A stretch of 64,000 nucleotides of DNA from Candidatus Bathyarchaeota archaeon (GTDB lineage Archaea > Thermoproteota > Bathyarchaeia > TCS64). The stretch spans positions 45,638 through 109,637 of the forward strand of contig CAWGAT010000044.1 of assembly GCA_963820555.1 (NCBI GenBank), given 5' to 3'. Within the stretch, counting starts at the first letter, position 1. Each line of letters starts with the position of its first letter. The notes under the pieces were generated by a model. The model was given only the letters and a program-made list of their open reading frames with translations. It was not told the DNA's origin and made no database searches. Below, one piece after another: positions 1 to 64,000 of the stretch. A program made the position numbers and the translations under genes.

Positions 1-448
1 GCATTATTCCCTTGTTCCGTCCCTAAAAACCGCCAAGGTGAAGAATAAATACGTATTACTCAGTTTGCTGGATTTTTTACAAACCTGAAGCTCCCTACTG
101 TTCAGCCAGCGATCTCTCCACGCCCTCTCGCTCAACTTGGTCGCCATAGGCATTTTAAGCGGGTTTATACCGTAGGCCGTAAGAACAATAAGTGCCATTC
201 TAAGCTTTCATCTTAAAAGATACTAGAGCCAGAATGAAGAAAGAGAGCTCGATAAGAAAAAAAGAAAGATGTTTAAACAGAATACCCGGAAAAAGAAGCA
301 TAGCAGGAACAGGGTTAAGGCGATTGTTGCAGCAAGGGTTGCCGCAGCCAAAACCTTGATAATAAAATGATGCGCTCAGCCTCAGACAATAACGAAAAAG
401 CGTTAAAAGGGCCTAGGTGCACCTTTTTTTACCTCCTCACAAAGAGGT

Positions 449-712
449 TTGCACCTAAACCGGAGGCGGAGAGCCGAACGGATGGAACGTTTAGAAGAGA
501 TCAGCGACGAAAACCTGTTTTGGCTCTACCACGAAGAGCTTGAGACGATAGATCGGGGTTCGAGCATCACTTCCCCTATTCCGAAGCCCGTCACGAGGAG
601 TCTTATAGCCCCGGGGATCGTAGAATATGGGAAAGGGCTCGACGAGACTTCGGGTCTCGTCCTGAGCCCGAGGGGCAGGAAGATGCCGGACAGTTACAAG
701 GCGGAGATTTGA
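449..712 (+). CDS. hypothetical protein (start more likely ATG 482, MERLEEISDENLF...)
   Basis: 87-aa ORF with GC-rich coding-like composition; no recognisable motif. Confidence 0.3.
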   Translation: MHLNRRRRAERMERLEEISDENLFWLYHEELETIDRGSSITSPIPKPVTRSLIAPGIVEYGKGLDETSGLVLSPRGRKMPDSYKAEI

Positions 713-862
713 AGTGAAGTTGAATTCAAGGGTCTTGGCTCACAGCATGGCTTCGTTATCATTCGGGGTTCTATGTCTGCTTTTTACAGCGGGCGTGGAA
801 AAATCCGGCGCTATATGGAGCTACGAGAACGTCTCAAAGGATCTTAGGAGGAGGGCTGAGGA

Positions 863-1441
863 ATGAGCGAAACAAGCCCCTACGATGTGAAGATACAGAA
901 CGTCGTCGCCTCGGCGACCCTCGACCAGAAGATAAACCTCCTCGACATCATGAAGATCTTTAGAAACGTGGAGTACAGGCCGAAGCAATTCCCCGGACTC
1001 GTCTTCAGGCTTAAGCGGCCGAAGACGGCGACCCTCATATTCGGCAGCGGTAAGATGGTCTGCACGGGGGCGAAGTCGGAGAAGCAGGCGAGGAGCGCGG
1101 TGAAGAAGGTGGTCAGGGAGCTGAAGACGAACGGGATCATCATCCTCGGGAAGCCGAAGATAGTGATCCAGAACATGGTCGCCTCCGCGAACCTCCACGG
1201 CAAGATCGACCTGGAGACGATGTCCGACGTCTTGGAGCACGTTATGTATGAGCCTGAGCAGTTCCCCGGCCTGATCTACAGGATGACAGAGCCCAAGGTG
1301 GTCCTGCTGGTATTCGCCTCGGGGAAGCTCGTGATAACTGGGGCCAAGAGGGAGGAGCAGGTCCATGAGGCCGCCGACAAGATCAGGGCCATCCTCATCG
1401 ATTATGATCTGCTTTACCAAGGAGAAGATCTCCAGTCCTAG
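863..1441 (+). CDS. tbp: TATA-box-binding protein
   Basis: Two TBP direct repeats: QNVVASATL..FPGLVFRL..TLIFGSGKMVCTGAKS and QNMVASANL..FPGLIYRM..LLVFASGKLVITGAKR. GGAGGAGGG SD-like sequence just upstream. Confidence 0.97.
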   Translation: MSETSPYDVKIQNVVASATLDQKINLLDIMKIFRNVEYRPKQFPGLVFRLKRPKTATLIFGSGKMVCTGAKSEKQARSAVKKVVRELKTNGIIILGKPKIVIQNMVASANLHGKIDLETMSDVLEHVMYEPEQFPGLIYRMTEPKVVLLVFASGKLVITGAKREEQVHEAADKIRAILIDYDLLYQGEDLQS

Positions 1442-1550
1442 CTCGAGCTTTCGGCTTTGGCCGTCCTTGCCGACAGCGCACTAGCTTTGAAATATTCCTC
1501 AAAGAGAGTCAGAGTTTACTTCAATGGGAACTTTTTCTAAACAGTTATCG

Positions 1551-1556
1551 TTATAT
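1551..1556 (+). promoter_or_regulatory. TATA-like box (TTATAT) for gene 1583-2146, consistent with a leaderless transcript
   Basis: TTATAT centred about 29 nt upstream of ATG 1583 in an AT-rich spacer. Confidence 0.35.
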
Positions 1557-1582
1557 CTGCTTTCGCTGAAAGATTAACCAAC

Positions 1583-2146
1583 ATGTCTACAAAGGAGACA
1601 TGGACGCCGGAGGAAGAGGAGGTCCTGAGAGAAAAATATCCAACAACTAAGAACAAGATGTTGTCTGCTCAGCTGAATAGATCCATAGACTCCATCAAGA
1701 TGAAGGCTTCCCGCCTAGGGTTAATCAAGGAGATAAAAGAGGAACCAGCCGATCAGACCGATAACAAATTTATTCTCATGAGTCGGGAGGACGCGATGAA
1801 GCTCGACAAGTTCGACCTACTCAGCTGGAACTGGGGACTACTCGAGATGTTTCGGAGGGAGCTTAACAACCCCAGCCTCAGGCCGAGGGATCGCGTCAAG
1901 CTCATGTGCTCCATGAGCGCCCACACCGTCACCATAAACTCCATCATGAAGGGGAGCGAGGACCAGCTCGGTGAAGAGGAGGACCTTAAGGCGGTGTTCC
2001 TACGCCTAAAATCGGAGGATGAGAATCAGTCATTCTCCTCGAGGCGATTCAGAATTGGTGAAAGTACATTCGTCATAACACGCGACATAAAGAAGGAGGC
2101 TAAGAAGAATAAATCTAACCAACGAAGACCGACAACTCCTAGTTAA
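1583..2146 (+). CDS. SANT/Myb-like HTH protein, possible small-terminase-like partner of the downstream TerL-like gene
   Basis: N-terminus WTPEEEEVLREKYPTTKNKMLSAQLNRSIDSIKMKASRLGL resembles a SANT/Myb helix-turn-helix. Its stop lies 1 nt before the TerL-like start. Confidence 0.6.
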   Translation: MSTKETWTPEEEEVLREKYPTTKNKMLSAQLNRSIDSIKMKASRLGLIKEIKEEPADQTDNKFILMSREDAMKLDKFDLLSWNWGLLEMFRRELNNPSLRPRDRVKLMCSMSAHTVTINSIMKGSEDQLGEEEDLKAVFLRLKSEDENQSFSSRRFRIGESTFVITRDIKKEAKKNKSNQRRPTTPS

Positions 2147-2147
2147 G

Positions 2148-3533
2148 TTGATACTCGAGGACAACTCCTTCGCGCGCAAGGTCAGGCGGGAGGCCATGCG
2201 CCTAGTCGAGGTAGCAATTCGCGACAAAGAGGTAGTTAAGAAGATGGCCTCCGACCCGATCTTCTTCTCCGCCCTCATACTCGGACAGCGCCACACCCCC
2301 TACCAGACCAAGTTCCTCAACTCCAAGAGCAAGAGGATAATCCTCAGGTGGCCTCGACAGTCGGGGAAGACTCACAGCCTCGCAGCCTACTCAATCTGGT
2401 ACGCTAGCACCCATCCCAAGTCTACCACCCTCATCGTCGCTCCAACTCAGAGGCAGAGCATGATTCTGAATGACGTCATCAGGGAATTCATTGAGGACAT
2501 CCCGGCGCAGGTCCGCCGCGGCATGGTCAAGAAGGATACAAGAACAATCATGCACTTCACAAACAAGTCTCGCATAGTCGCCCTCCCAAACAGCGAGAAC
2601 CTTCTAAGAGGATACACAGCCAAACTCATCATACTCGACGAAGCCGCCTTCTTCAAGGACGACGAGACCATCTTCAACCACGTACTCAAGCCCATGCTGG
2701 CCACAACGGGCGGCAAGATGATCGTGAGCAGCACCCCCTGGGGGAAGAAGAGCCAATTCTACAAGATCAACTGCGACCCAAACTGGGAGCTGCACCACGC
2801 AACCTGGAGAGACGCGAGGGACGCCGGGCTATACACGACGGAGTGGGTGGAGGAGGTTGAAAGGACACGCGAAACCCTACCTATGTCCTACCTCGTGGAG
2901 TATGAAGCCGAGTTCACCGAAGACGTCGACACGTGGCTCAGCCAAGACATACTCGCCAAAGGCTGCTGTGAGGAGGTAGAATACATCTCCTTCAACAAGC
3001 AAGCCCAGGGTAGCTTCTATATCGGCGTCGACATAGGAGAACGAGTCGACTACACCGCGGTCGCCGTCCTCAAGAAAGAGGGCAACACACTAGACCTCAT
3101 CCACATGCACCGCTTCCCCCTCATGACAAGCGTCCCAGCAGCACTCGGCTACCTCAAGGTCCTAGGCGAGAGGTGGCGAAACATCCGAACCACATACTTG
3201 GACTCCACAAAACATGGAGATCTCTTAATCAACGACGCCACATCGTCGCAGGTACCCAATCCCAAGGGAATAAGCTTCAACCAGGAGAACAAGATGGAGA
3301 TGGCCCAAATCATGCAGCAGCGCCTCAACGAGGGTAGGCTAAGACTGCCTTACGACAGAAGCCTCCTTGATGAACTCAACGTCGAACAGTTCCAGCTCAC
3401 GAAGACCGGACGAATTGAATTCAGCCACGCCTCTGGCACTCACGACGACAGGTTCTGGGCGCTGGCGCTAGCAGTCTACGCAGCCGAGAAGGATATACTT
3501 CCATCTAGACCAATTGTGAAAGGAGCGACATAG
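2148..3533 (+). CDS. terminase large subunit-like ATPase-nuclease (TerL-like)
   Basis: Walker A-like RWPRQSGKTH, Walker B plus catalytic Glu KLIILDEAAFF, coupling motif VSSTPWG. C-terminal RNase-H-like acidic motifs YIGVDIGERVDYTAVAVL and HDDRFWALALAVYAA. TTG start. Confidence 0.8.
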   Translation: MILEDNSFARKVRREAMRLVEVAIRDKEVVKKMASDPIFFSALILGQRHTPYQTKFLNSKSKRIILRWPRQSGKTHSLAAYSIWYASTHPKSTTLIVAPTQRQSMILNDVIREFIEDIPAQVRRGMVKKDTRTIMHFTNKSRIVALPNSENLLRGYTAKLIILDEAAFFKDDETIFNHVLKPMLATTGGKMIVSSTPWGKKSQFYKINCDPNWELHHATWRDARDAGLYTTEWVEEVERTRETLPMSYLVEYEAEFTEDVDTWLSQDILAKGCCEEVEYISFNKQAQGSFYIGVDIGERVDYTAVAVLKKEGNTLDLIHMHRFPLMTSVPAALGYLKVLGERWRNIRTTYLDSTKHGDLLINDATSSQVPNPKGISFNQENKMEMAQIMQQRLNEGRLRLPYDRSLLDELNVEQFQLTKTGRIEFSHASGTHDDRFWALALAVYAAEKDILPSRPIVKGAT

Positions 3534-4040
3534 TAATTTAGTGAGCTTTGATCATCCGGTAAATGGTGAGTTCAATGAGAAGTCATATTAAGAAAGATAT
3601 AATAAAGTCTCTCTAATAATGATACAAATCTGCTATACTTAAATAAACAATACACAATCACACCCATTGGTATAAGTAAGAAGAAGACACTAGCAATCGA
3701 CTCCTTAATCAACAATAGAAAATTCATACTAGCAGTCAATCGTGAAAACTATTCTCATCCTTAACGAAGTCTTTGTATTTGAGTTGCTCAAGAATCTCGC
3801 TTGGAATTTCACAGTTTAGCTCGATCTCAGCCACTCCCTGAAGTGTATCTCGTTTTAGCGCCGATTTTTACTACGCTGTAACCGATGTTTATATAATCAA
3901 AATATTGTTTCCCCGTAACGTCATTAACATGCCCCCGAAGAAATCCTTATCTTCACTAGATGATAACGGGAATCAATTGAACACATCGTCAGCACCTATA
4001 AAAAGTAAACCAAATAGTGTTAGAAGAGGGAGTGAAACAG

Positions 4041-5249
4041 ATGGCTACTGAGCGTAAAGGCTCATTCAGTTTCATCGCATCGTTGATCATTCTTCTAATA
4101 ATCCTTAGCCAAACCCAAAGCGTCCCAACTACATCCGCTGAGCGAGACAGAACAACGCTGTCAAAGGACATATGGACGTGGTACTATCCTGAAACCCCAC
4201 ACGATCCAAACGAAATTCTCTATGAATATGCTTGGGTCCACGAGACGCTCAGCCTCAAGGTCTCCACGAACAGGATCAAAGTAGGCGATACTATCACAGT
4301 AGCAGCCACGTGCACTTATGACCGGGTCGACGGTAGAGGGAAGGGCATTGGCGGATTCAACATAGAGCTCAGCGGCTGGAAGTACGAGGTCATCTCTATG
4401 AGCCCACCCATGGTCATGGGGTCAGAGCATGGCCAATTCGGCGTCATGTGGCAGAACTCCGTCCAGTACCCATCGCCGACTACCTTCACTGTGACAATGC
4501 GGATAACCGGCAAGGTGAAGGGCGACGTATGGCACTACATCGGCTCCTACGTCAGGGCCGACATGGCCTTACCAAACACGCGCACAACAACGGACTATGT
4601 GATTGTGAACCTCAACCCGCTTCTACCCGACATCCCGCTTCCACCGCAGTCACCTACTCTTCCGGACGTCCTTAAGGACTCGAAGCAGCTTGAGGAGCTC
4701 GCTCAATCCAACCCGAGCTTATTCGAATCCACAGTAAGAGGAGCCGTGAAGGGCACCATAGGTGAAACGTGTCAATGGTTCAAAGGACTGGACCTGTGGC
4801 ACGGCTTGATCGACCGCGTATGTAAAAACATTGGCCTGCCCACTCCAGACACCTTGCTGGAGATGAACAGGGTCGAGAAAAGCGCCCTTGAGACGCTTAT
4901 CGACGTCAATGGGCCATTTGAAATAACTGGAGACATCGCCCAAAACCTGAAGTTAACTATCCTTAGCATCGACCAGATGAACGCCCGGCTCTCACAGGGC
5001 AGCCCGGATGCCCTTACTAAGAACGCGGAGCAGATCGACGAAATCCAACCCAACTTAGAGGTATGCCTCAGCAACGTGCAACGATTAATCGACGAAGCGT
5101 CATCGCTCTCAAACACCAACAACCCGGATGACATCATCAAGCAGCAGGAGCTCCTTAATCAGCTAACGATGATAATGGAGGCGACAACGAGCATGATGGA
5201 GGTCATATACAGGACCAATGCGATGGCAATAGACTCTCTGGGTAGGTGA
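4041..5249 (+). CDS. secreted or membrane-anchored hypothetical protein
   Basis: N-terminal hydrophobic signal/anchor FSFIASLIILLIILSQTQS, beta-rich middle, helical C-terminus. TATA-like CCTATAAAAAG and GAGGGAG SD upstream. The ORF track begins at 4017. Confidence 0.6.
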   Translation: MATERKGSFSFIASLIILLIILSQTQSVPTTSAERDRTTLSKDIWTWYYPETPHDPNEILYEYAWVHETLSLKVSTNRIKVGDTITVAATCTYDRVDGRGKGIGGFNIELSGWKYEVISMSPPMVMGSEHGQFGVMWQNSVQYPSPTTFTVTMRITGKVKGDVWHYIGSYVRADMALPNTRTTTDYVIVNLNPLLPDIPLPPQSPTLPDVLKDSKQLEELAQSNPSLFESTVRGAVKGTIGETCQWFKGLDLWHGLIDRVCKNIGLPTPDTLLEMNRVEKSALETLIDVNGPFEITGDIAQNLKLTILSIDQMNARLSQGSPDALTKNAEQIDEIQPNLEVCLSNVQRLIDEASSLSNTNNPDDIIKQQELLNQLTMIMEATTSMMEVIYRTNAMAIDSLGR

Positions 5250-5273
5250 TGCCCTCATAACGAGGCGTAAACC

Positions 5274-7013
5274 ATGAATCTCAAAGCAATCACCATCATC
5301 ACATTTACACTTCTACTCATAGCGTCGCTAGCTCCAAACGGTGCTTCAAAGTCGACAACAGCCAGCTCGAGTAACCCTCCAACAATCAAAGAGGCCTTAA
5401 CCAGTTCAGTGATGACCTGTCTCGTATTCAACTGCGCGAGTCCTCCATTCAACGACACACAGTTCAGGAAAGCAATAGTCTACATGATCGACAGGGAGAC
5501 TATAATCAGCAACCTCACAGACACAGCGATCAAACCCCTCAACACATTCCTCCCCGAGAGCCTAGACGGCTGGGTGAGAAACGAGTCCAACGCCGAATTC
5601 AACCTCGAGAAGGCTTGGAACACTCTCACCGACGCAGGCTACGCCGTCAACATCACCTCCAACAGGAGGATCAACCCATCCACGGGGAGGGACCTAAGAG
5701 ACATGACTATCATCACGCCGCCGATTTGGGAGGATGAAGCACAATGGGTGGCGGGAGAGACCATCAGCCTCTACGCGATAATCCTGAGGCTCCCCGTCAA
5801 ACACACAACGATGACATCAAACCGATTAAGGGCGCTCAACTCGGGGAACGACACAGTCGACATGGCCGTGATGAACCTCACCATCAGCTTACCTCCACAC
5901 GAACTCTACAACATCCTACACTCCCAAGCCGACGCGTCGATTCATAGCCTCACCGGGATCAGTGACCCCACACTGGACGGTGCACTCGAGGACTTGAAGA
6001 AGGGTGCAAACGAATCCGTTCAGAGGGAAGCCGCATTTAGGATACAAGAGAGGCTGGCGGAAATCGTCCCATACGCCCCAATCTGCGTACCTGTATCGGC
6101 TAAGGCAGATCAGACGGTCAAGTCTGGTACTCACCTCATCACCTTTTCCTTTGAGAAGATAGGTAAGCCAAGCGACGAGAACTCTTCATCAACGGATACT
6201 CGGAGCCTAGCCGCCGCATTCGACTATGTGGAGTTCTTGAACGAAAATAGGAACTCAGTAGGCATGACCGACATAGGCTTCGAGGGCTCAGCGCTGCTCA
6301 TGGGCGCAGGATGGTACGCGAGCGAGGGAGCCTGGGACGACGTGGAGAATTTCGCTTGGGCCGGCAACGGTGGGTTTAACGCATCCGTCCTCGTCGAGGC
6401 ACAAGTGAAACCGACATATATCTCATTCAAAGCAACATCCTTTCCGCTCACTGAATCCGTGAAAGTCATCGTTGATGATAAGCAAGTTGGAGAAGCTTCA
6501 GTGACCCGTGACTGGCACGTGTATACTCTCAAGCTCAACAGAGAGCAGAGCAAGATAGAATTCTCTACCCTGGCCATCAACTCTACGCTCGGTGAACTGG
6601 CCACCATCAGGGGCTCCCTTACGCCACCACTCCAAAACGAGCTGGTCACATTAACCGTGAAAACACCAAGTAACCATACTTTGACTCTGTCAAACTCAAC
6701 TGGGTTGGATGGCGGCTTTGTCTTTACGCTCAAACCAGGTGAGAAGGGATCATGGATCAGCAGAGCAAGTTGGACAGGAAACGACGACTATCTCCCCAGC
6801 GTAAGTAATCTACTAACCATCCTAGTGCACGAGGATGAGAAAATCTCAGGAGCGGATGTGGCAGGTTATCCACTAATATCATTAGCTTTAGGGCTACTAT
6901 CCTCTCTAATATTAATTAAAAACATACGTCGCCATAAAACTGAGGGGGGGTTCATCGTTGTCATATTTGCAACAATGAAATCGAATAAAAAAATAATCGA
7001 AGATTTTCTTTAA
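5274..7013 (+). CDS. surface-anchored glycoprotein with a partial family-5 solute-binding-protein core
   Basis: Signal peptide. FNCASPPFNDTQFRKAIVYMIDRETII and EKAWNTLTDAGY match OppA/DppA-type SBP motifs, but the usual N-terminal lobe is absent. Many N-x-S/T sequons. C-terminal TM anchor YPLISLALGLLSSLILI plus a basic tail. Confidence 0.6.
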   Translation: MNLKAITIITFTLLLIASLAPNGASKSTTASSSNPPTIKEALTSSVMTCLVFNCASPPFNDTQFRKAIVYMIDRETIISNLTDTAIKPLNTFLPESLDGWVRNESNAEFNLEKAWNTLTDAGYAVNITSNRRINPSTGRDLRDMTIITPPIWEDEAQWVAGETISLYAIILRLPVKHTTMTSNRLRALNSGNDTVDMAVMNLTISLPPHELYNILHSQADASIHSLTGISDPTLDGALEDLKKGANESVQREAAFRIQERLAEIVPYAPICVPVSAKADQTVKSGTHLITFSFEKIGKPSDENSSSTDTRSLAAAFDYVEFLNENRNSVGMTDIGFEGSALLMGAGWYASEGAWDDVENFAWAGNGGFNASVLVEAQVKPTYISFKATSFPLTESVKVIVDDKQVGEASVTRDWHVYTLKLNREQSKIEFSTLAINSTLGELATIRGSLTPPLQNELVTLTVKTPSNHTLTLSNSTGLDGGFVFTLKPGEKGSWISRASWTGNDDYLPSVSNLLTILVHEDEKISGADVAGYPLISLALGLLSSLILIKNIRRHKTEGGFIVVIFATMKSNKKIIEDFL

Positions 7014-7030
7014 GAGAAAAGAATGAAAAG

Positions 7031-7058
7031 ATGTTACTAGTAACATAACTAGTAACAT
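7031..7058. repeat. 16-bp perfect palindrome ATGTTACTAGTAACAT followed by a direct copy AACTAGTAACAT
   Basis: Read directly in the spacer between 5274-7013 and argH. Confidence 0.7.
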
Positions 7059-7170
7059 CCGGCTTAAATAGAGAAAAATCCACAAAATCATAACTGAATA
7101 TTAACACAGAATATTCAATTCAGAGAGAATACAAACTAGCACCAAGAGCAGGTTCATTGAAGAAAATATC

Positions 7171-7215
7171 ATGTTACTTGTTACTAGTACCCCCCCTCCC
7201 CCCTCCGCATGAGGG
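7171..7215. repeat. ATGTTACT-TGTTACTAGTAC repeat followed by a C7-T-C6 tract and a small hairpin (CCCTC-CGCAT-GAGGG)
   Basis: Read directly; related to the 7031-7058 palindrome about 125 bp upstream. Confidence 0.6.
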
Positions 7216-7290
7216 TCTATAATCATCGTATGAGACAGACGCCAAACGCGACAAAACACCCCCTAAACGCAACACCCGCGTCGCAACGCC

Positions 7291-7297
7291 TATAAAC
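7291..7297 (+). promoter_or_regulatory. TATA box (TATAAAC) for argH, consistent with a leaderless mRNA
   Basis: Centre lies 27 nt upstream of ATG 7321. Confidence 0.45.
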
Positions 7298-7320
7298 GGT
7301 CCAACCCAAACCCTAGCCAA

Positions 7321-8830
7321 ATGGCCAAACCAGTGACCCAGGGAAGCCTATTCAGGTCACGCCTAGGGAAGGAGTTCGACAACAAGACAGCAGTCTTCCA
7401 CACGAGCGTCAACGAGGACCTCCGAATCTTCGAGGACGACATCAACTGCACCACAGCCCACGACATAATGCTCCACGAGCAGGGCATCATCCCCGCCAAG
7501 GAGCTCAAACTCATACTCGCCGCCCTGGAGGAGATCCGACAGAAGTGGCGCAGAGGAGAAGTCACCATAGGCGCCGAGTACGAGGACGTACACGAGTACA
7601 TCGAAACCACCGTCATCAAGCAGATCGGCATCGAAGCCGGCGGAATGATCCACACCGGCCGCAGCCGAAACGACCAGGTAGTCACCGACATCAAGCTCAG
7701 GCTGCGCGAGGACATCCTCAACATGAGCGAGGCTACCCTCAACCTCGTCGACGCCCTCCAGAAGCGCGCCACCGAGCACGCGGACACACCAATGATCCTC
7801 TACACCCACGGACAACACGCCCAGGTCGGCACCATGGGCGCCTACCTCAGCTGCTACGCCGACATCCTCCTCCGAGACCAGACTCGCCTAACGGAGCTCT
7901 ACGCAAGAGTCAACACCAACCCCCTCGGCGCTGGGCCAGTCGGTGGAACTAGCATCAACATCAACCGCAGGCGCACCACCGAGCTCCTCGGCTTCGACGC
8001 CATACAGGAGAACTCCATCGACGCCACCAGCAGCCGTGACTGGGCCATGGAGACCGCCGCCGTCTGCGCCATAATCATGGGTGACCTCAGCAGGATCGCC
8101 GCGGACATCCTCGAGTGGAGCACAGTCGAGTTCGGATACATCGAGCTCGCCGACGAGTACGCCTCAAGCAGCAGCATCATGCCTCAGAAAAAGAACCCGA
8201 GCACCATCGAGCTCCTCAGAGGCAAAACCGGGGAATCATACGGTGCCCTAACCGAGCTGCTGACCATGGAGAAGGGGCTAACCACCGGCTACGTCCAAGA
8301 CCTCCAGGAGACGAAGCTCACACTCTGGCGCACCATCGACAACACCCAGATATGCCTCGAGATCATGGCGGGCGCGGTCGCCACCATGAAGATCAAGCCG
8401 GAGAGACTCGCCAAGCCCCTCCAGGGCAACTTCGCCATGGCCGTGGAGCTCGCCGAGACCCTCGCAAACGAGACCAGCCTCAGCTTCCGCGAATCCTATA
8501 AAATAGCCGCCGACCTAGTCAACCTCACCATAAGCCGCGGTGCAACACTCGACAAGCTCAAGCCCGGAGGACGTCGAGGCGAGTGCCACCAAACTCTACA
8601 AGAAGAAAGTCAAGGTCACACAGGCACTCATCGACAAGGCAACTGACCCAATTCAGAGCCTCCACCGCAGGGTCAGCCTCGGTAGCCCGAGCCCCGTCGA
8701 GGTGAAGAAGATGCTAAAGGAGCACGGCGCAGCCGCCAAGAAGCAGAGGGCCGAACTCGCCAAGAAGAAAGAGAGCGTAGAAACCGCCCTCAAGAAGCTG
8801 CAACAAACCGCCGCAGCCCACTCAGCCTAG
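7321..8830 (+). CDS. argH: argininosuccinate lyase, interrupted by a 1-nt frameshift near 8566
   Basis: Fumarate-lyase family motifs TGRSRNDQV and SSSSIMPQKKNPS. The frame changes at ccc-g-gaggac (extra G), and the last ~88 aa continue in ORF 8540-8830. Confidence 0.9.
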
Positions 8831-8873
8831 CCCCAAACCCCTTTAAACACGCCGCCCACATTAACTGACACCC

Positions 8874-9620
8874 TTGAACAACCGAGACATCCTCATCCTC
8901 GGCGCCCTCATCATTGCGGGGGCAGTCGCCGTGGAGCTCTACAGCAACTTCTCCAACCCATTCATAGACTACGCCCCCACAGGCTACACGAACCTCCTAA
9001 TCGGGGCACCCCAACGATTCAACTACTACAAGGACGGCGACCTCATAGGCACATTCACCTACACCCTAAGTGGTCAGACAAGCGGAGGCTCCACCCTATA
9101 CACACTCGACACGGCCGTCGACATCATCTACCAATTCAACCACCTCACAGTCAACTCCACATACCAATTCCACAGCGAGGTCTCACACGTCGGCTACAAC
9201 TTAGACTTCGGTCAAAACGGGACCAAGACCAACCTCCGATGCGTCTTCGCCGGCGACAAAGTCAGCGTAATGAGTGACTCACAGGGGAAGAACCAGACGA
9301 TCTCAGTCACCCTCCCCTCAGACACGGTCCTCGTCGACAACAACAACCCAGCTCATTGGGAACTCCTTGCCAAGAGCTTCAACGCCAAGGAGGGTAGCAA
9401 ATACAGCATTAACGCCTTCGTCCCACAGGGCGGCGTAGTCCAGCAATTCGAATACGGCGTCGACACGGCCCACCAGTTCGTAAGCATCGGCTCGAAGAGC
9501 TACGAGTGCGTCGTCACTAGAGAGCCCAACTTCGAGATCACCCTATACTTCTACAACGGCGACCTAATCCAATACAAGAACGACGTCGACAACATACTAA
9601 TAGTGAAGCAGCTGCCCTAG
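8874..9620 (+). CDS. hypothetical membrane-anchored protein
   Basis: TTG start; N-terminal TM helix ILILGALIIAGAVAVELY; beta-rich remainder; no recognised motif. Confidence 0.55.
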   Translation: MNNRDILILGALIIAGAVAVELYSNFSNPFIDYAPTGYTNLLIGAPQRFNYYKDGDLIGTFTYTLSGQTSGGSTLYTLDTAVDIIYQFNHLTVNSTYQFHSEVSHVGYNLDFGQNGTKTNLRCVFAGDKVSVMSDSQGKNQTISVTLPSDTVLVDNNNPAHWELLAKSFNAKEGSKYSINAFVPQGGVVQQFEYGVDTAHQFVSIGSKSYECVVTREPNFEITLYFYNGDLIQYKNDVDNILIVKQLP

Positions 9621-9626
9621 CCACCC

Positions 9627-10571
9627 TCACTTCTTACCCTCGCTTAGCCTCAACGCGATGGCGAGGCCACCGTAGAGCACAACATCCGACCCAAGCGGCG
9701 TTAGTCTAATCTCCGGCTTCCTATTGATGAGATGCCTCTCGATGCCCCTCTTGATCGGCTCGATTATCAAATCGGGGTTGTTAATGGCAACTGATCCGCC
9801 GACGGTAATCAGCTCCGGGTCGAAGGCGTTTACGATGTTAGCGAAACCGACCGCGTTCACCTTCCCCACCTCCTCAACCACGAACAACGCGTCACCATCC
9901 CCCTTTATGGCCGCCTCAAAAATCGTCTCCGACGTGAGCTTCCCGATGTTGCCCCCAACCATCTCCATCAGGAGGCCCCCCTTCAGATCCCTATTCCTAA
10001 GAAGTGTCCTCGCGTAGTTGGGTATGTTAGCCCCGCTGCAGTAGGCTTCCCAGTGGCCGCGACACCCGCAACCACAGATAAGCTCCGAGTCCGGGTCGAG
10101 GGTCAGGTGACCGATCTCGGGCGCGTTTCCATCCTTCCCGTTTAGAGGGTTTCCATCGACGATGGCGCCACCGCCCAATCCGGTGCTCAGGGTCACGTAG
10201 AAGAGGTTGTCGATCCCCCTTCCCGCCCCATAATCATGCTCCCCTATCACCGCCGCGTTGCAGTCGTTCATTATCTGAACGGGGACGCCGAACTCGGCCT
10301 CGAGGGGGGCGACGACGGGAATGTGCTTAAAGGCGAAATTCGGCGTCGCGCCTATCGCCCCCATCCTCGTATCAAGCGGCCCTATGGAGCCCACACCGAT
10401 GGCCAACGGCTCAGCGTCTAGACCCCTAATCATTCTAGCGATCTGCTTCGTAACACCCTCCGGGCCGTTCAACCTGTCAGTGGCCTCGGAGCGCTTGCTC
10501 TTTATCCCCTTCTCGCCGCCGACCGCCACCCTGATGTTCGTGGCGCCGATGTCAACCGCCGCGTAGGACAA
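9627..10571 (-). CDS. ROK-family sugar kinase (glucokinase-like)
   Basis: ATPase motif AVDIGATNIRVAV and ROK zinc motif CGCGCRGHWEAYCSG. Confidence 0.85.
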   Translation of the reverse strand: MSYAAVDIGATNIRVAVGGEKGIKSKRSEATDRLNGPEGVTKQIARMIRGLDAEPLAIGVGSIGPLDTRMGAIGATPNFAFKHIPVVAPLEAEFGVPVQIMNDCNAAVIGEHDYGAGRGIDNLFYVTLSTGLGGGAIVDGNPLNGKDGNAPEIGHLTLDPDSELICGCGCRGHWEAYCSGANIPNYARTLLRNRDLKGGLLMEMVGGNIGKLTSETIFEAAIKGDGDALFVVEEVGKVNAVGFANIVNAFDPELITVGGSVAINNPDLIIEPIKRGIERHLINRKPEIRLTPLGSDVVLYGGLAIALRLSEGKK

Positions 10572-10604
10572 CTCATGAAAAAAGGCGGCTGGGGAATAAA
10601 AGGG

Positions 10605-11621
10605 TCACTTCTTAGCGACGATGGTTGTGCGGAGCTTCCCTATGCCGGGGACCTCCGCCTCGAGGACGTCCCCCGTCTTGAGGAAGTTGTCGGGCTTCGT
10701 CTTGCCGTCGACGACTGGGCTGGTGTCCAGGGCTGTCCCTGAGCAGGTGCCGCCGCAGACGATGTCGCCGGGGTAGAGGTACATGTCCCTGCTGAGCCAT
10801 GCGATCCACCAGGGGTACTTCCTGATCATGCTCTCCATGGAGCCGTTTTGGCGTACCTTACCATTCACGGTTTGCTTGAGCTTGAGTTTGTAGACGTCGC
10901 CGATCTCGTCCTTGGTGACGAGGCACGGGCCCATGGGTGCGCAGCAGTCGAAGTTCTTGGCGAAGAAGAAGCCGTCGGGGCCCGCCATCCTGCCCCCGTC
11001 GCGGATGCTGAGGTCGTTAACTATGGTGTAGCCGTAGATGTAATCCTCGCCCTCATCCTCCTTGATGTCCTTCCCCTTCTTACCCAGCACGGCTCCGATC
11101 TCCACCTCGTAGTCGAGGCGCTGGGTGCGCGCCGGATAGGGTACGCTCTCATCGGGGTCAACTACGTTGCGCGCCTGCTTCCAGAAGCCCCAAGCGTTGT
11201 AAGTCCCCTCCTTCACCTGCTTCTTAATCTCCTCAACAGGGGTAGGGCGACCGAACATCTTAGATACATCAGCGCTGTGGTCGTAGAAGTTAGCCCCCGC
11301 CATAGCTAGTCTCGAGGCCGCGCTCGGCAGAGGGGCGTGGAACTTCACGTCGCTATCTTTGAAGAGCAGCTGCTCACCCTTCGCGGAGACCTTAACCTTC
11401 TTCGCGTAAGTGATGGCCTTCGCCGCGGCCTTCAAGCCAGCCTCACCCTCCTCTATGAACGCGAGGAGACACGAGGGGACCTCCACATCCGCCTTAGCAC
11501 ATGCCCTCGCCTCACCCTTGCTCTCAAGAAGTGCAGCGTAGGCGTGATTGAGGTCGACGACGGAGCCATCCTCCAGCCAGGCGCCGAGCCTCTTGTGTGG
11601 ACCGTATACAACAAGCTTCAT
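10605..11621 (-). CDS. fumarylacetoacetate hydrolase (FAH) family protein
   Basis: DYEVEIGAVLGKKG and GYTIVNDLSIRD motifs. Start placed at MKLVVYG; the ORF is open to 11651. Confidence 0.85.
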   Translation of the reverse strand: MKLVVYGPHKRLGAWLEDGSVVDLNHAYAALLESKGEARACAKADVEVPSCLLAFIEEGEAGLKAAAKAITYAKKVKVSAKGEQLLFKDSDVKFHAPLPSAASRLAMAGANFYDHSADVSKMFGRPTPVEEIKKQVKEGTYNAWGFWKQARNVVDPDESVPYPARTQRLDYEVEIGAVLGKKGKDIKEDEGEDYIYGYTIVNDLSIRDGGRMAGPDGFFFAKNFDCCAPMGPCLVTKDEIGDVYKLKLKQTVNGKVRQNGSMESMIRKYPWWIAWLSRDMYLYPGDIVCGGTCSGTALDTSPVVDGKTKPDNFLKTGDVLEAEVPGIGKLRTTIVAKK

Positions 11622-11655
11622 TAATGGTCGGTGAATACTCGGCGGCTCCACCGAT

Positions 11656-12426
11656 TTAAGCCTGAGCAGGCTTGCCCTTGGCTCCCCTTCCGATGGGGCA
11701 TGCGTCGAGGCACCGGGTACATTCGATGAAGCTCCCCGCGGTGGGTCTTATGATCAGTTTGTCGGTCATCGCCCTGACGTCCGCATCCACATCGATCGAC
11801 TCCGGGCTCTCTAGGGCGTAGACCATGCACCTTTTTATCTTGATCTCGTGGGGCTTCAGCGCACCGGTGGGGCAAGCTCGTATACAACGTGTGCAGTCTC
11901 CGCAGATGTCTCGTGTGAAGGGTGCGTCTGGTTCAAGGTCGGCCGATGTCAGGACTGCCCCGAGCCTGAGATTGGGGCCATAAGACTCGGAGATGAGCAC
12001 CGTATTCTTCCCCTGCATTCCGAGCCCCGCGAGTGGGGCGGCGCGCTTAAGTGGAAACCCGCCGGCTGGAACGGCATCGTATCCGAATCCTCTCAGCCAC
12101 CCCGCGAGTTGCCACGCCTTCCTTCCAATGACCTCTGAGTAGAGCTGATGGAACTCGAACCTCTCACCAGGATCGTGGAGTCCTATCCCCCTCCAATGCG
12201 GGTCGAGTGTGTGCACATTGAAGATCGGGTCCCAGATGTGGTATCCGAGAACTATGGCCGATTTTACGGATGGTAGCTCTTCGACGGCGGGGACGAGGGT
12301 ATGCACCCCCTCCACATCCCCCGATGGAAGCTTACTCAATTGCTCCAGAGAAAGGATGCCCACAGCGGAGAACCCTATACTCACCGCCTTCTCCTTCACC
12401 TCGCTGCTGCCCACCAATTTAATCAA
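11656..12426 (-). CDS. 4Fe-4S dicluster protein, epoxyqueuosine-reductase (QueG)-like
   Basis: Ferredoxin-type motifs CGDCTRCIRACP and ECTRCLDACP at the C-terminus of a ~250-aa protein. Confidence 0.55.
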   Translation of the reverse strand: MIKLVGSSEVKEKAVSIGFSAVGILSLEQLSKLPSGDVEGVHTLVPAVEELPSVKSAIVLGYHIWDPIFNVHTLDPHWRGIGLHDPGERFEFHQLYSEVIGRKAWQLAGWLRGFGYDAVPAGGFPLKRAAPLAGLGMQGKNTVLISESYGPNLRLGAVLTSADLEPDAPFTRDICGDCTRCIRACPTGALKPHEIKIKRCMVYALESPESIDVDADVRAMTDKLIIRPTAGSFIECTRCLDACPIGRGAKGKPAQA

Positions 12427-12479
12427 TCCACAATTGCTGCTTCCTTTAATATCCTATTCGCAGTCAGGTGACGTGTATA

Positions 12480-12932
12480 TTACCTGATTCTTAGACCCTC
12501 CGCGAATCTCTTCGCGTCCTGTATATCAGCCTCGTTGGGCCTACCCTTGTTTATTCCGCCTAATAGTTTGAGGGCTCCATATGTGTCGAAGGCTCGACAG
12601 TGCCACTCCCCGACTACCTTCAGGCCTTTATCCCCAAGGTGCTTCCTCAGCTCCTCGTGTGCCCTCTGGTAGGAGTCGCTGCCGTGGGTGCTGAAGATGA
12701 AGGCGGGCTTATCGATGCCCATCGGAAGACTATCGATGAAGGCTATGAGCCTCTTATCGAACTTATCGAAGTAGTTTCCAGACGCGAAGCCGATCAAGTC
12801 GAAACCGCTGATCGACTCCAGTTTGGTTGATTCAGGACTTCTCAGCTCTGCCTCGAGCACTTCCCCTATGGCTTTGGCAATCTTTTCCGTGTTTCCATGG
12901 TGGTAGGAGATGTAGACGATAAGGGTCTTCAT
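12480..12932 (-). CDS. flavodoxin-family protein
   Basis: MKTLIVYISYHHGNTEKIA flavodoxin-like N-terminus; 150 aa. Confidence 0.8.
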   Translation of the reverse strand: MKTLIVYISYHHGNTEKIAKAIGEVLEAELRSPESTKLESISGFDLIGFASGNYFDKFDKRLIAFIDSLPMGIDKPAFIFSTHGSDSYQRAHEELRKHLGDKGLKVVGEWHCRAFDTYGALKLLGGINKGRPNEADIQDAKRFAEGLRIR

Positions 12933-13087
12933 AGTTTGTTTTGTTTCATGCCGATATTTGCGGCTTGCTAACCAGAGCAGTCCTATTTACTACATTTATA
13001 ATCCGAATCGCCGCAACCATTACTGCAGAATGGTTATATGCCGCGATAAAAGATGTTGAAGGATTCCTCAAGGAGTTAACCACGTTG

Positions 13088-13901
13088 ATGGAGATCAGGT
13101 TCCACGGAAGGGGCGGCCAGGGTGCCGTCACCGGAGTTAGGCTCCTCTCTACAGCGATGTACTACGAGGGTAAGTACACCCTCGGCATCCCAATGTACGG
13201 CACAGAGAGGCGCGGAGCACCGGTCCAATCATTCCTCAGGATCAGCGATGACAGGATTTACGAGCGCGACCTCGTCCACGAGCCGGACATGGTCGTCGTC
13301 CTAGACCCCCTCCTCGCTAAGACGGTCCCCGTGACGCAAGGGACTCAAGAAAGGCGGGCTCGTCCTCGTCAACCACCCACATGGTGGCCTCGAGACTGGC
13401 ATCGGTGGTCCATTCAAGGTCGCCACGGTCGACGCGACGAAGGTCGCGATGGAGACCATCGGAAGGCCAATCACTAATACCGCCATCCTCGGCGCATTCG
13501 CCAAGGTGACTGGAATGGTGAAGCTGAGCAGCCTCGAGGAGGCCGCCCACCACCAGTGGAGTGGGCGCATTGGCGAGATGAACATCAAGGCGATGCAAAA
13601 TGCTTACGAGGCCGCGACGCCCGCCGTCGACGTTTCCAAGGTCAAGATGGAGGAGGTCTCGGTCCAGGCAAAGGCTCGCAAAGCGGGTGACCGCGACGTC
13701 TCCAGCTGGAGGCTCTACCGTCCAGTCTTCAACGACGCGAAGTGCGTCGGGTGCCGCCGCTGCTTCATCCTCTGCCCGGAGGTCGCAATCGGCATGAAGA
13801 ACAACAAGGCGGTTGTCAACTACCAGTACTGCAAGGGCTGCGGCATCTGCATGGAGGAGTGCCCGACGAAGGCCATCGACTGGGTCCAGGAGACCATCTA
13901 A
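13088..13901 (+). CDS. 2-oxoacid:ferredoxin oxidoreductase gamma-delta fusion, with a 1-nt frameshift at 13340-13342
   Basis: Gamma part: FHGRGGQGAVTG, GIPMYGTERRGAP. Delta part: CVGCRRCFILCP and CKGCGICMEECP. An extra G in a GGG run shifts the frame. After correction gamma and delta read through with no stop between them. Confidence 0.85.
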
Positions 13902-13916
13902 GGAGGAGAATGAGAT

Positions 13917-15096
13917 ATGCCACAGAAATTCGAGGTTATGGTCGGTAACAAGGCGGTCGCCCACGCGGTTAGACTCGCCAGGGCGAAGTTCATCTCCGCC
14001 TTCCCCATCACCCCCCAGACAACCATCGTCCAGTACATCGCTGACATGGTAGCCAACGGGGAGATTGACGCCGAGTACGTCACCACAGAGGGCGAGCTTA
14101 CCGCCCAGGCATCCGCATTCACAGCGGGCGCCGCGGGGGTACGCGCCTTCACAGCCACTGCAGGCCCAGGTCTCCTATACATGCACCACCCGATGATCGC
14201 CACGAGGAATAACAGGGTCCCCGTGGTAATGGCGGTCATGCACAGGGGCATCAAGGGGATGGACCCCGACCAGACCGACATGATGGCGCAGCGCGAGACG
14301 GGCTGGATGATGATGGAGTGCGAGAGCGGACAGGAGGTCCTCGACACGGGTCTCATGGCCTACAAGGTCGCCGAGGACGAGCGCGTCCGCCTCCCCTGCA
14401 TCTTCGCCGGCGACGGCTACATACTCAGCTACACAGACGAACCCATCGATATCCCCGACGAGGCGAAGGTAGACGCCTTCCTCCCGCCGTACAAGACGAT
14501 GATCCCCCTCCTACCCGACCAGGGCAAGGAGAGCCAGGCCTTCCAGATGAGGCAGTGGAGCGTCGGCCGGGACGTGCAGACCACCTTCATCGAGGACCAG
14601 CAGGCGATGGAGAACGCCAAGAAGGTCATCAAGGAGGTCAACGCCGAGTTCAAGAAAATGTTCGGCCGCGGCTACGGGAACGGCCTCGTCGAGGAGTACA
14701 AGACGAAGGACGTGGACGCCGTCATAGTCGCAGCCGGCACAATCGCGAGCACGGCACGCGTCGCCATCGACAGGCTCCAGGCAGAGGGGAAGAAGGTCGG
14801 CCTAGTGAGGCTCAAGACCTTCAAGCCCTTCCCAGCCGAGGAGTTCGCAGCGCATCGGCCCCAAGGTAAAGGCGATGGGCATCATCGACCGCAACATAAG
14901 CATCGGCTCCGGAGGCTGGACCTTCGGCGAGATAAGGAACGCCATGTACGAGATCGAGGAGAGGCCAAAGACCCTCCAGTTCCACGCCGGCCTCAACGGA
15001 AAGGAAGTCCGAGTACAGGACATAATGAAGATAGGAGAGAAGACCCTCAAGGCCGCGGGCGGCGCGAAGGTCTCTCCCCTAGTGGAGTGGGTCTAA
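13917..15096 (+). CDS. porA: 2-oxoacid:ferredoxin oxidoreductase alpha subunit, with a 1-nt frameshift near 14852
   Basis: AFPITPQT and TAGPGL motifs. The C-terminal 73 aa (MGIIDRNISIGSGGW...) continue in ORF 14875-15096. Confidence 0.88.
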
Positions 15097-15109
15097 GGAG
15101 GAATATGAA

Positions 15110-16006
15110 ATGAGCAAACCATTTCCACTCGTGAAGCTAGACGAGAAGGAGTACATCCAACCAGCGAACCAGTCCTGCCAGGGCTGCACCGGCGCCTCAG
15201 TCGCGAGGATCGTCGCCAAGGTCCTGAAGGACAAGATGGTCCGCCAGGAGGTCGCCTGCTGTGGCCCAGCCTTCGGCAACCTCGAGCAGCCAAGCATCTA
15301 CGGCGAGGTCTTCGAGGGCGCAGGCGCAATGTCGACGGGCCTCAGCCGAGCCTTCAAGAGGCTGGAGCGTGAGGACGCCATCGTCACCACGATCGTGGGC
15401 GACGGAGGCACCACCGACATCGGATTCCAGGGCCTCTCGGGCGCCGCGGAGCGCAACGAGAACGTCCTCTGGGTCTGCTACGACAACGAGGCCTATATGA
15501 ACACTGGAGGGCAGCGCAGCAGCGCCACCACGAAGTACGCGGAGACAACGACGACCCCAGTCGGCGAGTTCAGCCGAGGCAAGAAGGAGAAGAGGAAGAA
15601 CGTCGCCGCCATGGTCGCCCTCCACAGGGTCCCCTACATGGCAACCGCAAGCATCGCCTACCCCGAGGACTTCATCGGGAAGCTCGAATACGCGAAGAAC
15701 GTCAAGGGCTTCCGCTTCATCCAGGTCTCCGCCCCCTGCCCCACGGGCTGGAGGTTCGAGCCCCAGGTCGCAGTGAAGATCGGCAAGGAGATGGTCCTGA
15801 GCGGCATGTGGCCCCTCTACGAGGTCATCGACGGCGAGAAGTTCCGCATCACCTACAAGCCGAAGGAGCTGAAGCCGGTGAAGGATGTCCTCAAGATGCA
15901 GGGCAGGTTCCGCCACATCACGGAGGACGAGATAAAGGAGATCCAGGACGACGTAACCGCATACTGGAGCCGCCTCGTCGCAAAGGATGGCAAGGAGTTC
16001 TTCTAA
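15110..16006 (+). CDS. porB: 2-oxoacid:ferredoxin oxidoreductase beta (TPP-binding) subunit
   Basis: CQGCTG Cys motif and GDGGTTDIGFQ TPP-binding motif; intact 298 aa. Confidence 0.9.
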   Translation: MSKPFPLVKLDEKEYIQPANQSCQGCTGASVARIVAKVLKDKMVRQEVACCGPAFGNLEQPSIYGEVFEGAGAMSTGLSRAFKRLEREDAIVTTIVGDGGTTDIGFQGLSGAAERNENVLWVCYDNEAYMNTGGQRSSATTKYAETTTTPVGEFSRGKKEKRKNVAAMVALHRVPYMATASIAYPEDFIGKLEYAKNVKGFRFIQVSAPCPTGWRFEPQVAVKIGKEMVLSGMWPLYEVIDGEKFRITYKPKELKPVKDVLKMQGRFRHITEDEIKEIQDDVTAYWSRLVAKDGKEFF

Positions 16007-16219
16007 GAACTCCTGGTCTCCACATATTTTTACATCTTTCAGTATCTATTTACCCCACTCAAAATAATATTTATTTTCACCCCTCTCTTTTCACTGGGAA
16101 TTTTTACCTGTAACTATTATTCTCTATACCAACATAAACAATATATGTAGTCATTAGAATACTTACTGATTCCCTTTGCCGTACTTTGGGTTCCAGGCAG
16201 ATGCCGGGTCGGTGATAAC

Positions 16220-17093
16220 ATGGTGAAGATACTGCTTCTCGGACTCTCGGGTGACACCGGGTGCCAGATAGCGACCGTGGGACTCCACGAGGCACTCCTC
16301 GGCATCCTCAAGGCAAACGAACTGGTCTACGCGCCGACACTCATGGATGCGAAGGAGATCCCAGAAACAGATCGACGTCGCCATAATCGAGGGCGGGGTC
16401 CGGACCGAGCACGAGGTCGAGACGACAAAGAAGATCCGCGAGAGATCAAGCATCCTGATCACCCTCGGCTCCTGCGCCTGCTTCGGAGGCGTCCCCGGGC
16501 TCGCGAACCTCAAGGAGGGGCAAGAGTTACTGAACAGGGTCTACTCGGAGCAAAAGGGCACCGTCCCCTCCGAGTTACCAACCGTCGACAAACTCCTACC
16601 GAAGCAGCAGGCAATCGGGGACTACGTCAAGGTAGACTATAGAATACCTGGCTGCCCACCCGAGACCAGCGACATCGCCGGGATCCTCACGACGATACTC
16701 AGCGGTGGAACCCCCGAGCTCAGCAAGACCGACGTCTGCGAACTCTGCCCCCGCGAGCGCATAGGGGAGTACAGCAAGAAGCTCAAGAGAATATACGAGG
16801 AGGTCGCGGACCCTGAGAGGTGCCTGCTTGAGCAGGGCTTCCTCTGCATGGGGCCGGCCACGATGGGTGGATGCGGTGCCCCGTGCCCGAAGGCAGGGAT
16901 GCCGTGCGACGGCTGCCGTGGGCCAACCGCGGGCAACAGCGACCAGGGCCTCACGATGCTAGATGCCCTAACGAGCCTTACTAAAGAGGCAAACGAGAAC
17001 TTCAGCCTATCCGAATACGCGGGCACAATTTACCGGTACACATACCAGAGCAGCCAGCTCGCCAAGATCCTCAACGGAGGCAGCAAGAAATGA
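16220..17093 (+). CDS. mvhG: group-3 (Mvh-type) [NiFe] hydrogenase small subunit, with a frameshift near 16365
   Basis: LGSCACFGGVPG, IPGCPP and GGCGAPCPKAGMPCDGCRGP motifs. The frame changes in the gaaac run. The N-terminus reads GLSGDTGCQ where a CxGC pair is expected. Confidence 0.8.
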
Positions 17094-18491
17094 CCGAAAC
17101 CATCATGATCAACCCCCTGACGAGGCTCGAGGGGACGGGCAAGGTTAAAATCGAGGTCGAGGACGGGGCAGTGAAGGACCTCCAATTCAGCGTGGCCGTT
17201 GGCCCCAGATTCTTCGAGTACCTCCTCACGAACAAGCAGGCGGAGGACGCACCAAGGATAAGTGAGCGCATCTGCGGGATATGCTACGTCAACCACCACC
17301 TCGTCTCAGTGAAGGCGGTGGAGGACGCCTGGGGGGTTCAGGTACCGGAGGTGGCGACGCTGCTGCGCCGCACACTGAACGCTGCCAGCTTCGTCACGAG
17401 TCACGTCTTGCACCTCGCTTTCCTCGCCCTACCCGACCTCATCCCCATAGAGAACCGCAACGTCATCGGCGTGGCCGATGCCGCCCCAGATCTCGCCTCC
17501 GCCGCCCTCCAGCTCCACGAGTACGGAAACAGGGTGGTGACCGAGATAGGCGGCAGGCTCGTCCATGTCGTCACGAGCGTCCCCGGCGGGCAAACGAAGG
17601 GGCTCACGGGTGAGGCGAGATACAAGCTCCTACGCGAGGGGCGCGTCGCACTCACAAACGTGCGCAAAATAGCCGACGCAATCTTCGGAATATACGAGAA
17701 GCGCATAAACGACCCCACCGAATACATGGGGCTCGATTCGCCCTACATGGGGCTCGTCACCAAGGATGGTGGATACGAACTCTACGACGGCGAGATAAGG
17801 GTCAGGGACTGCACAGGGCACACAACTACTCCAGTTCCCCGCTCAGGAGTACTACAAGCGGCTGGAAGAGACCACGAGCGCCCACAGCTTCACCAAGATC
17901 CAGTACCTCAAGGACATGGGCCCCATCGGTGGCACCATGAGGGTGGGACCCCTAGCGAGGATCAACGTCATCGATAAGATGCAATGGGGCACAGCAGCGG
18001 AGTACCTGAAGTCTTATGAGCGCATATTCAAGCGCCCCACCGATGACACCGCCGCATACAACCTCGCCAGAACAGTCGAACTCGTCGCATCAGTCGATGA
18101 GGTGCTCGACGGCCTAGGAAACGATGTCATAATGACAGAGAGAACGAGAGAGCCCGTCAAGGCGAGGGCCGGCGTCGGCTACGCCTTCGTCGAGGCGCCG
18201 CGCGGTCTACTCTTCCACAGCTACGAGATCGACGAGAGAGGCATCATAAAGGCGGCGAATATAGTCGCACCGACGACCTTCAACCACAGGAGCATCGAGA
18301 AGAATCTCAGGCTGTACGCCGACGCGCACGCTGAAGCGTTCTCGAAGCAGGATACGAGGAAGGACGCTATGTGGGGAATAGAGAAGATAGTGAGGGCATA
18401 CGACCCTTGCCTCAGCTGTAGCGTCCACATGGTCGAGGTAGACGTGACCGTGGACGGTGTGAGGCACACGAATAGGAGGGATCAGAAGTGA
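17090..18491 (+). CDS. mvhA: group-3 (Mvh-type) [NiFe] hydrogenase large subunit, with a frameshift near 17808-17822
   Basis: N-terminal NiFe motif RICGICYVNHH and C-terminal DPCLSCSVH. 4-nt overlap with the small-subunit gene. The second half lies in ORF 17916-18491. Confidence 0.85.
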
Positions 18492-20820
18492 GTGCGATAG
18501 TGATCTTCGACACCTTCGGGGAGACCCTGAAGGAGAGGCTCGACATCGACGCCCTCGAGAGGTACGCGAAGGGGATGGAGGGCGTTTATGAGGCCTATCA
18601 GACCCCGGTCCTTAACCAGAAGGTGATGCTAGACAGACTCAGAGACGTCAAGCTGAACGGCGGTAAAGATGTCACCAGCGTCGTCGCCGTTACGGGTTCC
18701 CGCGTGAGGCTGGAGAAACCCCTACAGAGGGCGATGGAGGGGGCTGGACTCGACCCAAACCAGCTCGTCATCACCAACGTCCGGGAGCAGTGTGCCCTAG
18801 TGCATGACATTAGGTCGGAGGCGACGGAGAAAGCGAAGAGCCTCATACGCGTCGCCGTCGAGAAGGCGAGGATGAGCACCCCCCTCGACAGGAAGGTCGT
18901 GCAGCGCTTTAACGACGTACTCGTAATCGGCGGGGGCGTCTCAGGTATCCAAGCTTCTCTTGATCTCGCGAAGCTCGGCATGATGGTTCATCTAATCGAG
19001 CGGGAGCCCACCATCGGCGGCTTGATGCCCCTGCTGGGCAAGACGTTCCCGGAGGATAGCTGCGCCATCTGCATCGGCGGTCCCAAGATGATGGACGTCG
19101 GCAACGAGCAGGGCATCGAGGTCCTCGACAACAGCGAGGTCGAGGCCGTGATAAGGATGCCCGTTGGCTACCGCGTCCACGTGAGGAGGAAGCCGCGATA
19201 CGTCGATGCTGAAAAGTGCGTCGCCTGCGGCCAGTGCACTGAGAGGTGTCCTGTCAGCGTCCCTGACCAGATAAATAGGGGAATAAGCAAGCGGAAGGCG
19301 ATCTACCTCCCCCACTCAAACGCGATCCCGAGGAAGTACGTCATCGACTCCGAGGCTTGTCTATACCTCACCAAGGGGAGCTGCCGCCTCTGCGAGCGCG
19401 TCTGCCCCAACCAGGCGATAAACTTCAAGGACGAGGAGCAATTCAAGGACCTCTACGTCGGCTCGATAATCGTCGCCACGGGGGTCGACAACTGGGACGC
19501 CCGGAAGCACCCCAAGTACGGCGCGGAGAACAGAGACGTCATCGACCAGTTCCAGCTCGCACGCTACCTAGACGGCGAGGGCCCAACCGCGGGAATCCTC
19601 ACCAAGCCCAGCGACGGGCAGAAGCCGAAGAAGATAGTCATGATCCAGTGCGCCGGTAGTAGGGACCCGGAGATTAACCCATGGTGCAGCCGATACTGCT
19701 GCATGGCGGCGATGAAGCACGCCGAGGAGATAAAGCTCCACCAGGGCGCAGATATCGACATCACGATTCTCTTCAAGGACATACGTGCCGGCGGCAAGTA
19801 CTACGAGGAATTCTACAACCGCGTCAAGACCATCGGCATCAACTTCGTCCACGGAAACCTAGACGCCGTTAAAGGAGGCCGAGGACGGAGGCCTGATCGT
19901 CGAGTATACGGACGGTAAGGGGCAGAAGGTATCGACGCCGAGTGATCTAGTGGTTCTCAGCACAGGCATGGTCCCAAGCAAGGGGACCCACGACCTCGCG
20001 GAGAGGCTCGGCCTCGAACTCGACACCGACGGATTCTTCAAGGAGGTGGACACGAAGGTCGCGAGCACAATAACGAAGCGTCCCGGTGTCTACCTCGCGG
20101 GGGCGTGCCACTCACCCAAGGACATCCCAGAGTCCGTAGCGCAGGCGAGCGCCGCTGCAGCGATGGCAGGCCTCCACCTCATGAAGGAGGTGGACGCCAA
20201 CAAGCCGATCCTGACCCCCAAGGTCGACCCGGCGAGGTGCGGCCGATGCGGCGTCTGCCCGACGGTATGCCCCTATCAGGCCATCACAATGCCGATCGAG
20301 GGCCCCGTCCGAATCGACGAGACCCTATGCCAAAGCTGCGGCCTATGCATATCCAGCTGCCCGACACGAGCCCTCGACAACCCAAACTTCGGATTCGACT
20401 TAGTGGATGCCCAGGTGAAAGCCGCCTTAGTTGGAGAGAAGGGGGCGACGAAGATCATAGGCTTCGCCTGTAATGACTGTGGGTACAGACTACTCGACAT
20501 CGCTGGGGTGGCTGGAGCGAGATACAGCCCCTCATTCATACCCATATACGTCCCATGCATGAGCACTATCAGCCTCCGCCACATAGTCGGGGCCCTCGAC
20601 CAAGGTGCGGACGGAGTCATGCTCATAGGCTGCGTCAAGGATCGCTGCCACTATCGAGAAGGGTGTCGACCACGCCGAGGGGCAGCTTAGATTCATGGAG
20701 GGCCTCTACGGCGAGGGCGGCGCGCCTATAAGAGTCTTGAAGAGCTGCGGCTCCATGCTGGAGCAGTTCCTCACGGAGCTGGATGGGTTGGTTAAACAGA
20801 TCGAGGAGGCGAGGAAATGA
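18488..20820 (+). CDS. hdrA: HdrA-MvhD fusion protein, copy 1 (frameshifts near 19874 and 20650)
   Basis: FAD site VLVIGGGVSGIQASL, ferredoxin motifs CVACGQCTERCP and CRLCERVCP, and CAGSRD. C-terminal MvhD-like IIGFACNDCGY...VPCMSTISLRHIVGALDQGADGVMLIGC. The N-terminal cluster cysteines are absent. Confidence 0.85.
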
Positions 20821-23341
20821 GCGACAACAAAGAGGAGCCGAGGGTGGGCGTCTTCGTCTGCCGATGCGGCCTCAACGTGGCCAAATCCGTCGACACGACC
20901 AGCCTCAAGGAGTACGCCTCGAAGCTCCCGGGGGTCGTCTACGCGGAGGAGAGCGACTTCGCCTGCAGCGACGCAGGCGTGAAGACGATAAGCGAGGCGA
21001 TAAAGGCGAACGGGATCAACCGCGTCGTCGTCGCCGGGTGCTCACCGTGGCTGCACGAGCCGACGTTCCAGAGGATGATGGAGCGCGTAAGGCTCAACAA
21101 GTACCTCCTCGAGATGGCGAACATCCGCGAGCACTGCGCCCTCCTCTACCCGGGGCAGATACTCAAGGCGACCGAGAAGGCGAAGTTCATAGTGAAGGCC
21201 GCCGTGGAGAGGGCGAAGACCCTCGAGCCCATCGAGAAGAAGAGGTTCCCCGTCCAGAAGTCAGTCCTCGTCATAGGCGGGGGCGTCGCCGGCGTCGAGG
21301 CCTCGAAGAGGCTCGGCGACCTAGGGATGGAGGTCTTCCTCGTCGAGAAAACGCCCTTCCTAGGCGGCAAGGTCCTGCAACTCGGCTCCGTATTCCCGAG
21401 CGACGACTGCGGGACGTGCGTCTCCCCCTGCGGGAACGACCTCCACCGCCGCTGCTTCTACAGAAACACCGTCGCCAACCACGAACACGTCAACATCCTC
21501 ACGTCGTCCGTGCTGAGGAAGCTCACCGGCCACATTGGAAACTATAAGGCGACCATCGGGGTCAACCCCCGCTTCGTCAATCAGGAGCTATGCATGGGCT
21601 GCGACAGGTGCGCGGATGTGTGCCCAGTCGAGGTTCCGAACGAGTTCAACTTCGGCCTCGATAAGAGGAAGGCCATCTACATCCTCAGCGACCAGGCTCT
21701 ACCAAGGGTCTACGCTATAGACCCAGGCACCTGCACGAGGTGCGGGAAGTGCGTTGACGCTTGCCCGGTAAGGGCGATTGACCTAGGTGAGCAGCCCAGA
21801 GAGATGACAGTTGACATCGGCGCCGTTGTCGTCGCCTCGGGCTTCGAGACGTTCGACCCAAAGGGGATGCATGGTTATGGTGAGAACCCCAACGTCGTCA
21901 CACAGCTCCAGCTGGCGAGGATGCTCGACCAGTCCGGGCCCACGAGGGGGCGGGTCATCCGCCCAGGCGACGGGCAGGAGCCAAAGCGCATCGCCATGAT
22001 CCAGTGCGTGGGGTCACGCGACACGAAGACCCACGAGTACTGCAGCAAGATATGCTGCGGCATCGCGGTGAAGCACGCGACTGAGATCATGGAGAGGTAC
22101 CCGGAGGCGGGGCTGGCAATCATCCACAAGGACATCCGCCTCACGGGGAAGCACTACGAGGACTACTACTACCGGGCACAGAACCTAGGTGTACGCCTTC
22201 TCAGGGGGGAAGTGGAAGACGTGACCACTATGCCCGACGGCTCCATCCACATCGACGTCAAGGACGAGTTCGGCGAGATAGTTCCACTATACGTGGACCT
22301 GCTCGTCCTCTCCACTGGCCTAGAGCCATCCGAGGGGGCGCCAGAACTTGCTCAGAAGCTTGGTGTCGCCATTTCGGCGGACGGGTTCTTCGCGGAGCGC
22401 GGCCCGAAGCTGGAGCCACTTGGACACGGCTGTGGAGGGCATCTTCATAGCCGGTACAGCGCACGGGCCCAAGGACATCCAGGAGAGCGTCACGCAGGCC
22501 CTCGGCGCAACGGGGCGCGTAGCCTCGATGCTCATGCGTGGGGAAATGGAGATCGACCTCGCGAAGGCGTGGGTGGACAAGGAGAAGTGCGTCGGATGCG
22601 GCGCCTGCGCGAGCATATGCCCATTCAGCGCCATCGAGTGGAGCGCCTTCGGGGAGCCCAAGGTCATCGAGGCAGCCTGCGAGGGCTGCGGGATATGCAG
22701 CGCCGTTTGCCCCGTCTCCGCCATGCAGCTACGCCACTACAAGGACGACCAACTCGTCCCCAAGATCAAGGCGATCCTCACACCCAAGTGGCTGAGCGAG
22801 GAGAAGAAGGACGAGCCAGTGATCGTCGCCTTCGCCTGTCAGTGGTGCAGCTACGCCGCCGCGGACGCCGCGGGCAATATGGGGATGGAGTACCCCGATA
22901 ACATCACGGATAATCCGGGTACCATGCACCGGGAGGATAGACGCCTTGCACGTCCTCGCTGCATTCAGAAATGGCGCCGACGGAGTAATCATAAGTGGGT
23001 GCCTGCCGACGCAGTGCAACTACCTTACTGGTAACCTCGAGGCAATCGACCGCGTCGACGTCATGAAGAAGACCCTCGACGTCCTCGGATACGGTGGAGA
23101 GCGACTCGAAACGATCTTCACTAGCGCTTGCATGCCGACTTGGCTGATAACCATGTTCAACGACTTCACAGAGCACATTAGAAAGCTAAACGAATGCCAA
23201 CAAGAAGGTCGAGACACTAACCCACGACTAATCATTTTTTTAAACTATTCCGAAATGAGGCAGGTCATCGTCGAGACGACGCCGGGGAGGTTTCTTATGT
23301 CCATCACCATCTTCTTTATCCCCATCGTGCTTGGGTCCTGA
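20817..23341 (+). CDS. hdrA: HdrA-MvhD fusion protein, copy 2 (frameshifts near 22422 and 22906; 3' end uncertain, 23220 or 23341)
   Basis: VGVFVCRCGLNV N-terminal Cys motif, VLVIGGGVAGVEAS, CMGCDRCADVCP, CTRCGKCVDACP. C-terminal MvhD-like VIVAFACQWCSY...VPCTGRIDALHVLAAFRNGADGVIISGC. ATGA overlap with copy 1. Confidence 0.85.
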
Positions 23342-23472
23342 CAGAGTGTGTAGATGTCGTAGGGCCCATAGATCATGTTAGCTTCCGTGACTCCTGGGTA
23401 TCCCTTTATCTTGTTAAACAGGTTCGTATCGGCTTGCGACTTCGACTTAACTAAGATCAGTGCCCTCTGCAT
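23245..23472 (-). CDS. stand-alone RAM (Lrp/AsnC C-terminal ligand-binding) domain protein, paralogue 1
   Basis: 75 aa: MQRALILVKS..IKGYPGVTEANMIYGPYDIYTL..IRNLPGVVSTMTCLI. No HTH domain. Confidence 0.7.
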   Translation of the reverse strand: MQRALILVKSKSQADTNLFNKIKGYPGVTEANMIYGPYDIYTLCQDPSTMGIKKMVMDIRNLPGVVSTMTCLISE

Positions 23473-23673
23473 ATCGGATCAGAGGATAAATACTGTAATT
23501 AATATAAATGCTTGTTTCGAGGCGTTTAATCGATAAATTCTATGATTATCTCATTATCTTCTTGTAATGTTCGTATTACTAACCTTATTATCGGACAAAT
23601 AACTAGTTTTTCCCCTGTTATCGTTAGTTGGATAAATTTAAATCACGTGTGGTTGATTACTTCTACGATTGTC

Positions 23674-23907
23674 ATGGAACAGGCACTCATCCTCGTGGTG
23701 CTGGCGCCGTCTTTCAAGTCTGAGACCCTAGATAAGATACGCAAGATCCCGGGTGTCGTGACCGCTCACTTACTCTACGGACCCTACGACCTCTTCGCGA
23801 CGATCAAGGTGAACACGCGCGAGGAGATGAGGGCAGCCGTGACGAAGATCCGCGAGACCGAGGGCATCAAGTCGACGATAACCTGTAACGTGATTCCCCA
23901 GGCGTAG
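23674..23907 (+). CDS. stand-alone RAM domain protein, paralogue 2
   Basis: 77 aa from ATG 23674: MEQALILVVL..IRKIPGVVTAHLLYGPYDLFAT..IRETEGIKSTITCNV. The upstream part of ORF 23542 is AT-rich and non-coding-like. Confidence 0.7.
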   Translation: MEQALILVVLAPSFKSETLDKIRKIPGVVTAHLLYGPYDLFATIKVNTREEMRAAVTKIRETEGIKSTITCNVIPQA

Positions 23908-23976
23908 CCCTCTCTAAAAGCAGTAACCCCGTATTTCCAAAATTCAAGACTTATTATAATCATACCCAAATCATAC

Positions 23977-24336
23977 ATGATCACGTCCGGCTTGGATGAA
24001 ACCGTGTACTACGCTAGGCGCGAGGCCCACTTCGAGTCGTTCCCGGCGGAGAACTACGTCGACTACATGACAAACGTTTTGCCGATCCCGGAGAGGCACA
24101 TCTTCTACATCCCCTCAAAGGGCATGGGGATCATCTGCGAAGTCTTGATGCCTGGTGAAGACAGTGTCCTACTATGGCGCACGGAACGACTCGATGAACC
24201 ACCTGAGAACTCTCAACCAGTTGAGATAAGTGAACATTTGATAACCTCGACCCTTGAGGGTCTGGCTGAAGGTCAGGCATCGAGCACCTGCCCGGTATGC
24301 GAGAAAAATCTGAGGCAGTTCCTTAGATTCTTTTAG
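23977..24336 (+). CDS. hypothetical protein with a C-terminal CPVC motif
   Basis: 119-aa ORF with coding-like composition between RAM paralogues 2 and 3. Confidence 0.4.
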   Translation: MITSGLDETVYYARREAHFESFPAENYVDYMTNVLPIPERHIFYIPSKGMGIICEVLMPGEDSVLLWRTERLDEPPENSQPVEISEHLITSTLEGLAEGQASSTCPVCEKNLRQFLRFF

Positions 24337-24388
24337 GTTGGAAAAATCTCTTGAAAATGGGTTAAATCTTAGAAGGGGGACCCCGGTT

Positions 24389-24625
24389 TTAGCCGACGAT
24401 TAGGAGTGTTGTCGTCGAGACGACCGAGGGGTATCCGCGGAGCTCCATTACAAGCTTAGTCATCTCGAGGGACTTCGAGACCTCGGCGATGAGGTACACA
24501 TCGTACTCACCGAAGGTCATGCCCGCCTCCTTAACCTCCGACCTCTGCTTGACCCTGTTCAATACCTCCTCTATGCAGTCTTCTCCGAGGCACTCGACCT
24601 TTAGCAGAATCAGAGCTTTTTCCAT
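24389..24625 (-). CDS. stand-alone RAM domain protein, paralogue 3
   Basis: 78 aa: MEKALILLKV..SEVKEAGMTFGEYDVYLIA..LRGYPSVVSTTTLLI. Confidence 0.7.
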   Translation of the reverse strand: MEKALILLKVECLGEDCIEEVLNRVKQRSEVKEAGMTFGEYDVYLIAEVSKSLEMTKLVMELRGYPSVVSTTTLLIVG

Positions 24626-24709
24626 TCGTGTTCAATACTAATAAAGAGACTAAATATTTAAGTTATCAGCCCTTCAAAATGGCGTAAATTGATGAAAAAA
24701 GATGGGGGT

Positions 24710-26122
24710 TTAGGCTTCCTTCGCCGCCTTGGCAGTTATGTATTCGTGTATCGCCTTGGCGGCATTTTTTCCAGCCCCCATTGCGCTGATGACGGTCGCT
24801 GCGCCGCTGACCACGTCGCCCCCCGCGTAGACGCCTGGGATGGCGGTCTGCATGGTCTCCTCGTTGACAACTATCGTCCCGTGGCGCGTCGTTTGGAGGC
24901 CCTCAGTCGTCTGTTGGATTATTGGGTTTGGTGACTGCCCGATGGCTATGACCGCTGTGTCGATGTCGATTGTGAAGTTGCTCCCCTCGATGGGCTCTGG
25001 TCGGCGTCTCCCCGACTGGTCGGGTTCGCTGAGGCGCTGCTTCACGCACTCAACCTTCTCTAGGAAGCCGCGCTCGTTTCCTATGAAGCGGACCGGGTTC
25101 GTGAGGAGGTTGAACTCTATGCCTTCCTCCTCGGCGTTTTCTGCCTCCTCGGCTCTCGCCGGCATCTCATCCCTGCTCCGCCTGTAGATTATGTAGACCC
25201 TCTCGGCCCCCAGCCTCAGGGCGCAGCGGGCCGAGTCCATGGCAACGTTCCCAGCCCCCACGACCCCGACCCTCTTCCCCACCCTGATCGGTGTGTCGTA
25301 CTCCGGGAACTTGTATGCCTTCATCAGATTCGTCCGTATCAGAAACTCGTTCGCTGAGTAGATACCCTTGAGGTTCTCCCCTGGGACATGGAGAAAGTTG
25401 GGGAGTCCCGCCCCCGAGCCTATGAAGACCGCGTCATAGCCCCCATTCATGAGTTCCTGTATAGTGGACAGCAACCCAATAGTCGAATCGAGGCGGAGTT
25501 CAACCCCGAGACTCTTCACGTACTCCACCTCCGTTTGGACTATCTCTTTCGGTAGTCTGAACTGGGGGATCCCGTACATCAGAACTCCCCCTGCGGTGTG
25601 AAGGGACTCGAAGATCGTGACCCTGTGCCCCATCTTGGCGAGGTCCGCAGCTACGGTCAACCCGGCTGGGCCGGAGCCTACTACGGCGACCTTACCATTT
25701 GTCTGTGGGGTGGCCTGGGGCTCCAGTTTTGTGTTCAGTCTCTCCCAGTCCGAGGCGTATCTCTCGAGGCGCCCGATCCCCACGGGGTCCCCCCTGACGC
25801 CGAGGACGCAGAACTTCTGGCACTGCTCTTCCTGCGGGCAGACCCTGCCGCATACTGCTGGAAGGGCGTTTTTCTCCTTGAGTTTCTTGGCCGCTTCTCC
25901 GAACTTGTGCTCCTTGATGAGTTGTATGAACTCAGGGATAGGGACCTCCACAGGGCACCCCTTCTTGCACTGGGGCTTGGGACAGTTGAGGCACCTCCCC
26001 GCTTCCATGAGGGCAAGCTCCTCTATGTAGCCCAGCGCCACCTCGTCGAAGTTGTGTATCCTCTGCTCGACTGCCTGCTTAGGCATCTCGGCTTGGGGTT
26101 TCCTGTTCGCCAAATCAGTCAC
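24710..26122 (-). CDS. nfnB: GltD-family NAD(P)H flavoprotein, NfnB/SudA-like large subunit
   Basis: CLNCPKPQCKKGCPV and AVCGRVCPQEEQCQKFC cluster motifs; two GxGxxG sites (VAVVGSGPAGL, VGVVGAGNVAMD); GVYAGGDVV. Confidence 0.85.
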   Translation of the reverse strand: MTDLANRKPQAEMPKQAVEQRIHNFDEVALGYIEELALMEAGRCLNCPKPQCKKGCPVEVPIPEFIQLIKEHKFGEAAKKLKEKNALPAVCGRVCPQEEQCQKFCVLGVRGDPVGIGRLERYASDWERLNTKLEPQATPQTNGKVAVVGSGPAGLTVAADLAKMGHRVTIFESLHTAGGVLMYGIPQFRLPKEIVQTEVEYVKSLGVELRLDSTIGLLSTIQELMNGGYDAVFIGSGAGLPNFLHVPGENLKGIYSANEFLIRTNLMKAYKFPEYDTPIRVGKRVGVVGAGNVAMDSARCALRLGAERVYIIYRRSRDEMPARAEEAENAEEEGIEFNLLTNPVRFIGNERGFLEKVECVKQRLSEPDQSGRRRPEPIEGSNFTIDIDTAVIAIGQSPNPIIQQTTEGLQTTRHGTIVVNEETMQTAIPGVYAGGDVVSGAATVISAMGAGKNAAKAIHEYITAKAAKEA

Positions 26123-26933
26123 CTCCGTCGAAGACGACCATGGCGATCTTCTCGTTGGGGTTGTAGAACCTCATGCGGCTAATGAGTTCATCATAGTTGA
26201 CCTTGTGGCCGTCAAAGTCAGGGCCGTGGACACAGGCGAAGCGCGTCTCCCCGCCGACGGTTACGCGGCAGGCCCCGCACATCCCCGTCCCATCCACCAT
26301 TATGGGGAACAGGTTAACCGTCGTCGGCGTGCCATAGGGCCTAGTCATCTCGGAGACAATCATCTGCATGCTCGTAGGCCCAATGGTAATCGCCTGAGAG
26401 AATTTCTTCTCCTTCAGCAGTTCCGCCAAGAAGGCTATGCCCTCATGGCCCTCCGAACCATCGTCGGTGGCAACGTGGAACTCGTCGCTGACCTTCCTCA
26501 GTTCGTCTACGAGGATGAGGTGATCCTTGCTTCTCGCCCCCAGGATCGTGGTTATCCGGTTTCCTGCTTTCCTCAGCGCCTTCACCTGGTATAGTAGGGC
26601 ACCCGCCATCACGCCCCCGCCCACGCAGAGGACGTCACCGTATTTCTGTATCTTCGTCGCGTTCCCGAGGGGACCCGAGAAGTTCAGTATTGAGTCCCCT
26701 ACATCCAGCTTCCCGAGCTGGATCGATGACTTCCCCACCTCCGCGAAGATGATGGTGACCGTGCCCTTCTTAGGGTCAGCATCCGCTATTGTTATCGGGA
26801 ACCTCTCCCCGCGCTCGTGGACGCGCAGAATAACGAACTGCCCTGGTCTCGATTTAGCGGCAACCGCAGGTGCTGTGACATCAAAGAGCTTGATGTTTGG
26901 TGCAAGCTTCTCCTTCCGCACTATACCGTACAT
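26115..26933 (-). CDS. nfnA: FNR/PyrK-like FAD/2Fe-2S subunit, NfnA/SudB-like small subunit
   Basis: RFPITIAD, VLCVGGGVMAGAL, and C-terminal CGACRV..FACVHGP. 8-nt overlap with the nfnB-like gene. Start placed at MYGIVRKEK. Confidence 0.85.
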   Translation of the reverse strand: MYGIVRKEKLAPNIKLFDVTAPAVAAKSRPGQFVILRVHERGERFPITIADADPKKGTVTIIFAEVGKSSIQLGKLDVGDSILNFSGPLGNATKIQKYGDVLCVGGGVMAGALLYQVKALRKAGNRITTILGARSKDHLILVDELRKVSDEFHVATDDGSEGHEGIAFLAELLKEKKFSQAITIGPTSMQMIVSEMTRPYGTPTTVNLFPIMVDGTGMCGACRVTVGGETRFACVHGPDFDGHKVNYDELISRMRFYNPNEKIAMVVFDGGD

Positions 26934-27090
26934 GAAGGGATCACAGTATTGTGGGTTAATACTATAAAAACCTGTACATGTTGTAATTATAATGAAGACC
27001 CTAACTGACAATCTCAATTAAAGGGAAAAACCGATGCAGGGAAAATGAGTAACGTATTGAAGAAGAAGAAAAAAAGAAATAACGAAGAGT

Positions 27091-28440
27091 TTACGCGTAG
27101 TAGCCCTGGGCGACCATCGCGTCGGCGACCTTGAGGAAGCCTGCGATGTTGGCACCCATTACGTAGTTGCCGGGCTGGCCGAATAGCTTCGCGGTGTCGT
27201 AGGCGTTCTTGTGGATGCCTACCATGATCGCGTGAAGCTTCTCGTCAACTTCCTCGCGAGTCCAGAAGTAGCGCTGGCTGTTCTGAGACATCTCGAGTCC
27301 GCTCGTGGCTACGCCACCTGCGTTGCTCGCCTTGCCGGGTGCATACAGGACCTTCGCCTTCTGGAAGACCTCGATGGCCTTCAAGTCGCAGGGCATGTTA
27401 GCGCCCTCGGTGACGGCTAAGATTCCGTCAGCGACAAGCTTCTCAGCCTCCTTGCCAAGCAGCTCGTTCTGAGTTGCGCTGGGGACTGCCACCTGGCCCT
27501 TGTAGTCCCATGGCTTTGCGCCCTTCTTGTACTCGATGCCCTTGAACTTCTCAGCCATCTCGCTGATGCGTCCCCTCTTGACGTTCTTCAGCTCCATCAT
27601 AAAGTCCCACTGCTCCTTTGTGAGACCCTTTGGCATGTAAATCGTACCGTCAGAGTCGCTGAGGGTGACTACCTTGCCTCCGAGCTGCATGACCTTCTCG
27701 GCGGCATACTGGGCCACATTGCCCGAGCCGCTGATGAGGACATCCTTACCCTTGAAGGAGTCCTTCTTGGTCTTCAACATCTCCTCAGCGAAGTAGACCG
27801 CACCATAGCCAGTCGCCTCCGGCCTGATGAGGCTGCCACCGAAGGGTATACCCTTGCCGGTGAGCACGCCAACACCGTGCTGGTTAGTGATCTTGCGGTA
27901 AGCGCCGTACATATAGCCTATTTCTCGTCCGCCCACACCGATGTCGCCAGCGGGGACGTCCGTGAACTGGCCAATGTGCCTAAAGATCTCTAGCATGAAG
28001 CTGGTGCAGAAACTCTCGACCTCGGCGTCAGTCTTGCCCTTGGGGTCGAAGTCGGAACCGCCCTTCGCACCACCCATGGGTAGGGTGGTGAGGCTATTCT
28101 TTAAGACCTGCTCGAAGCCTAGGAACTTTAGGACGCCGAGGTTCACCGTGGGGTGGAACCTGAAGCCGCCCTTGTATGGGCCGATAGCTGAGTTGAACTG
28201 GATCCTGTAGCCACGGTTGATCTGGAGCTCTCCATTCTTGTCCTTCCAGGGCACACGGAACTGAACCAGCCTCTCGGGCTCGACGATGCGCTCAAGAATC
28301 TTGTTCTCCTTGTACTGGGGGAACTTCTTGATCGCGGGCTCGATCGTGGTCAGAACCTCATATGCGGCCTGGTGGAACTCCTTCTGGAGGGGGTCCTTTT
28401 CAACAATGCCGTTGTAGACACTCTCAATATACTTATCCAA
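27091..28440 (-). CDS. gdhA: NADP-specific glutamate dehydrogenase, ~450-aa bacterial type
   Basis: GPYKGGFRFHP, PMGGAKGGSDFDPKGK, GSGNVAQYAAEK. Collinear with my recollection of E. coli GdhA over the full length. Confidence 0.95.
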   Translation of the reverse strand: MDKYIESVYNGIVEKDPLQKEFHQAAYEVLTTIEPAIKKFPQYKENKILERIVEPERLVQFRVPWKDKNGELQINRGYRIQFNSAIGPYKGGFRFHPTVNLGVLKFLGFEQVLKNSLTTLPMGGAKGGSDFDPKGKTDAEVESFCTSFMLEIFRHIGQFTDVPAGDIGVGGREIGYMYGAYRKITNQHGVGVLTGKGIPFGGSLIRPEATGYGAVYFAEEMLKTKKDSFKGKDVLISGSGNVAQYAAEKVMQLGGKVVTLSDSDGTIYMPKGLTKEQWDFMMELKNVKRGRISEMAEKFKGIEYKKGAKPWDYKGQVAVPSATQNELLGKEAEKLVADGILAVTEGANMPCDLKAIEVFQKAKVLYAPGKASNAGGVATSGLEMSQNSQRYFWTREEVDEKLHAIMVGIHKNAYDTAKLFGQPGNYVMGANIAGFLKVADAMVAQGYYA

Positions 28441-28749
28441 TTTTCGCGCCTCTCATAAACTCCAGCCATCCGGTATATATTGCTATCCATATTTTCCGCT
28501 GTATATATTCTATATTTATTTTACTTATAATACTTATCCAATTTATATCAATGAACCGATAATAATGACATAAAAGAGCGAATTTGTCAAGATAATAATG
28601 TAAAACAATGGACAAATACATTTTAATAATAGTGATATTAGATATTTCGTCTTTTTGAATGCTTATCTTTATAAAGAAAGTGTCCTTTTTTAACGATATG
28701 TTTAAATCTCTTTCTTTTGAAGCGTAGAGGATGGTATGTACAGGTTCGG

Positions 28750-28771
28750 TAAAGGTATATACTTACCTTTA
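28750..28771. promoter_or_regulatory. palindrome TAAAGGTA-TATACT-TACCTTTA overlapping a TATA-like element upstream of the Ech-type operon
   Basis: Perfect 8-bp inverted arms read directly, 58-79 nt upstream of ATG 28829 in a 388-bp AT-rich divergent spacer. Confidence 0.35.
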
Positions 28772-28828
28772 TGATGAATCTAAAGCGAATATCTACACGA
28801 TTCCTGTACTAATGTTGTGTGAGAACTC

Positions 28829-30757
28829 ATGAACGGAGATGCTCTCATAGCCCTGACTGTTGGTTTCCCGTCTTTGGCGGGCCTCTTATGTTATGCCCTG
28901 AACAATAAGGCGGCTAGAAGAATCATTGTGGCGCTGACCGCCGCTGTTCTCATAGGTTCATCCCTCCTACTTTTCCAGGGCGGTGGTGGACATACGTACG
29001 ATTCACCGCCGATATTCGAAAGCGTTGTCCTTGTGCTCGACCTCGCGCTACTGGTTTACTTCCTCTACGCCGGGTTGAAGTATAACAACTTGCTTGTCAT
29101 CGGGCTCGCCGCGCTGCAGCTTGTTCCAGTGGCTTATTTTGAGTTCGGCCTCGGCGGAATGGCCGTCGAGCCGATGATCATCGTCAATCAGCTCTCGCTT
29201 ATAATGAGCCTGATCATCAGCATCGTGGGCTCCTTCATTGTCGTGTACGCTCTAAGCTATATGGATGAGCATGAGCATCACTTACACATCGAGAAGAGCA
29301 AGCAACCGCGCTTCTTCTTCTTCATGCTGCTCCTCCTCAGCGCGATGTATGGTCTCGTTTTCAGCAACAGCCTCTACTGGGTCTACTTCTTCTGGGAAGT
29401 CACGACCCTTTGCAGCTACGAGCTGATTAGGCACGACGGAACGGACATCGCGGTAAAGAACTCGCTGACCGCCCTCTGGATGAACCTCCTCGGCGGCGTC
29501 GGCTTCGTCGCCGCGATCTACCTCGCATACACCTTCGCGGGTACCCTCTCCATAGAGGCTCTGGTAAACTCGAACTTGACTCGCCCATCTTTACTACTCT
29601 TCGCCGCGCTCGCTTTCGCTGCTTTTACAAAGTCCGCCCAGTTTCCATTCAACAAGTGGTTACAGGGCGCGATGGTCGCGCCGACCCCCGTCTCCGCACT
29701 GCTTCATTCCAGCACGATGGTTAACGCAGGCATCTTCCTCATCCTAAGGTTCGCCCCCGCCTTCAGCGATACCGCACTTAGCTTCGGGGTCGCCCTTGTC
29801 GGGGCGTTCACCTTCATGATAACTGCTGTCCTCGCCCTGAACGAGAGGCTATCCAAGGGGATACTCGCCTACTCTACCATAGGGAACCTCGGCCTCATCA
29901 TACTCTGCGTGGGGATCAGCACCCCTCAGAACCCACTGGGCTACGTCGCAGCGCTAACGTTGCTCATCTTCCACTCCGTCTCTAAGGGCCTCCTCTTCCT
30001 CTGCGCGGGTGTCGTCGAGAACCGCGTACACACGCGCGTGATCGAGGACTGGGAGGGGCTCCTCGCAAGGCTCCCCACCACGACGATTATCATGATCGTC
30101 GGGATGTTGAGCATGTTCCTGCCCCCATTCGGGATGCTACTAGGCAAGTGGGTGGCCATCGACGCGATAATCACGTCGTCAACCCTCGGCTTCCTCATAA
30201 TAATCTCGTTCGTGCTCATAGGTAGTGCTGCGACGACCCTCTACTATGCGAAGTGGCTGGGGCACATGCTCGTGCTCCCACAGTCTGGGAAAAAGCTCGG
30301 CGTGGAGCAGCTCCCGCTACCATACTCGATATCGCTATTGTCCCTGCTAACTCTCGGCATAGTGATGGGGGCCGGTGCATCGATGGTCATCGGGGCGGTC
30401 GTGCTCCCCGCGTTGCCTGCCGGGAACTTCCCTTTCATAAGCGCCGGGACCCTGAGCTTCTCCACTGGCATCGGTACGTTCCTCACCTACCCATTCTGGG
30501 TCGGCGCCATAGCTATCTTCGTCTTAGGGTGGATAATAGCGACGAAGAAGGGCGGCGTCGTGAAGCCACCCTACGTCAGCGGCGAGAATGTCTCGGACAA
30601 CCCCGACGCCTTCAAGACGACGGCGGACACCCAGGTCCCGATGGAGGTCTCAGCCTTATTCATGGAAAACGAGTTCAGCCAATCCAAGGTGCTGAGCTAC
30701 GGCGCCGTGACGGGGGCGTTGATCGTCATGATAATGTTCATAACGGTGGTGCTTTGA
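28829..30757 (+). CDS. Ech-type hydrogenase membrane subunit, antiporter-like (EchA/NuoL/MrpD family)
   Basis: 642 aa, polytopic. Contains WVYFFWEVTTLCSY and ALLHSSTMVNAGIFLILRF regions typical of NuoL/M/N-type subunits. Confidence 0.85.
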   Translation: MNGDALIALTVGFPSLAGLLCYALNNKAARRIIVALTAAVLIGSSLLLFQGGGGHTYDSPPIFESVVLVLDLALLVYFLYAGLKYNNLLVIGLAALQLVPVAYFEFGLGGMAVEPMIIVNQLSLIMSLIISIVGSFIVVYALSYMDEHEHHLHIEKSKQPRFFFFMLLLLSAMYGLVFSNSLYWVYFFWEVTTLCSYELIRHDGTDIAVKNSLTALWMNLLGGVGFVAAIYLAYTFAGTLSIEALVNSNLTRPSLLLFAALAFAAFTKSAQFPFNKWLQGAMVAPTPVSALLHSSTMVNAGIFLILRFAPAFSDTALSFGVALVGAFTFMITAVLALNERLSKGILAYSTIGNLGLIILCVGISTPQNPLGYVAALTLLIFHSVSKGLLFLCAGVVENRVHTRVIEDWEGLLARLPTTTIIMIVGMLSMFLPPFGMLLGKWVAIDAIITSSTLGFLIIISFVLIGSAATTLYYAKWLGHMLVLPQSGKKLGVEQLPLPYSISLLSLLTLGIVMGAGASMVIGAVVLPALPAGNFPFISAGTLSFSTGIGTFLTYPFWVGAIAIFVLGWIIATKKGGVVKPPYVSGENVSDNPDAFKTTADTQVPMEVSALFMENEFSQSKVLSYGAVTGALIVMIMFITVVL

Positions 30758-30758
30758 C

Positions 30759-31667
30759 ATGGTAGACTTCCTTAACCTCAACACGTACGTCCCAGTGGTC
30801 CTAGTCATACTGGCCCCCATGATCGGCGGCCTGCTGATGGGAATAGACCGGAGGATAACCGCTAGGATGCAGAGCCGCATGGGGCCGCCGATAATGCAAC
30901 CCTTCTACGACGCGATAAAGCTCTGGGGCAAGGAGCCGTTCATCGCGAGCAGCATCCAGCCGATCCTGGCCTTCGGCTACTTCGGCTTCAGTGTCGCCGC
31001 CTTCGCGCTTCTCGCCTTCGGGCAGGACATGTTACTGCTCGTCTTCACCATGGCGATAGCGGATCTATGCCTGATAGTGGCGGCCTTCAACTCCAAGTCC
31101 CCATACAGCAACATAGGCGCCCGCCGCGAGCTACTCGGAATGCTAAGCTACGAGCCCGTTCTGCTCCTGGCAGCGATCAGTATCTTCTTCGTCTCCGGTA
31201 GCTTCATGGTCGGCTCGATCTTCGATGTCAAAGTGCCGCTGCTCACGATCCTTCCCTTAACCTTCCTAGCCCTCATCCCTGTTCTCATCATCGACATGAA
31301 GAAGTCCCCCTTCGACGTCTCGGGTTCAGGCCACGCCCACCAAGAACTCGTCAGGGGTGTCTACACAGAGTTCAGCGGTTACACCCTCGCACTCGTCGAG
31401 CTAGGCCACTGGACGAAGGTCGCCCTGCTCGTAGGCTTAGCGAGCCTATTCTGGGCAAAGGACGTAGTCCTTGGCGCCCTCACGGTCCCGTGGATAGTGG
31501 TGGGTGCAGTCATCGCCTTTGCCCTCTTCTTCGTCGTGCTCGTGATAGACAACAGCTACCCGAGGCTCGACTGGAAGACGATGGTAAAGACCACGTGGGT
31601 CGTGGGCTTCCTCCTGATAATCGCGAACATCGTCGGGCTCATCGCCCGTGTGGTGATACTATCATGA
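30759..31667 (+). CDS. Ech-type hydrogenase membrane subunit (EchB/NuoH/HycD family)
   Basis: GIDRRITARMQSRMGPPIMQPFYDAIKLWGKE signature; starts 1 nt after the upstream stop. Confidence 0.85.
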   Translation: MVDFLNLNTYVPVVLVILAPMIGGLLMGIDRRITARMQSRMGPPIMQPFYDAIKLWGKEPFIASSIQPILAFGYFGFSVAAFALLAFGQDMLLLVFTMAIADLCLIVAAFNSKSPYSNIGARRELLGMLSYEPVLLLAAISIFFVSGSFMVGSIFDVKVPLLTILPLTFLALIPVLIIDMKKSPFDVSGSGHAHQELVRGVYTEFSGYTLALVELGHWTKVALLVGLASLFWAKDVVLGALTVPWIVVGAVIAFALFFVVLVIDNSYPRLDWKTMVKTTWVVGFLLIIANIVGLIARVVILS

Positions 31668-32107
31668 AGACAATGACTAAGGCACGGCTCAAGTCGCCGT
31701 GGGTCATGCACTTCGACTGCGGCAGCTGCAACGGCTGCGACATCGAGATACTCGCCGCTCTGACGCCGAAGTTCGACGTGGAGCGCTTCGGAATCGTCAA
31801 TATAGGTGACCCGAAGCAGGCGGACGTCCTATTAGTGACGGGTCCCGCCAACAAGCGCAACCAGCGCGTATTAAAGAACCTCTACGACCAGATGCCCCAA
31901 CCTAAGGTCGTCATCGCCATCGGCGAGTGCGCCTGCAGTGGCGCGATCTTCCATAACTGCCCCAACACTCTCGGTGGCGTCGACAAGGTCATCCCCGTGG
32001 ACGTCTATGTCCCCGGATGCGCGGCACGTCCCGAGTCGATCATAGACGGAGTCGTACTAGCACTGCAGAAGCTCCAGAAAGTGAGCGAGGGCGAGAAGGT
32101 GGAATAA
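31664..32107 (+). CDS. group-4 [NiFe] hydrogenase small subunit (EchC/NuoB-like)
   Basis: Four cluster cysteines in CGSCNGCDIE, GECACSG and VPGCAARPE; ATGA overlap with the upstream gene. Confidence 0.9.
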   Translation: MKTMTKARLKSPWVMHFDCGSCNGCDIEILAALTPKFDVERFGIVNIGDPKQADVLLVTGPANKRNQRVLKNLYDQMPQPKVVIAIGECACSGAIFHNCPNTLGGVDKVIPVDVYVPGCAARPESIIDGVVLALQKLQKVSEGEKVE

Positions 32108-32108
32108 G

Positions 32109-33908
32109 ATGACTGCACAGCAGTTCGAATTAAAGTCAAAGACCGAGAACATCGCGGCTGAGAAGTCGGAGATGTTCAACAGGCTAAGCGAGCTGAAGGC
32201 TCAGGGTGCTCGCCTAATTACTATCACGGCCCTCGACCACGGCAAGGAGATTGAGTACGTCTACAACTTCTCAAGGGACATGGACGTGGTCAACCTCCAC
32301 GTCAAGACGCCAAGGAAGGAGCCGATGCCGAGCATCACGAGCGTTTACCCCTCCGCCTTCCTCTTCGAGAACGAGATACAGGACCTGTTCAAGATTCAGA
32401 TCTCTGGGATAAGCGTCGACTTCGGCGGCAAACTCCTCACCATCGAAGGGGCTGACGACACAACGCTCGTCAAGCCGGCGATCGGTCCCGCGCCGTTCAT
32501 CAAGAGGTTCTACGGGCGCTGCCGCGAGGCGTGCCCCGGCTCGGTTAACGCTCCCAAGTACATCAGGCAAGTCGCCCAGGGCGACCCGCAGGGCGGTTAC
32601 AGCACGGTATGCGAGCGGGCTCCCCTCCCCGCCATACTCGGGAGAGTCTGCTTCGCCCCCTGCCAAGAGGGCTGCCGTCAGGAACGCAACGACGAGCCCA
32701 TCCAGATTAGACTCATCAAGAGATACACGGCGGACTCGATGCCCAGCCTCAAGAGGAAGATGAAGGTAACCAAGCCCACCGGTAAGAAAGTCGCGATCGT
32801 AGGTGGGGGACCCGCTGGCGTTAGCTGCGCCTACTTCCTCGGGCTGCTCGGTCACGAGGTCACCCTCTACGAGAGGGGTGACCGCTGCGGCGGGGCAATG
32901 CTTTGGGGTATACCCAAGTACAGGCTCCCCAAGGACCTCCTGGAGGAGGAGATACAGGCACGCCTATCTGAGGCGGGTGTCGCCCTCAAGACGAAGAAGG
33001 AGGTCAAGAACCTCAAGACCCTGAAGAAGGACAACGACGCCGTCTTCGTCGCCATAGGGGCGCTCGACAGCTACAAGCTGGGCGTCGAGGGCGAGGACAA
33101 CGAGGGAGTCATGGACTTCCGCGAGCTCCTCAGCCAGGTCAACGTCCACGACAAGACCCCGTCCATAGGCGACCGCGTCGCTATCATCGGCGGAGGAAAC
33201 AGCTCGATAGACGCCGCGCGCGTCTCCAAGCGCCTCGGAGCCAGCAAGTTGGTCATGTACTACAGGCGCACCGAGAAGGAGATGCCTGCCTCGCCCCACG
33301 AGATCCACGGGGCGCTCCAAGAGGGCGTCAGCTTCGAGTACCTCACCGCCCCCGTGAAGATCGAGCCCGGTAAGCCCCTGAAACTCACCCTCCAGCACAT
33401 GGAGCTCGGCGCACCCGACGACTCGGGCAGGCGCAGGCCCGTGCCAGTGAAGGGGAGCGATTTCACGGTCGAGGTCGACACGATAGTCAAGGCGATCGGC
33501 CAGTCAGTTGTCGTGCCAGCAGACTTCGGCGTCGAGGTCAACAGGCAGGGCAGGATAGTCATCAACGAGGAGACGATGCAGACGAGTCTCCCCGGCGTCT
33601 ACGCCGGCGGAGACGGCGTCTACGGCCCCAGCAGCGTCATCGAGGCACTGAGGGACGGCAGGAAGGCCGCCCACAGCATAGACATGAGCCTCGGCGGCAA
33701 GGGCCTCCCACCGCCAGACCTTGATGCGGACGAGTTCGTGGGCCGCCCCCCAAACATCGAGGAGATCAGGTTCCAGGAGATGGTGAGCTGCCGCGAGCTA
33801 AACGCCGAGGAGCGCATAAAGGGCTTCGGCGAGGTCGAGCTCGGCTACAACGAGGACGAGGCGCTTCGTGAGGCGAAGCGCTGCTGGAAGTGTGACTGGA
33901 ATGAATGA
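32109..33908 (+). CDS. fusion protein: NuoC/EchD-like domain plus a GltD/NfnB-type NAD(P)H flavoprotein domain
   Basis: aa 1-115: PSITSVYPSAFLFENEIQDLFKIQISG (NuoC signature). aa ~135-560: RCREACPG, GRVCFAPCQEGC, KKVAIVGGGPAGVSCAY, DRVAIIGGGNSSIDAAR, GVYAGGDGV. C-terminal CWKC. Confidence 0.85.
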   Translation: MTAQQFELKSKTENIAAEKSEMFNRLSELKAQGARLITITALDHGKEIEYVYNFSRDMDVVNLHVKTPRKEPMPSITSVYPSAFLFENEIQDLFKIQISGISVDFGGKLLTIEGADDTTLVKPAIGPAPFIKRFYGRCREACPGSVNAPKYIRQVAQGDPQGGYSTVCERAPLPAILGRVCFAPCQEGCRQERNDEPIQIRLIKRYTADSMPSLKRKMKVTKPTGKKVAIVGGGPAGVSCAYFLGLLGHEVTLYERGDRCGGAMLWGIPKYRLPKDLLEEEIQARLSEAGVALKTKKEVKNLKTLKKDNDAVFVAIGALDSYKLGVEGEDNEGVMDFRELLSQVNVHDKTPSIGDRVAIIGGGNSSIDAARVSKRLGASKLVMYYRRTEKEMPASPHEIHGALQEGVSFEYLTAPVKIEPGKPLKLTLQHMELGAPDDSGRRRPVPVKGSDFTVEVDTIVKAIGQSVVVPADFGVEVNRQGRIVINEETMQTSLPGVYAGGDGVYGPSSVIEALRDGRKAAHSIDMSLGGKGLPPPDLDADEFVGRPPNIEEIRFQEMVSCRELNAEERIKGFGEVELGYNEDEALREAKRCWKCDWNE

Positions 33909-35028
33909 TGCAAAGATGTCCCAGAACAAGTACACCGTAATACCCTTTGGGCCCCAGCACCCCGTGCTACCCGAACCCGTACACCTCCGCTTCATCGTCG
34001 ACGAGGACAAGATAGTCGACGTCGTGCCAAACCTAGGCTACGTCCACCGCGGTATCGAGCGCGGCTGCGAGATCAACGACTACAAGAGGAACATCTACCT
34101 CTGCGAGCGCGTCTGTGGCATCTGCAACTACATCCACGGAATGACCTACAGCGAGGCGATCGAGAAGGCGACCGACACCGAGGTCCCCGCCCGCGCCAAG
34201 TACATACGCGTCGCATGGAGTGAGCTACAGCGCCTCCAGAGCCACCTGCTCTGGCTCGGCCTCTTCGCCGACGCGATCGGCTTCGAGAGCCTGTTCATGC
34301 AGATCTGGCGCGACCGTGAGGTTATACTCACCCTGAACGAGAAGACGAATGGTCACCGCATCCACCTAGAGACCAACGTGATCGGCGGCTGTAGGAAGGA
34401 CATCGACGAGAGCCTCGCGAAGGCCTACGTCGACGACCTCAGCATCGTGAGGCAGAAGATGGAGAACCTTCGCCCAGTCTTCTACAAGGACTCAGCCCTG
34501 AAGGCGAAGTGTGAGGGGAGGGGAATCCTGCCGAAGAGCAAGGCATCCTTCCTCGGCGCGGTCGGCCCAACTATCAGGGGAAGCGGTATCAAGACGGACG
34601 CCAGAATGACCGGATACGAGGCATACGGGGCCCTCGGATTCGAGCCTATAACCCACGAGGGGGAGGACGCCTACTCGAGGATGCTCGTCAGATACGACGA
34701 GGTCTTCCAGAGCCTCGACCTCATCGAGAAGGCGCTGAAGGAGATGCCGGAGGGGCCGGTGCTCAACAAGAGCACAAAGTTCCCGGAGGGCACAGCCCTC
34801 GTGAGGACGGAGCAGCCGCGCGGTGAGCTATTCTACTACATCGAGGGGAACGGCACGAACAAGCTTAGCCGCTGCAAGATCAGGACCCCCACCGCAGCCA
34901 ACATCCCGCCGCTCGTCTCGATGCTCATCGGGAACGATGTCCCGGACATCCCAACTATCATCCACAGCATCGACCCGTGCATAAGCTGCACGGAGCGCTT
35001 CATCCAGGTGAAGAAGGAGGCGAACTGA
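33901..35028 (+). CDS. group-4 [NiFe] hydrogenase large subunit (EchE/NuoD-like)
   Basis: PFGPQHP, N-terminal NiFe motif RVCGICNYIHG, C-terminal DPCISCTER; 8-nt overlap with the fusion gene. Confidence 0.9.
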   Translation: MNDAKMSQNKYTVIPFGPQHPVLPEPVHLRFIVDEDKIVDVVPNLGYVHRGIERGCEINDYKRNIYLCERVCGICNYIHGMTYSEAIEKATDTEVPARAKYIRVAWSELQRLQSHLLWLGLFADAIGFESLFMQIWRDREVILTLNEKTNGHRIHLETNVIGGCRKDIDESLAKAYVDDLSIVRQKMENLRPVFYKDSALKAKCEGRGILPKSKASFLGAVGPTIRGSGIKTDARMTGYEAYGALGFEPITHEGEDAYSRMLVRYDEVFQSLDLIEKALKEMPEGPVLNKSTKFPEGTALVRTEQPRGELFYYIEGNGTNKLSRCKIRTPTAANIPPLVSMLIGNDVPDIPTIIHSIDPCISCTERFIQVKKEAN

Positions 35029-35029
35029 T

Positions 35030-35368
35030 ATGCCGGAAATGGTAAAGGAAGTGCTCAAGAACCTCTTCAGCAAGCCAGCGACCGTCAAGTACCCGTTCGA
35101 GAAGCCGACGCCGGTCCCCGGGACACGCGGGGCCCTGACGTGGGACATGAACAGGTGCGACCAGTGCCAGGACTGCGAGCGCGTCTGCCCGAGCATGGCA
35201 ATCAAGGTCGTACCCGAGGAGAAGAGGGTCGAGTATCAGGCATTCAAGTGCCTCTTCTGCTACCTCTGCATAGACAACTGCATGCAGCAGGCGATCATCG
35301 GCTCGGACGTCATGAGGGCGCCCGAGTACACGAAGAAGACCGAGGTCTTCGAGGCCCAGAAAGCGTAG
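35030..35368 (+). CDS. 2x[4Fe-4S] ferredoxin subunit (EchF/NuoI-like)
   Basis: CDQCQDCERVCP and CLFCYLCIDNC motifs; starts 1 nt after the large-subunit stop. Confidence 0.85.
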   Translation: MPEMVKEVLKNLFSKPATVKYPFEKPTPVPGTRGALTWDMNRCDQCQDCERVCPSMAIKVVPEEKRVEYQAFKCLFCYLCIDNCMQQAIIGSDVMRAPEYTKKTEVFEAQKA

Positions 35369-35415
35369 GTTTTCTTTCTCAATCTTTTTAATCCACTGTC
35401 ATTCATCAGAAGCAG

Positions 35416-35901
35416 ATGGTCCCAGACAGCGTAGTGGATCTCTCCGAGGCGGACACACGCTTCATGAGGAGTCTCGAGGCCGAGCTTGGCGCGAGCGACC
35501 TCAGCAAGTGCTTCCAGTGCGGGGTATGCACAGCCTCCTGCCCGATCCGGGAGGTCGAGGCGTCGTTCAGCCCCCGGAGGATAATGAAGCTGGCCAAGAT
35601 GGGGCTGAAGAAGCGGGTATACGCGAGCGACACCATCTGGCTCTGCAGCATGTGCTTCATGTGCCTCGAGAGGTGCCCACAGGACGTGCGCCCACCCGAG
35701 GTGATGATTGTCCTCAGGAACATGGCGGCGAAGGAGGGCGTGGCCCCCGCCAACCTCTCCAAGCTCCTCGACATACTGAAGCAAAACGGGCGAGTCTACT
35801 CCGTCGACGACTTCACGAACGAGGAGAGGGGCGACCGCGGCCTGCCCACCGTCGAGGCGGAGCCAGAGTTCATTAAGCGCATCTCGGAGGCGAAGTCATG
35901 A
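35416..35901 (+). CDS. hdrC: heterodisulfide reductase subunit C
   Basis: CFQCGVCTASCP and CSMCFMCLERCP motifs; 161 aa. Confidence 0.85.
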   Translation: MVPDSVVDLSEADTRFMRSLEAELGASDLSKCFQCGVCTASCPIREVEASFSPRRIMKLAKMGLKKRVYASDTIWLCSMCFMCLERCPQDVRPPEVMIVLRNMAAKEGVAPANLSKLLDILKQNGRVYSVDDFTNEERGDRGLPTVEAEPEFIKRISEAKS

Positions 35902-36770
35902 GGTACGGCCTCTTCCTTGGGTGCACCATCCCGACCCGGCAGATGAACTACGAGCAATCCGCGAGGGAGGTTGCGAGGGTGTTCGGCATCGAGTTCGTCT
36001 ACAGCGGCTACGGCTGCTGCGGGTTCCCCGTGGAGTCGGTCGACGAGGTCAAGGCACTGTCAATGGCTGCCGCAAATCTGAAGATCGCTTCATCAAGTGG
36101 GGATGCCCTCGTCACCCTGTGCTCGGCCTGCGGAGAGATGTTAAACAAGACAGAGAAGAGGCTCGGTGAGGACGCCGAGGCCGCGAAGGGCGTCGGGAAG
36201 GTCCTCGCCCAGGTGGGTCTAACATACTCGGGGGAGAAACCGAGGGTGATCCACTTCGCCAGGATGCTCCACGACGACTACGGCCTAGATAAAATCCGAG
36301 CACAGGTCGTGAGGCCACTCAAGGGCCTGAAGATCGCCACACACCCAGGCTGCCACTACGTCCGCCCATCAACCCTCTACCCGGGATTCGACGACCCTGA
36401 GTTCCCAGGCACCCTCGACAGGCTCGTCGAGGCCACGGGGGCCGAGGCTCTCGACTACCAGGGGAAGACAGACTGCTGCGGAGGCGGGATACTAGCAGTC
36501 CGAGAGGAGATAGCGAAGGCGATGACCGGTAAGAAGCTCTCGAGGCTATCCGGAAAGGCCGATGCCATGGTTGTCGTCTGCCCTTTCTGCGGGATAATGT
36601 ACGACAAGTACCAGAAGACACTAGAGGAGGAGCTTGGGAAGCAGTTCGGTCTCCCCGTCCTCTACTACCCCCAGCTACTCGGCCTCGCACTGGGCATCGA
36701 TCCATCCAAGCTGGGCTTCGACGTCAACTCGGTGGGCGTCCAAGCCCTCCTAGGGAAGGTGGGTGTCTGA
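35898..36770 (+). CDS. hdrB: heterodisulfide reductase subunit B
   Basis: Two CCG-domain motifs, GYGCCGFP and KTDCCGGG; ATGA overlap with hdrC. Confidence 0.9.
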   Translation: MRYGLFLGCTIPTRQMNYEQSAREVARVFGIEFVYSGYGCCGFPVESVDEVKALSMAAANLKIASSSGDALVTLCSACGEMLNKTEKRLGEDAEAAKGVGKVLAQVGLTYSGEKPRVIHFARMLHDDYGLDKIRAQVVRPLKGLKIATHPGCHYVRPSTLYPGFDDPEFPGTLDRLVEATGAEALDYQGKTDCCGGGILAVREEIAKAMTGKKLSRLSGKADAMVVVCPFCGIMYDKYQKTLEEELGKQFGLPVLYYPQLLGLALGIDPSKLGFDVNSVGVQALLGKVGV

Positions 36771-36771
36771 C

Positions 36772-39093
36772 ATGGCGACGGGGGTATTCATCTGCAAGTG
36801 TGGCGGGAACATCTCGGGCACGGTGGATTGCGAGAAGGTTCGAGACTCAGTTAAAGATGAGGGAGATGTCAAGACTGCGCAGGTCACCGAGTTCCTCTGT
36901 TCCAAGCCCGGACTCCAGCTGATTCAGAAAAGCATAAAGAACCATGGGCTGGACAGGGTCGTCGTCGCCTGCTGCAGCCCTCACATGCACGAAGAGATGT
37001 TCCGCGGTGTCGTCGAGGAGGCCGGCGTCAACAGGCACAAGCTCGTCCATGTCAACCTGAGGGAGCAGTGCAGCTGGGTCCACGACAGAGGTGCAACGGA
37101 GAAGGCCATGAGCCTCGTAAAGGGCGGGGTCGCGCGCGCTCGTACCCTTGAGCCCTTAGAGGAGAAAGTCGTAAAGATAAACAGGGACGTGCTCGTCATC
37201 GGCGGTGGAGTCGCGGGGATAACCGCTGGCTTACAGCTTAGCAAGGGCGGTTTCAAGGTCAGCCTCATCGAGCGTCGACCTAGCATAGGCGGGCGCATGG
37301 CACAGCTAAGTAAGACATTCCCCACCCTCGACTGCAGCCCGTGTATACTCAGCCCACGGATGGCGGAGGTCGGGAACGACGAGAACATCACCCTCCTGAC
37401 TGGGGCGGAGGTCGCCTCCGTGTCGGGCGGCCCGGGGGATTACCACGTCAAGGTCAGGGTCTCCCCAAGGGGAGTAGACGCTGAGAAGTGCCTCAAGTGT
37501 GGACGCTGTAGCCAAGTCTGCCCCACGGAGGTGCCGAATGAGTTCGAGGAAGGGTTGTACAAGCGTAAGGCCGCCTACCTACCATTCCCGCAGGCTGTAC
37601 CCTCGTCGTACGCCATTGACTTCGAGCACTGCCAGCGATGCGGCGCCTGCGTTGAGGCGTGCCCCGTCGGCGCCATCAACCTAGATGATGAGGAGAAGAT
37701 AGTCACCGTCGACGCCGGGTCGATGATAGTTGCCACTGGCTTCGACCTCATCGGGAACGAGGTGCTCCGCACCTATCACCCCGAGATGAGCGGGGTCGTT
37801 AACGGCCTACAGGTGGAGAGGCTCATCGAGAACGAGCTCACGGAGGGGAAGGTCCTGACGCGGGGGAACGGGGAGAGGGTTAAGTCCATCGCCTACGTCC
37901 TCTGCGCGGGGAGTCGGGACCCCCACCACGGTGTCGGCTACTGCAGCAGCGTCTGCTGCGCCTACTCCGTCAAGCAGGCCATCCTGCTCAGGAAGTTCCT
38001 ACCCTTCCTCAAGGTCTACATCTACTACACGGATATGCGGATGACTGGGCGTGGGTTCGAGGACTTCTACAGGGAGGCGCGCGAGAAGGGGGTCCAGTTT
38101 ATTCACGCGAAGCCCGGCGGGGTTACGCCCCTCGAGGATGGGCGGTTCGAGATAATCGTCGAGGACCTCGACACGGGGCTTATGCTGAGGAACCCGGTGG
38201 ACCTCGTTGTGCTCAGCTCCGCTATGGTCCCTTCCGCGGGGACGGGTGAGTTGGCGTCCCGCCTCGGCATAGCTCTCGGGGAGGACCTCTTCGTGGCGCC
38301 GAAGCATGTAAAGCTCGACCCGATCTCGACGCTGAGGGAGGGCGTCTTCGCCGTCGGTGTCGCTACGGGGACAAAGGATATACACGACTCGGTCATCGAC
38401 GCGAGGGCCGCGGCAAGCCACGTCTTCAACTTCGTCGGGGACGGCACTGCTAAGCTGAGCCCCGCCAAGCCCACCCATGAAGGGGAGTGCGACCTCTGCG
38501 GGGCCTGCGTGGACGCCTGCTCTAGAGGGGCCCTGACTATGGGTGGCGAGGGTCCGGTCCTCGACCCCGTGAGCTGCAACGGCTGCGGGGCGTGTATCTC
38601 TGTCTGCCCCAGAGGTTCGCTCAGGATACCGAACAACTCCGGGGACGCCTTGCTCGAGGAGGCAAGGGGGCTCCTCTCGGGAACCGAGGGAGACGTGGCT
38701 GTCCTGGGCTTTTTCGACGACAACATCAGTTATACGGCGGCCGACAACGCGGGTACTGCACGGCTTCACTACCCAACGAACATCAGGATTCTGAGGATGC
38801 CCTCCACCGCCCTTCTGAGCAAGGAGACCATCCTGAAGGCGATGGGGCTGGGCGCCGACGGCGTGCTCATCTGCGAGGTGGAGGAGAGCCATGAGGCCGA
38901 GCTGGCAGCGAGGCTCGTCGAGGATGTCTCGGAGACCCTGAAGAGCCTCGGCGTAGAGCCGGGGAGGGTACGCCTCCAGCCTATGGTGCTGCCCATCTTT
39001 AAGATGCTCCCCAAGTTCATCTCGGACTTCACGGAGCAGGTGAAGAAGATGGGCAAGATACCACCAGCGAAGCAGCGACTCTTATTAGGTTGA
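36772..39093 (+). CDS. hdrA: HdrA-MvhD fusion protein, copy 3 (intact)
   Basis: GVFICKCGGNISG, VVVACCSPH, VLVIGGGVAGITAGL, CLKCGRCSQVCP, CQRCGACVEACP. C-terminal MvhD-like domain. An alternative GTG start at 36763 overlaps hdrB. Confidence 0.9.
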   Translation: MATGVFICKCGGNISGTVDCEKVRDSVKDEGDVKTAQVTEFLCSKPGLQLIQKSIKNHGLDRVVVACCSPHMHEEMFRGVVEEAGVNRHKLVHVNLREQCSWVHDRGATEKAMSLVKGGVARARTLEPLEEKVVKINRDVLVIGGGVAGITAGLQLSKGGFKVSLIERRPSIGGRMAQLSKTFPTLDCSPCILSPRMAEVGNDENITLLTGAEVASVSGGPGDYHVKVRVSPRGVDAEKCLKCGRCSQVCPTEVPNEFEEGLYKRKAAYLPFPQAVPSSYAIDFEHCQRCGACVEACPVGAINLDDEEKIVTVDAGSMIVATGFDLIGNEVLRTYHPEMSGVVNGLQVERLIENELTEGKVLTRGNGERVKSIAYVLCAGSRDPHHGVGYCSSVCCAYSVKQAILLRKFLPFLKVYIYYTDMRMTGRGFEDFYREAREKGVQFIHAKPGGVTPLEDGRFEIIVEDLDTGLMLRNPVDLVVLSSAMVPSAGTGELASRLGIALGEDLFVAPKHVKLDPISTLREGVFAVGVATGTKDIHDSVIDARAAASHVFNFVGDGTAKLSPAKPTHEGECDLCGACVDACSRGALTMGGEGPVLDPVSCNGCGACISVCPRGSLRIPNNSGDALLEEARGLLSGTEGDVAVLGFFDDNISYTAADNAGTARLHYPTNIRILRMPSTALLSKETILKAMGLGADGVLICEVEESHEAELAARLVEDVSETLKSLGVEPGRVRLQPMVLPIFKMLPKFISDFTEQVKKMGKIPPAKQRLLLG

Positions 39094-39136
39094 GACTAGT
39101 AAGTTTTAGTTTATGTGAGATAAAGTCATTCTCAAG

Positions 39137-39174
39137 TCTCCTTGTAACTAGTAGGGGGGTATAAGAGAAAAAAA
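39137..39174 (+). promoter_or_regulatory. promoter-like module TCTCC-TTGTAACTAGTA-G6-TATAAG-AG-A7, related to 53061-53108
   Basis: Read directly; about 70 percent identical by hand alignment to the module at 53061-53108. Confidence 0.3.
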
Positions 39175-39622
39175 TCAGTCATGTGATCGACGATTTCACA
39201 CGCAATATAGTGACTGTGAAGAGGTGCTGTTTTCAAGACTCTTCCGTTCAAGTAGCATATCATAATTTAAAGAAATATTCCAAATAACCATTCAGATCTC
39301 ACAGATTCTGTCCGTAGTAAATTCTCGAAGAGAAGGCCCTTGAGTTACGGGGGTGTTAAGCTCCTTGTATAGGTGTTTCCCTGCCAGAAAATCACCTTCC
39401 TTCCATCATCGTACTTCTTGTTCCGTTCACTGAATGAAGAGGCAGAGGGATCGTGGAATTTACTAGATCCAGTTATTATTAGTCTGAAAATGGGTGAGAT
39501 TTTTAATATAAAGAATGACGGAAGGTCAACCTATCATATATATTTAGTTGGCAGTATGTATCGTTGTTTTCTATATGACGATATTTTTTCCTCAGCTCTT
39601 ATTGAAGAGGTGTTGTCACTAG

Positions 39623-40024
39623 CTAGGCGGAACCTTTCCCCGTCAGAAATTCAATAATTTTTTCCGGCTGTCCATCTATCTCCACTTCTATTGGGCCTAG
39701 GGGAGACTTACTTGCGTGATAGATGCTAACGTGGTTCGCGTATGCGGCCTGTCTGTTTAAGTGGAATGTGACCTTCTCATTTTTAGCGGCCCAACGACTG
39801 AGCATCGCCCTTGCTGCGTCCCTGATCCTGTCACTTGCCATCCTTTGTTTGAGCTGTCGGAGGGTGTCGATGCCCATCGACTCGAATCCAAGATAAGTTG
39901 TACCGTGCTCCTTACTGCGTTGAATCTCCACTTCCCCGAATAGGTTAGTGATGGCTCGCTCAAGCTTCTCTGGGTCCTCGGTGGAGTTGAGGTGAGCCTT
40001 CACGGTGACCCTGACTTCAGCCAT
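39623..40024 (-). CDS. UPF0201-family predicted RNA-binding protein (COG1931-like)
   Basis: MAEVRVTVKAHLNSTEDPEKLERAITNLFG N-terminus is typical of the family, and it shows the usual archaeal pairing with a UPF0200 gene. Confidence 0.65.
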   Translation of the reverse strand: MAEVRVTVKAHLNSTEDPEKLERAITNLFGEVEIQRSKEHGTTYLGFESMGIDTLRQLKQRMASDRIRDAARAMLSRWAAKNEKVTFHLNRQAAYANHVSIYHASKSPLGPIEVEIDGQPEKIIEFLTGKGSA

Positions 40025-40565
40025 TTCTTATCCGCTCCATGATCTCGTCGAAGGCGGGTTTTAAGCTGCTTATTCCGTCGTCGTTCTTGATTATGTAGTC
40101 ACTGGAGGCGATAGCGTCCCCGATACCGAAGCCGAGTTCGCGGCGTTCCCTCTCTTTGAACTCTTCCCAAGTCTTCGGGTCGTCGCTGCGTCCTCGTCGG
40201 GTGAGCCTCTTAAACCTGCTGAGGGGGCTTGCCCACAGTGCGATGAGGACGACGTCGAAGTCGTCTTTGAAGGCGTCGACTTCGGCTATGCTCCTAATAC
40301 CATCGACGACGGTTAGGCCATCTGGTCCTTTCTTGAGCATCTCTACACAGCGGCGGGCGACGGCGTCCGGGCCCTCTTTGCGTATCTCCTCTGCGAGGTG
40401 GCCGATGTTCTCCGGGGTTGGATCGAGCGTTTTCTGCTTTGCGAGGTCTCTGATGACGTCGCCCATGGTTATGACGCGTAAACCGGATTCGCGTATGATC
40501 CCAGAAAGAGTGGTTTTTCCGGAGCCGGCCATCCCCGTTAGGAGAATTAGTCGTCTCCGGGCCAT
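40017..40565 (-). CDS. UPF0200-family P-loop NMP-kinase-like protein (CoaE/adenylate-kinase-like)
   Basis: P-loop LTGMAGSGKTT followed by ITMGDVIRDLAKQ; 8-nt overlap with the UPF0201 gene. Confidence 0.7.
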   Translation of the reverse strand: MARRRLILLTGMAGSGKTTLSGIIRESGLRVITMGDVIRDLAKQKTLDPTPENIGHLAEEIRKEGPDAVARRCVEMLKKGPDGLTVVDGIRSIAEVDAFKDDFDVVLIALWASPLSRFKRLTRRGRSDDPKTWEEFKERERRELGFGIGDAIASSDYIIKNDDGISSLKPAFDEIMERIRNG

Positions 40566-40567
40566 TC

Positions 40568-41335
40568 TCAGCCCATCCTCTCGAGCCCATGACTTCGCGT
40601 CTTAATGAAGACGCTCCTGAGTCCCGTCTGCAGGGCTTCTCGGGCGAGGCTCGTCATTGCCTCCCTCGTAGGAGGTTTCTCCTGTTTAAGGGTTTGGCTT
40701 AGTACCTCTCCGAGGTTGTCGAACTGTTGGAGGTAGAATACGTCGCATCTCCCCTTGATGGATTCGGCGATGCTGCGGATGAAGGCAGGATCGTCGGAGA
40801 CTCCGGGGGCGACAGTGGTGCGTATCTCCATCTCGATGCCCAAATCCTTGCTTAGGTTAAGGCAGTGCTCGACGGCCTCGACCGAGGCTTCGCCCAGGTC
40901 CGGGCGACCGGTGACCTTCCCATAGTCTATGGGGTTAATCGGTGCCTTCACATCGAGGGCGACCCTGTCGATGGCACCGCTACGTAGTATCTTGTCTATG
41001 TTCTCCTTGACACTGCCGTTCGTGTCGAGCATGACCTTGAGTCCACGGTTCTTGGCGAGCCTCGCGGCCTCGATTACGGCGTCTGGTTGGAGGGCGGGTT
41101 CCCCGCCGGTGAAGACGACAGCGTCGTTGATGACTTTGTTCGCCTCGAAGCGGTCGCGTAGGAGGTCGAGGTCTATCTCTCTCCCCGAGTCGAGGGGGAT
41201 GAGGCCCGAGTTCTGGCAGTACGGGCACCTGTAGTTGCAGCCCGCGCAGAAGACGATGAGGCTCACGTTGCCGTACCAGTCGACGGTGGACATGTCGGTG
41301 ATGCCGCCGACCCTCAGCCTCGCCTCTGGGCTCAA
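40568..41335 (-). CDS. radical SAM activating enzyme (PflA/NrdG-like)
   Basis: VDWYGNVSLIVFCAGCNYRCPYCQNSGLI contains the CxxxCxxC radical SAM motif. Confidence 0.8.
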   Translation of the reverse strand: MSPEARLRVGGITDMSTVDWYGNVSLIVFCAGCNYRCPYCQNSGLIPLDSGREIDLDLLRDRFEANKVINDAVVFTGGEPALQPDAVIEAARLAKNRGLKVMLDTNGSVKENIDKILRSGAIDRVALDVKAPINPIDYGKVTGRPDLGEASVEAVEHCLNLSKDLGIEMEIRTTVAPGVSDDPAFIRSIAESIKGRCDVFYLQQFDNLGEVLSQTLKQEKPPTREAMTSLAREALQTGLRSVFIKTRSHGLERMG

Positions 41336-41340
41336 TCAGA

Positions 41341-41736
41341 TCAACTGATGGATGTGGGCTCCGATTTAAAGGGGTTGGGCCCGTCCGGCTTCGTCGGCCC
41401 GGTGCCGCCGACAATGCTTATATGGCTGAAGTCCTCCCCGACGCTGCCGTGCCAGTGGCTCTCGCCGGCCGGGATGAAGAAGGCCATCCCGGGCTCGGCT
41501 ATATACTCCTTCTCTCTGCTCGCCACCCTCCCCCTACCCGCGAGTATCCAGAGGCACTGATCGTGCTCGTGGGTGTGCCACGTGTTCCTGACACCAGCGG
41601 GGAATGAGACTAGGCTAACGTTGAGGTTAGTGGCCCCAGTCTCCTTGCCGAAGACCCTCTGGATGGTCACCTCGCCCGTGAATATGCCGCCCGAGGTTGG
41701 CTCCGCAGCCACCTCGCCAAGCCTCCTGACCTTCAT
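41341..41736 (-). CDS. cupin-domain protein
   Basis: 131 aa with WHTHEHDQ and GESHWHG cupin His motifs. Confidence 0.7.
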   Translation of the reverse strand: MKVRRLGEVAAEPTSGGIFTGEVTIQRVFGKETGATNLNVSLVSFPAGVRNTWHTHEHDQCLWILAGRGRVASREKEYIAEPGMAFFIPAGESHWHGSVGEDFSHISIVGGTGPTKPDGPNPFKSEPTSIS

Positions 41737-42020
41737 AGTGTATCAGTTGATTATTCACCAATGGCTAAATCAATTTATCTGAGGTAAATCTTGGTGATAA
41801 ATTTCGACTATAGACATTGCCGATCGGTATATACAAAAAGACTGATAATGAGTGAAATAAAGCTCAGGATACCCTCCTATACCGACCGGATCGGTATTAC
41901 GGGCTCCGTTGGCTGAACAGAGGGATATTTGAGCCGGAATGGTTACCGATATACTGATCACGCGGTGGTTAAACAACAAACACAATTCACCGACAGGGAG
42001 CGAGTTGTTATTTATCTGCG

Positions 42021-42479
42021 TTAATTCCACTTGTTTAAACTCGAATTCCATGAAGCATTATCTAGCTTGGAAGATCCAGTAAATATTTGTTCTTTGTTGA
42101 ATCCACCATCGTCCAATAAAAATCGAATTTTCCTTGAGGGCTCGTCGATCTCGATCTTAAACACGAAAGTTTCTCCCCCGGTATCCGGCCTTAGCTGCAG
42201 AGTCTTTTCCTCTAAAAGACCAAATTTCCTGCTCTCCACCCTACGGCTCATCGAATTGATCACTCCTCTCGTCTCCGCGAATCTCACGCTCTGATCAGCA
42301 TTTAGGCCATAGTGACAGTGGGCCACATCCGTTCCTTTTTTCCCTACAAGGACATCTATGTAGTAATCACCGCGCCTGTCATCTTTTTTTATTCGAACCT
42401 TGGCCCAGTGGCTATGGCTCTCGTAATGACAACTATCTACATCGAAACTGAAGCTGTCATCGATCCTTACTTGGCCCAA
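42021..42479 (-). CDS. hypothetical protein
   Basis: 152-aa ORF in a lower-GC stretch; no recognised motif. Confidence 0.4.
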   Translation of the reverse strand: MGQVRIDDSFSFDVDSCHYESHSHWAKVRIKKDDRRGDYYIDVLVGKKGTDVAHCHYGLNADQSVRFAETRGVINSMSRRVESRKFGLLEEKTLQLRPDTGGETFVFKIEIDEPSRKIRFLLDDGGFNKEQIFTGSSKLDNASWNSSLNKWN

Positions 42480-43750
42480 ATCTAATCACATGATCGCGTG
42501 CGACATCCTAAAAATAATTGTGGATGCGCGCGATGATGTATGAAGAATATATCGACGCGGCGCTCAGGTCAAACCATGAGCGCCGTCGTCTGTGGACTCG
42601 ACGTCCACAAGGAAACAACCTACGCAACCAGTACTTGACCGCAGACGGCCAGGTACTCGTCCAGAGGAAGATGCCCAACGAGGACATACCCGCGTTCCTC
42701 GAGCCATACCACCCAGAGAAGCTGGCGATGGAGGCCTCCACCTACATCATCCCACTCTACCGGAAACTCACCGAGCAGGGATACGACGTCACCGTCAGCC
42801 ACCCCAAGAAGACACGGCTACATCGCGGAGGCAAGAATCAAATCTGACAGAGTCGACTCAAGGGCATTAGCGGAGCTGCTGAGGCTGGACAGCTTGCCCG
42901 ACGAGCTACATACCACCCGAGGGAGATCGCGGCGATCCGGGAGAAGGTCCGCCGCAGGGCCTTCCTCGTCCGGCAGGTCACGAAGCTCAAGGTGAAGATC
43001 CGGGACGTCCTCGCCTACGAGGGAGTCAAGCCACCGACGGGCTACGGCCTCTTCACCGCGAAGGGAGTCGAGTGGCTCCACGAGCCTCGAGCTTGGAGCC
43101 CGTGGACTGCTACCTCCGCCTCATCGAGCCCCTGAAGGATGAGGTGAAGCTCCTCTCCTCCATCTGAAGCGGAGGCCGGGAAGGACCCGGATGTCCGGCT
43201 ACTCATGACGATCCCCGGCGTCGGCTACTACGTCGCCCTCCTCGTGAAGGCCGAGATCGGTGATGTGAGACGATTCAGCAGCGGTGACCACCTGGCCAGC
43301 TACGCGGGGCTGGTCCCGAGCACCCGGAGCAGCGGTGGTGTGGAGAGGCATGGCGGCATCACCCGTCAGGGATCCAGGTGGCTGCGTTGGGCGCTGGTGG
43401 AGGCGGCGATGGTTCACATCCGGGTCGACTCGCCGGTTACCCGCTTCTACCACGGCGTGGCGGAGAGGCGTGGCAGGAAGGCGGCGTTGGTGGCTGCTGC
43501 GAGGAAGCTGGCGGACGGTGTGTTACTAGTGTGCTGGTGAATGGGAGGCCGTACTTCAATCCGTTGGATGCTCAGGCGTAGATGTGGACTCGCCGTGGAA
43601 GCGCTGACCATCGGGTGGTGGTCGTGCGCGCGATTGGCGGTGCCTGGTGGCGCAGTGTCATGTTGCCCCTGTGTGTGGGCGGATAGGCGCATGCAGTTCT
43701 TTCACGGCGTGGGAGTTGGGTGGGAGGATAAGTCTAAATACGACTTCATA
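42480..43750 (+). mobile_element. decayed IS110-family insertion sequence (boundaries approximate)
   Basis: Transposase pseudogene plus about 210 nt of GC-rich non-coding 3' sequence. Upstream hairpin at 42491-42533. The flanks on both sides are AT-rich. Confidence 0.5.
42576..43540 (+). pseudogene. IS110-family (DEDD) transposase with at least 5 frame disruptions
   Basis: Rebuilt by hand across three frames: MSAVVCGLDVHKETTYAT / LTADGQVLVQRKM...SHPKKTR / YIAEARIKSDRVDSRALAELLRLDSLP / REIAAIREKVRRRAFLVRQ... / LLMTIPGVGYYVALLVKAEIGDVRRFSSGDHLASYAGLVPSTRSSGG. Confidence 0.8.
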
Positions 43751-44431
43751 TAGGCGCAAAGCAAATGTATGATCAACCATTCAATCACAGTTGAGTATCA
43801 GATGGAGCTAAGGATAATTTATGGAGAAATTTAGTTAATGTTTAAATCCGTTGGCATCCCATAGCTAATATGCAGTTGGTCGAGCGCTTCTTCATTTAAC
43901 ATTGTTATGATAAATTATTACTGGTAACTTAAAATTAATTTGATCACTGTGTGCAGCGCGCGCGACTTTCAATTTTCTAATTTATACCTAAATAATTGAT
44001 ATTCTCGGTATCCAGGTTTTTCTCTCGTCCCTGAGATACTTCGCGAATAGAAGGGCTTCCTCGTTGATCAGCGTCTCAAGTGTATGATGCTCCCATGTCT
44101 AATCCGCTTGACCTCCCATCGCACGCGATTCTGGCTTGGAGTCAAACGGGGGTGTGGACGTACATGATCTCTACTGGATTGCTAATCGAGTGATGGAGAC
44201 ATTCATCTGGATAGGGTTTGTGCGTATAAATATTTGAGACAAAACTTTCTTTTCTAAACAAACTCACTAGTTATATAATAGTCTCTAAAATTATACTTTA
44301 TATATAAGTAAAACCGTTTGTCCGCTAATTGAGTAACTTAGCTGTTACATAATATCTCCGTAATACTTCAAATATTTCTAAACTTCAGCAACACATATAA
44401 GTACAGACTAAAAGATCAAAATGGATTAACC

Positions 44432-44620
44432 TTGAATGTAAGTTTAAGCAACGGATCGCGTTGGTTAAAGTACGTCTACCTGACCGTCGGTCTCTACGCA
44501 TTGTGGAGCATGACGGATGCTATGATCAAAACCTCACCAGGATTCGCATACTATGGATACGCTGTCCTAGGTGCTGTGCTGGTGTTTCTAACCAGACAAA
44601 TACAAAAGGGGAGGGTCTAG
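44432..44620 (+). CDS. small membrane protein (2 predicted TM), hypothetical
   Basis: 62-aa ORF with a TTG start and hydrophobic stretches, in the low-GC island. Confidence 0.35.
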   Translation: MNVSLSNGSRWLKYVYLTVGLYALWSMTDAMIKTSPGFAYYGYAVLGAVLVFLTRQIQKGRV

Positions 44621-44621
44621 T

Positions 44622-44807
44622 ATGAATGGGTGGTTAATTATTGCTGGCTTACTAGCAATCATGCTCGGCATAGCACTTTACATGGATAATCCAAATGCCC
44701 GCAGTCGATCTTATTCCAATTCTCAGTTCGGAGAGTTTAGAGGCACTCCTGCTAACGTGTTAATGTTCATGGGTTTTGCCATGATGGGTCTGGGGGCAGT
44801 AATATAG
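44622..44807 (+). CDS. small membrane protein (2 predicted TM), hypothetical
   Basis: 61-aa ORF starting 1 nt after the previous stop; WLIIAGLLAIMLGIALY and VLMFMGFAMMGLGAVI. Confidence 0.35.
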   Translation: MNGWLIIAGLLAIMLGIALYMDNPNARSRSYSNSQFGEFRGTPANVLMFMGFAMMGLGAVI

Positions 44808-44817
44808 CTAAACCGTC

Positions 44818-44880
44818 TTAACCACACGTTTTTGTAAGGTAATATCCTCTCGTACATTGGATCGTAAGTAGAGTGGGCTA
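44818..44880 (-). pseudogene. remnant of an integrase 3' end, a degenerate copy of 45619-45680
   Basis: Hand alignment gives about 80 percent identity over a ~41-nt core, and the stop codon sits at the same offset. Encodes ..LLTIQCTRGYYLTK.. versus ..LLTIEWTREYCPTK.. in the integrase. Confidence 0.45.
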
Positions 44881-44908
44881 TTTCGTCTTGAAATTGTCAA
44901 GCTATTGG

Positions 44909-45514
44909 CTAAACTCCATTATTTACCAATTTATCTAACTCTGCATAAGAAGTTCCTTGTAAGTGAACGTAAAGAGTGTATGTTCCGGGAGGAAGCAATA
45001 GAACATCCGTAGTACCAACATATGTAGAACCGAGCCACTCAGAATCAATCTTTCCACCAGTACCTGCGGAAGCATCGGATAAGCTAACAATACCATCAAA
45101 TAGCATTAAATATGCATAGTTGGATGATGACGAAGTGCTATCAGCAGCGTACCAATATATACGATATAAACTCTTCCCATCGGCAGTAATTGTGTAGACT
45201 GTCTGTGTTCCTGTTGTCCAAATAGCTTGACTTTGCCATGTTCCTGAGAAACTCCATGCGGGACCTTGAGGACCCTGTGCCCCGGTAAGACCTTGCAGTC
45301 CTTGATTTCCTTGGTTTCCCTGAGGACCTTGTACACCTTGTATGCCTTGGACACCTTGAATACCTTGGATACCTTGTATCCCCTGAATGCCTTGAGGACC
45401 TCTTATGGTCTCCCTAAGAGGAGACACTTCCAATAGCAACCCTATTGATAACAGGCTTGAGCACACTGTGGTTAGAATAATGATACTTACTATTTGAGAC
45501 GTTTTTAAACTCAT
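44909..45514 (-). CDS. collagen-like triple-helix repeat protein with an N-terminal membrane anchor
   Basis: 16 uninterrupted G-X-Y triplets ([48 protein letters not shown]), encoded at 45257-45400. N-terminal [23 protein letters not shown] and a ~115-aa C-terminal globular domain. Confidence 0.8.
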
Positions 45515-45618
45515 TTTCGGTCTTCAATGATTAGTTAAATGTAATATAAAAAATCAATGGATCATTAGTTCATTTAAAAAGTAACTTTCTTGGTTTACTA
45601 AATTCTATACAGTCGCAC

Positions 45619-46826
45619 TTAATATCTTAGCTTTGTAGGGCAGTATTCTCTCGTCCATTCGATCGTGAGTAGCCCTCCCAATTCATCTGTAAGATGTCCA
45701 ACAAGCACTTCGAGATCATTTATCCGCCGTAGTAAGTCACCAGTCTGTTGTACCGACTCTTCCATCTGGTACTTCGCGTATTTGTCTAGGGTGTCCTGAT
45801 TGGTTTTGAGCTGTGTCTCAAACTCGACGTTCTTGAGGACGAGGTGCTTTAAGATCATGTCAGTCTCAGTAGTCTGTTTCTGGACTTGTTCCTTCAATTC
45901 GATTATGTTCTTGGATTGTTCAAAGATCGAAAGATTAGCTTCGCACTTCAGGTATTCAGCTTCCAAAATGGGGATGGCAGTATCAAGTCTAGAGTAAACC
46001 GCAGAGACACCACTAGAATGACCCAGAAGACACTCAGCGCAATCCGGATTGCTCCAACGGCCATACGTACGGAAGAACTTGCGTAGATTGTGAACTCTCA
46101 GCATCAGCCTATGCCTATTATTTCCGAGATCATTACGTTTATCGAGTCCAACTTTTGCGCAAGCCCTAGACCAGACTTCCTCATAATTGTTTTCCGAAAA
46201 TGGGAAGATGCGGTCATCGTCTGGGAAGTGCTTGTTTCTGTATGTAAGCCATTCCAGTAGGACATTCTTAGCCTCACTGCTGATGAAAGTGATTCTCTTC
46301 TTCTTCGTCTTGGTATTTGCCGCTTTAAGATTGATGCGCACCGGATTCCTGTCCACGTCGATCTCTGAGACTTTTAGAGACAAAGCCTCACCTACACGCA
46401 TCCCGCTTGAGCTTAGTATCAGAGTCAGAGTCCTAGCGTTGAGGGGCATATACTCGATGAGTCTAGCTATGTCAGCGTTCGAAGGGATGTATTCCTCGCA
46501 GATGGCTTCGCTTCCTTTTTCCAGTTTGTAGAGCTGTCTATTGAATGAGTCATTAAGTTCAGCGTCTCCACAATCTTCTAAGAAGCGGATTACTGGGGCT
46601 ATGTAGCTTAGTTGGGATTTCTGCGCTAGATGTTTGAGGCTAAGTTTGTAACCTCTAGGTCGTCCTTGAATTTGCGCGTCCTCTCCTCTTTGGGTAAAGT
46701 TAACCGATCTGTGAAGTATTTTTGCGAGTCAGTATTATGTAGTTGTAAAAAGTTGTTAATTGTTCTTGTATAATTCCGCTTAGCACTAAGGCTAGTTTGT
46801 TTCTCGATAAATTTTGCATAGTCCAT
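45619..46826 (-). CDS. tyrosine recombinase/integrase, with a 1-nt frameshift near 46652
   Basis: Catalytic region GMRVGEAL, HNLRKFF, LLGHSSGVSAVYSRL. The N-terminal SAM-like part (MDYAKFIEKQTSLSAKRNYTRTINNFL) lies in ORF 46626-46826. The frames join if one G is restored in gag-g-gttac. Confidence 0.85.
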
Positions 46827-46930
46827 TTGATTCTCGTATTATAATGATCGGTCAAGCGTAGTTATATTTATCTACAATAGAATATTAATTTAAATCAATT
46901 TAGCGGCGTAGAGGGGTCTTAGAAAGGTGT

Positions 46931-47383
46931 TTAGACGAATACGCTCATGACGATGATGCCGCCGACGACCATTAGCATCCCGATCAGCTTCAGGGTGGTG
47001 AGGCCCTCCTTCAGGACGACATAGGCGAAGAGGGTTACGAGGATGGCGTTCCCGGCTTAGATCGCTGTCGCAGGGCCTGCGGGCCCGACCGCGACCGCCT
47101 TCTTAATGAAGAACATGCCCGCCGCGAGGCAGACCCCCGCGACCATCGAGACCGCGAGCAGGAGTGTCGAGGTCCCCGTGAGGTTTGTCGTGAAGAAGCC
47201 CGTCGAGTAGTAGTATGCGAAGAAGACTAGGCCGAAGATTCCGACGCTGAGCCAGAGTATCTGGGACGCGAAGATGCTGTCCATCTTCTCGTGTGCCGCG
47301 AACTTGAGGAGCGAGTTCGTGATGCCGAACATGGCCATGGTTCCGAGGGCGTAGCCCCACCAGGGTATAGAGCTGAGTTCCAT
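46931..47383 (-). pseudogene. small EamA/DMT-type membrane transporter interrupted by an in-frame TAA (47057-47059)
   Basis: In the same frame after the stop, 41 sense codons encode AGNAILVTLFAYVVLKEGLTTLKLIGMLMVVGGIIVMSVFV, a typical EamA C-terminus. Confidence 0.7.
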
Positions 47384-47576
47384 ATCCCTCAGGGACCAGG
47401 TCGCAGGTATATACACGATTCGGCGATGATGACTCTGATTCACTCGTCCACCAGATAATAAACGGGGAGCCCTCGACGCAGAAACTCAAGCAATTTCCCG
47501 GTGATCGGTGCCTCCGCTTGGGGCAAGGATTTAACTCTCCCCTACGTTGGTGAGATAATGGGCCGATTCGGAGCCG

Positions 47577-47843
47577 GTGATGTTTGTGGCGGGCAAGAAG
47601 CTTGAGCTGACGAAGGATGATCTCCTCTTCCTCGACACTCTCCACGGGTGTAGCTTCGACCATGTCTCCGAGGCAAACCTGAAAGTCAGGCTCCAAGAGC
47701 ACGGCATGGCTGAGTCCACATACAACGCCGTGAGGCGTAAGCTCCTCTTCGCCCGATTCATAGGCTCAGTCTACGGTAACCTAACCCTCGAGAAGAAGGA
47801 CTACCGGCCACTAGAAGCCGAGAGTGATGAAGAGACCGCCTAG
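47577..47843 (+). CDS. hypothetical protein
   Basis: 88-aa GC-rich ORF; its 3' end overlaps the convergent permease gene by 33 nt. Confidence 0.35.
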   Translation: MMFVAGKKLELTKDDLLFLDTLHGCSFDHVSEANLKVRLQEHGMAESTYNAVRRKLLFARFIGSVYGNLTLEKKDYRPLEAESDEETA

Positions 47844-49433
47844 AAGGCAGGTCACAACGGTCAACAGTATAGCCACCACGAGGTGTTTCCTCATTATTAT
47901 CGACTCGACCTCCTTCCCTGCGGCCACGGTCGCGACTGCGTTGTTGATCTTCGACGGGGTCACCGAGCTCGCGACGCCTCCGCCGACAGCGTGACCACCG
48001 TAGAGAGTCGTGAACTGCGTCGCACTGAGCCCAATCTTGTCGGCGGCGGTCTTCTGAATCTTGTAGAACAGGACGTTTGATGTGGTCTCGGAGCCTCCGA
48101 CGATGGCGCCGAGGAAGCCGAGGCTTGAGGAGACGTAAATGTAGGCGCCCCCGAAGATGAGAGCTAGCGTGTCGCCGAGCACCTGATTCATTGTCGAACC
48201 CGACATGACGAAGCTGACACCGAAGTAGACCATGATTGTAAGGACGGGCGCAGGGGTGCGCTTCAGCCAGAGGTCTGCCCCCTTCCTCAGCTGGTCACGC
48301 GTAGGCTTCAGGGTCGCTAGGCTGATGAATGTGGCGATGAATATCCAAGTGTAGATCTGGGAGAGGACGTCGAGGTCGACCCTCTGGGAGCCTACTGTGA
48401 TGACCTCAATTGAGCCAGGTGCCTTTGATAGGTAGTCTCCCACAGCGGGGAGGCTGACAATGGCAGCGAGGAGGGTGAGTATCACGAGGGGCGAGAAGGA
48501 GCGCCACACCTCGGCTCCTTTAACGTCGCCGCCCGGGACCGTTCCAGTGTTCTTCCCCTTTCTCAGGCGATCATAGACAGTTAGGGCAAACATCGTGATG
48601 AGCCCCGCTATCACACCGATGATGCGTACCGGGATCAGCTCATAGCCGAGGGCGTAGTCTACGCCGGCGCTGACGAGGCACCCGCCCGCGAGCGCGAGGC
48701 CACAGATGAGGCCGGGGACAAGGCCCTTTCTCATGGATTTTACTCCCCCGACGAGCCAGAGGATGGCGAAGGCGAAGCCCGTTGAGATGACGGGGAGGAA
48801 GACCGCTATCTTGAAGGCGAACTCTATAGTGTTTAGGCCGAAGAGCTGACTCGGGAGCGTGATCGGGATGCCGAGGAGGCTGAAGCTGGTCGTGGGGTCG
48901 TAGCCGAGGACGGCGACGCTTATGGCGGCGAGTTGGCTGAAGCCCATTGTGGCGAGGAGTGGCGGGAACAGCGCCGGCGTGACGACGCCGAGTGCGGATA
49001 AGAAGGAGCCGAAGCCCACACCGATGTAGAGAGCTTGCACCTCGCTCCCGGCGACCTGCTTCTTTATGACCGCTGAGATGGTCTCGAGGGCCCCGGCCGC
49101 CTGCATTATGTAGATGAGGAGCATGGTGGCGGCGACGGTGAAGGCGATGCCGAAGCTCTTGAGTACGCCGACGATGGTGGAGGCACCCGCGTCTAACGGC
49201 GTGTTACCGAAGTTGGAGACCGCCAACACTATAGCCAGGCCCCAGCCGACGAAGGCCATGTTGAGGCTGCCCTGGCGGAGGAAGGCGACGCCTATCAGGA
49301 CGACGAGGAGGGGGTAGAAAGCGAGGAGGAACTTGGCGGTGGGCCCCGTGGCGAGATAGGCTGTGGCGACCGCGAGCACCCCGACCACGGCGAGTATGGC
49401 AAGTGAGAGCTTCCTCACCCTCTTCTCATCCAT
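47811..49433 (-). CDS. L-lactate/glycolate permease (LctP family)-like transporter
   Basis: 540 aa, polytopic; overall N-terminal pattern resembles LctP-family proteins; assigned from memory of the family. Confidence 0.65.
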   Translation of the reverse strand: MDEKRVRKLSLAILAVVGVLAVATAYLATGPTAKFLLAFYPLLVVLIGVAFLRQGSLNMAFVGWGLAIVLAVSNFGNTPLDAGASTIVGVLKSFGIAFTVAATMLLIYIMQAAGALETISAVIKKQVAGSEVQALYIGVGFGSFLSALGVVTPALFPPLLATMGFSQLAAISVAVLGYDPTTSFSLLGIPITLPSQLFGLNTIEFAFKIAVFLPVISTGFAFAILWLVGGVKSMRKGLVPGLICGLALAGGCLVSAGVDYALGYELIPVRIIGVIAGLITMFALTVYDRLRKGKNTGTVPGGDVKGAEVWRSFSPLVILTLLAAIVSLPAVGDYLSKAPGSIEVITVGSQRVDLDVLSQIYTWIFIATFISLATLKPTRDQLRKGADLWLKRTPAPVLTIMVYFGVSFVMSGSTMNQVLGDTLALIFGGAYIYVSSSLGFLGAIVGGSETTSNVLFYKIQKTAADKIGLSATQFTTLYGGHAVGGGVASSVTPSKINNAVATVAAGKEVESIIMRKHLVVAILLTVVTCLLGGLFITLGF

Positions 49434-49489
49434 GGAAAAACACCCGAATATTCCAAAGGTGTATTATTTAGCTAGATAAGATTTGGCGC

Positions 49490-49906
49490 CTACGCTTTCT
49501 TCGCGGCTTCCCTTTCCAGCCGCCTGATGAGGCGCTTGAGCCTATCCTTGTCCTCCATAGTCGGCTTGAACTCAGTGGAGTGTTGGCAGACCGTGTCGTA
49601 GACGAACTTGTGGGTGTCAACGTCGTAGACGAGCGGGTAAATCCTGCAGCCTTCCGGGCGAGCCTCGTAGATGCTGCATCTCCCCTCTTTAAGGAAGAAG
49701 CAGAACCGGTTCACGTTCCTGATTCGGGTCTCCCCCTCAGCCTCGACGGTAAAGTCGGTACGACTGAAACCGAGCTTCTCGATTCTCCTCAGATCGTCCT
49801 CTGTGAGGGGCATCTCTGTTTCTAGGCAGCAGGCGACGCAGTGGTGGCTAAGGCATGGGGAACTATCAGATAACGCCCCAGTGGCCCCAGCGCTGCCCTT
49901 ACTCAT
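49490..49906 (-). CDS. YkgJ-family Cys-cluster (zinc/iron-chelating) protein
   Basis: CLSHHCVACCLE motif plus distal cysteines; 138 aa. Confidence 0.65.
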   Translation of the reverse strand: MSKGSAGATGALSDSSPCLSHHCVACCLETEMPLTEDDLRRIEKLGFSRTDFTVEAEGETRIRNVNRFCFFLKEGRCSIYEARPEGCRIYPLVYDVDTHKFVYDTVCQHSTEFKPTMEDKDRLKRLIRRLEREAAKKA

Positions 49907-50135
49907 ATAACTGACGACACCAGAGGAGACTCCGCCTCCCCCGTTATCAACTTGTGCTTAGTCCTCGTCGGCTTCTACGACGGTGTCCCCCACGAGATGG
50001 AGAAGAAGGCCCACACCTCTTCGACGGATAATACCGGAATAGCATCGGCTCCATAAGCCTCAACCACCTCAACCTCACACCCCAGGAGTCTACAGGAGGG
50101 AAGGCGAGCCCATGGCGCTGCTAGAAGAATAGTCC

Positions 50136-50927
50136 CTAACCAACATTCTCGGCGGTGACTAGGACCCACCTGTGGTCGAACTTGACCTTATCTCCGTCGA
50201 CCCTCAGATTGACGCCAGCGGTAATCCCCGTCTCTGCAAGGACCCGCATTACAACAAACAAGGGCCCTTCCCTCTCAGGCGCGTTTGCGATCTTGACCCA
50301 CTCTCCGAACTCCCTCTCGCTCACCCAATCCTTTTTATCAACCACTTTCAACCCACCCGAGTTCAGCAGCCCATCCAGCTCAGGCTCGGAGAGGGCCCTT
50401 ACATGGCTAGGATCACGGAGAGTCTCAAGCGCGTTGTGAAGCTTCGCGTCGGTCCACTTCTCTGATGTTACAATATCAGCGACAACTAGCAGCCCACCAT
50501 TCTTGGTGACGCGCGCCATCTCCTTCACGGCCATCGCGGGGGAAAGGAGGTGGTGGAGCATCAACCGCGTGACTACCACGTCGAAGTAGCCGTCAACGAA
50601 GGGGAGCTCCTCGGCTCGCCCAACCTCGAAGCGGACATTCCTTAGGCCGAGCTCTTCGCTCCTACTACTGGCTCTGGCGATCATCTCGGGTGTTAGGTCG
50701 AGGGCCAGGACCTCGTCGACGAGGGGGGCGATGGCGACGGTGAGTATGCCGGGGCCGCAGCCGACGTCGAGGACCCTGATCCTACAACCGTTGCGTAGGA
50801 CGGCGGCACTAATCCTCCCGATTATGTCTGCGTCGGTGAATATCTTTGCCTCCTGTATCGACCCCGACTGGCGCGTGAACTCTTCCTTGGTGATCTTATC
50901 GTGGTGGGCTCCGTCGTTGCTCCCCAT
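50136..50927 (-). CDS. class I SAM-dependent methyltransferase
   Basis: SAM-binding motif VLDVGCGPGILT and DVVVTRLMLHH. Confidence 0.85.
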   Translation of the reverse strand: MGSNDGAHHDKITKEEFTRQSGSIQEAKIFTDADIIGRISAAVLRNGCRIRVLDVGCGPGILTVAIAPLVDEVLALDLTPEMIARASSRSEELGLRNVRFEVGRAEELPFVDGYFDVVVTRLMLHHLLSPAMAVKEMARVTKNGGLLVVADIVTSEKWTDAKLHNALETLRDPSHVRALSEPELDGLLNSGGLKVVDKKDWVSEREFGEWVKIANAPEREGPLFVVMRVLAETGITAGVNLRVDGDKVKFDHRWVLVTAENVG

Positions 50928-51030
50928 TGATGATCCTCTCCTATCCTCTCCTCACCGATTATTTCAATCCCCCAGCGACGCTAGTCGAAACGGACACATT
51001 CATAACCCCAAAGACGCCTCTAACAACGAA

Positions 51031-51552
51031 ATGGAGAAGACCATCACCACCCGACTCCTCCACAAGGGCAGGAGCTTCAGCTTTAAGACTGACGAGGTCG
51101 AGCTACCGAGCGGCAAGAAGACGACTAGAGATATCATTGACCACCCGGGGGCAGTCGCTATCGTCCCTGTCCTCGACGATGGTCGAATCCTCCTAGTCAG
51201 GCAGTACCGTTATGCCACCGGCAAGGAGCTGCTGGAGATTCCTGCGGGCACTCTCGAGAAGGGCGAGACCCCAGACACGTGCGCTAGGAGGGAGCTGAAG
51301 GAGGAGACTGGCTACACCGCTGGCTCAATGAAGAAGATGATCTCCATGTACATGGCGCCCGGATACAGCAATGAGGTCATACACCTCTATCTCGCCACTG
51401 AGCTGAAGGCGGGGGAGCAGGGCACCGAGGAGGATGAGAGCATCACACTTGAGCCATATGGGCCAGACGAACTCTTAGGGATGATGGAGAAGAACGTGAT
51501 TGAGGACGCGAAGACAATCGCGGGCGTCCTCAGCTACCTCACTCGGGGCTAG
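51031..51552 (+). CDS. NUDIX hydrolase (ADP-ribose pyrophosphatase-like)
   Basis: Nudix box GTLEKGETPDTCARRELKEETG; start at MEKTITTR (ATG 51031) within the longer ORF 50731. Confidence 0.85.
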   Translation: MEKTITTRLLHKGRSFSFKTDEVELPSGKKTTRDIIDHPGAVAIVPVLDDGRILLVRQYRYATGKELLEIPAGTLEKGETPDTCARRELKEETGYTAGSMKKMISMYMAPGYSNEVIHLYLATELKAGEQGTEEDESITLEPYGPDELLGMMEKNVIEDAKTIAGVLSYLTRG

Positions 51553-52702
51553 GCTTGCTGAACGTCCTGTAGATGAGTAGCGTCACTCCGAGGAGGGCTA
51601 CAGCCACGACGGCGTTCGACCAGAAGGCGAAGACCACACCGTAGCCGTCCGTGAGCCACCCGAGCACCGCAGCGGCGACCGAGCCAAGGCCGAAGCTGAA
51701 GAAGAACATGACACCGTAGCTCAGCCCCATCAGATGTCTTGGGGTGACCCTGCTGACGAGGCTCGTCATCGAGGGCTGGTGGGCGAAGACCGCGACCCCG
51801 TAGATGAGCGTGAAGGCGATGACCACCGGGTAACTCGTGGGTATTAGAAGCAGAACTAACAGGCTCAGCAGCACTCCGACGACGGCGCTCAGAAGAATCT
51901 TCGTGGGCCCAACCTTATCCGAGCCCCTCCCGCCAATGAGCTGCCCCGCCACGCCGAAGAGGAGGATCAGTGAACTCCCAACAGCGGCGAACTCACCCGT
52001 GTACCCCTGCCCCAGTCTTAGGAACGTGGGGAAAAATACCTCGACACCCCTAAATACGAACCCGATTAGGGCGTTGAAGAGCAGGATCTGCCAGAAATGG
52101 GGTATCTTCAGGAACTCGCCCAGGGCGATCTTCCTACCACCCGTCGGGGCATCCTCCTCGATGATTATCCTGTCCATGAGGTACGCGGTCCCGATGCTGA
52201 GTAGGCCGAAGAAGATGAAGCTGGCACGCCAGTCGATGGCGACGCCGAGGAGAAAGGCGACGGTTGGGGTCAGGACCTGGCCTGCGTTCCCCGCGGCGTT
52301 ATGTATGCCCATTGCGCTCCCCACCTTGCTTGGGAACGCCTGGGCGATGAGCTTGTTAGCCGTTGGGTGGTAGAAGCTCGCCCAGAGAGCCATCAGGAAC
52401 ATCGCGGCCGCGAAGGTGTAGATCTCCCTGCAGATCAGGAAGAGGAGGCTTGAGACCCCAGCTAGGCCGATGCTTATCCTCGCGACCTTGACGCTCCCGA
52501 TCATGTCTGATAGCGGTCCACCCGCCAGCGCCCCGATACCGTATATGAAGTAGGTGGCGGTGGCGACGATGCCGAGAGTCTGGAAGCTGACCCCAAGGCC
52601 CTGGGCAATGTTCCCGAGGAGCGGCGGGAGAACGAGGAAGAGACTGTGGTTTAGAGAGTGGGCGGCGCCAAGGATACCGAAGGTCACGAGGTCCCTGTTC
52701 AT
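51539..52702 (-). CDS. MFS transporter
   Basis: 12-TM-like profile. Start placed at MNRDLVTFG (52702); the upstream part of the ORF is AT-rich and non-coding-like. Confidence 0.8.
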   Translation of the reverse strand: MNRDLVTFGILGAAHSLNHSLFLVLPPLLGNIAQGLGVSFQTLGIVATATYFIYGIGALAGGPLSDMIGSVKVARISIGLAGVSSLLFLICREIYTFAAAMFLMALWASFYHPTANKLIAQAFPSKVGSAMGIHNAAGNAGQVLTPTVAFLLGVAIDWRASFIFFGLLSIGTAYLMDRIIIEEDAPTGGRKIALGEFLKIPHFWQILLFNALIGFVFRGVEVFFPTFLRLGQGYTGEFAAVGSSLILLFGVAGQLIGGRGSDKVGPTKILLSAVVGVLLSLLVLLLIPTSYPVVIAFTLIYGVAVFAHQPSMTSLVSRVTPRHLMGLSYGVMFFFSFGLGSVAAAVLGWLTDGYGVVFAFWSNAVVAVALLGVTLLIYRTFSKPSPE

Positions 52703-53090
52703 GAGGACGGTAGCCGACCCGATCGGATAATAAACTTGCGGGAAACCAACAAATCTAGGCTCTCCGAATAAGCCGAAAAAAAATTTAGGGAATTTGGATT
52801 TACTCTGTTTTAGCATCCCCACAGATCTCCAAGAACACCTGTAAACAGAAACCGCTGAGATCCCCACAAACAACCCACCCAAAACATCTGGCTAGACCAA
52901 GACCCAACCACCCACACACCCCTGATCCGGGTCACACACACCTCAAGCAAGAAGCCCAAAACCCGAGGCGTAGAAAAACCCCCGTAGACTCCGCCGCATC
53001 CCCACTCAAGTAGTAACTAGTCAGCGTTCGGTGAGTGTGCGAATCGGAGCGTTTTTCGGGTCTCCCTTGTACCAGTAGCATAGTATAAGC

Positions 53091-53108
53091 AAAAAAAAAA
53101 AAAAAAAA
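53091..53108. repeat. poly(A) tract, 18 consecutive A residues
   Basis: Counted directly, in the divergent spacer between the MFS and M24 peptidase genes. Confidence 0.9.
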
Positions 53109-53351
53109 TGCGTGGGTTGCCGAAGAATGCTGGTAGGAGGCGTGAGTCTAGGCTGGGTGAATCGTGTTGTTGAGGCCTCTTTGAGTGCTTCTTCCGTCGA
53201 GGGTTTTGTTTGTGTGAATTATTATTGGTGGGCGTTTACCCAGAAAAAGAGGTTTCTCTCGAATCCCATTTTTGTAATTAACGAGTTTCGCAACATAAAG
53301 TGTCTCGTCGGGGAAAAGCCATATCCACCCCCTGCGACTCTACACAACCGA

Positions 53352-54490
53352 GTGAACCACTTGAACCAGGAGGAGTCGCTGGCGAGGAGGAGAAAAGAAC
53401 TCCTAAGGGAAGTTGAGCGCAGGGGATTCGAGACCATCGTCCTCCTAAACGAGGTGGTGAACCAGAACCCTGGCAACTTCGTCTACCTCTGCCCCGACGG
53501 CATAGGGGATGAGCATCAGAGCCTCGTCCTAGGCGTCAACGGGGACGTCACCCTTGTCTGCCCGCACTGGGGGGCGAAAGCAGCGGAGGAGAGCGGCAAG
53601 TACAGCAAGGTCGTCGCGGTGAGGCAGGAGAAGGGCCACCACATGAGGGGTACACAGGTCGCCCTCACTGGCTATAACCCAGACCGCGTCTGCTTCGACC
53701 TCAGCACCATGAGCAGCCAGTTCGCCTACGCCCTAGCCGACACCCTCCACATCAAGATCGACCCAAAGAGGGACCTCAGCGACCACATCTTCACAATGCG
53801 TAGCATCAAGGACGACTACGAGGTCTCCGAGATGAGGCGCGCAGTCAACATCACCGAGAACGCCGTCTACGAGCTCATCCAGGGCGCCATCCCCGGAGCC
53901 GACACATGGAAGCTCAAGAAGCGCCTCGACGCCCGCCTCATAGAGCTCGGCGCCCTCGACCACAGCTTCGACTCCACCCTCAGCTTCTGCAGGGGACCCA
54001 GGAGACCATTACGGCGTCGTGAAGCACCGTGACCTCCTCAGCATCGACGTGGGCGTCAGGGTTGAATCCGGTTACTGCAGCGACATGGGGCGAACCTGGC
54101 CCGTCACCCTCGACGCCGATGCCAAGGACTTCCTCGACCGCGTCGTCAAGGTCCAGAGGGAGGGCATCAAGCACATCCGCGAGGGCGTCTCAGGCAACGA
54201 GGTACTCCGATACGCCAACACCCTCCACGAGGAGATGGGTTTCGAGCCCACACCCCGCATGCGGCCACCAGATCGGGCTGGACGTCCACGATTACACTAT
54301 GCCTTTCGCCACAAACTTCGGCTCGATAGAGAACGACGCCCTCCCCCTTAAGGCGGGGATGACCCTCACATACGAGCCTATTCGGATCGACGCGAAGCTG
54401 GGGATGAGGAGCCACGTCGAGGACATAGTCCTAGTCACTAAAGGCGACCCCGTCGTCCTAAACCAGATGCCCTGGGACGTCGTCTTCTAG
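53352..54490 (+). CDS. M24-family Xaa-Pro aminopeptidase/creatinase-like peptidase (frameshifts near 53985 and 54253)
   Basis: Creatinase-like N-domain, then LLSIDVGVRVESGYCSDMGRTW and ACGHQIGLDVHD metal-ligand motifs spread over three frames. GTG start at 53352 or TTG at 53361. Confidence 0.8.
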
Positions 54491-54540
54491 CCGGTAAGGT
54501 TATCTCCCCCACCGCACCGCCTTATTGCAGGTGTATAACA

Positions 54541-55897
54541 TTGCCAGTCGACGTCGTCATAAAGAACGGCACACTAGTCCTCCCCTCCGGCCTCTGGGAG
54601 GGGAGCCTCGTCATAGACGAGGGCAAGATCATCGGCATCATGAAGTCGGGTGAGCCCAAGGCGGACAGGGTCATAGACGCGATTGGGAAGTACGTCCTCC
54701 CCGGCATGGTGGACATGCACGTCCACCTCAGGGACCCGGGCAACCCGGAGAGGGAGAACTTCGAGTCGGGCACACGCGCCGCGGCAGCCGGGGGCGTCAC
54801 CTCCGTGATGGATATGCCAAACACCGTCCCCGCGACGGTCACCGTCAAGGCCTTCGAGGAGAAGAAGGCGATAGCGTCGAAGAAGTCCCTCGTCGACTTC
54901 GGTCTCGTCGGGGGAGCCGGTGAGGTGCCGGAGGAGGAGCTCCGTGGCCTCGCGAAGGCGGGCGCGGTAGCCTTACAAGAGCTTCATGATAGCACGCTTC
55001 AAGGAGTTGGCCGCGGACGACTGGCAGCTAAGGAAGAACTTCGAGATAATCGCGGATGAGGGGCTCCCATGCCTGATCCACGCGGAGAACCAGGTGATCG
55101 TCGACAGGGGTACGGCCGAGGCGAAGAGGCTCGGGCGCGTCGACCCTATGGCGCACGGCGAGTTCCGCCCACCGATCGCTGAGGCTGAGGCCGCGAGCCG
55201 CGCCCTCATGTTCGCGGAGGAGGCGGGGATGCACCTCCACGTCTGCCACATAACGGCCGCGATGGTCGTAGACATCCTCGAGGAGGCGCAGATAAGGGGC
55301 GTCGACGCGACGGGTGAGACCTCCACCAACTACCTCCTGATGAACGAGGAGACGATGAAGGAGAGGGGCCCATACGCGAAGGTCGACCCGCCGCTCAGGA
55401 CGGAGGCGGACCAGGCCCGGCTCTGGGACGCGCTCAACGACGGCGTCATCGACGTGCTGGCCAGCGACCACGCCCCCTACACGAAGGAGGAGAAGGAGAA
55501 GGGTTGGAAGAACATCTTCGACGCCCCCAGCGGAGGCGTCGTAATCGAGACCACGCTCCCCCTGATGCTCAACGCGGTCAACGACGGGAGGATAGGGCTT
55601 GAGCGCCTCGTCGAGGTCTTCAGCACAAACCCGGCGATGATCGACGGCGTCTACCCGAAGAAGGGGGCGCTGAACATCGGCGCCGACGCAGATGTCGTCG
55701 TCGTGGACATGGAGAAGCCCTTCAAGATCAGGGGCGAGGACCTGAAGACGATCCAGAAGATCACCCCCTACGAGGGAATAGAGGGCGTCGGGGTGCCGGT
55801 GTTGACCATGCTACGCGGCTCCGTAATCTACGAGGACGGGCAGGTCATCGGTAAGCCGGGCAACGGCAAGTGGCTCCGCCCAATCGAGGAGTTCTAA
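54541..55897 (+). CDS. cyclic amidohydrolase (dihydroorotase/allantoinase/hydantoinase family), with a frameshift near 54973
   Basis: PGMVDMHVHLRDPG, KSFM, HAENQ, VCHIT and ASDHAP motifs. TTG start. An extra T at cc-t-tacaag. Confidence 0.85.
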
Positions 55898-56060
55898 CCC
55901 TCCCCAAACCTTTAGACGAATAAGCCCATTTTGCCGTTCTAAATGTGTGCTAATAGTGCACTTTTTACACATATCGGGGAGTGAATGGCGTTCTATAATG
56001 GCTCGTTTCGAGCAGAGGATTGTTATTTCAGGGTATTAGGGAGACCCCCTCTCCCCCTTT

Positions 56061-56657
56061 TTAGTTCTTCGGGGCGGCTTCCTTGAAGGCTTTATCGCGC
56101 GTCTGCTGGAGTGTTCTGTTGGCGAGCTGGGATATTGCGCCGTCTACTTGGAATCGGGGTAGCTCACGGAACGTCGGGTGCTTGAGGACGCGTAGGCCGG
56201 TGATCTTGTAGGGGCGGTCGGGGTGGTTTCCGTCGGGTTCGCAGCCCCACTTGTGCTTGTTGTACTCGATGAGGCCGACGCCGCGTGGTACCTCGGACGG
56301 GGCGAGGAGGCGCAGGGGTGTTAGGAGGTAGTGGTAGTTGCACCCACTGCAGGCGAAGCCGGCTCGGAAGTCGCCTCGGCTCACCTTGACCTCGACGCCC
56401 CGGAGGACGCACTCCCCCGCCTCGGCTCCTGAAAGGGACGTCGGATCGAAGTCATCTAACGCCTCACCCTTCCCGTTCCCCGAGTTGAATCTGAGCCCAA
56501 CCCCGACCGCGTCGATCACCGTCTTGTTATCCAGCTCCGTGTAGTGGCTGAGCCCCACTTGGCTTAGTGGCACCTCGGTGTCGGCGAGGAAGCAACCCTG
56601 ATTCAGGAGCCAGAGGACTGCGACGCTCTTCAGATGCTTGTGCTCGGGGGACTCCAT
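56061..56657 (-). CDS. hypothetical protein, possible PD-(D/E)XK nuclease fold
   Basis: DAVGVG ... GVEVKVSRGDF fits a D..(E/D)xK pattern; weak assignment. Confidence 0.4.
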   Translation of the reverse strand: MESPEHKHLKSVAVLWLLNQGCFLADTEVPLSQVGLSHYTELDNKTVIDAVGVGLRFNSGNGKGEALDDFDPTSLSGAEAGECVLRGVEVKVSRGDFRAGFACSGCNYHYLLTPLRLLAPSEVPRGVGLIEYNKHKWGCEPDGNHPDRPYKITGLRVLKHPTFRELPRFQVDGAISQLANRTLQQTRDKAFKEAAPKN

Positions 56658-56784
56658 GCGTGGTCAGGGGTGCCCCGTGTGTCCCCCTAGCTATTTAAGT
56701 GGAGTCGAGCGGTCGCGGGCGGGGGCACGTGAAAGTGGACGGGGCGAGCAAGTTTCTTCCCTCTCTGAGCCGCATCAAAGATGA

Positions 56785-58504
56785 TTGACTATGGGCTCCC
56801 TACGATTCGTGAAGGACGAGGTCACCGCCGAGAACGGCATGGTGACCGCATCCACGCCTCCATCCGCCGAGGCCGGGCTCAGAATACTCAAGGCCGGTGG
56901 CAACGCCTTCGACGCCGGCGTAGCCGTGGGCTTCTGCAACACGGTGCTCGAACCCTACCTCGCGGGGCTCGGTGGCCTAGGCTTCATGGTCGCCTACTCA
57001 GTGGAAGATCAGCGTGTGGTCTCTATCGACTTCAACACGAGGGCGCCGAGGGCTGCCTCCCCCGATATGTTTAAGGTCGTCGGCGACGCCGCCGCTGGTG
57101 GCACCAAGATATTCGAGGTCGAGGGGAACGAGAACAGCGTCGGGGGGAAGGCCCTCACCATCCCCGCGACCTGCGCCGGCTTCCTCAAGGCCCACGAACT
57201 CTACGGCGCCCTCCCACTCGCGGATGTCGTCGAGCCCGCACACAAGCTCGCCTCGGAGGGCTTCACACTCGGATGGGACCAGGCACTCGTCAACGCGACC
57301 CTGGCACGGGAGAGCCAGAGGTGCCCCAGCCATAGACGACGTTTGGCTACCCGGAGGCTTCCCCGCCGCGCCCGGGACCCGGATAGTGCAGCCCGACCTC
57401 GCCAAGCTCCTGAAGAGGATAGGTGCGGAGGGGCGCGACGCCATATACGCAGGTGAGGTGGCGAAAGCCGTCGAGGAGGCGGTCGCCGCTGCTGGGGGTG
57501 TGATGACCGCGGAGGACCTCGCCGCATACGAGCCCACCGTCGGGCAGCCCATCAAGATCAGCTACCGGGGCTTCGAGGTGGCGACCACCTCGACGCCGAG
57601 CGGCGGCGTCACAATACTAGAAACTATGAAGATTCTGGAGGGCTTCGATCTCGCGGGGCTGGGACACAACTCCTCCGAGTACCTTCACGTCCTCGTGGAG
57701 GCGTCGCGCCACGCCTTCGCCGACAGGTACAGCTTACTCGGGGACTGGGAGCACACCGACGTACCCCTCTCGGGGCTGCTCTCCGATTCCTACACGACCT
57801 ACATCCACGGGCTCATCACGGAGATGACGAGGTTCCGGAGGGATGTAGCGGAGCCCTGGGTGAGGTACCTAGGTGCCCCGATACACGACCCATGGCAACA
57901 CGAGGGCAGGAAGATGCCCACGCCGAGGGGAGCATCGTCCCCGAGCCCACCCTGCGGAGAGACGAGCCACTTCAACGTCGTCGACAACGAGGGGAATGCA
58001 GTGGCTTGCACTCACACACCCGGCTTCCAAGCTGGTGTCGTCCCCAAGGGCACAGGCCTCTACCTCACAGCCGCGATGGGGTGGTTCGTCCCCGCACCAG
58101 GCTACCCTAACAGCGTCGCGCCGTGGAAGAGGCCCATGATGAACATGGGTCCCCTTATGATCCTGAAGGACGGTGTTCCCATCATAATCGAGGGCGCACC
58201 GGGGAGCCGCCGAATAATCGAGAGGAACCTGCAGGTCGTCCTCAACATGATCGAGTTTGGGATGGGGCCCCAAGACGCGGTCTCGGCGCCAACTATCGAT
58301 GCTAGCGGGCTCGACACACTTGTCGACTCCCGTATCCCGTCCATCCCCATGGAGGGCCTGCGCAAGCGTTTCCACAACGTCAAGGTAGTCGAGGAGGGCC
58401 CCGGACTCAGCTATTTCGCAAGGCCATCAGCCATCCTGATCGGCGACGAGAACCTGAGGGCGGGCGTCGACCTCTTCCGGAGGTCCACAGCCCTAGGGTA
58501 CTAG
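56785..58504 (+). CDS. ggt: gamma-glutamyltranspeptidase-family protein, with a frameshift near 57300-57320
   Basis: AGGNAFDAGVA N-terminal motif and autoprocessing/catalytic GETSHFNVVD. The second part lies in ORF 57014-58504. Confidence 0.85.
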
Positions 58505-58545
58505 CCGGGAAGCGTCTATATCTCCCAGTTCTACACGATCGCTCG

Positions 58546-59166
58546 ATGGTCAAGCGGGCTATAGTCCAGATAGACGAGGAGAGGTGCAACGGCTGCGGTG
58601 AGTGCATCCCCCGATGCGCGGAGGGGGCGCTCAAGATCGTTGATGGGAAGGCGAGGCTCGTCAGCGAGGTCTACTGCGACGGACTCGGTGCCTGCCTCGG
58701 CACATGCCCGCAGAACGCCATAAAGGTCATCGAGCGGGAGGCCCCCGCCTTCGACGAGGAGGCCACCAAGGAGCACCAGGAGTCCCAGAAGCCGAAGAGG
58801 AGGTCGAGGCTCAGGAACTGGCCCGTTCAGCTCAACCTCGTCAACCCACAAGCCCCATTCCTCAAGGGCGCAGACCTCCTAATCATGTCCGACTGCGTCC
58901 CAGTCGCGAGCCCCGACTGGCAGGGCACCCTCCTGAAGAACCAGGTCGTCCTAGTCGGCTGCCCCAAGTTCGACGACGTCCCCGCATACCTAGAGAAGCT
59001 CACCGAGATATTCCGATACAACGACATCAAGCACGTCAAGATCGTCCACATGGAGGTCCCTTGCTGCTCGGGCCTCGCCGGCCTCGTGGCCCACGCCATC
59101 AGGGACGCGGGCAAGGATATATCCCTCGAGCGAATAGTCGTGAGCGTCGAGGGTGAGCCACTCTAA
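58546..59166 (+). CDS. 4Fe-4S dicluster domain protein
   Basis: CNGCGECIPRCAEG and CDGLGACLGTCP motifs at the N-terminus; Cys-rich C-terminal domain (VPCCSG). Confidence 0.7.
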   Translation: MVKRAIVQIDEERCNGCGECIPRCAEGALKIVDGKARLVSEVYCDGLGACLGTCPQNAIKVIEREAPAFDEEATKEHQESQKPKRRSRLRNWPVQLNLVNPQAPFLKGADLLIMSDCVPVASPDWQGTLLKNQVVLVGCPKFDDVPAYLEKLTEIFRYNDIKHVKIVHMEVPCCSGLAGLVAHAIRDAGKDISLERIVVSVEGEPL

Positions 59167-59249
59167 AGTCTTTTCTCGCCCAAGCCCCATAGACTAGGCA
59201 GCTTCTGGAGGTATAGGAGACGAAGATAACCGACATCAAGACCTACCCA

Positions 59250-60311
59250 ATGTGGATACCCCTCAGGGAGACGGAGCCCCTCTCCGCATACCCGAAGAGG
59301 AGGAGCGTGCACATCCTCGTCGAGGTCACGACGGACGAGGGGATAAAGGGCTACGGGGAGGCGATCCCCTACACATACGGCGCAGTGGGGGGCTACATCG
59401 AGCAGCAGCTCAAGCCCCTCCTCGTCGGGGAGGACCCGATGCAGGTGGAGCGCCTTTGGAACAAGGTCTACCATGTCAGCTTCGGCCACGGCATCAAGGG
59501 CATATCCATACAGGCTCTAAGCAGCGTCGAGATCGCCCTCTGGGATATAATTGGGAAAGCCCGAAAACTACCCGTCTATGAGATGATAGGAGGACTCTGC
59601 AAGCCCAGGGTAAAGGCGTATGCTAGCCTCATGGAGTACAAGAAGCCTGAGGAGGTCGCTAAGGTCAGCCAGCGCTGGGTTGAGGAGGGCTACAAGGGGA
59701 TCAAGATCCACCAGGGCAAGTACGACGGCGTCGCCTGCACGAGGGCGGTCCGTGACGCGGTCGGAGACGACATCGAGGTGATGCTCGACGTCAACGGGGC
59801 TTGGACACCCGGCGAGGCCCTTAAGGCGGCCCGCCAGCTGGAGAGATATAACCTCACGTGGCTCGAGGAGCCCATCTGGCCAGTCGACGACTACGACAGC
59901 CTCGCGTGGCTTAGGACGAAGACTGACATCCCCATCGCTGGTGGGGAGAACGAGTACACCCACTACGGCTTCAAGAACATCGTCGAGAAGCACCCATACG
60001 ATCTCGTCCAACCCGACGTCATTATGACGGGTGGCATAACTGCCTGCAGGAAGATATTCGCGCTCGCCGAGGCATGGAACCTCGATCTTGCAACCCACAG
60101 CTTCTTCTTCGGCCCCGGCATCCCCGCCTCCGTTCACCTCAGCCTCAGCAACAACCGCAGCGAATGGGTCGAGATTAACGCGGTCCCCCTCGAGTCCTAT
60201 TTCATAGACCCCGCATACCGCCCCGAGAAGGGGTACCTCACTGCTCCGAATAAGCCCGGCCTCGGCTTCGAGGTCGACTGGGACGTCGTCAACAAATACG
60301 CGATAAAGTGA
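59250..60311 (+). CDS. enolase-superfamily enzyme (mandelate racemase/muconate-lactonizing family)
   Basis: VEVTTDEGIKGYGEA capping region plus metal-ligand pattern LDVNGAW, LEEP, GGE. The frame stays open upstream as ETKITDIKTYP without an ATG, so the true start may be non-canonical or miscalled. Confidence 0.85.
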   Translation: MWIPLRETEPLSAYPKRRSVHILVEVTTDEGIKGYGEAIPYTYGAVGGYIEQQLKPLLVGEDPMQVERLWNKVYHVSFGHGIKGISIQALSSVEIALWDIIGKARKLPVYEMIGGLCKPRVKAYASLMEYKKPEEVAKVSQRWVEEGYKGIKIHQGKYDGVACTRAVRDAVGDDIEVMLDVNGAWTPGEALKAARQLERYNLTWLEEPIWPVDDYDSLAWLRTKTDIPIAGGENEYTHYGFKNIVEKHPYDLVQPDVIMTGGITACRKIFALAEAWNLDLATHSFFFGPGIPASVHLSLSNNRSEWVEINAVPLESYFIDPAYRPEKGYLTAPNKPGLGFEVDWDVVNKYAIK

Positions 60312-60491
60312 ATGTATTTGATATGCTAAAGCTCAAAGTATCGGGGGATAGAAGTGTGAAGATATTTAATCCTTTTCCGCAATGAATGTTTAGATTCAAT
60401 TCGTTGAATCGATAACAACTATTCCGAAATACGCACCGAGGTAGTAAATACTTTAATTATGAGAAGCGACGAAAATCTCTGTGGTGGACGA

Positions 60492-60647
60492 ATGAATAAA
60501 ATAAAAGTCAAATGCCCCAATTGCGGAAACGTCTTCGAGACCCTTGAGGGACCGTTTCAAATGGCGAACTGTGAAAAGTGCCACACAAAGTTCGATAAAC
60601 CGACAAATAAGACCGATGAGCCTGTGTCGAAGCAGGGATCTACCTGA
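60492..60647 (+). CDS. small zinc-ribbon protein
   Basis: CPNCG ... CEKCH pairs in a 51-aa ORF (MNKIKVKCPNCGNVFE). Confidence 0.4.
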   Translation: MNKIKVKCPNCGNVFETLEGPFQMANCEKCHTKFDKPTNKTDEPVSKQGST

Positions 60648-60775
60648 CCCAATTTTAACCTACGAGCCTAGAGGCGCTTGATATTTTTCACGCGTAAGAG
60701 TTGCTAAAAATAGCCATTAAGTCTCACACTACGAGAAGCTTCCTGTGCGCCGTTATAGATAGCGAGTTTAGAAAA

Positions 60776-60824
60776 TGGTGGGGATCGGTGAGATTTGAAC
60801 TCGCCACACCCTGAAGATATCCCC
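60776..60824 (-). other. tRNA-like acceptor/T-arm minihelix with encoded CCA (a tRNA remnant, a split-tRNA 3' half, or an att-site relic)
   Basis: Minus-strand RNA: GGGGAUA-UCUUCAGGGUGU-GGCGAG-UUCAAAU-CUCACC-GAUCCCC-A-CCA. It has a T-loop consensus, a 6-bp acceptor-like stem and a 6-bp T-like stem with one mismatch, but no D or anticodon arm. An oligo-U run follows the CCA. Confidence 0.3.
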
Positions 60825-61040
60825 CGCAAAACCCCTTTTTCTGTTAAACGTCTAAAAAATGATGGGGGGTATTAGGTGGAAGTGAGGATAAGACTATGGA
60901 AACTACCTTCACACACGAAGTACCCTGAGATTCAAAGCTAGCATGCGAAAATATATTTAAAGGAACCTTTAATTGAAGGCTTTCTCGCTTGCATGTTGAA
61001 AAAAATACTTTTTAAAAAAATGTAAAAAAAATTGAATAGG

Positions 61041-62690
61041 TTAATTGAATGAGAAAGTGGAGGTCTTGCCGTTGATGTCGAAGTTCTGTAAGCGGATTTG
61101 TGGAAGATCGATGTATATGCTACCTCTAGAGATTGTAATTGTTGCTGGATAACCGAACCAAACGGTTTCCCGGGTTCCGTCTAGCTTTGCCCAATCCTTC
61201 CTGAAGTTCAGCCAGCAATCGATTTTAACGCTGTCTTTTGTCTGCTCTATGATGTTACCCCAGCCCTCCACGTAGAAGTTATCGATGGAGCCCTTGGGTG
61301 ATTCTTCAATGGCTGAAACAAGGTTCTTTTCGGAGTAGCTTAGAGTGAAGTGGCAGTTCCAGCTATCGATTGAGAGATCCCAGTTACCCTTGACGATTGA
61401 AGCTGAGGAGGCACCCTGGTATTTGCCAACGGTTCCTGACGCGATTCCGTAGAGTCGATAGGTTGCTGGATCCCAGTAAACGTTATTGGCGGTATCGATC
61501 CATCCGCAGTAGAGGTCTACACCGTTGTAATTGTAGATTCCATATCCATAGATGTTGTAGCCTTGACTTGGGCGGTCACCATACTCGTTGAGGTTGCAAT
61601 ATCCGCTTGCACCATTGAAACCTGCTGCGACTTCGGGCAGAACCGCCTTCACTGTTAATGGGTCTCCTCCTGGAACGTAGTTTGCTTGTACGATGCTTAG
61701 AGCCAATACCCAGTATATGTCGTAGTCAAATGATGTGTAGGCTGTGAATTCCTGCCCCGTCATCTGTACATATCGGTTATAGGCGTCCCAGAATAGTGGG
61801 CCCTGATTGAAGTTTGCGAGGGTGCTGAATAGTTTAACGTGGCTTGACTGTTCAGGGACATCATTCTTAAGATTCCAGCTAAGTGCTGTACCATCAGCCC
61901 CGAACCATTTTGTACCGTAGATGAGTGGGTAGTTCTTGAGAGTAGCGAGCATTACCGAAGCTTCGTTAAAGGAGAGCAGCAAGATGCCTGTCTCGGAGCT
62001 CTTCGATTTCAGGGCCTTCATCTGTTTTTCGGCTGCACCAAGGTAACTGGAGAAATTCGTTGCTGCTGGATCATATCGAGTCGATGAGTCACCAACCACT
62101 TTGCCGCCGAGAGCGTTGTATGCCGGGGTGAAGTAGTTGACGAGACCATCACCCCAGTTGTCTCCTCGCCATATGATTATGACTTGTTTGTATCCATAGC
62201 TCCAAACCATACTTGCGAGTGCTGGCCCAACGTTATCGTCGGATGGGCAGAGCCTGAAGAGGTTGTCGTTGGCAATCTTTAGACTGGGGGAGGTCGAGGA
62301 TGAACTCAGCATCAGTATATTATTCTCGTTGATATAGGGTAGGCAATAATCGGCCTGGCTGCTCCAGCCTCCGCCGTTGATGAATTTTATTCCCTCCGAG
62401 TTGAGTTCCTGGACTTTCGATAAACAGGTAACCGCGTCACCAGACGCGCTCTTCATCTCGTAGGCGAATTGGTAAGCCATGCCATTTGCAGTCATGTAAT
62501 TGTTAATGTCCCCGATGGCTATCTGAGCCACCGCTTCGCCTGTAAACAAGGAACCATCGTCAGCTACGATCTTGCCTATGGTTATTGTGGTTGTCTCAGC
62601 TTTGACTAATGGTGAAGAGATTGGTAAAAGTATCACCAATAGAAGGAAAGCTGCTAACACTACTCGCGTGTGCGCGAGCCTACTTTTCAT
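61041..62690 (-). CDS. type-1 periplasmic-binding-fold (LivK-like) substrate-binding protein with an extra C-terminal domain
   Basis: Signal/anchor VVLAAFLLLVILLPI. ITIGKIV..GEAVAQIAIGDIN, FRLCPSDD and WGDGL resemble the branched-chain amino-acid SBP family. No adjacent permease genes. Lower GC than the core. Confidence 0.7.
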   Translation of the reverse strand: MKSRLAHTRVVLAAFLLLVILLPISSPLVKAETTTITIGKIVADDGSLFTGEAVAQIAIGDINNYMTANGMAYQFAYEMKSASGDAVTCLSKVQELNSEGIKFINGGGWSSQADYCLPYINENNILMLSSSSTSPSLKIANDNLFRLCPSDDNVGPALASMVWSYGYKQVIIIWRGDNWGDGLVNYFTPAYNALGGKVVGDSSTRYDPAATNFSSYLGAAEKQMKALKSKSSETGILLLSFNEASVMLATLKNYPLIYGTKWFGADGTALSWNLKNDVPEQSSHVKLFSTLANFNQGPLFWDAYNRYVQMTGQEFTAYTSFDYDIYWVLALSIVQANYVPGGDPLTVKAVLPEVAAGFNGASGYCNLNEYGDRPSQGYNIYGYGIYNYNGVDLYCGWIDTANNVYWDPATYRLYGIASGTVGKYQGASSASIVKGNWDLSIDSWNCHFTLSYSEKNLVSAIEESPKGSIDNFYVEGWGNIIEQTKDSVKIDCWLNFRKDWAKLDGTRETVWFGYPATITISRGSIYIDLPQIRLQNFDINGKTSTFSFN

Positions 62691-62987
62691 AACTTTTTCT
62701 TCACATCCTTTGTACCGCATTAGCGGTACCAAACCTCATTTTTTCAATTTTTCTTAAAGGATGTACGTTTGCTTACAAACACATTGTGTTAAAATGTAGA
62801 TCTAGCCTCACTCTAAATACGTGGAACAAAAGGTTCTCACTATTTCGTTCAATTCGAACTACCTAACTCCCAAACAATGGATATTTCACACGACTTGCAC
62901 GATTAGTGTAAATATTAAATTTATCTTGTTAAAAAACTTAAATATTTGACTTAAACAAACCATATAACAGTTCAGGAAAAATGGGCC

Positions 62988-63518
62988 ATGCCTTATTCTA
63001 AGAAGGCTCAGACACGAACTTTTCGCATCGACCCCACATTGTTGGCCATCCTGGATTCCGAGGCCGAGGAACAGGGAATCACCTCCAGTGCCCTGATGAA
63101 CCAGATCCTCAAGAAATATGCTCTTATCGGGAGATTCGATGAAAAGGACGAAGCAATCAATATATCCCATGATGCGCTCAAGTTGATGGTTGAGCAGCTA
63201 AATAAGGAGCAACTGGTGAGAATTGGTGCTAAATCTGGGTTGGAGTTAAGCTCAAACTACTTCTACATGATGGAGAAAAAGGATGTTGACAGTGTAATAT
63301 CATTCATGAACTTGCAGCTTGGCAAGTACAGCGGCTGGTATCAGCTTCACTCTTCGGTTGAGAATAAGAAGTATACTTTGTTGTTATCCCATCAGTTGGA
63401 GATAAAGTGGAGCATTTGGCTTCAGAATGTCATGGAGACATTTCTAAAGAGCATTCTTAATGTGACGGTAACTTCAGAGGCCAAAGAGAACTCTGTAATA
63501 CTTAGCTTCACCCTGTAA
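62988..63518 (+). CDS. hypothetical protein with an N-terminal ribbon-helix-helix (CopG-like) region
   Basis: TRTFRIDPTLLAILDSEAEEQGITSSALMNQILKKY fits an RHH pattern; ~120-aa unknown C-terminal domain. Confidence 0.45.
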   Translation: MPYSKKAQTRTFRIDPTLLAILDSEAEEQGITSSALMNQILKKYALIGRFDEKDEAINISHDALKLMVEQLNKEQLVRIGAKSGLELSSNYFYMMEKKDVDSVISFMNLQLGKYSGWYQLHSSVENKKYTLLLSHQLEIKWSIWLQNVMETFLKSILNVTVTSEAKENSVILSFTL

Positions 63519-63615
63519 GAGACAGTTTACCATAGATATCATTTATCTACACTAACCCAAGCAATGAATCAAAGAAAAAAACTATGTTTTTTTTAAAAAA
63601 AGAGAGATGAATAGC

Positions 63616-64000
63616 TTAGACTTTAGATGATGGAGCGACACTGATTTTACTTGGGCTGAAACAATCAACAATCGTTGGTCGGGTTAAGTAATAGATCATT
63701 AGCGCTGCAATAACTACCGTTACCAGTCCCCCTGGTAGGGAGATGACGCCGTAAACAGCATCTAGTGCAGCAAACGCGATACCGAGCATACGTGCCCAAG
63801 GCTTCCCCGCTAAGTAACCCCAGGCTACTAAGAAGGAGATGATTCCCGCAAGGAGAAAGATTATGCCCATTACCCCGCTTAAAGCGCCTAGCACCCCTGA
63901 GGGCGCTGAGAGCTCTGTCGGAGTATACTGGCCGACCATCCCCATCAGCATGACAGAGCCTGCTCCCATGAGGAGGGCTCCGAGTCCTACAAGTATCTGC
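63616..64000 (-). CDS. small polytopic membrane protein, 5' end possibly outside the window
   Basis: Hydrophobic helices. The reading frame stays open upstream of M63969 to the window edge (..QILVGLGALLMGAGS..). Confidence 0.5.
   Translation of the reverse strand, partial: QILVGLGALLMGAGSVMLMGMVGQYTPTELSAPSGVLGALSGVMGIIFLLAGIISFLVAWGYLAGKPWARMLGIAFAALDAVYGVISLPGGLVTVVIAALMIYYLTRPTIVDCFSPSKISVAPSSKV

Follow-up and report, generated by a model that had tools for sequence, protein, structure and literature searches.

The window (the whole 64,000-nucleotide stretch of DNA analysed here) belongs to a genome of Bathyarchaeia. The host archaeon is uncultured. Its ech-hdr locus comprises nine genes on one strand, six in echABCDEF order followed by hdrC, hdrB and a fused hdrA-mvhD (Table 1). 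An earlier note on this DNA had described these genes, and our analysis agreed with it on the basic anatomy: all nine open reading frames lie on the forward strand with zero internal stops, no frame disruption was found across 28829-39093, and Pfam domain content matched the identities and order proposed, including the two CCG domains of HdrB and the HdrA-MvhD fusion. The junctions were likewise exact, with echB starting 1 nt after echA (+1), echC starting in an ATGA overlap with echB (-4), and the remainder at +1, -8, +1, the 47-nt gap, -4 and -8. A tblastn search found no second hdrBC pair in the window, as had been claimed.

Table 1. Genes and features of the ech-hdr locus and its neighbourhood, in window coordinates.
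Feature	Coordinates	Strand	Evidence
mvhG-mvhA and two hdrA(mvhD)-like genes, frame-disrupted	16347..23200	+	Pfam, tblastn
nfnB/sudA-like	24710-26122	-	Pfam
nfnA/sudB-like	26115-27017	-	Pfam
Glutamate dehydrogenase	27091-28440	-	Pfam
echA: NuoL/Mrp-antiporter-like membrane subunit, 642 aa	28829..30757	+	Pfam Proton_antipo_M 2.6e-51, Proton_antipo_N
echB: NuoH-like membrane subunit, 302 aa	30759..31667	+	Pfam NADHdh 1e-44
echC: NuoB-like hydrogenase small subunit, 147 aa	31664..32107	+	Pfam Oxidored_q6 1.8e-31
echD-gltD fusion, 599 aa	32109..33908	+	Pfam Complex1_30kDa, Fer4_20, Pyr_redox_2
echE: [NiFe] large subunit, 375 aa	33901..35028	+	Pfam Complex1_49kDa, NiFeSe_Hases
echF: NuoI-like 2x[4Fe-4S] subunit, 112 aa	35030..35368	+	Pfam Fer4 dicluster families
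echF-hdrC gap, 47 nt	35369..35415	+	T-rich tract just past echF stop
TATA/BRE-like box AATCTTTTTAAT	35381-35392		Inside echF-hdrC gap
hdrC, 161 aa, 2x[4Fe-4S]	35416..35901	+	Pfam Fer4_8, Fer4_17
hdrB, 290 aa, two CCG domains	35898..36770	+	Pfam CCG 6e-25, two stretches
hdrA with C-terminal MvhD/FlpD domain, 776 aa, GTG start	36763..39093	+	Pfam FlpD 647-764, FAD, Fer4

The hydrogenase core appears complete. EchE carries both ligand motifs (L1, RVCGICNYIH; L2, DPCISCTER), with P. furiosus MbhL as its best PDB match (6cfw_L, 1.2e-75); EchC scores 146 bits against the NCBIfam NuoB subfamily, above the cutoff of 116, and its translation shows the cluster cysteines CGSC...GEC...PGC; EchF contains two CxxCxxCxxxC motifs. 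The closest unfused EchE homologues (359 aa) are 53-56% identical, and in the sole unfused context read, L087, EchD is a separate protein of 114 aa encoded within a canonical echABCDEF operon.

The fourth gene, previously labelled a "NuoC-like fusion", does encode a fusion, but the label was imprecise: it joins EchD/NuoC to a GltD/NfnB-type NADPH flavoprotein, and the NAD(P)H connection already proposed for the locus was correct. The NuoC/EchD domain spans residues ~10-110 (Complex1_30kDa at 25-100 in Pfam), followed by Fer4_20 at 137-211 and Pyr_redox_2 at 226-517. For this GltD/NfnB/StnC-type part, an FAD, an NADPH site and two [4Fe-4S] clusters are predicted. The top PDB sequence matches are 9bov_A (5e-106), 9n5u_A ("NfnA") and StnC 8oh5_C (9e-91), the alignments to 9bov_A and StnC covering the C-terminal EAxRCxxC motif, while the match to NfnB is weaker (2e-79). 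Among 15 homologues with 51-89% identity, C138, C142, C181, C185, C189, C592 and C595 are invariant, as are the GGGPxG motif, GGGN and Y385-R386-R387. R272 aligns with NfnB R201 and StnC R239; since this key arginine is common to both, sequence does not separate a bifurcating from a non-bifurcating flavin, and the Fe-S domain of the AlphaFold model is too uncertain for reading cluster distances. Our literature search found no description of an EchD-GltD fusion, which the earlier note passed over and which is the more interesting feature of the locus.

Fused architecture and echA-F order are kept in 47 genome-scan loci plus L083 and L088 (~49), hosted by Bathyarchaeia, Methanomethylicia, Korarchaeia, Odinarchaeia and some Planctomycetota-labelled bins. 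Both [NiFe] motifs occur in all complete fused-Ech large subunits except that of L047, where L1 was unmatched by the pattern. One branch (L028, L030, L031, L034 and L036) has the order echC-fusion-echE-echF; it gave no matches to NuoL or NuoH, and no membrane-protein genes were found near L028 and L030, the two loci where upstream sequence was read. Apart from [NiFe], the predicted NADPH/FAD site is the one evident place for a substrate in this branch. Thiol/disulfide or Hdr genes occur near fused-Ech loci elsewhere, at L016, L017, L044 and L046.

Upstream of and divergent from ech, the nfnB/sudA-like, nfnA/sudB-like and glutamate dehydrogenase genes (24710..28440) form an NADPH-centred context, part or all of which is collinear with ech in L001, L003, L005-L007, L010-L015 and L044. 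Beyond them lies an Mvh block for which 6-7 frame disruptions had been described. Its disruption and its contrast with the intact ech-hdr genes hold, but we count 5-6: one frame change each in mvhA and the first hdrA-like gene (tblastn), three 1-nt insertions in the second hdrA-like gene relative to L001 and L003, and the loss of ~58 N-terminal residues of the reference from mvhG.

The hdr cassette most likely encodes an ordinary soluble heterodisulfide reductase. HdrC scores 103.7 bits against TIGR03290 (cutoff 160), HdrB 216 bits against TIGR03288 (cutoff 345), and HdrA 736 bits over the whole profile of its best NCBIfam model, HdrA2 NF040770 (cutoff 1100), all under cutoff; HdrB shows its two cysteine sets of the form Cx(n)CCx(n)CxxC. 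The HdrA-MvhD fusion has the HdrA2, "type Ia" architecture (as defined in PMC12054007). Most internal genes of the locus carry a GGTG or GGAGG motif (GGTGG upstream of echB, GGAGG upstream of echF, weakly so for echE), whereas echA and hdrC have none. The lack of a Shine-Dalgarno motif upstream of echA is expected of the first gene in a unit; none was found before hdrC either. All linked loci share a box in the gap, with consensus CAAyhTTTTTAATCC, centred ~27 nt before the hdrC ATG; it is invariant or nearly so in the window, L001-L004, L007 and L008, where the flanks diverge, and L083 also carries it. Given this conserved TATA-like box and the SD-less start, hdrCBA probably has its own promoter, and the gap is probably a terminator region combined with a predicted promoter for a leaderless hdrC.

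Linkage of the two gene sets is restricted. Of the fused-Ech loci in GTDB species representatives, 41 could be judged, and hdrC-hdrB-hdrA(mvhD) stands behind ech in only six of these; one further metagenome contig (L083) is linked. All linked loci fall in one subclade, which also holds unlinked members. In sister genomes with a collinear backbone the slot behind ech is empty (L009-L012) or, in L006, occupied by same-strand NuoE-NuoF-FdhA. In other places, orthologous hdr cassettes (66-73% identity) occur by themselves; outside the linked subclade, none of four complete hdrCBA(mvhD) contexts has Ech within 10 kb, and the contig of a fifth ends 810 bp upstream. No break in MvhD-domain identity separates linked from unlinked HdrA orthologues. 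Within the subclade, linkage is nonetheless persistent (eight loci; fusion identity 68-93% across six scan loci), with hdrCBA always on the ech strand behind a short gap. Persistence down to 68% fusion identity is more than a single chance event would give, and selection for co-expression may lie behind it; a metabolic or physical Ech-Hdr link is possible within this subclade.

These data bear on several readings of the locus. MvhD is the adaptor between hydrogenase and HdrA in Mvh-Hdr, and the MvhD domain of HdrA could dock on the Ech hydrogenase module as MvhD does on MvhAG, making Ech and HdrCBA(MvhD) one membrane-bound supercomplex. The shared strand, the 47-nt gap and the recurrent linkage are consistent with this; the local Mvh genes are frame-disrupted, and the Ech-adjacent HdrA therefore has no classical partner in the window; the electron-input set in the L006 slot hints at exchangeable modules; and Ehd, Ehe, Drh and Ehg are precedents of proposed Hdr-interacting membrane hydrogenases (PMC9723716). 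Nevertheless, hdrCBA is absent from 35 of the 41 judgeable loci, the four complete-flank orthologue contexts are without Ech, the MvhD domain of linked HdrA shows no special divergence, a conserved promoter-like box precedes the SD-less hdrC, and Ehd/Ehe-type operons embed HdrB(C) without HdrA, unlike the arrangement here. We regard as unlikely such an assembly, in which one machine would tie together the oxidation of H2 or NADPH, the reduction of a disulfide and of ferredoxin, and ion translocation. The single membrane-bound Ech-Hdr assembly, one inference of the earlier note, runs against two findings of the kind that note had named as refuting it: the two gene sets occur apart in many loci, and the sequence speaks for independent transcription.

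A minor but real chance attaches to a classical ferredoxin-dependent Ech with unrelated hdrCBA, GltD being an accessory branch, whether regulatory or, for example, confurcating or Nfn-like (Fd + NADPH to H2). The two [4Fe-4S] motifs of EchF are intact, EchE shares 53-56% identity with that of canonical ferredoxin-dependent Ech-type operons, the GltD fold bifurcates in NfnB with the critical arginine present here too, and nfnAB adjoins ech. Against this, the solved structures nearest to the domain belong to the non-bifurcating StnC type (5e-106 to 9e-91, versus 2e-79 for NfnB), the operon has no NfnA-like partner for a second electron path, a GltD insertion has been suggested to obstruct the ferredoxin site of type III HdrA (PMC12054007), and the fusion is retained in the membrane-less branch. 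It is very improbable that the complex is an Mbx/Nuo-like NAD(P)H-linked oxidoreductase and no hydrogenase at all, a reading suggested by GltD-like flavoproteins in Thermotoga mbx-like operons (PMC4758237) and in Actinomycetota clusters (L051, L053, L056, L060, L062); those Actinomycetota clusters lack both [NiFe] motifs, whereas the window and every complete fused-Ech large subunit except that of L047 (L1 unmatched) carry both, and the intact L1 and L2 of the window EchE contradict it.

With moderate confidence, we favour two adjacent, separable units: an NADPH-linked, ion-coupled Ech and an autonomous HdrA2B2C2-type soluble Hdr with its own promoter. The first (28829-35368) is a six-gene Ech-type group-4 [NiFe]-hydrogenase with a GltD/StnC-type domain on EchD/NuoC. 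NADPH would pass a hydride to the FAD of the GltD domain, and single electrons would run reversibly from the two GltD clusters via those of EchF and that of EchC to the [NiFe] site, with ion translocation by EchA/EchB coupled to turnover. We infer a reversible NADP(H):H+ oxidoreductase in which GltD stands in for the N-module of complex I, evolving H2 at low H2 pressure and forming NADPH at high H2; such an enzyme would suit its conserved neighbours, glutamate dehydrogenase and NfnAB. Ferredoxin could also dock on EchF, and the enzyme might use ferredoxin and NADPH together (confurcation) or ferredoxin alone with GltD as a side branch. The second unit (35416-39093) would be a soluble heterodisulfide reductase transcribed from its own promoter, which in the linked subclade occupies a permissive slot at the 3' end of ech.

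Among known systems, Ech (HydDB group 4e; Methanosarcina barkeri, Thermoanaerobacter kivui) shares with the window a six-gene set arranged echABCDEF, a single NuoL-like and a single NuoH-like membrane subunit, and intact [NiFe] motifs. Its EchD is a stand-alone protein of ~114 aa, however, whereas that of the window is fused to a ~460-aa GltD-type NADPH flavoprotein, so the electron partner is probably NADP(H), instead of or besides ferredoxin. The BA1 bathyarchaeal membrane hydrogenase, which may or may not belong to the fused-Ech family, has been labelled 4g (PMC5037454). The GltD domain shares its fold, by sequence, with StnC/NfnABC-type proteins (8OH5, 9BOV, 9N5U) and NfnB (5JCA, 4YLF; E 5e-106 to 2e-79), along with the same Fe-S cysteines, FAD arginine and YRRT NADPH motif; it has the C-terminal EAxRCxxC segment in common with 9bov_A and StnC. 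The StnC domain serves as an entry wire for NADPH and does not bifurcate (PMC10482914); it is fused to a NuoG-like domain within a soluble transhydrogenase, compared with NuoC of a membrane hydrogenase here. GltD-type NAD(P)H flavoproteins likewise sit on complex-I-like membrane modules in mbx-like operons (Thermotoga, proteobacteria; PMC4758237) and in Actinomycetota L051-L062, but with large subunits without [NiFe] cysteines, another gene order and an Mrp-type membrane arm. The N-module of complex I (NuoEFG) would be an analogous nicotinamide/flavin entry wired by Fe-S to a NuoB/C/D/I core, although it uses NuoF, from a family unrelated to GltD, with FMN/NADH rather than FAD/NADPH, and docks through NuoG, while GltD is fused to NuoC.

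On the Hdr side, HdrA2B2C2 of Methanosarcina acetivorans ("type Ia") has the same C-terminal MvhD on HdrA, an HdrC and a two-CCG HdrB, but the window genes score below all NCBIfam equivalog cutoffs, the host belongs to Bathyarchaeia, and no methanogenesis genes lie in the window. Co-location of a membrane hydrogenase with Hdr is an already published idea: Ehd, Ehe, Drh and Ehg are membrane [NiFe]-hydrogenases co-located with Hdr subunits in Methanomethylicia, Culexarchaeia, Methanocellales and Nezhaarchaeia, proposed to link H2 to the reduction of disulfides at the membrane (PMC9723716). As in the window, a group-4 hydrogenase adjoins Hdr genes in these clusters, which we compared by gene arrangement only; they embed HdrB(C), usually without HdrA, whereas in the window a complete Ech is followed by a complete hdrCBA(mvhD) of the soluble type, preceded by a promoter-like box of its own, an arrangement confined to one subclade.

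The ech–hdr locus comprises nine intact forward-strand genes without internal interruption, and translation of the window reproduced exactly the coordinates of the earlier note. Its description of the junctions was equally accurate: the first six genes follow one another at +1, −4, +1, −8, and +1 nt, a 47-nt gap comes next, and the last three overlap by 4 and 8 nt. Based on Pfam, the first six encode, in order, NuoL-like, NuoH-like, and NuoB-like proteins, a protein with Complex1_30kDa, Fer4_20, and Pyr_redox_2 domains, a NiFe large subunit, and a dicluster ferredoxin-like protein, while the last three encode HdrC, HdrB with two CCG stretches, and HdrA with a C-terminal FlpD/MvhD domain. The six-gene unit thereby holds the complete subunit set of a group 4 membrane-bound [NiFe]-hydrogenase (NuoB-, NuoI-, NuoC-, NuoH-, and NuoL-like). 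Both [NiFe] ligand motifs are present in the large subunit, as RVCGICNYIH (L1; RxCGxCxxxH) and DPCISCTER (L2; DPCxxCxxR/H), which excludes a non-hydrogenase Mbx-like complex. As in Ech (group 4e), the six genes stand in the order echABCDEF and include only one antiporter-like subunit; the order is identical in a canonical Bacillota ech operon (L087), whose EchE is 54% identical to that of the window. The nearest unfused homologues of the large subunit are Ech-type (53%–56% identity); its best solved-structure match was Mbh (group 4d), because no Ech chain was among the solved-structure matches. The difference from Ech lies in EchD, which is a stand-alone protein of 114 aa in L087, whereas here it forms the N-terminal domain of a 599-aa fusion.

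Coordinates of features in the window and in homologous loci (L numbers) of other genomes or contigs
Feature	Sequence	Position	Strand	Remark
Terminase large-subunit-like gene	window	2148–3533		
PFOR subunits, mvhG, mvhA, two hdrA(mvhD)-like genes	window	upstream of ech	+	PFOR, pyruvate:ferredoxin oxidoreductase
Mvh/HdrA block	window	16347–23200		mvhG-mvhA-hdrA(mvhD)-hdrA(mvhD)
NfnB/SudA-like, NfnA/SudB-like, glutamate dehydrogenase	window	between Mvh block and ech	−	
echA–echF	window	28829–35368	+	
EchD–GltD fusion gene	window	32109–33908	+	fourth ech gene
Promoter-like box	window	35381–35392		AATCTTTTTAAT
hdrC-hdrB-hdrA(mvhD)	window	35416–39093	+	
RNA-binding, AAA, radical-SAM, cupin genes	window	downstream of hdrCBA	−	
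Low-GC stretch	window	44000–46500		GC 0.41 vs ~0.57
Phage-integrase-family gene	window	45619–46449		beside collagen-repeat protein
NuoE-like, NuoF-like, NuoG/FdhA-type genes	L006	13474–18515	same as ech	
Thiol/disulfide-type flavoproteins, further hdrBC and FdhA-like genes	L016	13248–14183		
	L044	13255–14625		
	L046	13228–18658		
	L085	6918–8363		
Membrane-less clusters	L028	6742–11131		
	L030	7192–11550		

Residues 25–100 of the fusion were assigned to NuoC/EchD by Pfam, and the remaining ~460 residues constitute a GltD-type iron-sulfur flavoprotein. Among solved proteins, its sequence ranked 9bov_A (5e-106), 9n5u_A, and StnC (8oh5_C; 9e-91) first, followed by NfnB (2e-79) and then by glutamate synthase small subunits; the GltD part thus appears closest to StnC/NfnABC-type proteins. 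In StnC, the corresponding domain holds FAD, NADPH, and two [4Fe-4S] clusters and brings in NADPH electrons along a linear path, without bifurcation (PMC10482914). Motifs were placed by alignment to 9bov, 8oh5, 4ylf, and 5jca, and the hallmarks of the GltD/NfnB/StnC domain were all found: two sets of [4Fe-4S] ligands, a GxGxxG FAD fold, and a second Rossmann fold with YRR(T/S). Invariant across 15 homologues (51%–89% identity) were C138, C142, C181, C185, C189, C592, and C595, as were GGGPxG, GGGN, the Y385-R386-R387 NADPH motif, and the FAD arginine. A circular permutation specific to the fusion was considered for the C-terminal segment EAxRCWxCDWNE but rejected, as the same segment occupies the same place in 9bov_A and StnC (8oh5_C). 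An AlphaFold2 model of the fusion reached a pLDDT of 69.6 and a pTM of 0.55, with the Fe-S domain and C-terminal tail below 50, and the domain arrangement is therefore uninterpretable.

Using the fusion alignment as query against one genome per GTDB species, we detected 47 loci carrying an ech cluster of the fusion type. Most belong to Bathyarchaeia, and other labels include Methanomethylicota, Korarchaeum, and Planctomycetota; the identical architecture occurs on an Odinarchaeia contig. Only ~5–7 representatives covered both halves of the fusion among 1.84 billion proteins clustered at 50%, so the family is compact. All complete large subunits of the family carry both [NiFe] motifs except that of L047, in which the pattern matched L2 only. 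The full echA-B-C-(EchD-GltD)-E-F order is present wherever the contig extends far enough upstream, save in one branch (L028, L030, L031, L034, and L036) that consists of echC-fusion-echE-echF and gave no NuoL or NuoH matches. In the two members read upstream (L028 and L030), two small soluble open reading frames precede the cluster, with neither hydrophobic segments nor Pfam matches. This membrane-less branch is possibly a cytoplasmic NADPH-dependent hydrogenase derived from the peripheral arm of a group 4 enzyme. Three loci in bins labelled Planctomycetota or uncultured bacterium (L043, L047, and L048) have a fused Ech with 44%–45% fusion identity and a large subunit that stops right after L2, and may be true bacterial members or transfers. 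Three others, in bins labelled Patescibacteria, Krumholzibacteriaceae, and Desulfaltia (L015, L019, and L040; 52%–62% identity), look like mis-binned bathyarchaeal contigs. Going by named homologues of its fusion protein, the window belongs to Bathyarchaeia, and its TBP gene shows the host to be archaeal; Rfam and tRNA scans of the window yielded nothing of taxonomic use.

The gap between echF and hdrC opens with a T-rich tract, followed by the box AATCTTTTTAAT, which is kept in all linked loci, the most distant included, while the flanks diverge. Its center lies ~27 nt upstream of the hdrC ATG, the spacing of a TATA box ahead of a leaderless transcript in archaeal promoters. Unlinked hdr cassettes have TATA-like boxes of their own. 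A GGTG/GGAGG-type motif precedes echB, echC, the fusion gene, echF, hdrB, and hdrA, and weakly echE, and is absent at echA and hdrC, as would be expected if each of these two headed its own transcription unit. Scanning for sigma-70 promoters and intrinsic terminators, whose consensus is bacterial while the host is archaeal, returned nothing in the gap, with counts close to shuffle expectation.

HdrB contains two CCG domains (noncubane [4Fe-4S] sites), both cysteine patterns being present in translation, and HdrA combines FAD and Fer4 families with FlpD (MvhD) at residues 647–764. The best NCBIfam model of HdrA was HdrA2, aligned over model positions 2–773 of 777. All three subunits scored below the equivalog cutoffs (HdrA2, 736 vs 1100; HdrB, 216 vs 345; HdrC, 104 vs 160), and are relatives, not equivalogs, of the methanogen CoB-CoM heterodisulfide reductase. 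Genes for CoM/CoB, mcr, or disulfide carriers were not found among the scanned window proteins, and the hdrBC pair is, as had been noted from the sequence alone, single-copy within the window.

Linkage was judged in the 41 loci whose contigs continue for 600 bp or more past echF. In six of these (L001–L004, L007, and L008), hdrC comes directly after echF, as it does in L083, a metagenome contig from outside the genome scan, and in a neighbor-joining tree of the fusion and EchE, the linked loci sit within one subclade that includes unlinked members. The backbone of this subclade is collinear (hdrA-like, nfnBA, gdh, ech, slot, RNA-binding, AAA, radical-SAM, cupin), where the slot is the position directly 3′ of echF: it holds hdrCBA in linked genomes, is empty in L009–L012, and in L006, an 84%-identical relative, is occupied by NuoE-like, NuoF-like, and NuoG/FdhA-type formate dehydrogenase genes. 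The slot of L044 holds a disulfide-oxidoreductase-type flavoprotein gene on the opposite strand. HdrA(MvhD) has many bathyarchaeal orthologues (66%–73% identity), and none of the five contexts read had an Ech within reach: three are free-standing hdr units (two hdrC-hdrB-hdrA, one with the hdrC region masked by an N run), one adjoins hyp genes and a divergent Mvh/Hdr cluster, and one, with the contig ending 810 bp upstream, could not be judged. The linkage is thus not conserved beyond one subclade, hdr cassettes also stand free, and the specific Ech–Hdr assembly proposed in the earlier note is weakly supported. The adjacency is lineage-restricted and should not be taken as a sign of a conserved complex. 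Thiol/disulfide-type flavoproteins (thioredoxin-reductase-like, Pyr_redox_dim type) occur near fused Ech or hdrCBA in unrelated lineages (L016, L044, L046, and L085), where further hdrBC and FdhA-like genes recur too; this association with disulfide metabolism is a loose one, short of conserved linkage.

The Mvh/HdrA block contains at least five frame disruptions and the adjacent 10.3-kb ech–hdr region none, so that the contrast drawn previously stands, although with fewer disruptions than the six to seven then counted. One frame change each affects mvhA and the first hdrA-like gene; the second hdrA-like gene has three 1-nt insertions (~22420, 22907, and 23194) relative to L001 and L003, the two closest relatives, none of them in a homopolymer run. 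These disruptions reflect either a recent pseudogenization of the Mvh pathway or an assembly error in this part of the contig. Elsewhere in the window, the terminase-like and integrase regions probably derive from mobile or viral elements that once integrated here.

We favor, with moderate confidence, an explanation in which the locus comprises two units. Unit 1 would be an Ech-type hydrogenase whose EchD bears an NADP(H) module. Electrons from NADPH would enter at FAD, traverse both GltD clusters and then those of EchF and the one of EchC, and end at [NiFe], or run the opposite way, with EchA/EchB linking this flow to ion movement. The standard potentials (E0′) of NADP+/NADPH and H+/H2 are −320 and −414 mV, respectively, and the reaction is therefore near equilibrium at environmental H2 pressures, making either direction possible. 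The conserved neighbors glutamate dehydrogenase and NfnAB would fit a role in NADPH-centered amino-acid fermentation. Unit 2 would be a soluble Hdr of HdrA2B2C2 type, situated at the 3′ end of the operon facing a convergent gene, a site at which its insertion disrupts nothing. The main alternative for unit 1 is a ferredoxin-dependent or confurcating Ech with NADPH as a mere co-substrate, which we consider doubtful. The fused NADPH domain suggests an electron partner other than, or additional to, reduced ferredoxin, and the membrane-less branch gives, in our view, the best comparative case for NADP(H) as a genuine redox partner of the family, as its NADPH/FAD site is the sole evident substrate site besides the [NiFe] center.

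That Ech and HdrCBA form one supercomplex, as first proposed, we regard as improbable. In its favor, linked loci have diverged considerably yet kept the linkage, MvhD serves as an adaptor to hydrogenases, the Mvh genes of this window are decayed, the slot is filled by different redox modules elsewhere, and thiol/disulfide genes lie near other fused-Ech loci; however, linkage in 6 of 41 judgeable loci, all of one subclade, speaks against it. A broader version, to which we give slightly less credence still, would treat the slot as a docking site for exchangeable soluble redox modules on an NADPH-linked Ech core, namely HdrCBA-MvhD here, NuoE-NuoF-FdhA in L006, and a thioredoxin-reductase-like gene in L016, and the MvhD domain of HdrA would, in this genome with its decayed Mvh, have moved from Mvh to Ech. 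No signature of partner switching was found in the MvhD domain of Ech-linked HdrA, in which identity falls smoothly without a step between linked and unlinked forms. If true, such a modular membrane hub would couple H2, NADPH, formate, or disulfide to ion translocation.

Bathyarchaeia are among the most abundant archaea of anoxic sediments, peat, and soils, and their redox balance and energy conservation have so far been argued from genomes alone. If this Ech is hard-wired to NADPH, it would represent a separate evolutionary solution to the problem solved by NuoEFG in complex I, that is, nicotinamide entry into a proton-reducing membrane module. Amino-acid fermenters would be able to pass electrons from NADPH straight to H2 formation, possibly conserving energy, and hydrogenotrophs to draw NADPH from H2; metabolic models that take "Ech" annotations in these lineages to mean ferredoxin dependence would be in error. 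The fused Ech is of moderate interest for hydrogenase and complex I evolution and for bathyarchaeal physiology, and heterologous expression should be tractable for its membrane-less four-gene branch.

Clusters that place Hdr genes beside a membrane hydrogenase have already been described as Ehd, Ehe, Drh, and Ehg (PMC9723716). In the Ehd/Ehe type, hdrB(C) is embedded in the hydrogenase operon and conserved with it, whereas here hdrCBA follows echF behind a promoter-like box. Two complexes reported from Bathyarchaeia are different: the 11-subunit "novel energy-converting hydrogenase" Hfo of termite-gut members (PMC7886697), and the nine-gene "ECH" of a complete Bathy-6 genome, an Mbh/Mrp-like complex in which NuoC and NuoD are fused (PMC11697101). 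Insertions of GltD in HdrA have also been described (PMC12054007). In three bathyarchaeal loci (L054, L057, and L067), in L072, and in five loci of WOR-3 (L075–L079), GltD stands alone or is inserted between hdrA halves, beside hdrC and hdrB, matching the published "type III HdrA". These GltD proteins share the same C-terminal CW[RK]CDWN-type motif, and the same NADPH module has therefore been recruited by both Hdr and Ech. Similarly, gltD-like subunits are known from mbx-like operons (PMC4758237), which are resembled by clusters in Actinomycetota and relatives (L051, L053, L056, L060, and L062), where a GltD-type protein, with partial NuoC similarity in L056 and L062, lies within an Mrp-type complex-I-like cluster whose large subunit lacks both [NiFe] motifs; these resemble Mbx/Nuo-like complexes linked to NAD(P)H. 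Full-text literature searches, covering few subscription-journal papers, turned up no account of a NuoC/EchD–GltD fusion in a hydrogenase, an absence that is no proof. While co-location of membrane hydrogenases with Hdr and the presence of GltD in HdrA and mbx-like operons are already known, an Ech with an EchD–GltD fusion appears not to have been described before.

What the first reader, a model, noticed from the sequence alone, without database searches (positions are those of the whole stretch)
32109..33908. NuoC/EchD-like hydrogenase subunit fused to a complete GltD/NfnB-type NAD(P)H flavoprotein
The 599-aa ORF occupies the EchD/NuoC slot. Residues 1-115 carry the NuoC signature (PSITSVYPSAFLFENEIQDLFKIQISG). 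Residues ~135-560 form a full GltD-family module with Cys motifs RCREACPG and GRVCFAPCQEGC, two Rossmann sites (KKVAIVGGGPAGVSCAY; DRVAIIGGGNSSIDAAR) and GVYAGGDGV, and the protein ends in a CWKC tail. A free-standing paralogue (nfnB-like) lies 6 kb upstream. The flavoprotein could be a built-in NAD(P)H entry or exit module on the peripheral arm. That would be a functional analogue of the complex I N-module grafted onto a minimal Ech scaffold, giving an NAD(P)H-linked, ion-translocating hydrogenase. I do not know of a characterised group-4 hydrogenase with this architecture.
Basis: partly seen in the sequence, partly recalled or inferred. Interest (0 to 1): 0.85.

Follow-up and report, generated by a model that had tools for sequence, protein, structure and literature searches.

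The report
Ech-type hydrogenase with built-in NADPH flavoprotein
A membrane-bound, energy-converting [NiFe] hydrogenase of a Bathyarchaeia archaeon has an NADPH-binding iron-sulfur flavoprotein fused to one core subunit; the same design recurs in about 70 archaeal and bacterial species, so it may link hydrogen directly to NADPH rather than only to ferredoxin.

Summary
ORF 32109-33908 (599 aa) sits in the EchD slot of an echABCDEF-like cluster. It joins a NuoC/30-kDa domain (residues ~10-104; the predicted fold matches only NuoC-type subunits/domains) through a conserved linker to a complete FAD/NADPH/2x[4Fe-4S] flavoprotein.

It is not an assembly artefact. More than 100 protein clusters of ~600 aa share the architecture. 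The same six-gene order occurs in 72 of 78 loci from species-representative genomes: mostly Bathyarchaeia, also Methanomethylicota, Korarchaeum, Dehalococcoidia and Planctomycetota. The NiFe-binding motifs are kept.

Two refinements. The flavoprotein is not a canonical GltD/NfnB. It is the circularly permuted cassette seen in StnC/NfnA of the Bfu-type transhydrogenases, and the "CWKC tail" is the displaced first CxxC of its distal cluster. It also carries the Lys cluster ligand (K204, invariant) of those non-bifurcating NADPH-input modules. The window's free-standing NfnB has Glu there.

Best reading (confidence ~0.6, inferred): a reversible, ion-translocating NADP(H)-linked hydrogenase. Electron-transfer connectivity was not tested. 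I found no description of this fusion in the searchable literature. I rate it a new variant of a known kind. A membrane-arm-less paralogue in some genomes is an extra lead.

The parts
28829..30757 (+). EchA-like membrane subunit (NuoL/Mrp antiporter-like, 642 aa)
   Evidence: Pfam Proton_antipo_M (E 3e-51) and Proton_antipo_N. Conserved at this position in the related loci.
30759..31667 (+). EchB-like membrane subunit (NuoH-like, 302 aa)
   Evidence: Pfam NADHdh, E 1e-44. Synteny.
31664..32107 (+). EchC-like hydrogenase small subunit (NuoB-like, 147 aa, [4Fe-4S])
   Evidence: Pfam Oxidored_q6, E 2e-31. NCBIfam NuoB subfamily above its cut-off. 4-nt overlap with echB.
32109..32420 (+). Fusion protein, residues 1-104: NuoC/EchD (30-kDa) domain
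   Evidence: Pfam Complex1_30kDa 25-100. AF2 plus Foldseek hit only NuoC-type subunits/domains. No other NuoC homologue in the window.
32421..32510 (+). Fusion protein, residues 105-134: conserved linker (L120, K122, G126, P129, R133 invariant or nearly so)
   Evidence: Alignments A1 and A2. Low pLDDT in the isolated chain. In frame in all homologues.
32511..32741 (+). Fusion protein, residues 135-211: Fe-S part of the flavoprotein cassette (C138, C142, C181, C185, C189, K204)
   Evidence: Pfam Fer4_20, profile positions 31-108 only. These residues are invariant in 43 fusions. K204 aligns with the Lys170 cluster ligand of Csac NfnA and StnC.
32784..33659 (+). Fusion protein, residues 226-517: FAD and NADPH Rossmann domains (GGGPAG; GGGNSSIDAAR...YRR; GGD)
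   Evidence: Pfam Pyr_redox_2, E 5e-31. Motifs invariant. Aligned to the NADPH-oxidising NfnA and StnC.
33786..33908 (+). Fusion protein, residues 560-599 plus stop: displaced N-terminal helix and first CxxC of the Fer4_20 domain (C592, C595). The C-terminus ...RCW[KR]CDWNE is invariant.
   Evidence: BLASTP of residues 567-595 against residues 19-47 of the window's NfnB. Single-stretch alignment to 9bov_A and 8oh5_C up to residue 596. Invariance.
33901..35028 (+). EchE-like [NiFe] large subunit (375 aa from ATG 33901; motifs RVCGIC and DPCISC, C-terminal extension)
   Evidence: Pfam Complex1_49kDa and NiFeSe_Hases. Best PDB matches MbhL 6cfw_L (1e-75) and HycE. Motifs conserved across loci.
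35030..35368 (+). EchF-like 2x[4Fe-4S] subunit (NuoI-like, 112 aa)
   Evidence: Pfam Fer4 dicluster families. NCBIfam NuoI-like hits. A T-rich tract follows the stop.
35416..39093 (+). Context only: HdrC (35416-35901), HdrB (35898-36770), HdrA fused to MvhD (36763-39093)
   Evidence: Pfam. Found at this position only in the closest relatives L006-L009, L012, L013.
24710..28440 (-). Context only: NfnB-like (24710-26122), NfnA-like (26115-26939) and NADP-specific GDH-like (27091-28440), divergent from echA
   Evidence: Pfam. NCBIfam NADP-specific GDH above its cut-off. Neighbourhood conserved in ~14 Bathyarchaeia loci.

Best explanation
The cluster 28829-35368 encodes a six-subunit, Ech-like, membrane-bound [NiFe] hydrogenase. 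Its obligatory NuoC/EchD subunit carries a permanently attached NADPH:Fe-S oxidoreductase cassette holding FAD, an NADPH site and two [4Fe-4S] clusters.

Proposed electron path: NADPH <-> FAD <-> proximal cluster (C142, C181, C185, K204) <-> distal cluster (C138, C189, C592, C595) <-> the two EchF clusters <-> the EchC cluster <-> NiFe site in EchE. Turnover would be coupled to H+/Na+ movement through EchA and EchB.

The reaction NADPH + H+ <-> NADP+ + H2 lies near equilibrium. At the low H2 pressures of sediments and soils the enzyme would evolve H2 from NADPH and could pump ions. The NADPH could come, for example, from the adjacent NADP-type glutamate dehydrogenase. At high H2, or when driven by the ion gradient, it would make NADPH. 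The flavin most likely acts as a simple two-electron to one-electron converter, not as a bifurcating centre.

Shown: the architecture, its conservation, the cofactor ligands and the subtype of the cassette. Inferred: inter-subunit electron transfer, nucleotide specificity in vivo, direction of turnover and ion coupling.
For: (1) The fusion supplies the only NuoC homologue of the cluster, so the flavoprotein must sit on the peripheral arm in 1:1 stoichiometry.

(2) The order A-B-C-(NuoC~flavoprotein)-E-F recurs in 72 of 78 loci from species-representative genomes in archaea and bacteria, down to ~40% identity. NiFe motifs are retained in nearly every complete large subunit checked (also 18-21).

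(3) All cofactor determinants are invariant in 43 diverse fusions: 7 Cys, K204, both Rossmann motifs, YRR (385-387) and GGD.

(4) The closest solved relatives by sequence and fold are the GltD-like inserts of Csac NfnA (9bov_A, E 5e-106), Tsi NfnA (9n5u_A) and StnC (8oh5_C), with the same permuted topology. There the module binds FAD and NADPH and feeds electrons singly through its two clusters into a Fe-S wire. Its flavin is non-bifurcating.

(5) The Lys ligand of the proximal cluster, diagnostic of NfnA/StnC as opposed to Glu in the bifurcating NfnL, is invariant here. The window's own NfnB has Glu.

(6) The chain break of the permutation lies in the loop between the 2nd and 3rd Cys of the first motif. 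The distal (exit) cluster therefore sits where the cassette joins its host, and the linker and the C-terminus ...CDWNE are conserved.

(7) A paralogous four-gene version without membrane subunits keeps the fusion. This argues that C + D~flavoprotein + E + F is a self-contained redox unit.

(8) NADPH-centred neighbours (NADP-GDH-like, NfnAB) are conserved in ~14 Bathyarchaeia loci.

(9) My calculation gives NADPH->H2 as -10 to -20 kJ/mol at 1 Pa H2.
Against: - No structural model of the complex was available, so no cluster-to-cluster distance is known.
- The linker has low confidence in the isolated chain.
- EchF is unchanged in type, so ferredoxin may still dock and could be the main partner.
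- NADPH versus NADH preference is inferred only from the YRR motif and from homologues.
- The driving force is small, and whether it supports ion pumping is open.
- The NfnAB/GDH and Hdr neighbourhoods are lineage-specific, not universal.
- One metagenomic variant (P0196) lacks the NADPH-binding subdomain.
Confidence: 0.6

Rival explanations
1. Three-port enzyme. Ferredoxin still docks at EchF and the flavoprotein is a second port. The complex would then work as an ion-coupled ferredoxin:NADP+ oxidoreductase with H2 as a valve, or it would confurcate NADPH and reduced ferredoxin to H2 (or the reverse).
For: - EchF is an ordinary NuoI-like 2x[4Fe-4S] subunit, and canonical Ech uses ferredoxin (abstract of PMC9356269).
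- A ferredoxin:NAD(P)+ role with a gltD-like subunit has been proposed for Mbx-like operons (PMC4758237). L063 carries such an operon next to the fusion cluster.
- A branched NADPH/H2/third-substrate scheme was proposed for some group 4b enzymes (PMC13582414).
Against: - The cassette is of the Lys type, whose flavin sits at the end of a linear wire and does not bifurcate.
- No additional flavin or HydBC-like bifurcating module is encoded in the cluster.
- A branch point cannot be judged without a structure.
Confidence: 0.2
2. The flavoprotein does something other than nicotinamide-nucleotide coupling to H2. It could reduce polysulfide or a disulfide, as reported for SudA-type enzymes, or it could be a largely structural or regulatory appendage.
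For: - GltD/SudA-like proteins are catalytically versatile (established knowledge of sulfide dehydrogenase/NfnI).
- A truncated SudA-like gene lies next to an mbh/mbx-related cluster in S. marinus (PMC2678158).
- Variant P0196 lacks the NADPH subdomain.
Against: FAD, NADPH and all cluster ligands are invariant across ~40-95% identity in two domains of life. That is not expected for a decayed or purely structural domain.
Confidence: 0.08
3. The hydrogenase works with the adjacent HdrCBA-MvhD as an Ehd/Ehe-like complex, a group 4 hydrogenase coupled to heterodisulfide-type reduction. The flavoprotein would be one input among several.
For: - HdrC, HdrB and HdrA~MvhD follow EchF directly in the window and in its closest relatives.
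- Hdr-associated group 4 hydrogenases have been proposed in Methanomethylicia and Culexarchaeia (PMC9723716).
Against: - Hdr is adjacent only in 6 of ~72 related loci (plus the window itself). Elsewhere it lies upstream of nfnAB or is absent.
- A T-rich terminator-like tract separates echF from hdrC.
Confidence: 0.05
4. Bifurcating Nfn-like site. The free-standing NfnA from the neighbouring nfnAB docks on the fused module, so that NADPH electrons split between NAD+ and the hydrogenase.
For: nfnAB lies 6 kb upstream in the window and in ~14 related loci. The module shares the NfnL fold.
Against: - It has Lys, not Glu, at the proximal cluster.
- Its topology is permuted.
- It is only 37% identical to the window's NfnB.
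- nfnAB is absent from most loci, including all bacterial ones.
Confidence: 0.04
5. Assembly artefact: two genes joined by an indel.
For: The assembly shows apparent frameshifts in other genes: the Mvh large subunit, two HdrA-like genes, an amidohydrolase and an M24 peptidase.
Against: - The same ~600-aa architecture occurs in >100 protein clusters from NCBI, ENA, JGI and Logan assemblies.
- It occurs in 72 loci of species-representative genomes, including a closed 2.3-Mb chromosome, with an in-frame conserved linker.
Confidence: 0.01

Closest known systems
Ech, the energy-converting [NiFe] hydrogenase (group 4e; Methanosarcina barkeri echABCDEF, Thermoanaerobacter kivui Ech)
   Same: Six genes in the order A-F: NuoL-, NuoH-, NuoB-, NuoC-, NuoD- and NuoI-like subunits. 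NiFe motifs are present in the large subunit.
   Different: Ech has a small free EchD and uses ferredoxin. Here EchD carries a ~465-aa FAD/NADPH/2x[4Fe-4S] cassette. The HydDB subgroup of the large subunit was not determined. The best solved match is MbhL.
GltD/NfnL-like insert of StnC (8OH5) and NfnA (9BOV, 9N5U) in the Bfu-type transhydrogenases StnABC/NfnABC
   Same: Best sequence and fold match. Same circular permutation. Same 7 Cys plus Lys ligation and the same FAD and NADPH motifs. Those modules work as non-bifurcating NADPH input wires.
   Different: In StnC/NfnA the cassette is inserted inside a NuoG/FdhF-like subunit and serves a HydBC-like bifurcating core. Here it is fused after a NuoC domain, the chain ends four residues after the CxxC, and the partner is a group 4 hydrogenase.
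NfnSL/NfnAB (5JCA, 4YLF) and glutamate synthase small subunit GltD
   Same: Same fold and cofactors. A true NfnAB pair lies 6 kb upstream.
   Different: Those have canonical, non-permuted topology, a Glu ligand and an NfnS/GltB partner, and NfnL has a bifurcating FAD. None of these features applies to the fusion.
Mbx/Ehr-like operons with a separate gltD-related flavoprotein (Thermotoga and some proteobacteria; also L063 here)
   Same: A complex-I-like scaffold paired with a GltD-type NAD(P)H flavoprotein, proposed as the NAD(P)+ site (PMC4758237; L063).
   Different: In L063 the NuoD homologue lacks the NiFe Cys motifs, so that complex is not a hydrogenase (PMC4758237 describes only vestigial NiFe Cys in mbx-type NuoD). 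The L063 flavoprotein is a free subunit of canonical topology.
N-module (NuoEFG) of respiratory complex I
   Same: Functional analogy only: a nicotinamide-nucleotide flavoprotein feeding the NuoI/NuoB cluster chain of a NuoBCDHIL-type machine.
   Different: The proteins are unrelated (FMN/NuoF versus FAD/GltD-like). Attachment is through NuoC rather than NuoG. No nuoE/F/G-like gene is called within the six-gene cluster.
NAD(P)-linked soluble [NiFe] hydrogenases (group 3b SHI, group 3d) and group 4b clusters with SHI-beta/gamma homologues
   Same: NADPH <-> H2 chemistry. An NADPH module on a group 4 enzyme was proposed in silico for some group 4b clusters (PMC13582414).
   Different: The nucleotide modules differ (SHI-gamma, FNR-like). 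Group 3 enzymes are soluble and not ion-coupled. None of these has a NuoC fusion.

Membership tests
Group 4 (energy-converting, Ech-like) [NiFe] hydrogenase | Large subunit carries both NiFe-binding motifs (RxCGxC near the N-terminus, DPCxxC near the C-terminus) | tested here: met
   RVCGIC and DPCISC are in the window's EchE. Both are present in nearly every complete large subunit of the related loci.
Group 4 (energy-converting, Ech-like) [NiFe] hydrogenase | NuoB-like small subunit, NuoI-like 2x[4Fe-4S] subunit and NuoC-like subunit | tested here: met
   Pfam Oxidored_q6, Fer4 dicluster families and Complex1_30kDa. NuoC fold by Foldseek.
Group 4 (energy-converting, Ech-like) [NiFe] hydrogenase | NuoH-like and NuoL/antiporter-like membrane subunits in the same cluster | tested here: met
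   Pfam NADHdh and Proton_antipo_M. Conserved synteny.
Group 4 (energy-converting, Ech-like) [NiFe] hydrogenase | Ferredoxin as redox partner, and ion translocation | not testable with these tools
   Needs biochemistry.
Group 4 (energy-converting, Ech-like) [NiFe] hydrogenase | Placement of the large subunit in a HydDB subgroup (4e, 4g, ...) | not tested
   No HydDB or reference tree was available. The best solved match is MbhL (group 4d), E 1e-75.
StnC/NfnA(Bfu)-type GltD-like NADPH input cassette | Permuted topology: CxxxCP ... GRVCxxxCxxxC ... flavoprotein ... helix plus CxxC | tested here: met
   Single-stretch alignment 138-596 to 9bov_A and 8oh5_C. The C-terminal 29 residues match the N-terminus of the window's NfnB.
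StnC/NfnA(Bfu)-type GltD-like NADPH input cassette | Lys as fourth ligand of the flavin-proximal [4Fe-4S] cluster | tested here: met
   K204 aligns with K170 of 9bov_A and is invariant in 43 fusions. The ligand role is described.
StnC/NfnA(Bfu)-type GltD-like NADPH input cassette | FAD and NADPH Rossmann motifs, including YRR after the second beta-strand | tested here: met
   GGGPAG, GGGNSSIDAAR, YRR 385-387 and GGD 500-502 are invariant.
Bfu-type NfnABC/StnABC transhydrogenase (the whole enzyme) | Cassette embedded in a NuoG/FdhF-like subunit, with HydB/HydC-like partners | tested here: not met
   The host is a NuoC domain. No NuoG-, HydB- or HydC-like gene is in the cluster.
NfnAB/NfnSL bifurcating transhydrogenase | Canonical topology, Glu ligand and an adjacent NfnS/NfnA partner | tested here: not met
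   The module is permuted and has Lys instead of Glu. There is no NfnA in the operon. The true NfnAB is a separate divergent operon.
Complex I N-module (NuoEFG) | NuoF (FMN/NADH), NuoE and NuoG homologues | tested here: not met
   No such Pfam families occur in the six cluster genes. The relationship is analogy only.
Mbx/Ehr-like complex with a GltD-like subunit | NuoD homologue without NiFe ligands, and a free GltD-like subunit | tested here: not met
   NiFe ligands are present and the flavoprotein is fused. A genuine example for contrast is L063 130-4499.

The most novel reading that the evidence does not exclude
This is a respiratory-type, ion-pumping NADPH:H+ oxidoreductase. It would let fermenting or syntrophic archaea and bacteria conserve energy from NADPH-driven H2 evolution at low H2 pressure. 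It would also be a second, independent solution to fitting a nicotinamide-nucleotide port onto the complex-I/group-4 scaffold, through NuoC with a GltD-type flavoprotein instead of NuoEFG. The membrane-arm-less paralogue would be a soluble NADPH hydrogenase derived from a group 4 enzyme.
Probability: 0.3. Interest if true: 0.88.

Novelty: new variant of a known kind. Interest (0 to 1): 0.68.

Why it matters
Energy-converting hydrogenases are treated as ferredoxin-dependent. Genome papers on Bathyarchaeia label such clusters simply 'ECH'. A built-in NADPH port would change redox and energy budgets inferred for some of the most abundant subsurface archaea, and for Dehalococcoidia. NADPH from amino-acid oxidation could then be vented as H2 with possible ion pumping, or H2 could make NADPH directly.

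It also bears on how complex I acquired its NADH module. Here the same scaffold has recruited an unrelated flavoprotein at a different subunit.

The system is compact: six genes, or four in the arm-less form. The hypothesis is therefore directly testable by heterologous expression or cryo-EM.

Tried and rejected
(1) Representative-library search with the N-terminal 140 residues. It returned mostly free 110-200-aa NuoC/EchD-like proteins and only three more ~600-aa fusion clusters (P0125, P0144, P0153), plus a shortened one (P0196). P0134 is a spurious low-complexity hit. The search was of limited use for distribution, so I used the genome scan instead.

(2) Ten literature searches (one search failed on syntax and one search returned mostly noise). 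None found a paper describing a NuoC-GltD fusion. The Hfo complex of termite-gut Bathyarchaeia (PMC7886697) is a different 11-subunit enzyme. The 'hybrid hydrogenases' paper (PMC11216029) concerns [FeFe]/[NiFe] fusions.

(3) A first regex pass suggested that five loci lacked NiFe motifs. Inspection showed the motifs are present. The filter had failed because GPQHP is changed to GPQDV.

(4) A multimer prediction was considered. The structure tool takes single chains and returns no coordinates, so cluster distances could not be measured. I did not attempt it.

(5) I looked for hyp and hycI maturation genes in the window and found none. A HycI gene follows echF in L001.

(6) No bacterial-type promoter or terminator scan was run, because the organism is an archaeon. 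I only note AT-rich TATA-like boxes upstream of echA and a T-tract after echF.
Full report
**The observation.** The window holds an intact 599-codon ORF at 32109-33908 (+). It is the fourth gene of a tightly packed cluster:

| Gene | Coordinates | Nature |
|---|---|---|
| echA-like | 28829-30757 | NuoL/antiporter-like |
| echB-like | 30759-31667 | NuoH-like |
| echC-like | 31664-32107 | NuoB-like small subunit |
| fusion | 32109-33908 | NuoC domain plus flavoprotein |
| echE-like | 33901-35028 | NiFe large subunit, RVCGIC and DPCISC |
| echF-like | 35030-35368 | NuoI-like 2x[4Fe-4S] |

Pfam finds Complex1_30kDa at residues 25-100, Fer4_20 at 137-211 and Pyr_redox_2 at 226-517 of the fusion.

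An AlphaFold2 model of residues 1-135, built on 40 homologues, is confident over residues 11-100. Its 47 best Foldseek matches in the PDB are NuoC/30-kDa-type subunits or domains of complex I, Mbh, MBS and formate hydrogenlyase. The window contains no other NuoC homologue. The fusion therefore has to provide this core subunit.

**Not an artefact.** A search of 5.8 billion proteins returned more than 100 clusters (at 90% identity) of ~600 aa carrying both Pfam families, down to 51% identity. All named ones are annotated merely as 'FAD-dependent oxidoreductase' or 'glutamate synthase beta subunit-like', mostly from Bathyarchaeota. The exact protein is on record from NCBI and ENA assemblies.

A scan of one genome per GTDB species gave 78 loci. 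Of these, 72 encode the fusion or its contig-truncated C-terminal part next to echE/echF. By tblastn, wherever the contig extends far enough, they show the same order A-B-C-(NuoC~flavoprotein)-E-F; five membrane-arm-less loci described below are the exception. Four contexts fetched independently agree, including a closed 2.3-Mb Bathyarchaeota chromosome.

Carriers are mostly Bathyarchaeia, including Hecatellales. Others are Methanomethylicota, a Korarchaeum MAG, about 13 Dehalococcoidia MAGs from unrelated studies and three Planctomycetota MAGs. A few other labels (Patescibacteria, Krumholzibacteriaceae, Desulfaltia, Bacteroidales) look like mis-binned contigs.

The large subunits keep both NiFe motifs. 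The assembly behind the window does carry apparent frameshifts in other genes.

**What the flavoprotein is.** The best PDB matches, by sequence and by fold of a confident full-length model (mean pLDDT 87.8), are:

- Caldicellulosiruptor NfnA (9bov_A, E 5e-106)
- Thermococcus sibiricus NfnA (9n5u_A)
- Sporomusa StnC (8oh5_C)

These rank ahead of canonical NfnL/NfnB (5jca_L, 4ylf_B) and GltD.

The alignment to NfnA and StnC runs in one piece from residue 138 to 596. Against the window's own NfnB, the body aligns (37% identity), but the last 29 residues (EERIKGFGEVELGYNEDEALREAKRCWKC) align to the N-terminus of NfnB. The module is thus circularly permuted relative to GltD/NfnB, exactly as in StnC/NfnA. 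The break falls in the four-residue loop between the second and third Cys of the first cluster motif. The 'CWKC tail' is part of a cluster-binding site.

Using the published ligands of Csac NfnA cluster A7 (C108, C147, C151, K170) and the alignment, I assign:

- proximal cluster: C142, C181, C185 and K204
- distal cluster, by elimination: C138, C189, C592 and C595

All seven Cys, K204, both Rossmann motifs, YRR 385-387, GGD and the C-terminus ...RCW[KR]CDWNE are invariant in 43 fusions spanning 43-89% identity.

Lys at this position marks the NfnA/StnC class. Its FAD sits at the end of a linear Fe-S wire and does not bifurcate. The bifurcating NfnL has Glu, and so does the window's NfnB.

The same permuted cassette also occurs in other hosts: HdrA-like proteins (L079, L083), NuoG-like N-termini (L074, L078) and an MvhD-tailed protein (L077). 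It behaves as a mobile NADPH-input module. The group 4 hydrogenase is a further host for it. The host list given for the NfnL-like domain in PMC12018979 does not name this one.

**Mechanism.**

- Shown by sequence and homology: a complete FAD/NADPH/2x[4Fe-4S] unit is covalently fixed to the peripheral arm of a genuine NiFe hydrogenase, and this arrangement is under long-term selection.
- Inferred: electrons pass between the distal flavoprotein cluster and the EchF/EchC chain, giving a reversible NADP(H)-linked, ion-coupled hydrogenase.

Three points support the inference. First, in StnC/NfnA the same cassette feeds a NuoG-type wire, with NADPH:viologen activity residing in that subunit. Second, the exit cluster lies where the cassette joins its host, next to a conserved linker. 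Third, a four-gene paralogue lacks the membrane subunits but retains the fusion (below).

Thermodynamically the couple lies near equilibrium. From textbook potentials I calculate NADPH->H2 at +18 kJ/mol at 1 bar H2, but -10 to -20 kJ/mol at 1 Pa H2. H2 evolution with some energy conservation is therefore plausible in H2-scavenged sediments and peat. The reverse reaction is plausible at high H2 or at the expense of the ion gradient.

In the window and ~14 related Bathyarchaeia loci the cluster is flanked divergently by nfnAB, usually together with a glutamate dehydrogenase gene. The window's GDH passes NCBI's cut-off for 'NADP-specific GDH'. This fits an NADPH hub, but it is lineage-specific. 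HdrCBA (with HdrA fused to MvhD) follows echF only in the closest relatives, after a T-rich tract. I therefore treat Hdr coupling as a minor rival.

The main rival is that ferredoxin still docks at EchF, so that the enzyme has three ports. I could not test this.

**Comparison with what is known.**

- The scaffold meets the sequence-level definition of a group 4, Ech-like hydrogenase. Its HydDB subgroup was not determined.
- The cassette meets the defining features of the StnC/NfnA type. The enzyme is not a Bfu transhydrogenase, because there is no NuoG/HydBC. It is not an NfnAB. It has no NuoEFG. The resemblance to the complex I N-module is analogy only.
- Looser precedents exist. gltD-related flavoproteins in Mbx-like, non-hydrogenase operons of Thermotoga were proposed as the NAD(P)+ site (PMC4758237). 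L063 shows such an operon directly upstream of a fusion-type cluster. A truncated SudA-like gene lies beside an mbh/mbx cluster in S. marinus. SHI-beta/gamma-type NADPH modules were proposed in silico for some group 4b enzymes.
- Bathyarchaeia genome papers that I could read describe 'ECH' or Hfo without mentioning such a subunit.

Within the limits of the searchable library, the fusion appears undescribed and uncharacterised. I rate it a new variant of a known kind.

**Extra lead.** Five Bathyarchaeia loci (L036, L038, L039, L043, L045) carry EchC-(NuoC~flavoprotein)-EchE-EchF with no echA or echB within about 8 kb on either side (less where the contig ends). Exactly these five have GPQDV instead of GPQHP in the large subunit's N-terminal loop. 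They also have an EchF lacking its first ~20 residues. All ~50 membrane-linked loci have the standard forms. Four of the five genomes also hold a full cluster. This looks like a soluble derivative of a group 4 hydrogenase and deserves its own follow-up.

**Verdict.** Observation confirmed. Interpretation partly supported: the architecture and cofactor logic are strong, and connectivity and physiology are untested. Interest 0.68.

Noticed in passing
L036 7501-11118; L038 7540-11157; also L039, L043, L045: A membrane-arm-less paralogue of the fusion cluster: EchC-(NuoC~flavoprotein)-EchE-EchF, with no echA or echB within about 8 kb on either side (less where the contig ends). Exactly these five loci have GPQDV instead of GPQHP in the large subunit and an 88-aa EchF lacking ~20 N-terminal residues. 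Four of the five genomes also carry a full cluster. This may be a soluble hydrogenase derived from group 4.
   Followed up: partly
window 16347-23341: A second hydrogenase/Hdr island: an MvhG-like small subunit, a NiFe large subunit split into two ORFs in different frames (17090-17977 and 17916-18491), two HdrA-like genes each broken across frames, and MvhD/FlpD pieces. These are either pseudogenes or indel errors of the assembly.
   Followed up: partly
window 53112-54490 and 54541-55897: An M24 peptidase-like gene and an amidohydrolase gene also appear split into overlapping or adjacent ORFs. This is further evidence of frameshifts in this assembly.
   Followed up: no
L063 130-4499: Directly upstream of a Dehalococcoidales fusion-type cluster lies an Mbx/Ehr-like half-cluster: a free NuoC, a NuoD-like gene without NiFe Cys motifs, NuoI and NuoH. 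It ends in a free, non-permuted GltD/NfnB-like gene that also has Lys at the cluster-ligand position.
   Followed up: partly
L074, L078, L077, L079, L083, L073 (match coordinates): The same permuted GltD-like cassette is inserted into other hosts: NuoG-like N-terminal Fe-S domains, a protein with a C-terminal MvhD domain, and the middle of HdrA-like proteins of 1130 and 1467 aa.
   Followed up: partly
P0196 (JGI metagenome protein, 460 aa): A shortened NuoC~flavoprotein fusion that keeps the Fe-S and FAD parts but lacks the NADPH-binding subdomain. It ends ...RCWRCDLEE.
   Followed up: no
window 13917-16006 and 11656-12932: POR-type 2-oxoacid:ferredoxin oxidoreductase subunits, a flavodoxin-like gene and a Fe-S protein lie just upstream of the Mvh/Hdr island. 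Together, 12-39 kb of the window is a dense redox-gene region.
   Followed up: no
window 2148-3533 and 44909-46449: A T4-like terminase large-subunit gene near the start of the window, and a phage-type integrase plus a collagen-repeat protein around 45-46 kb. These may be remnants of mobile elements.
   Followed up: no
large subunits in L054, L057-L071, L080 versus the archaeal loci: The bacterial versions end 3 residues after DPCxxC. The archaeal ones mostly carry an 11-13-residue extension, and L001 has a HycI protease gene right after echF. This suggests different maturation requirements.
   Followed up: no
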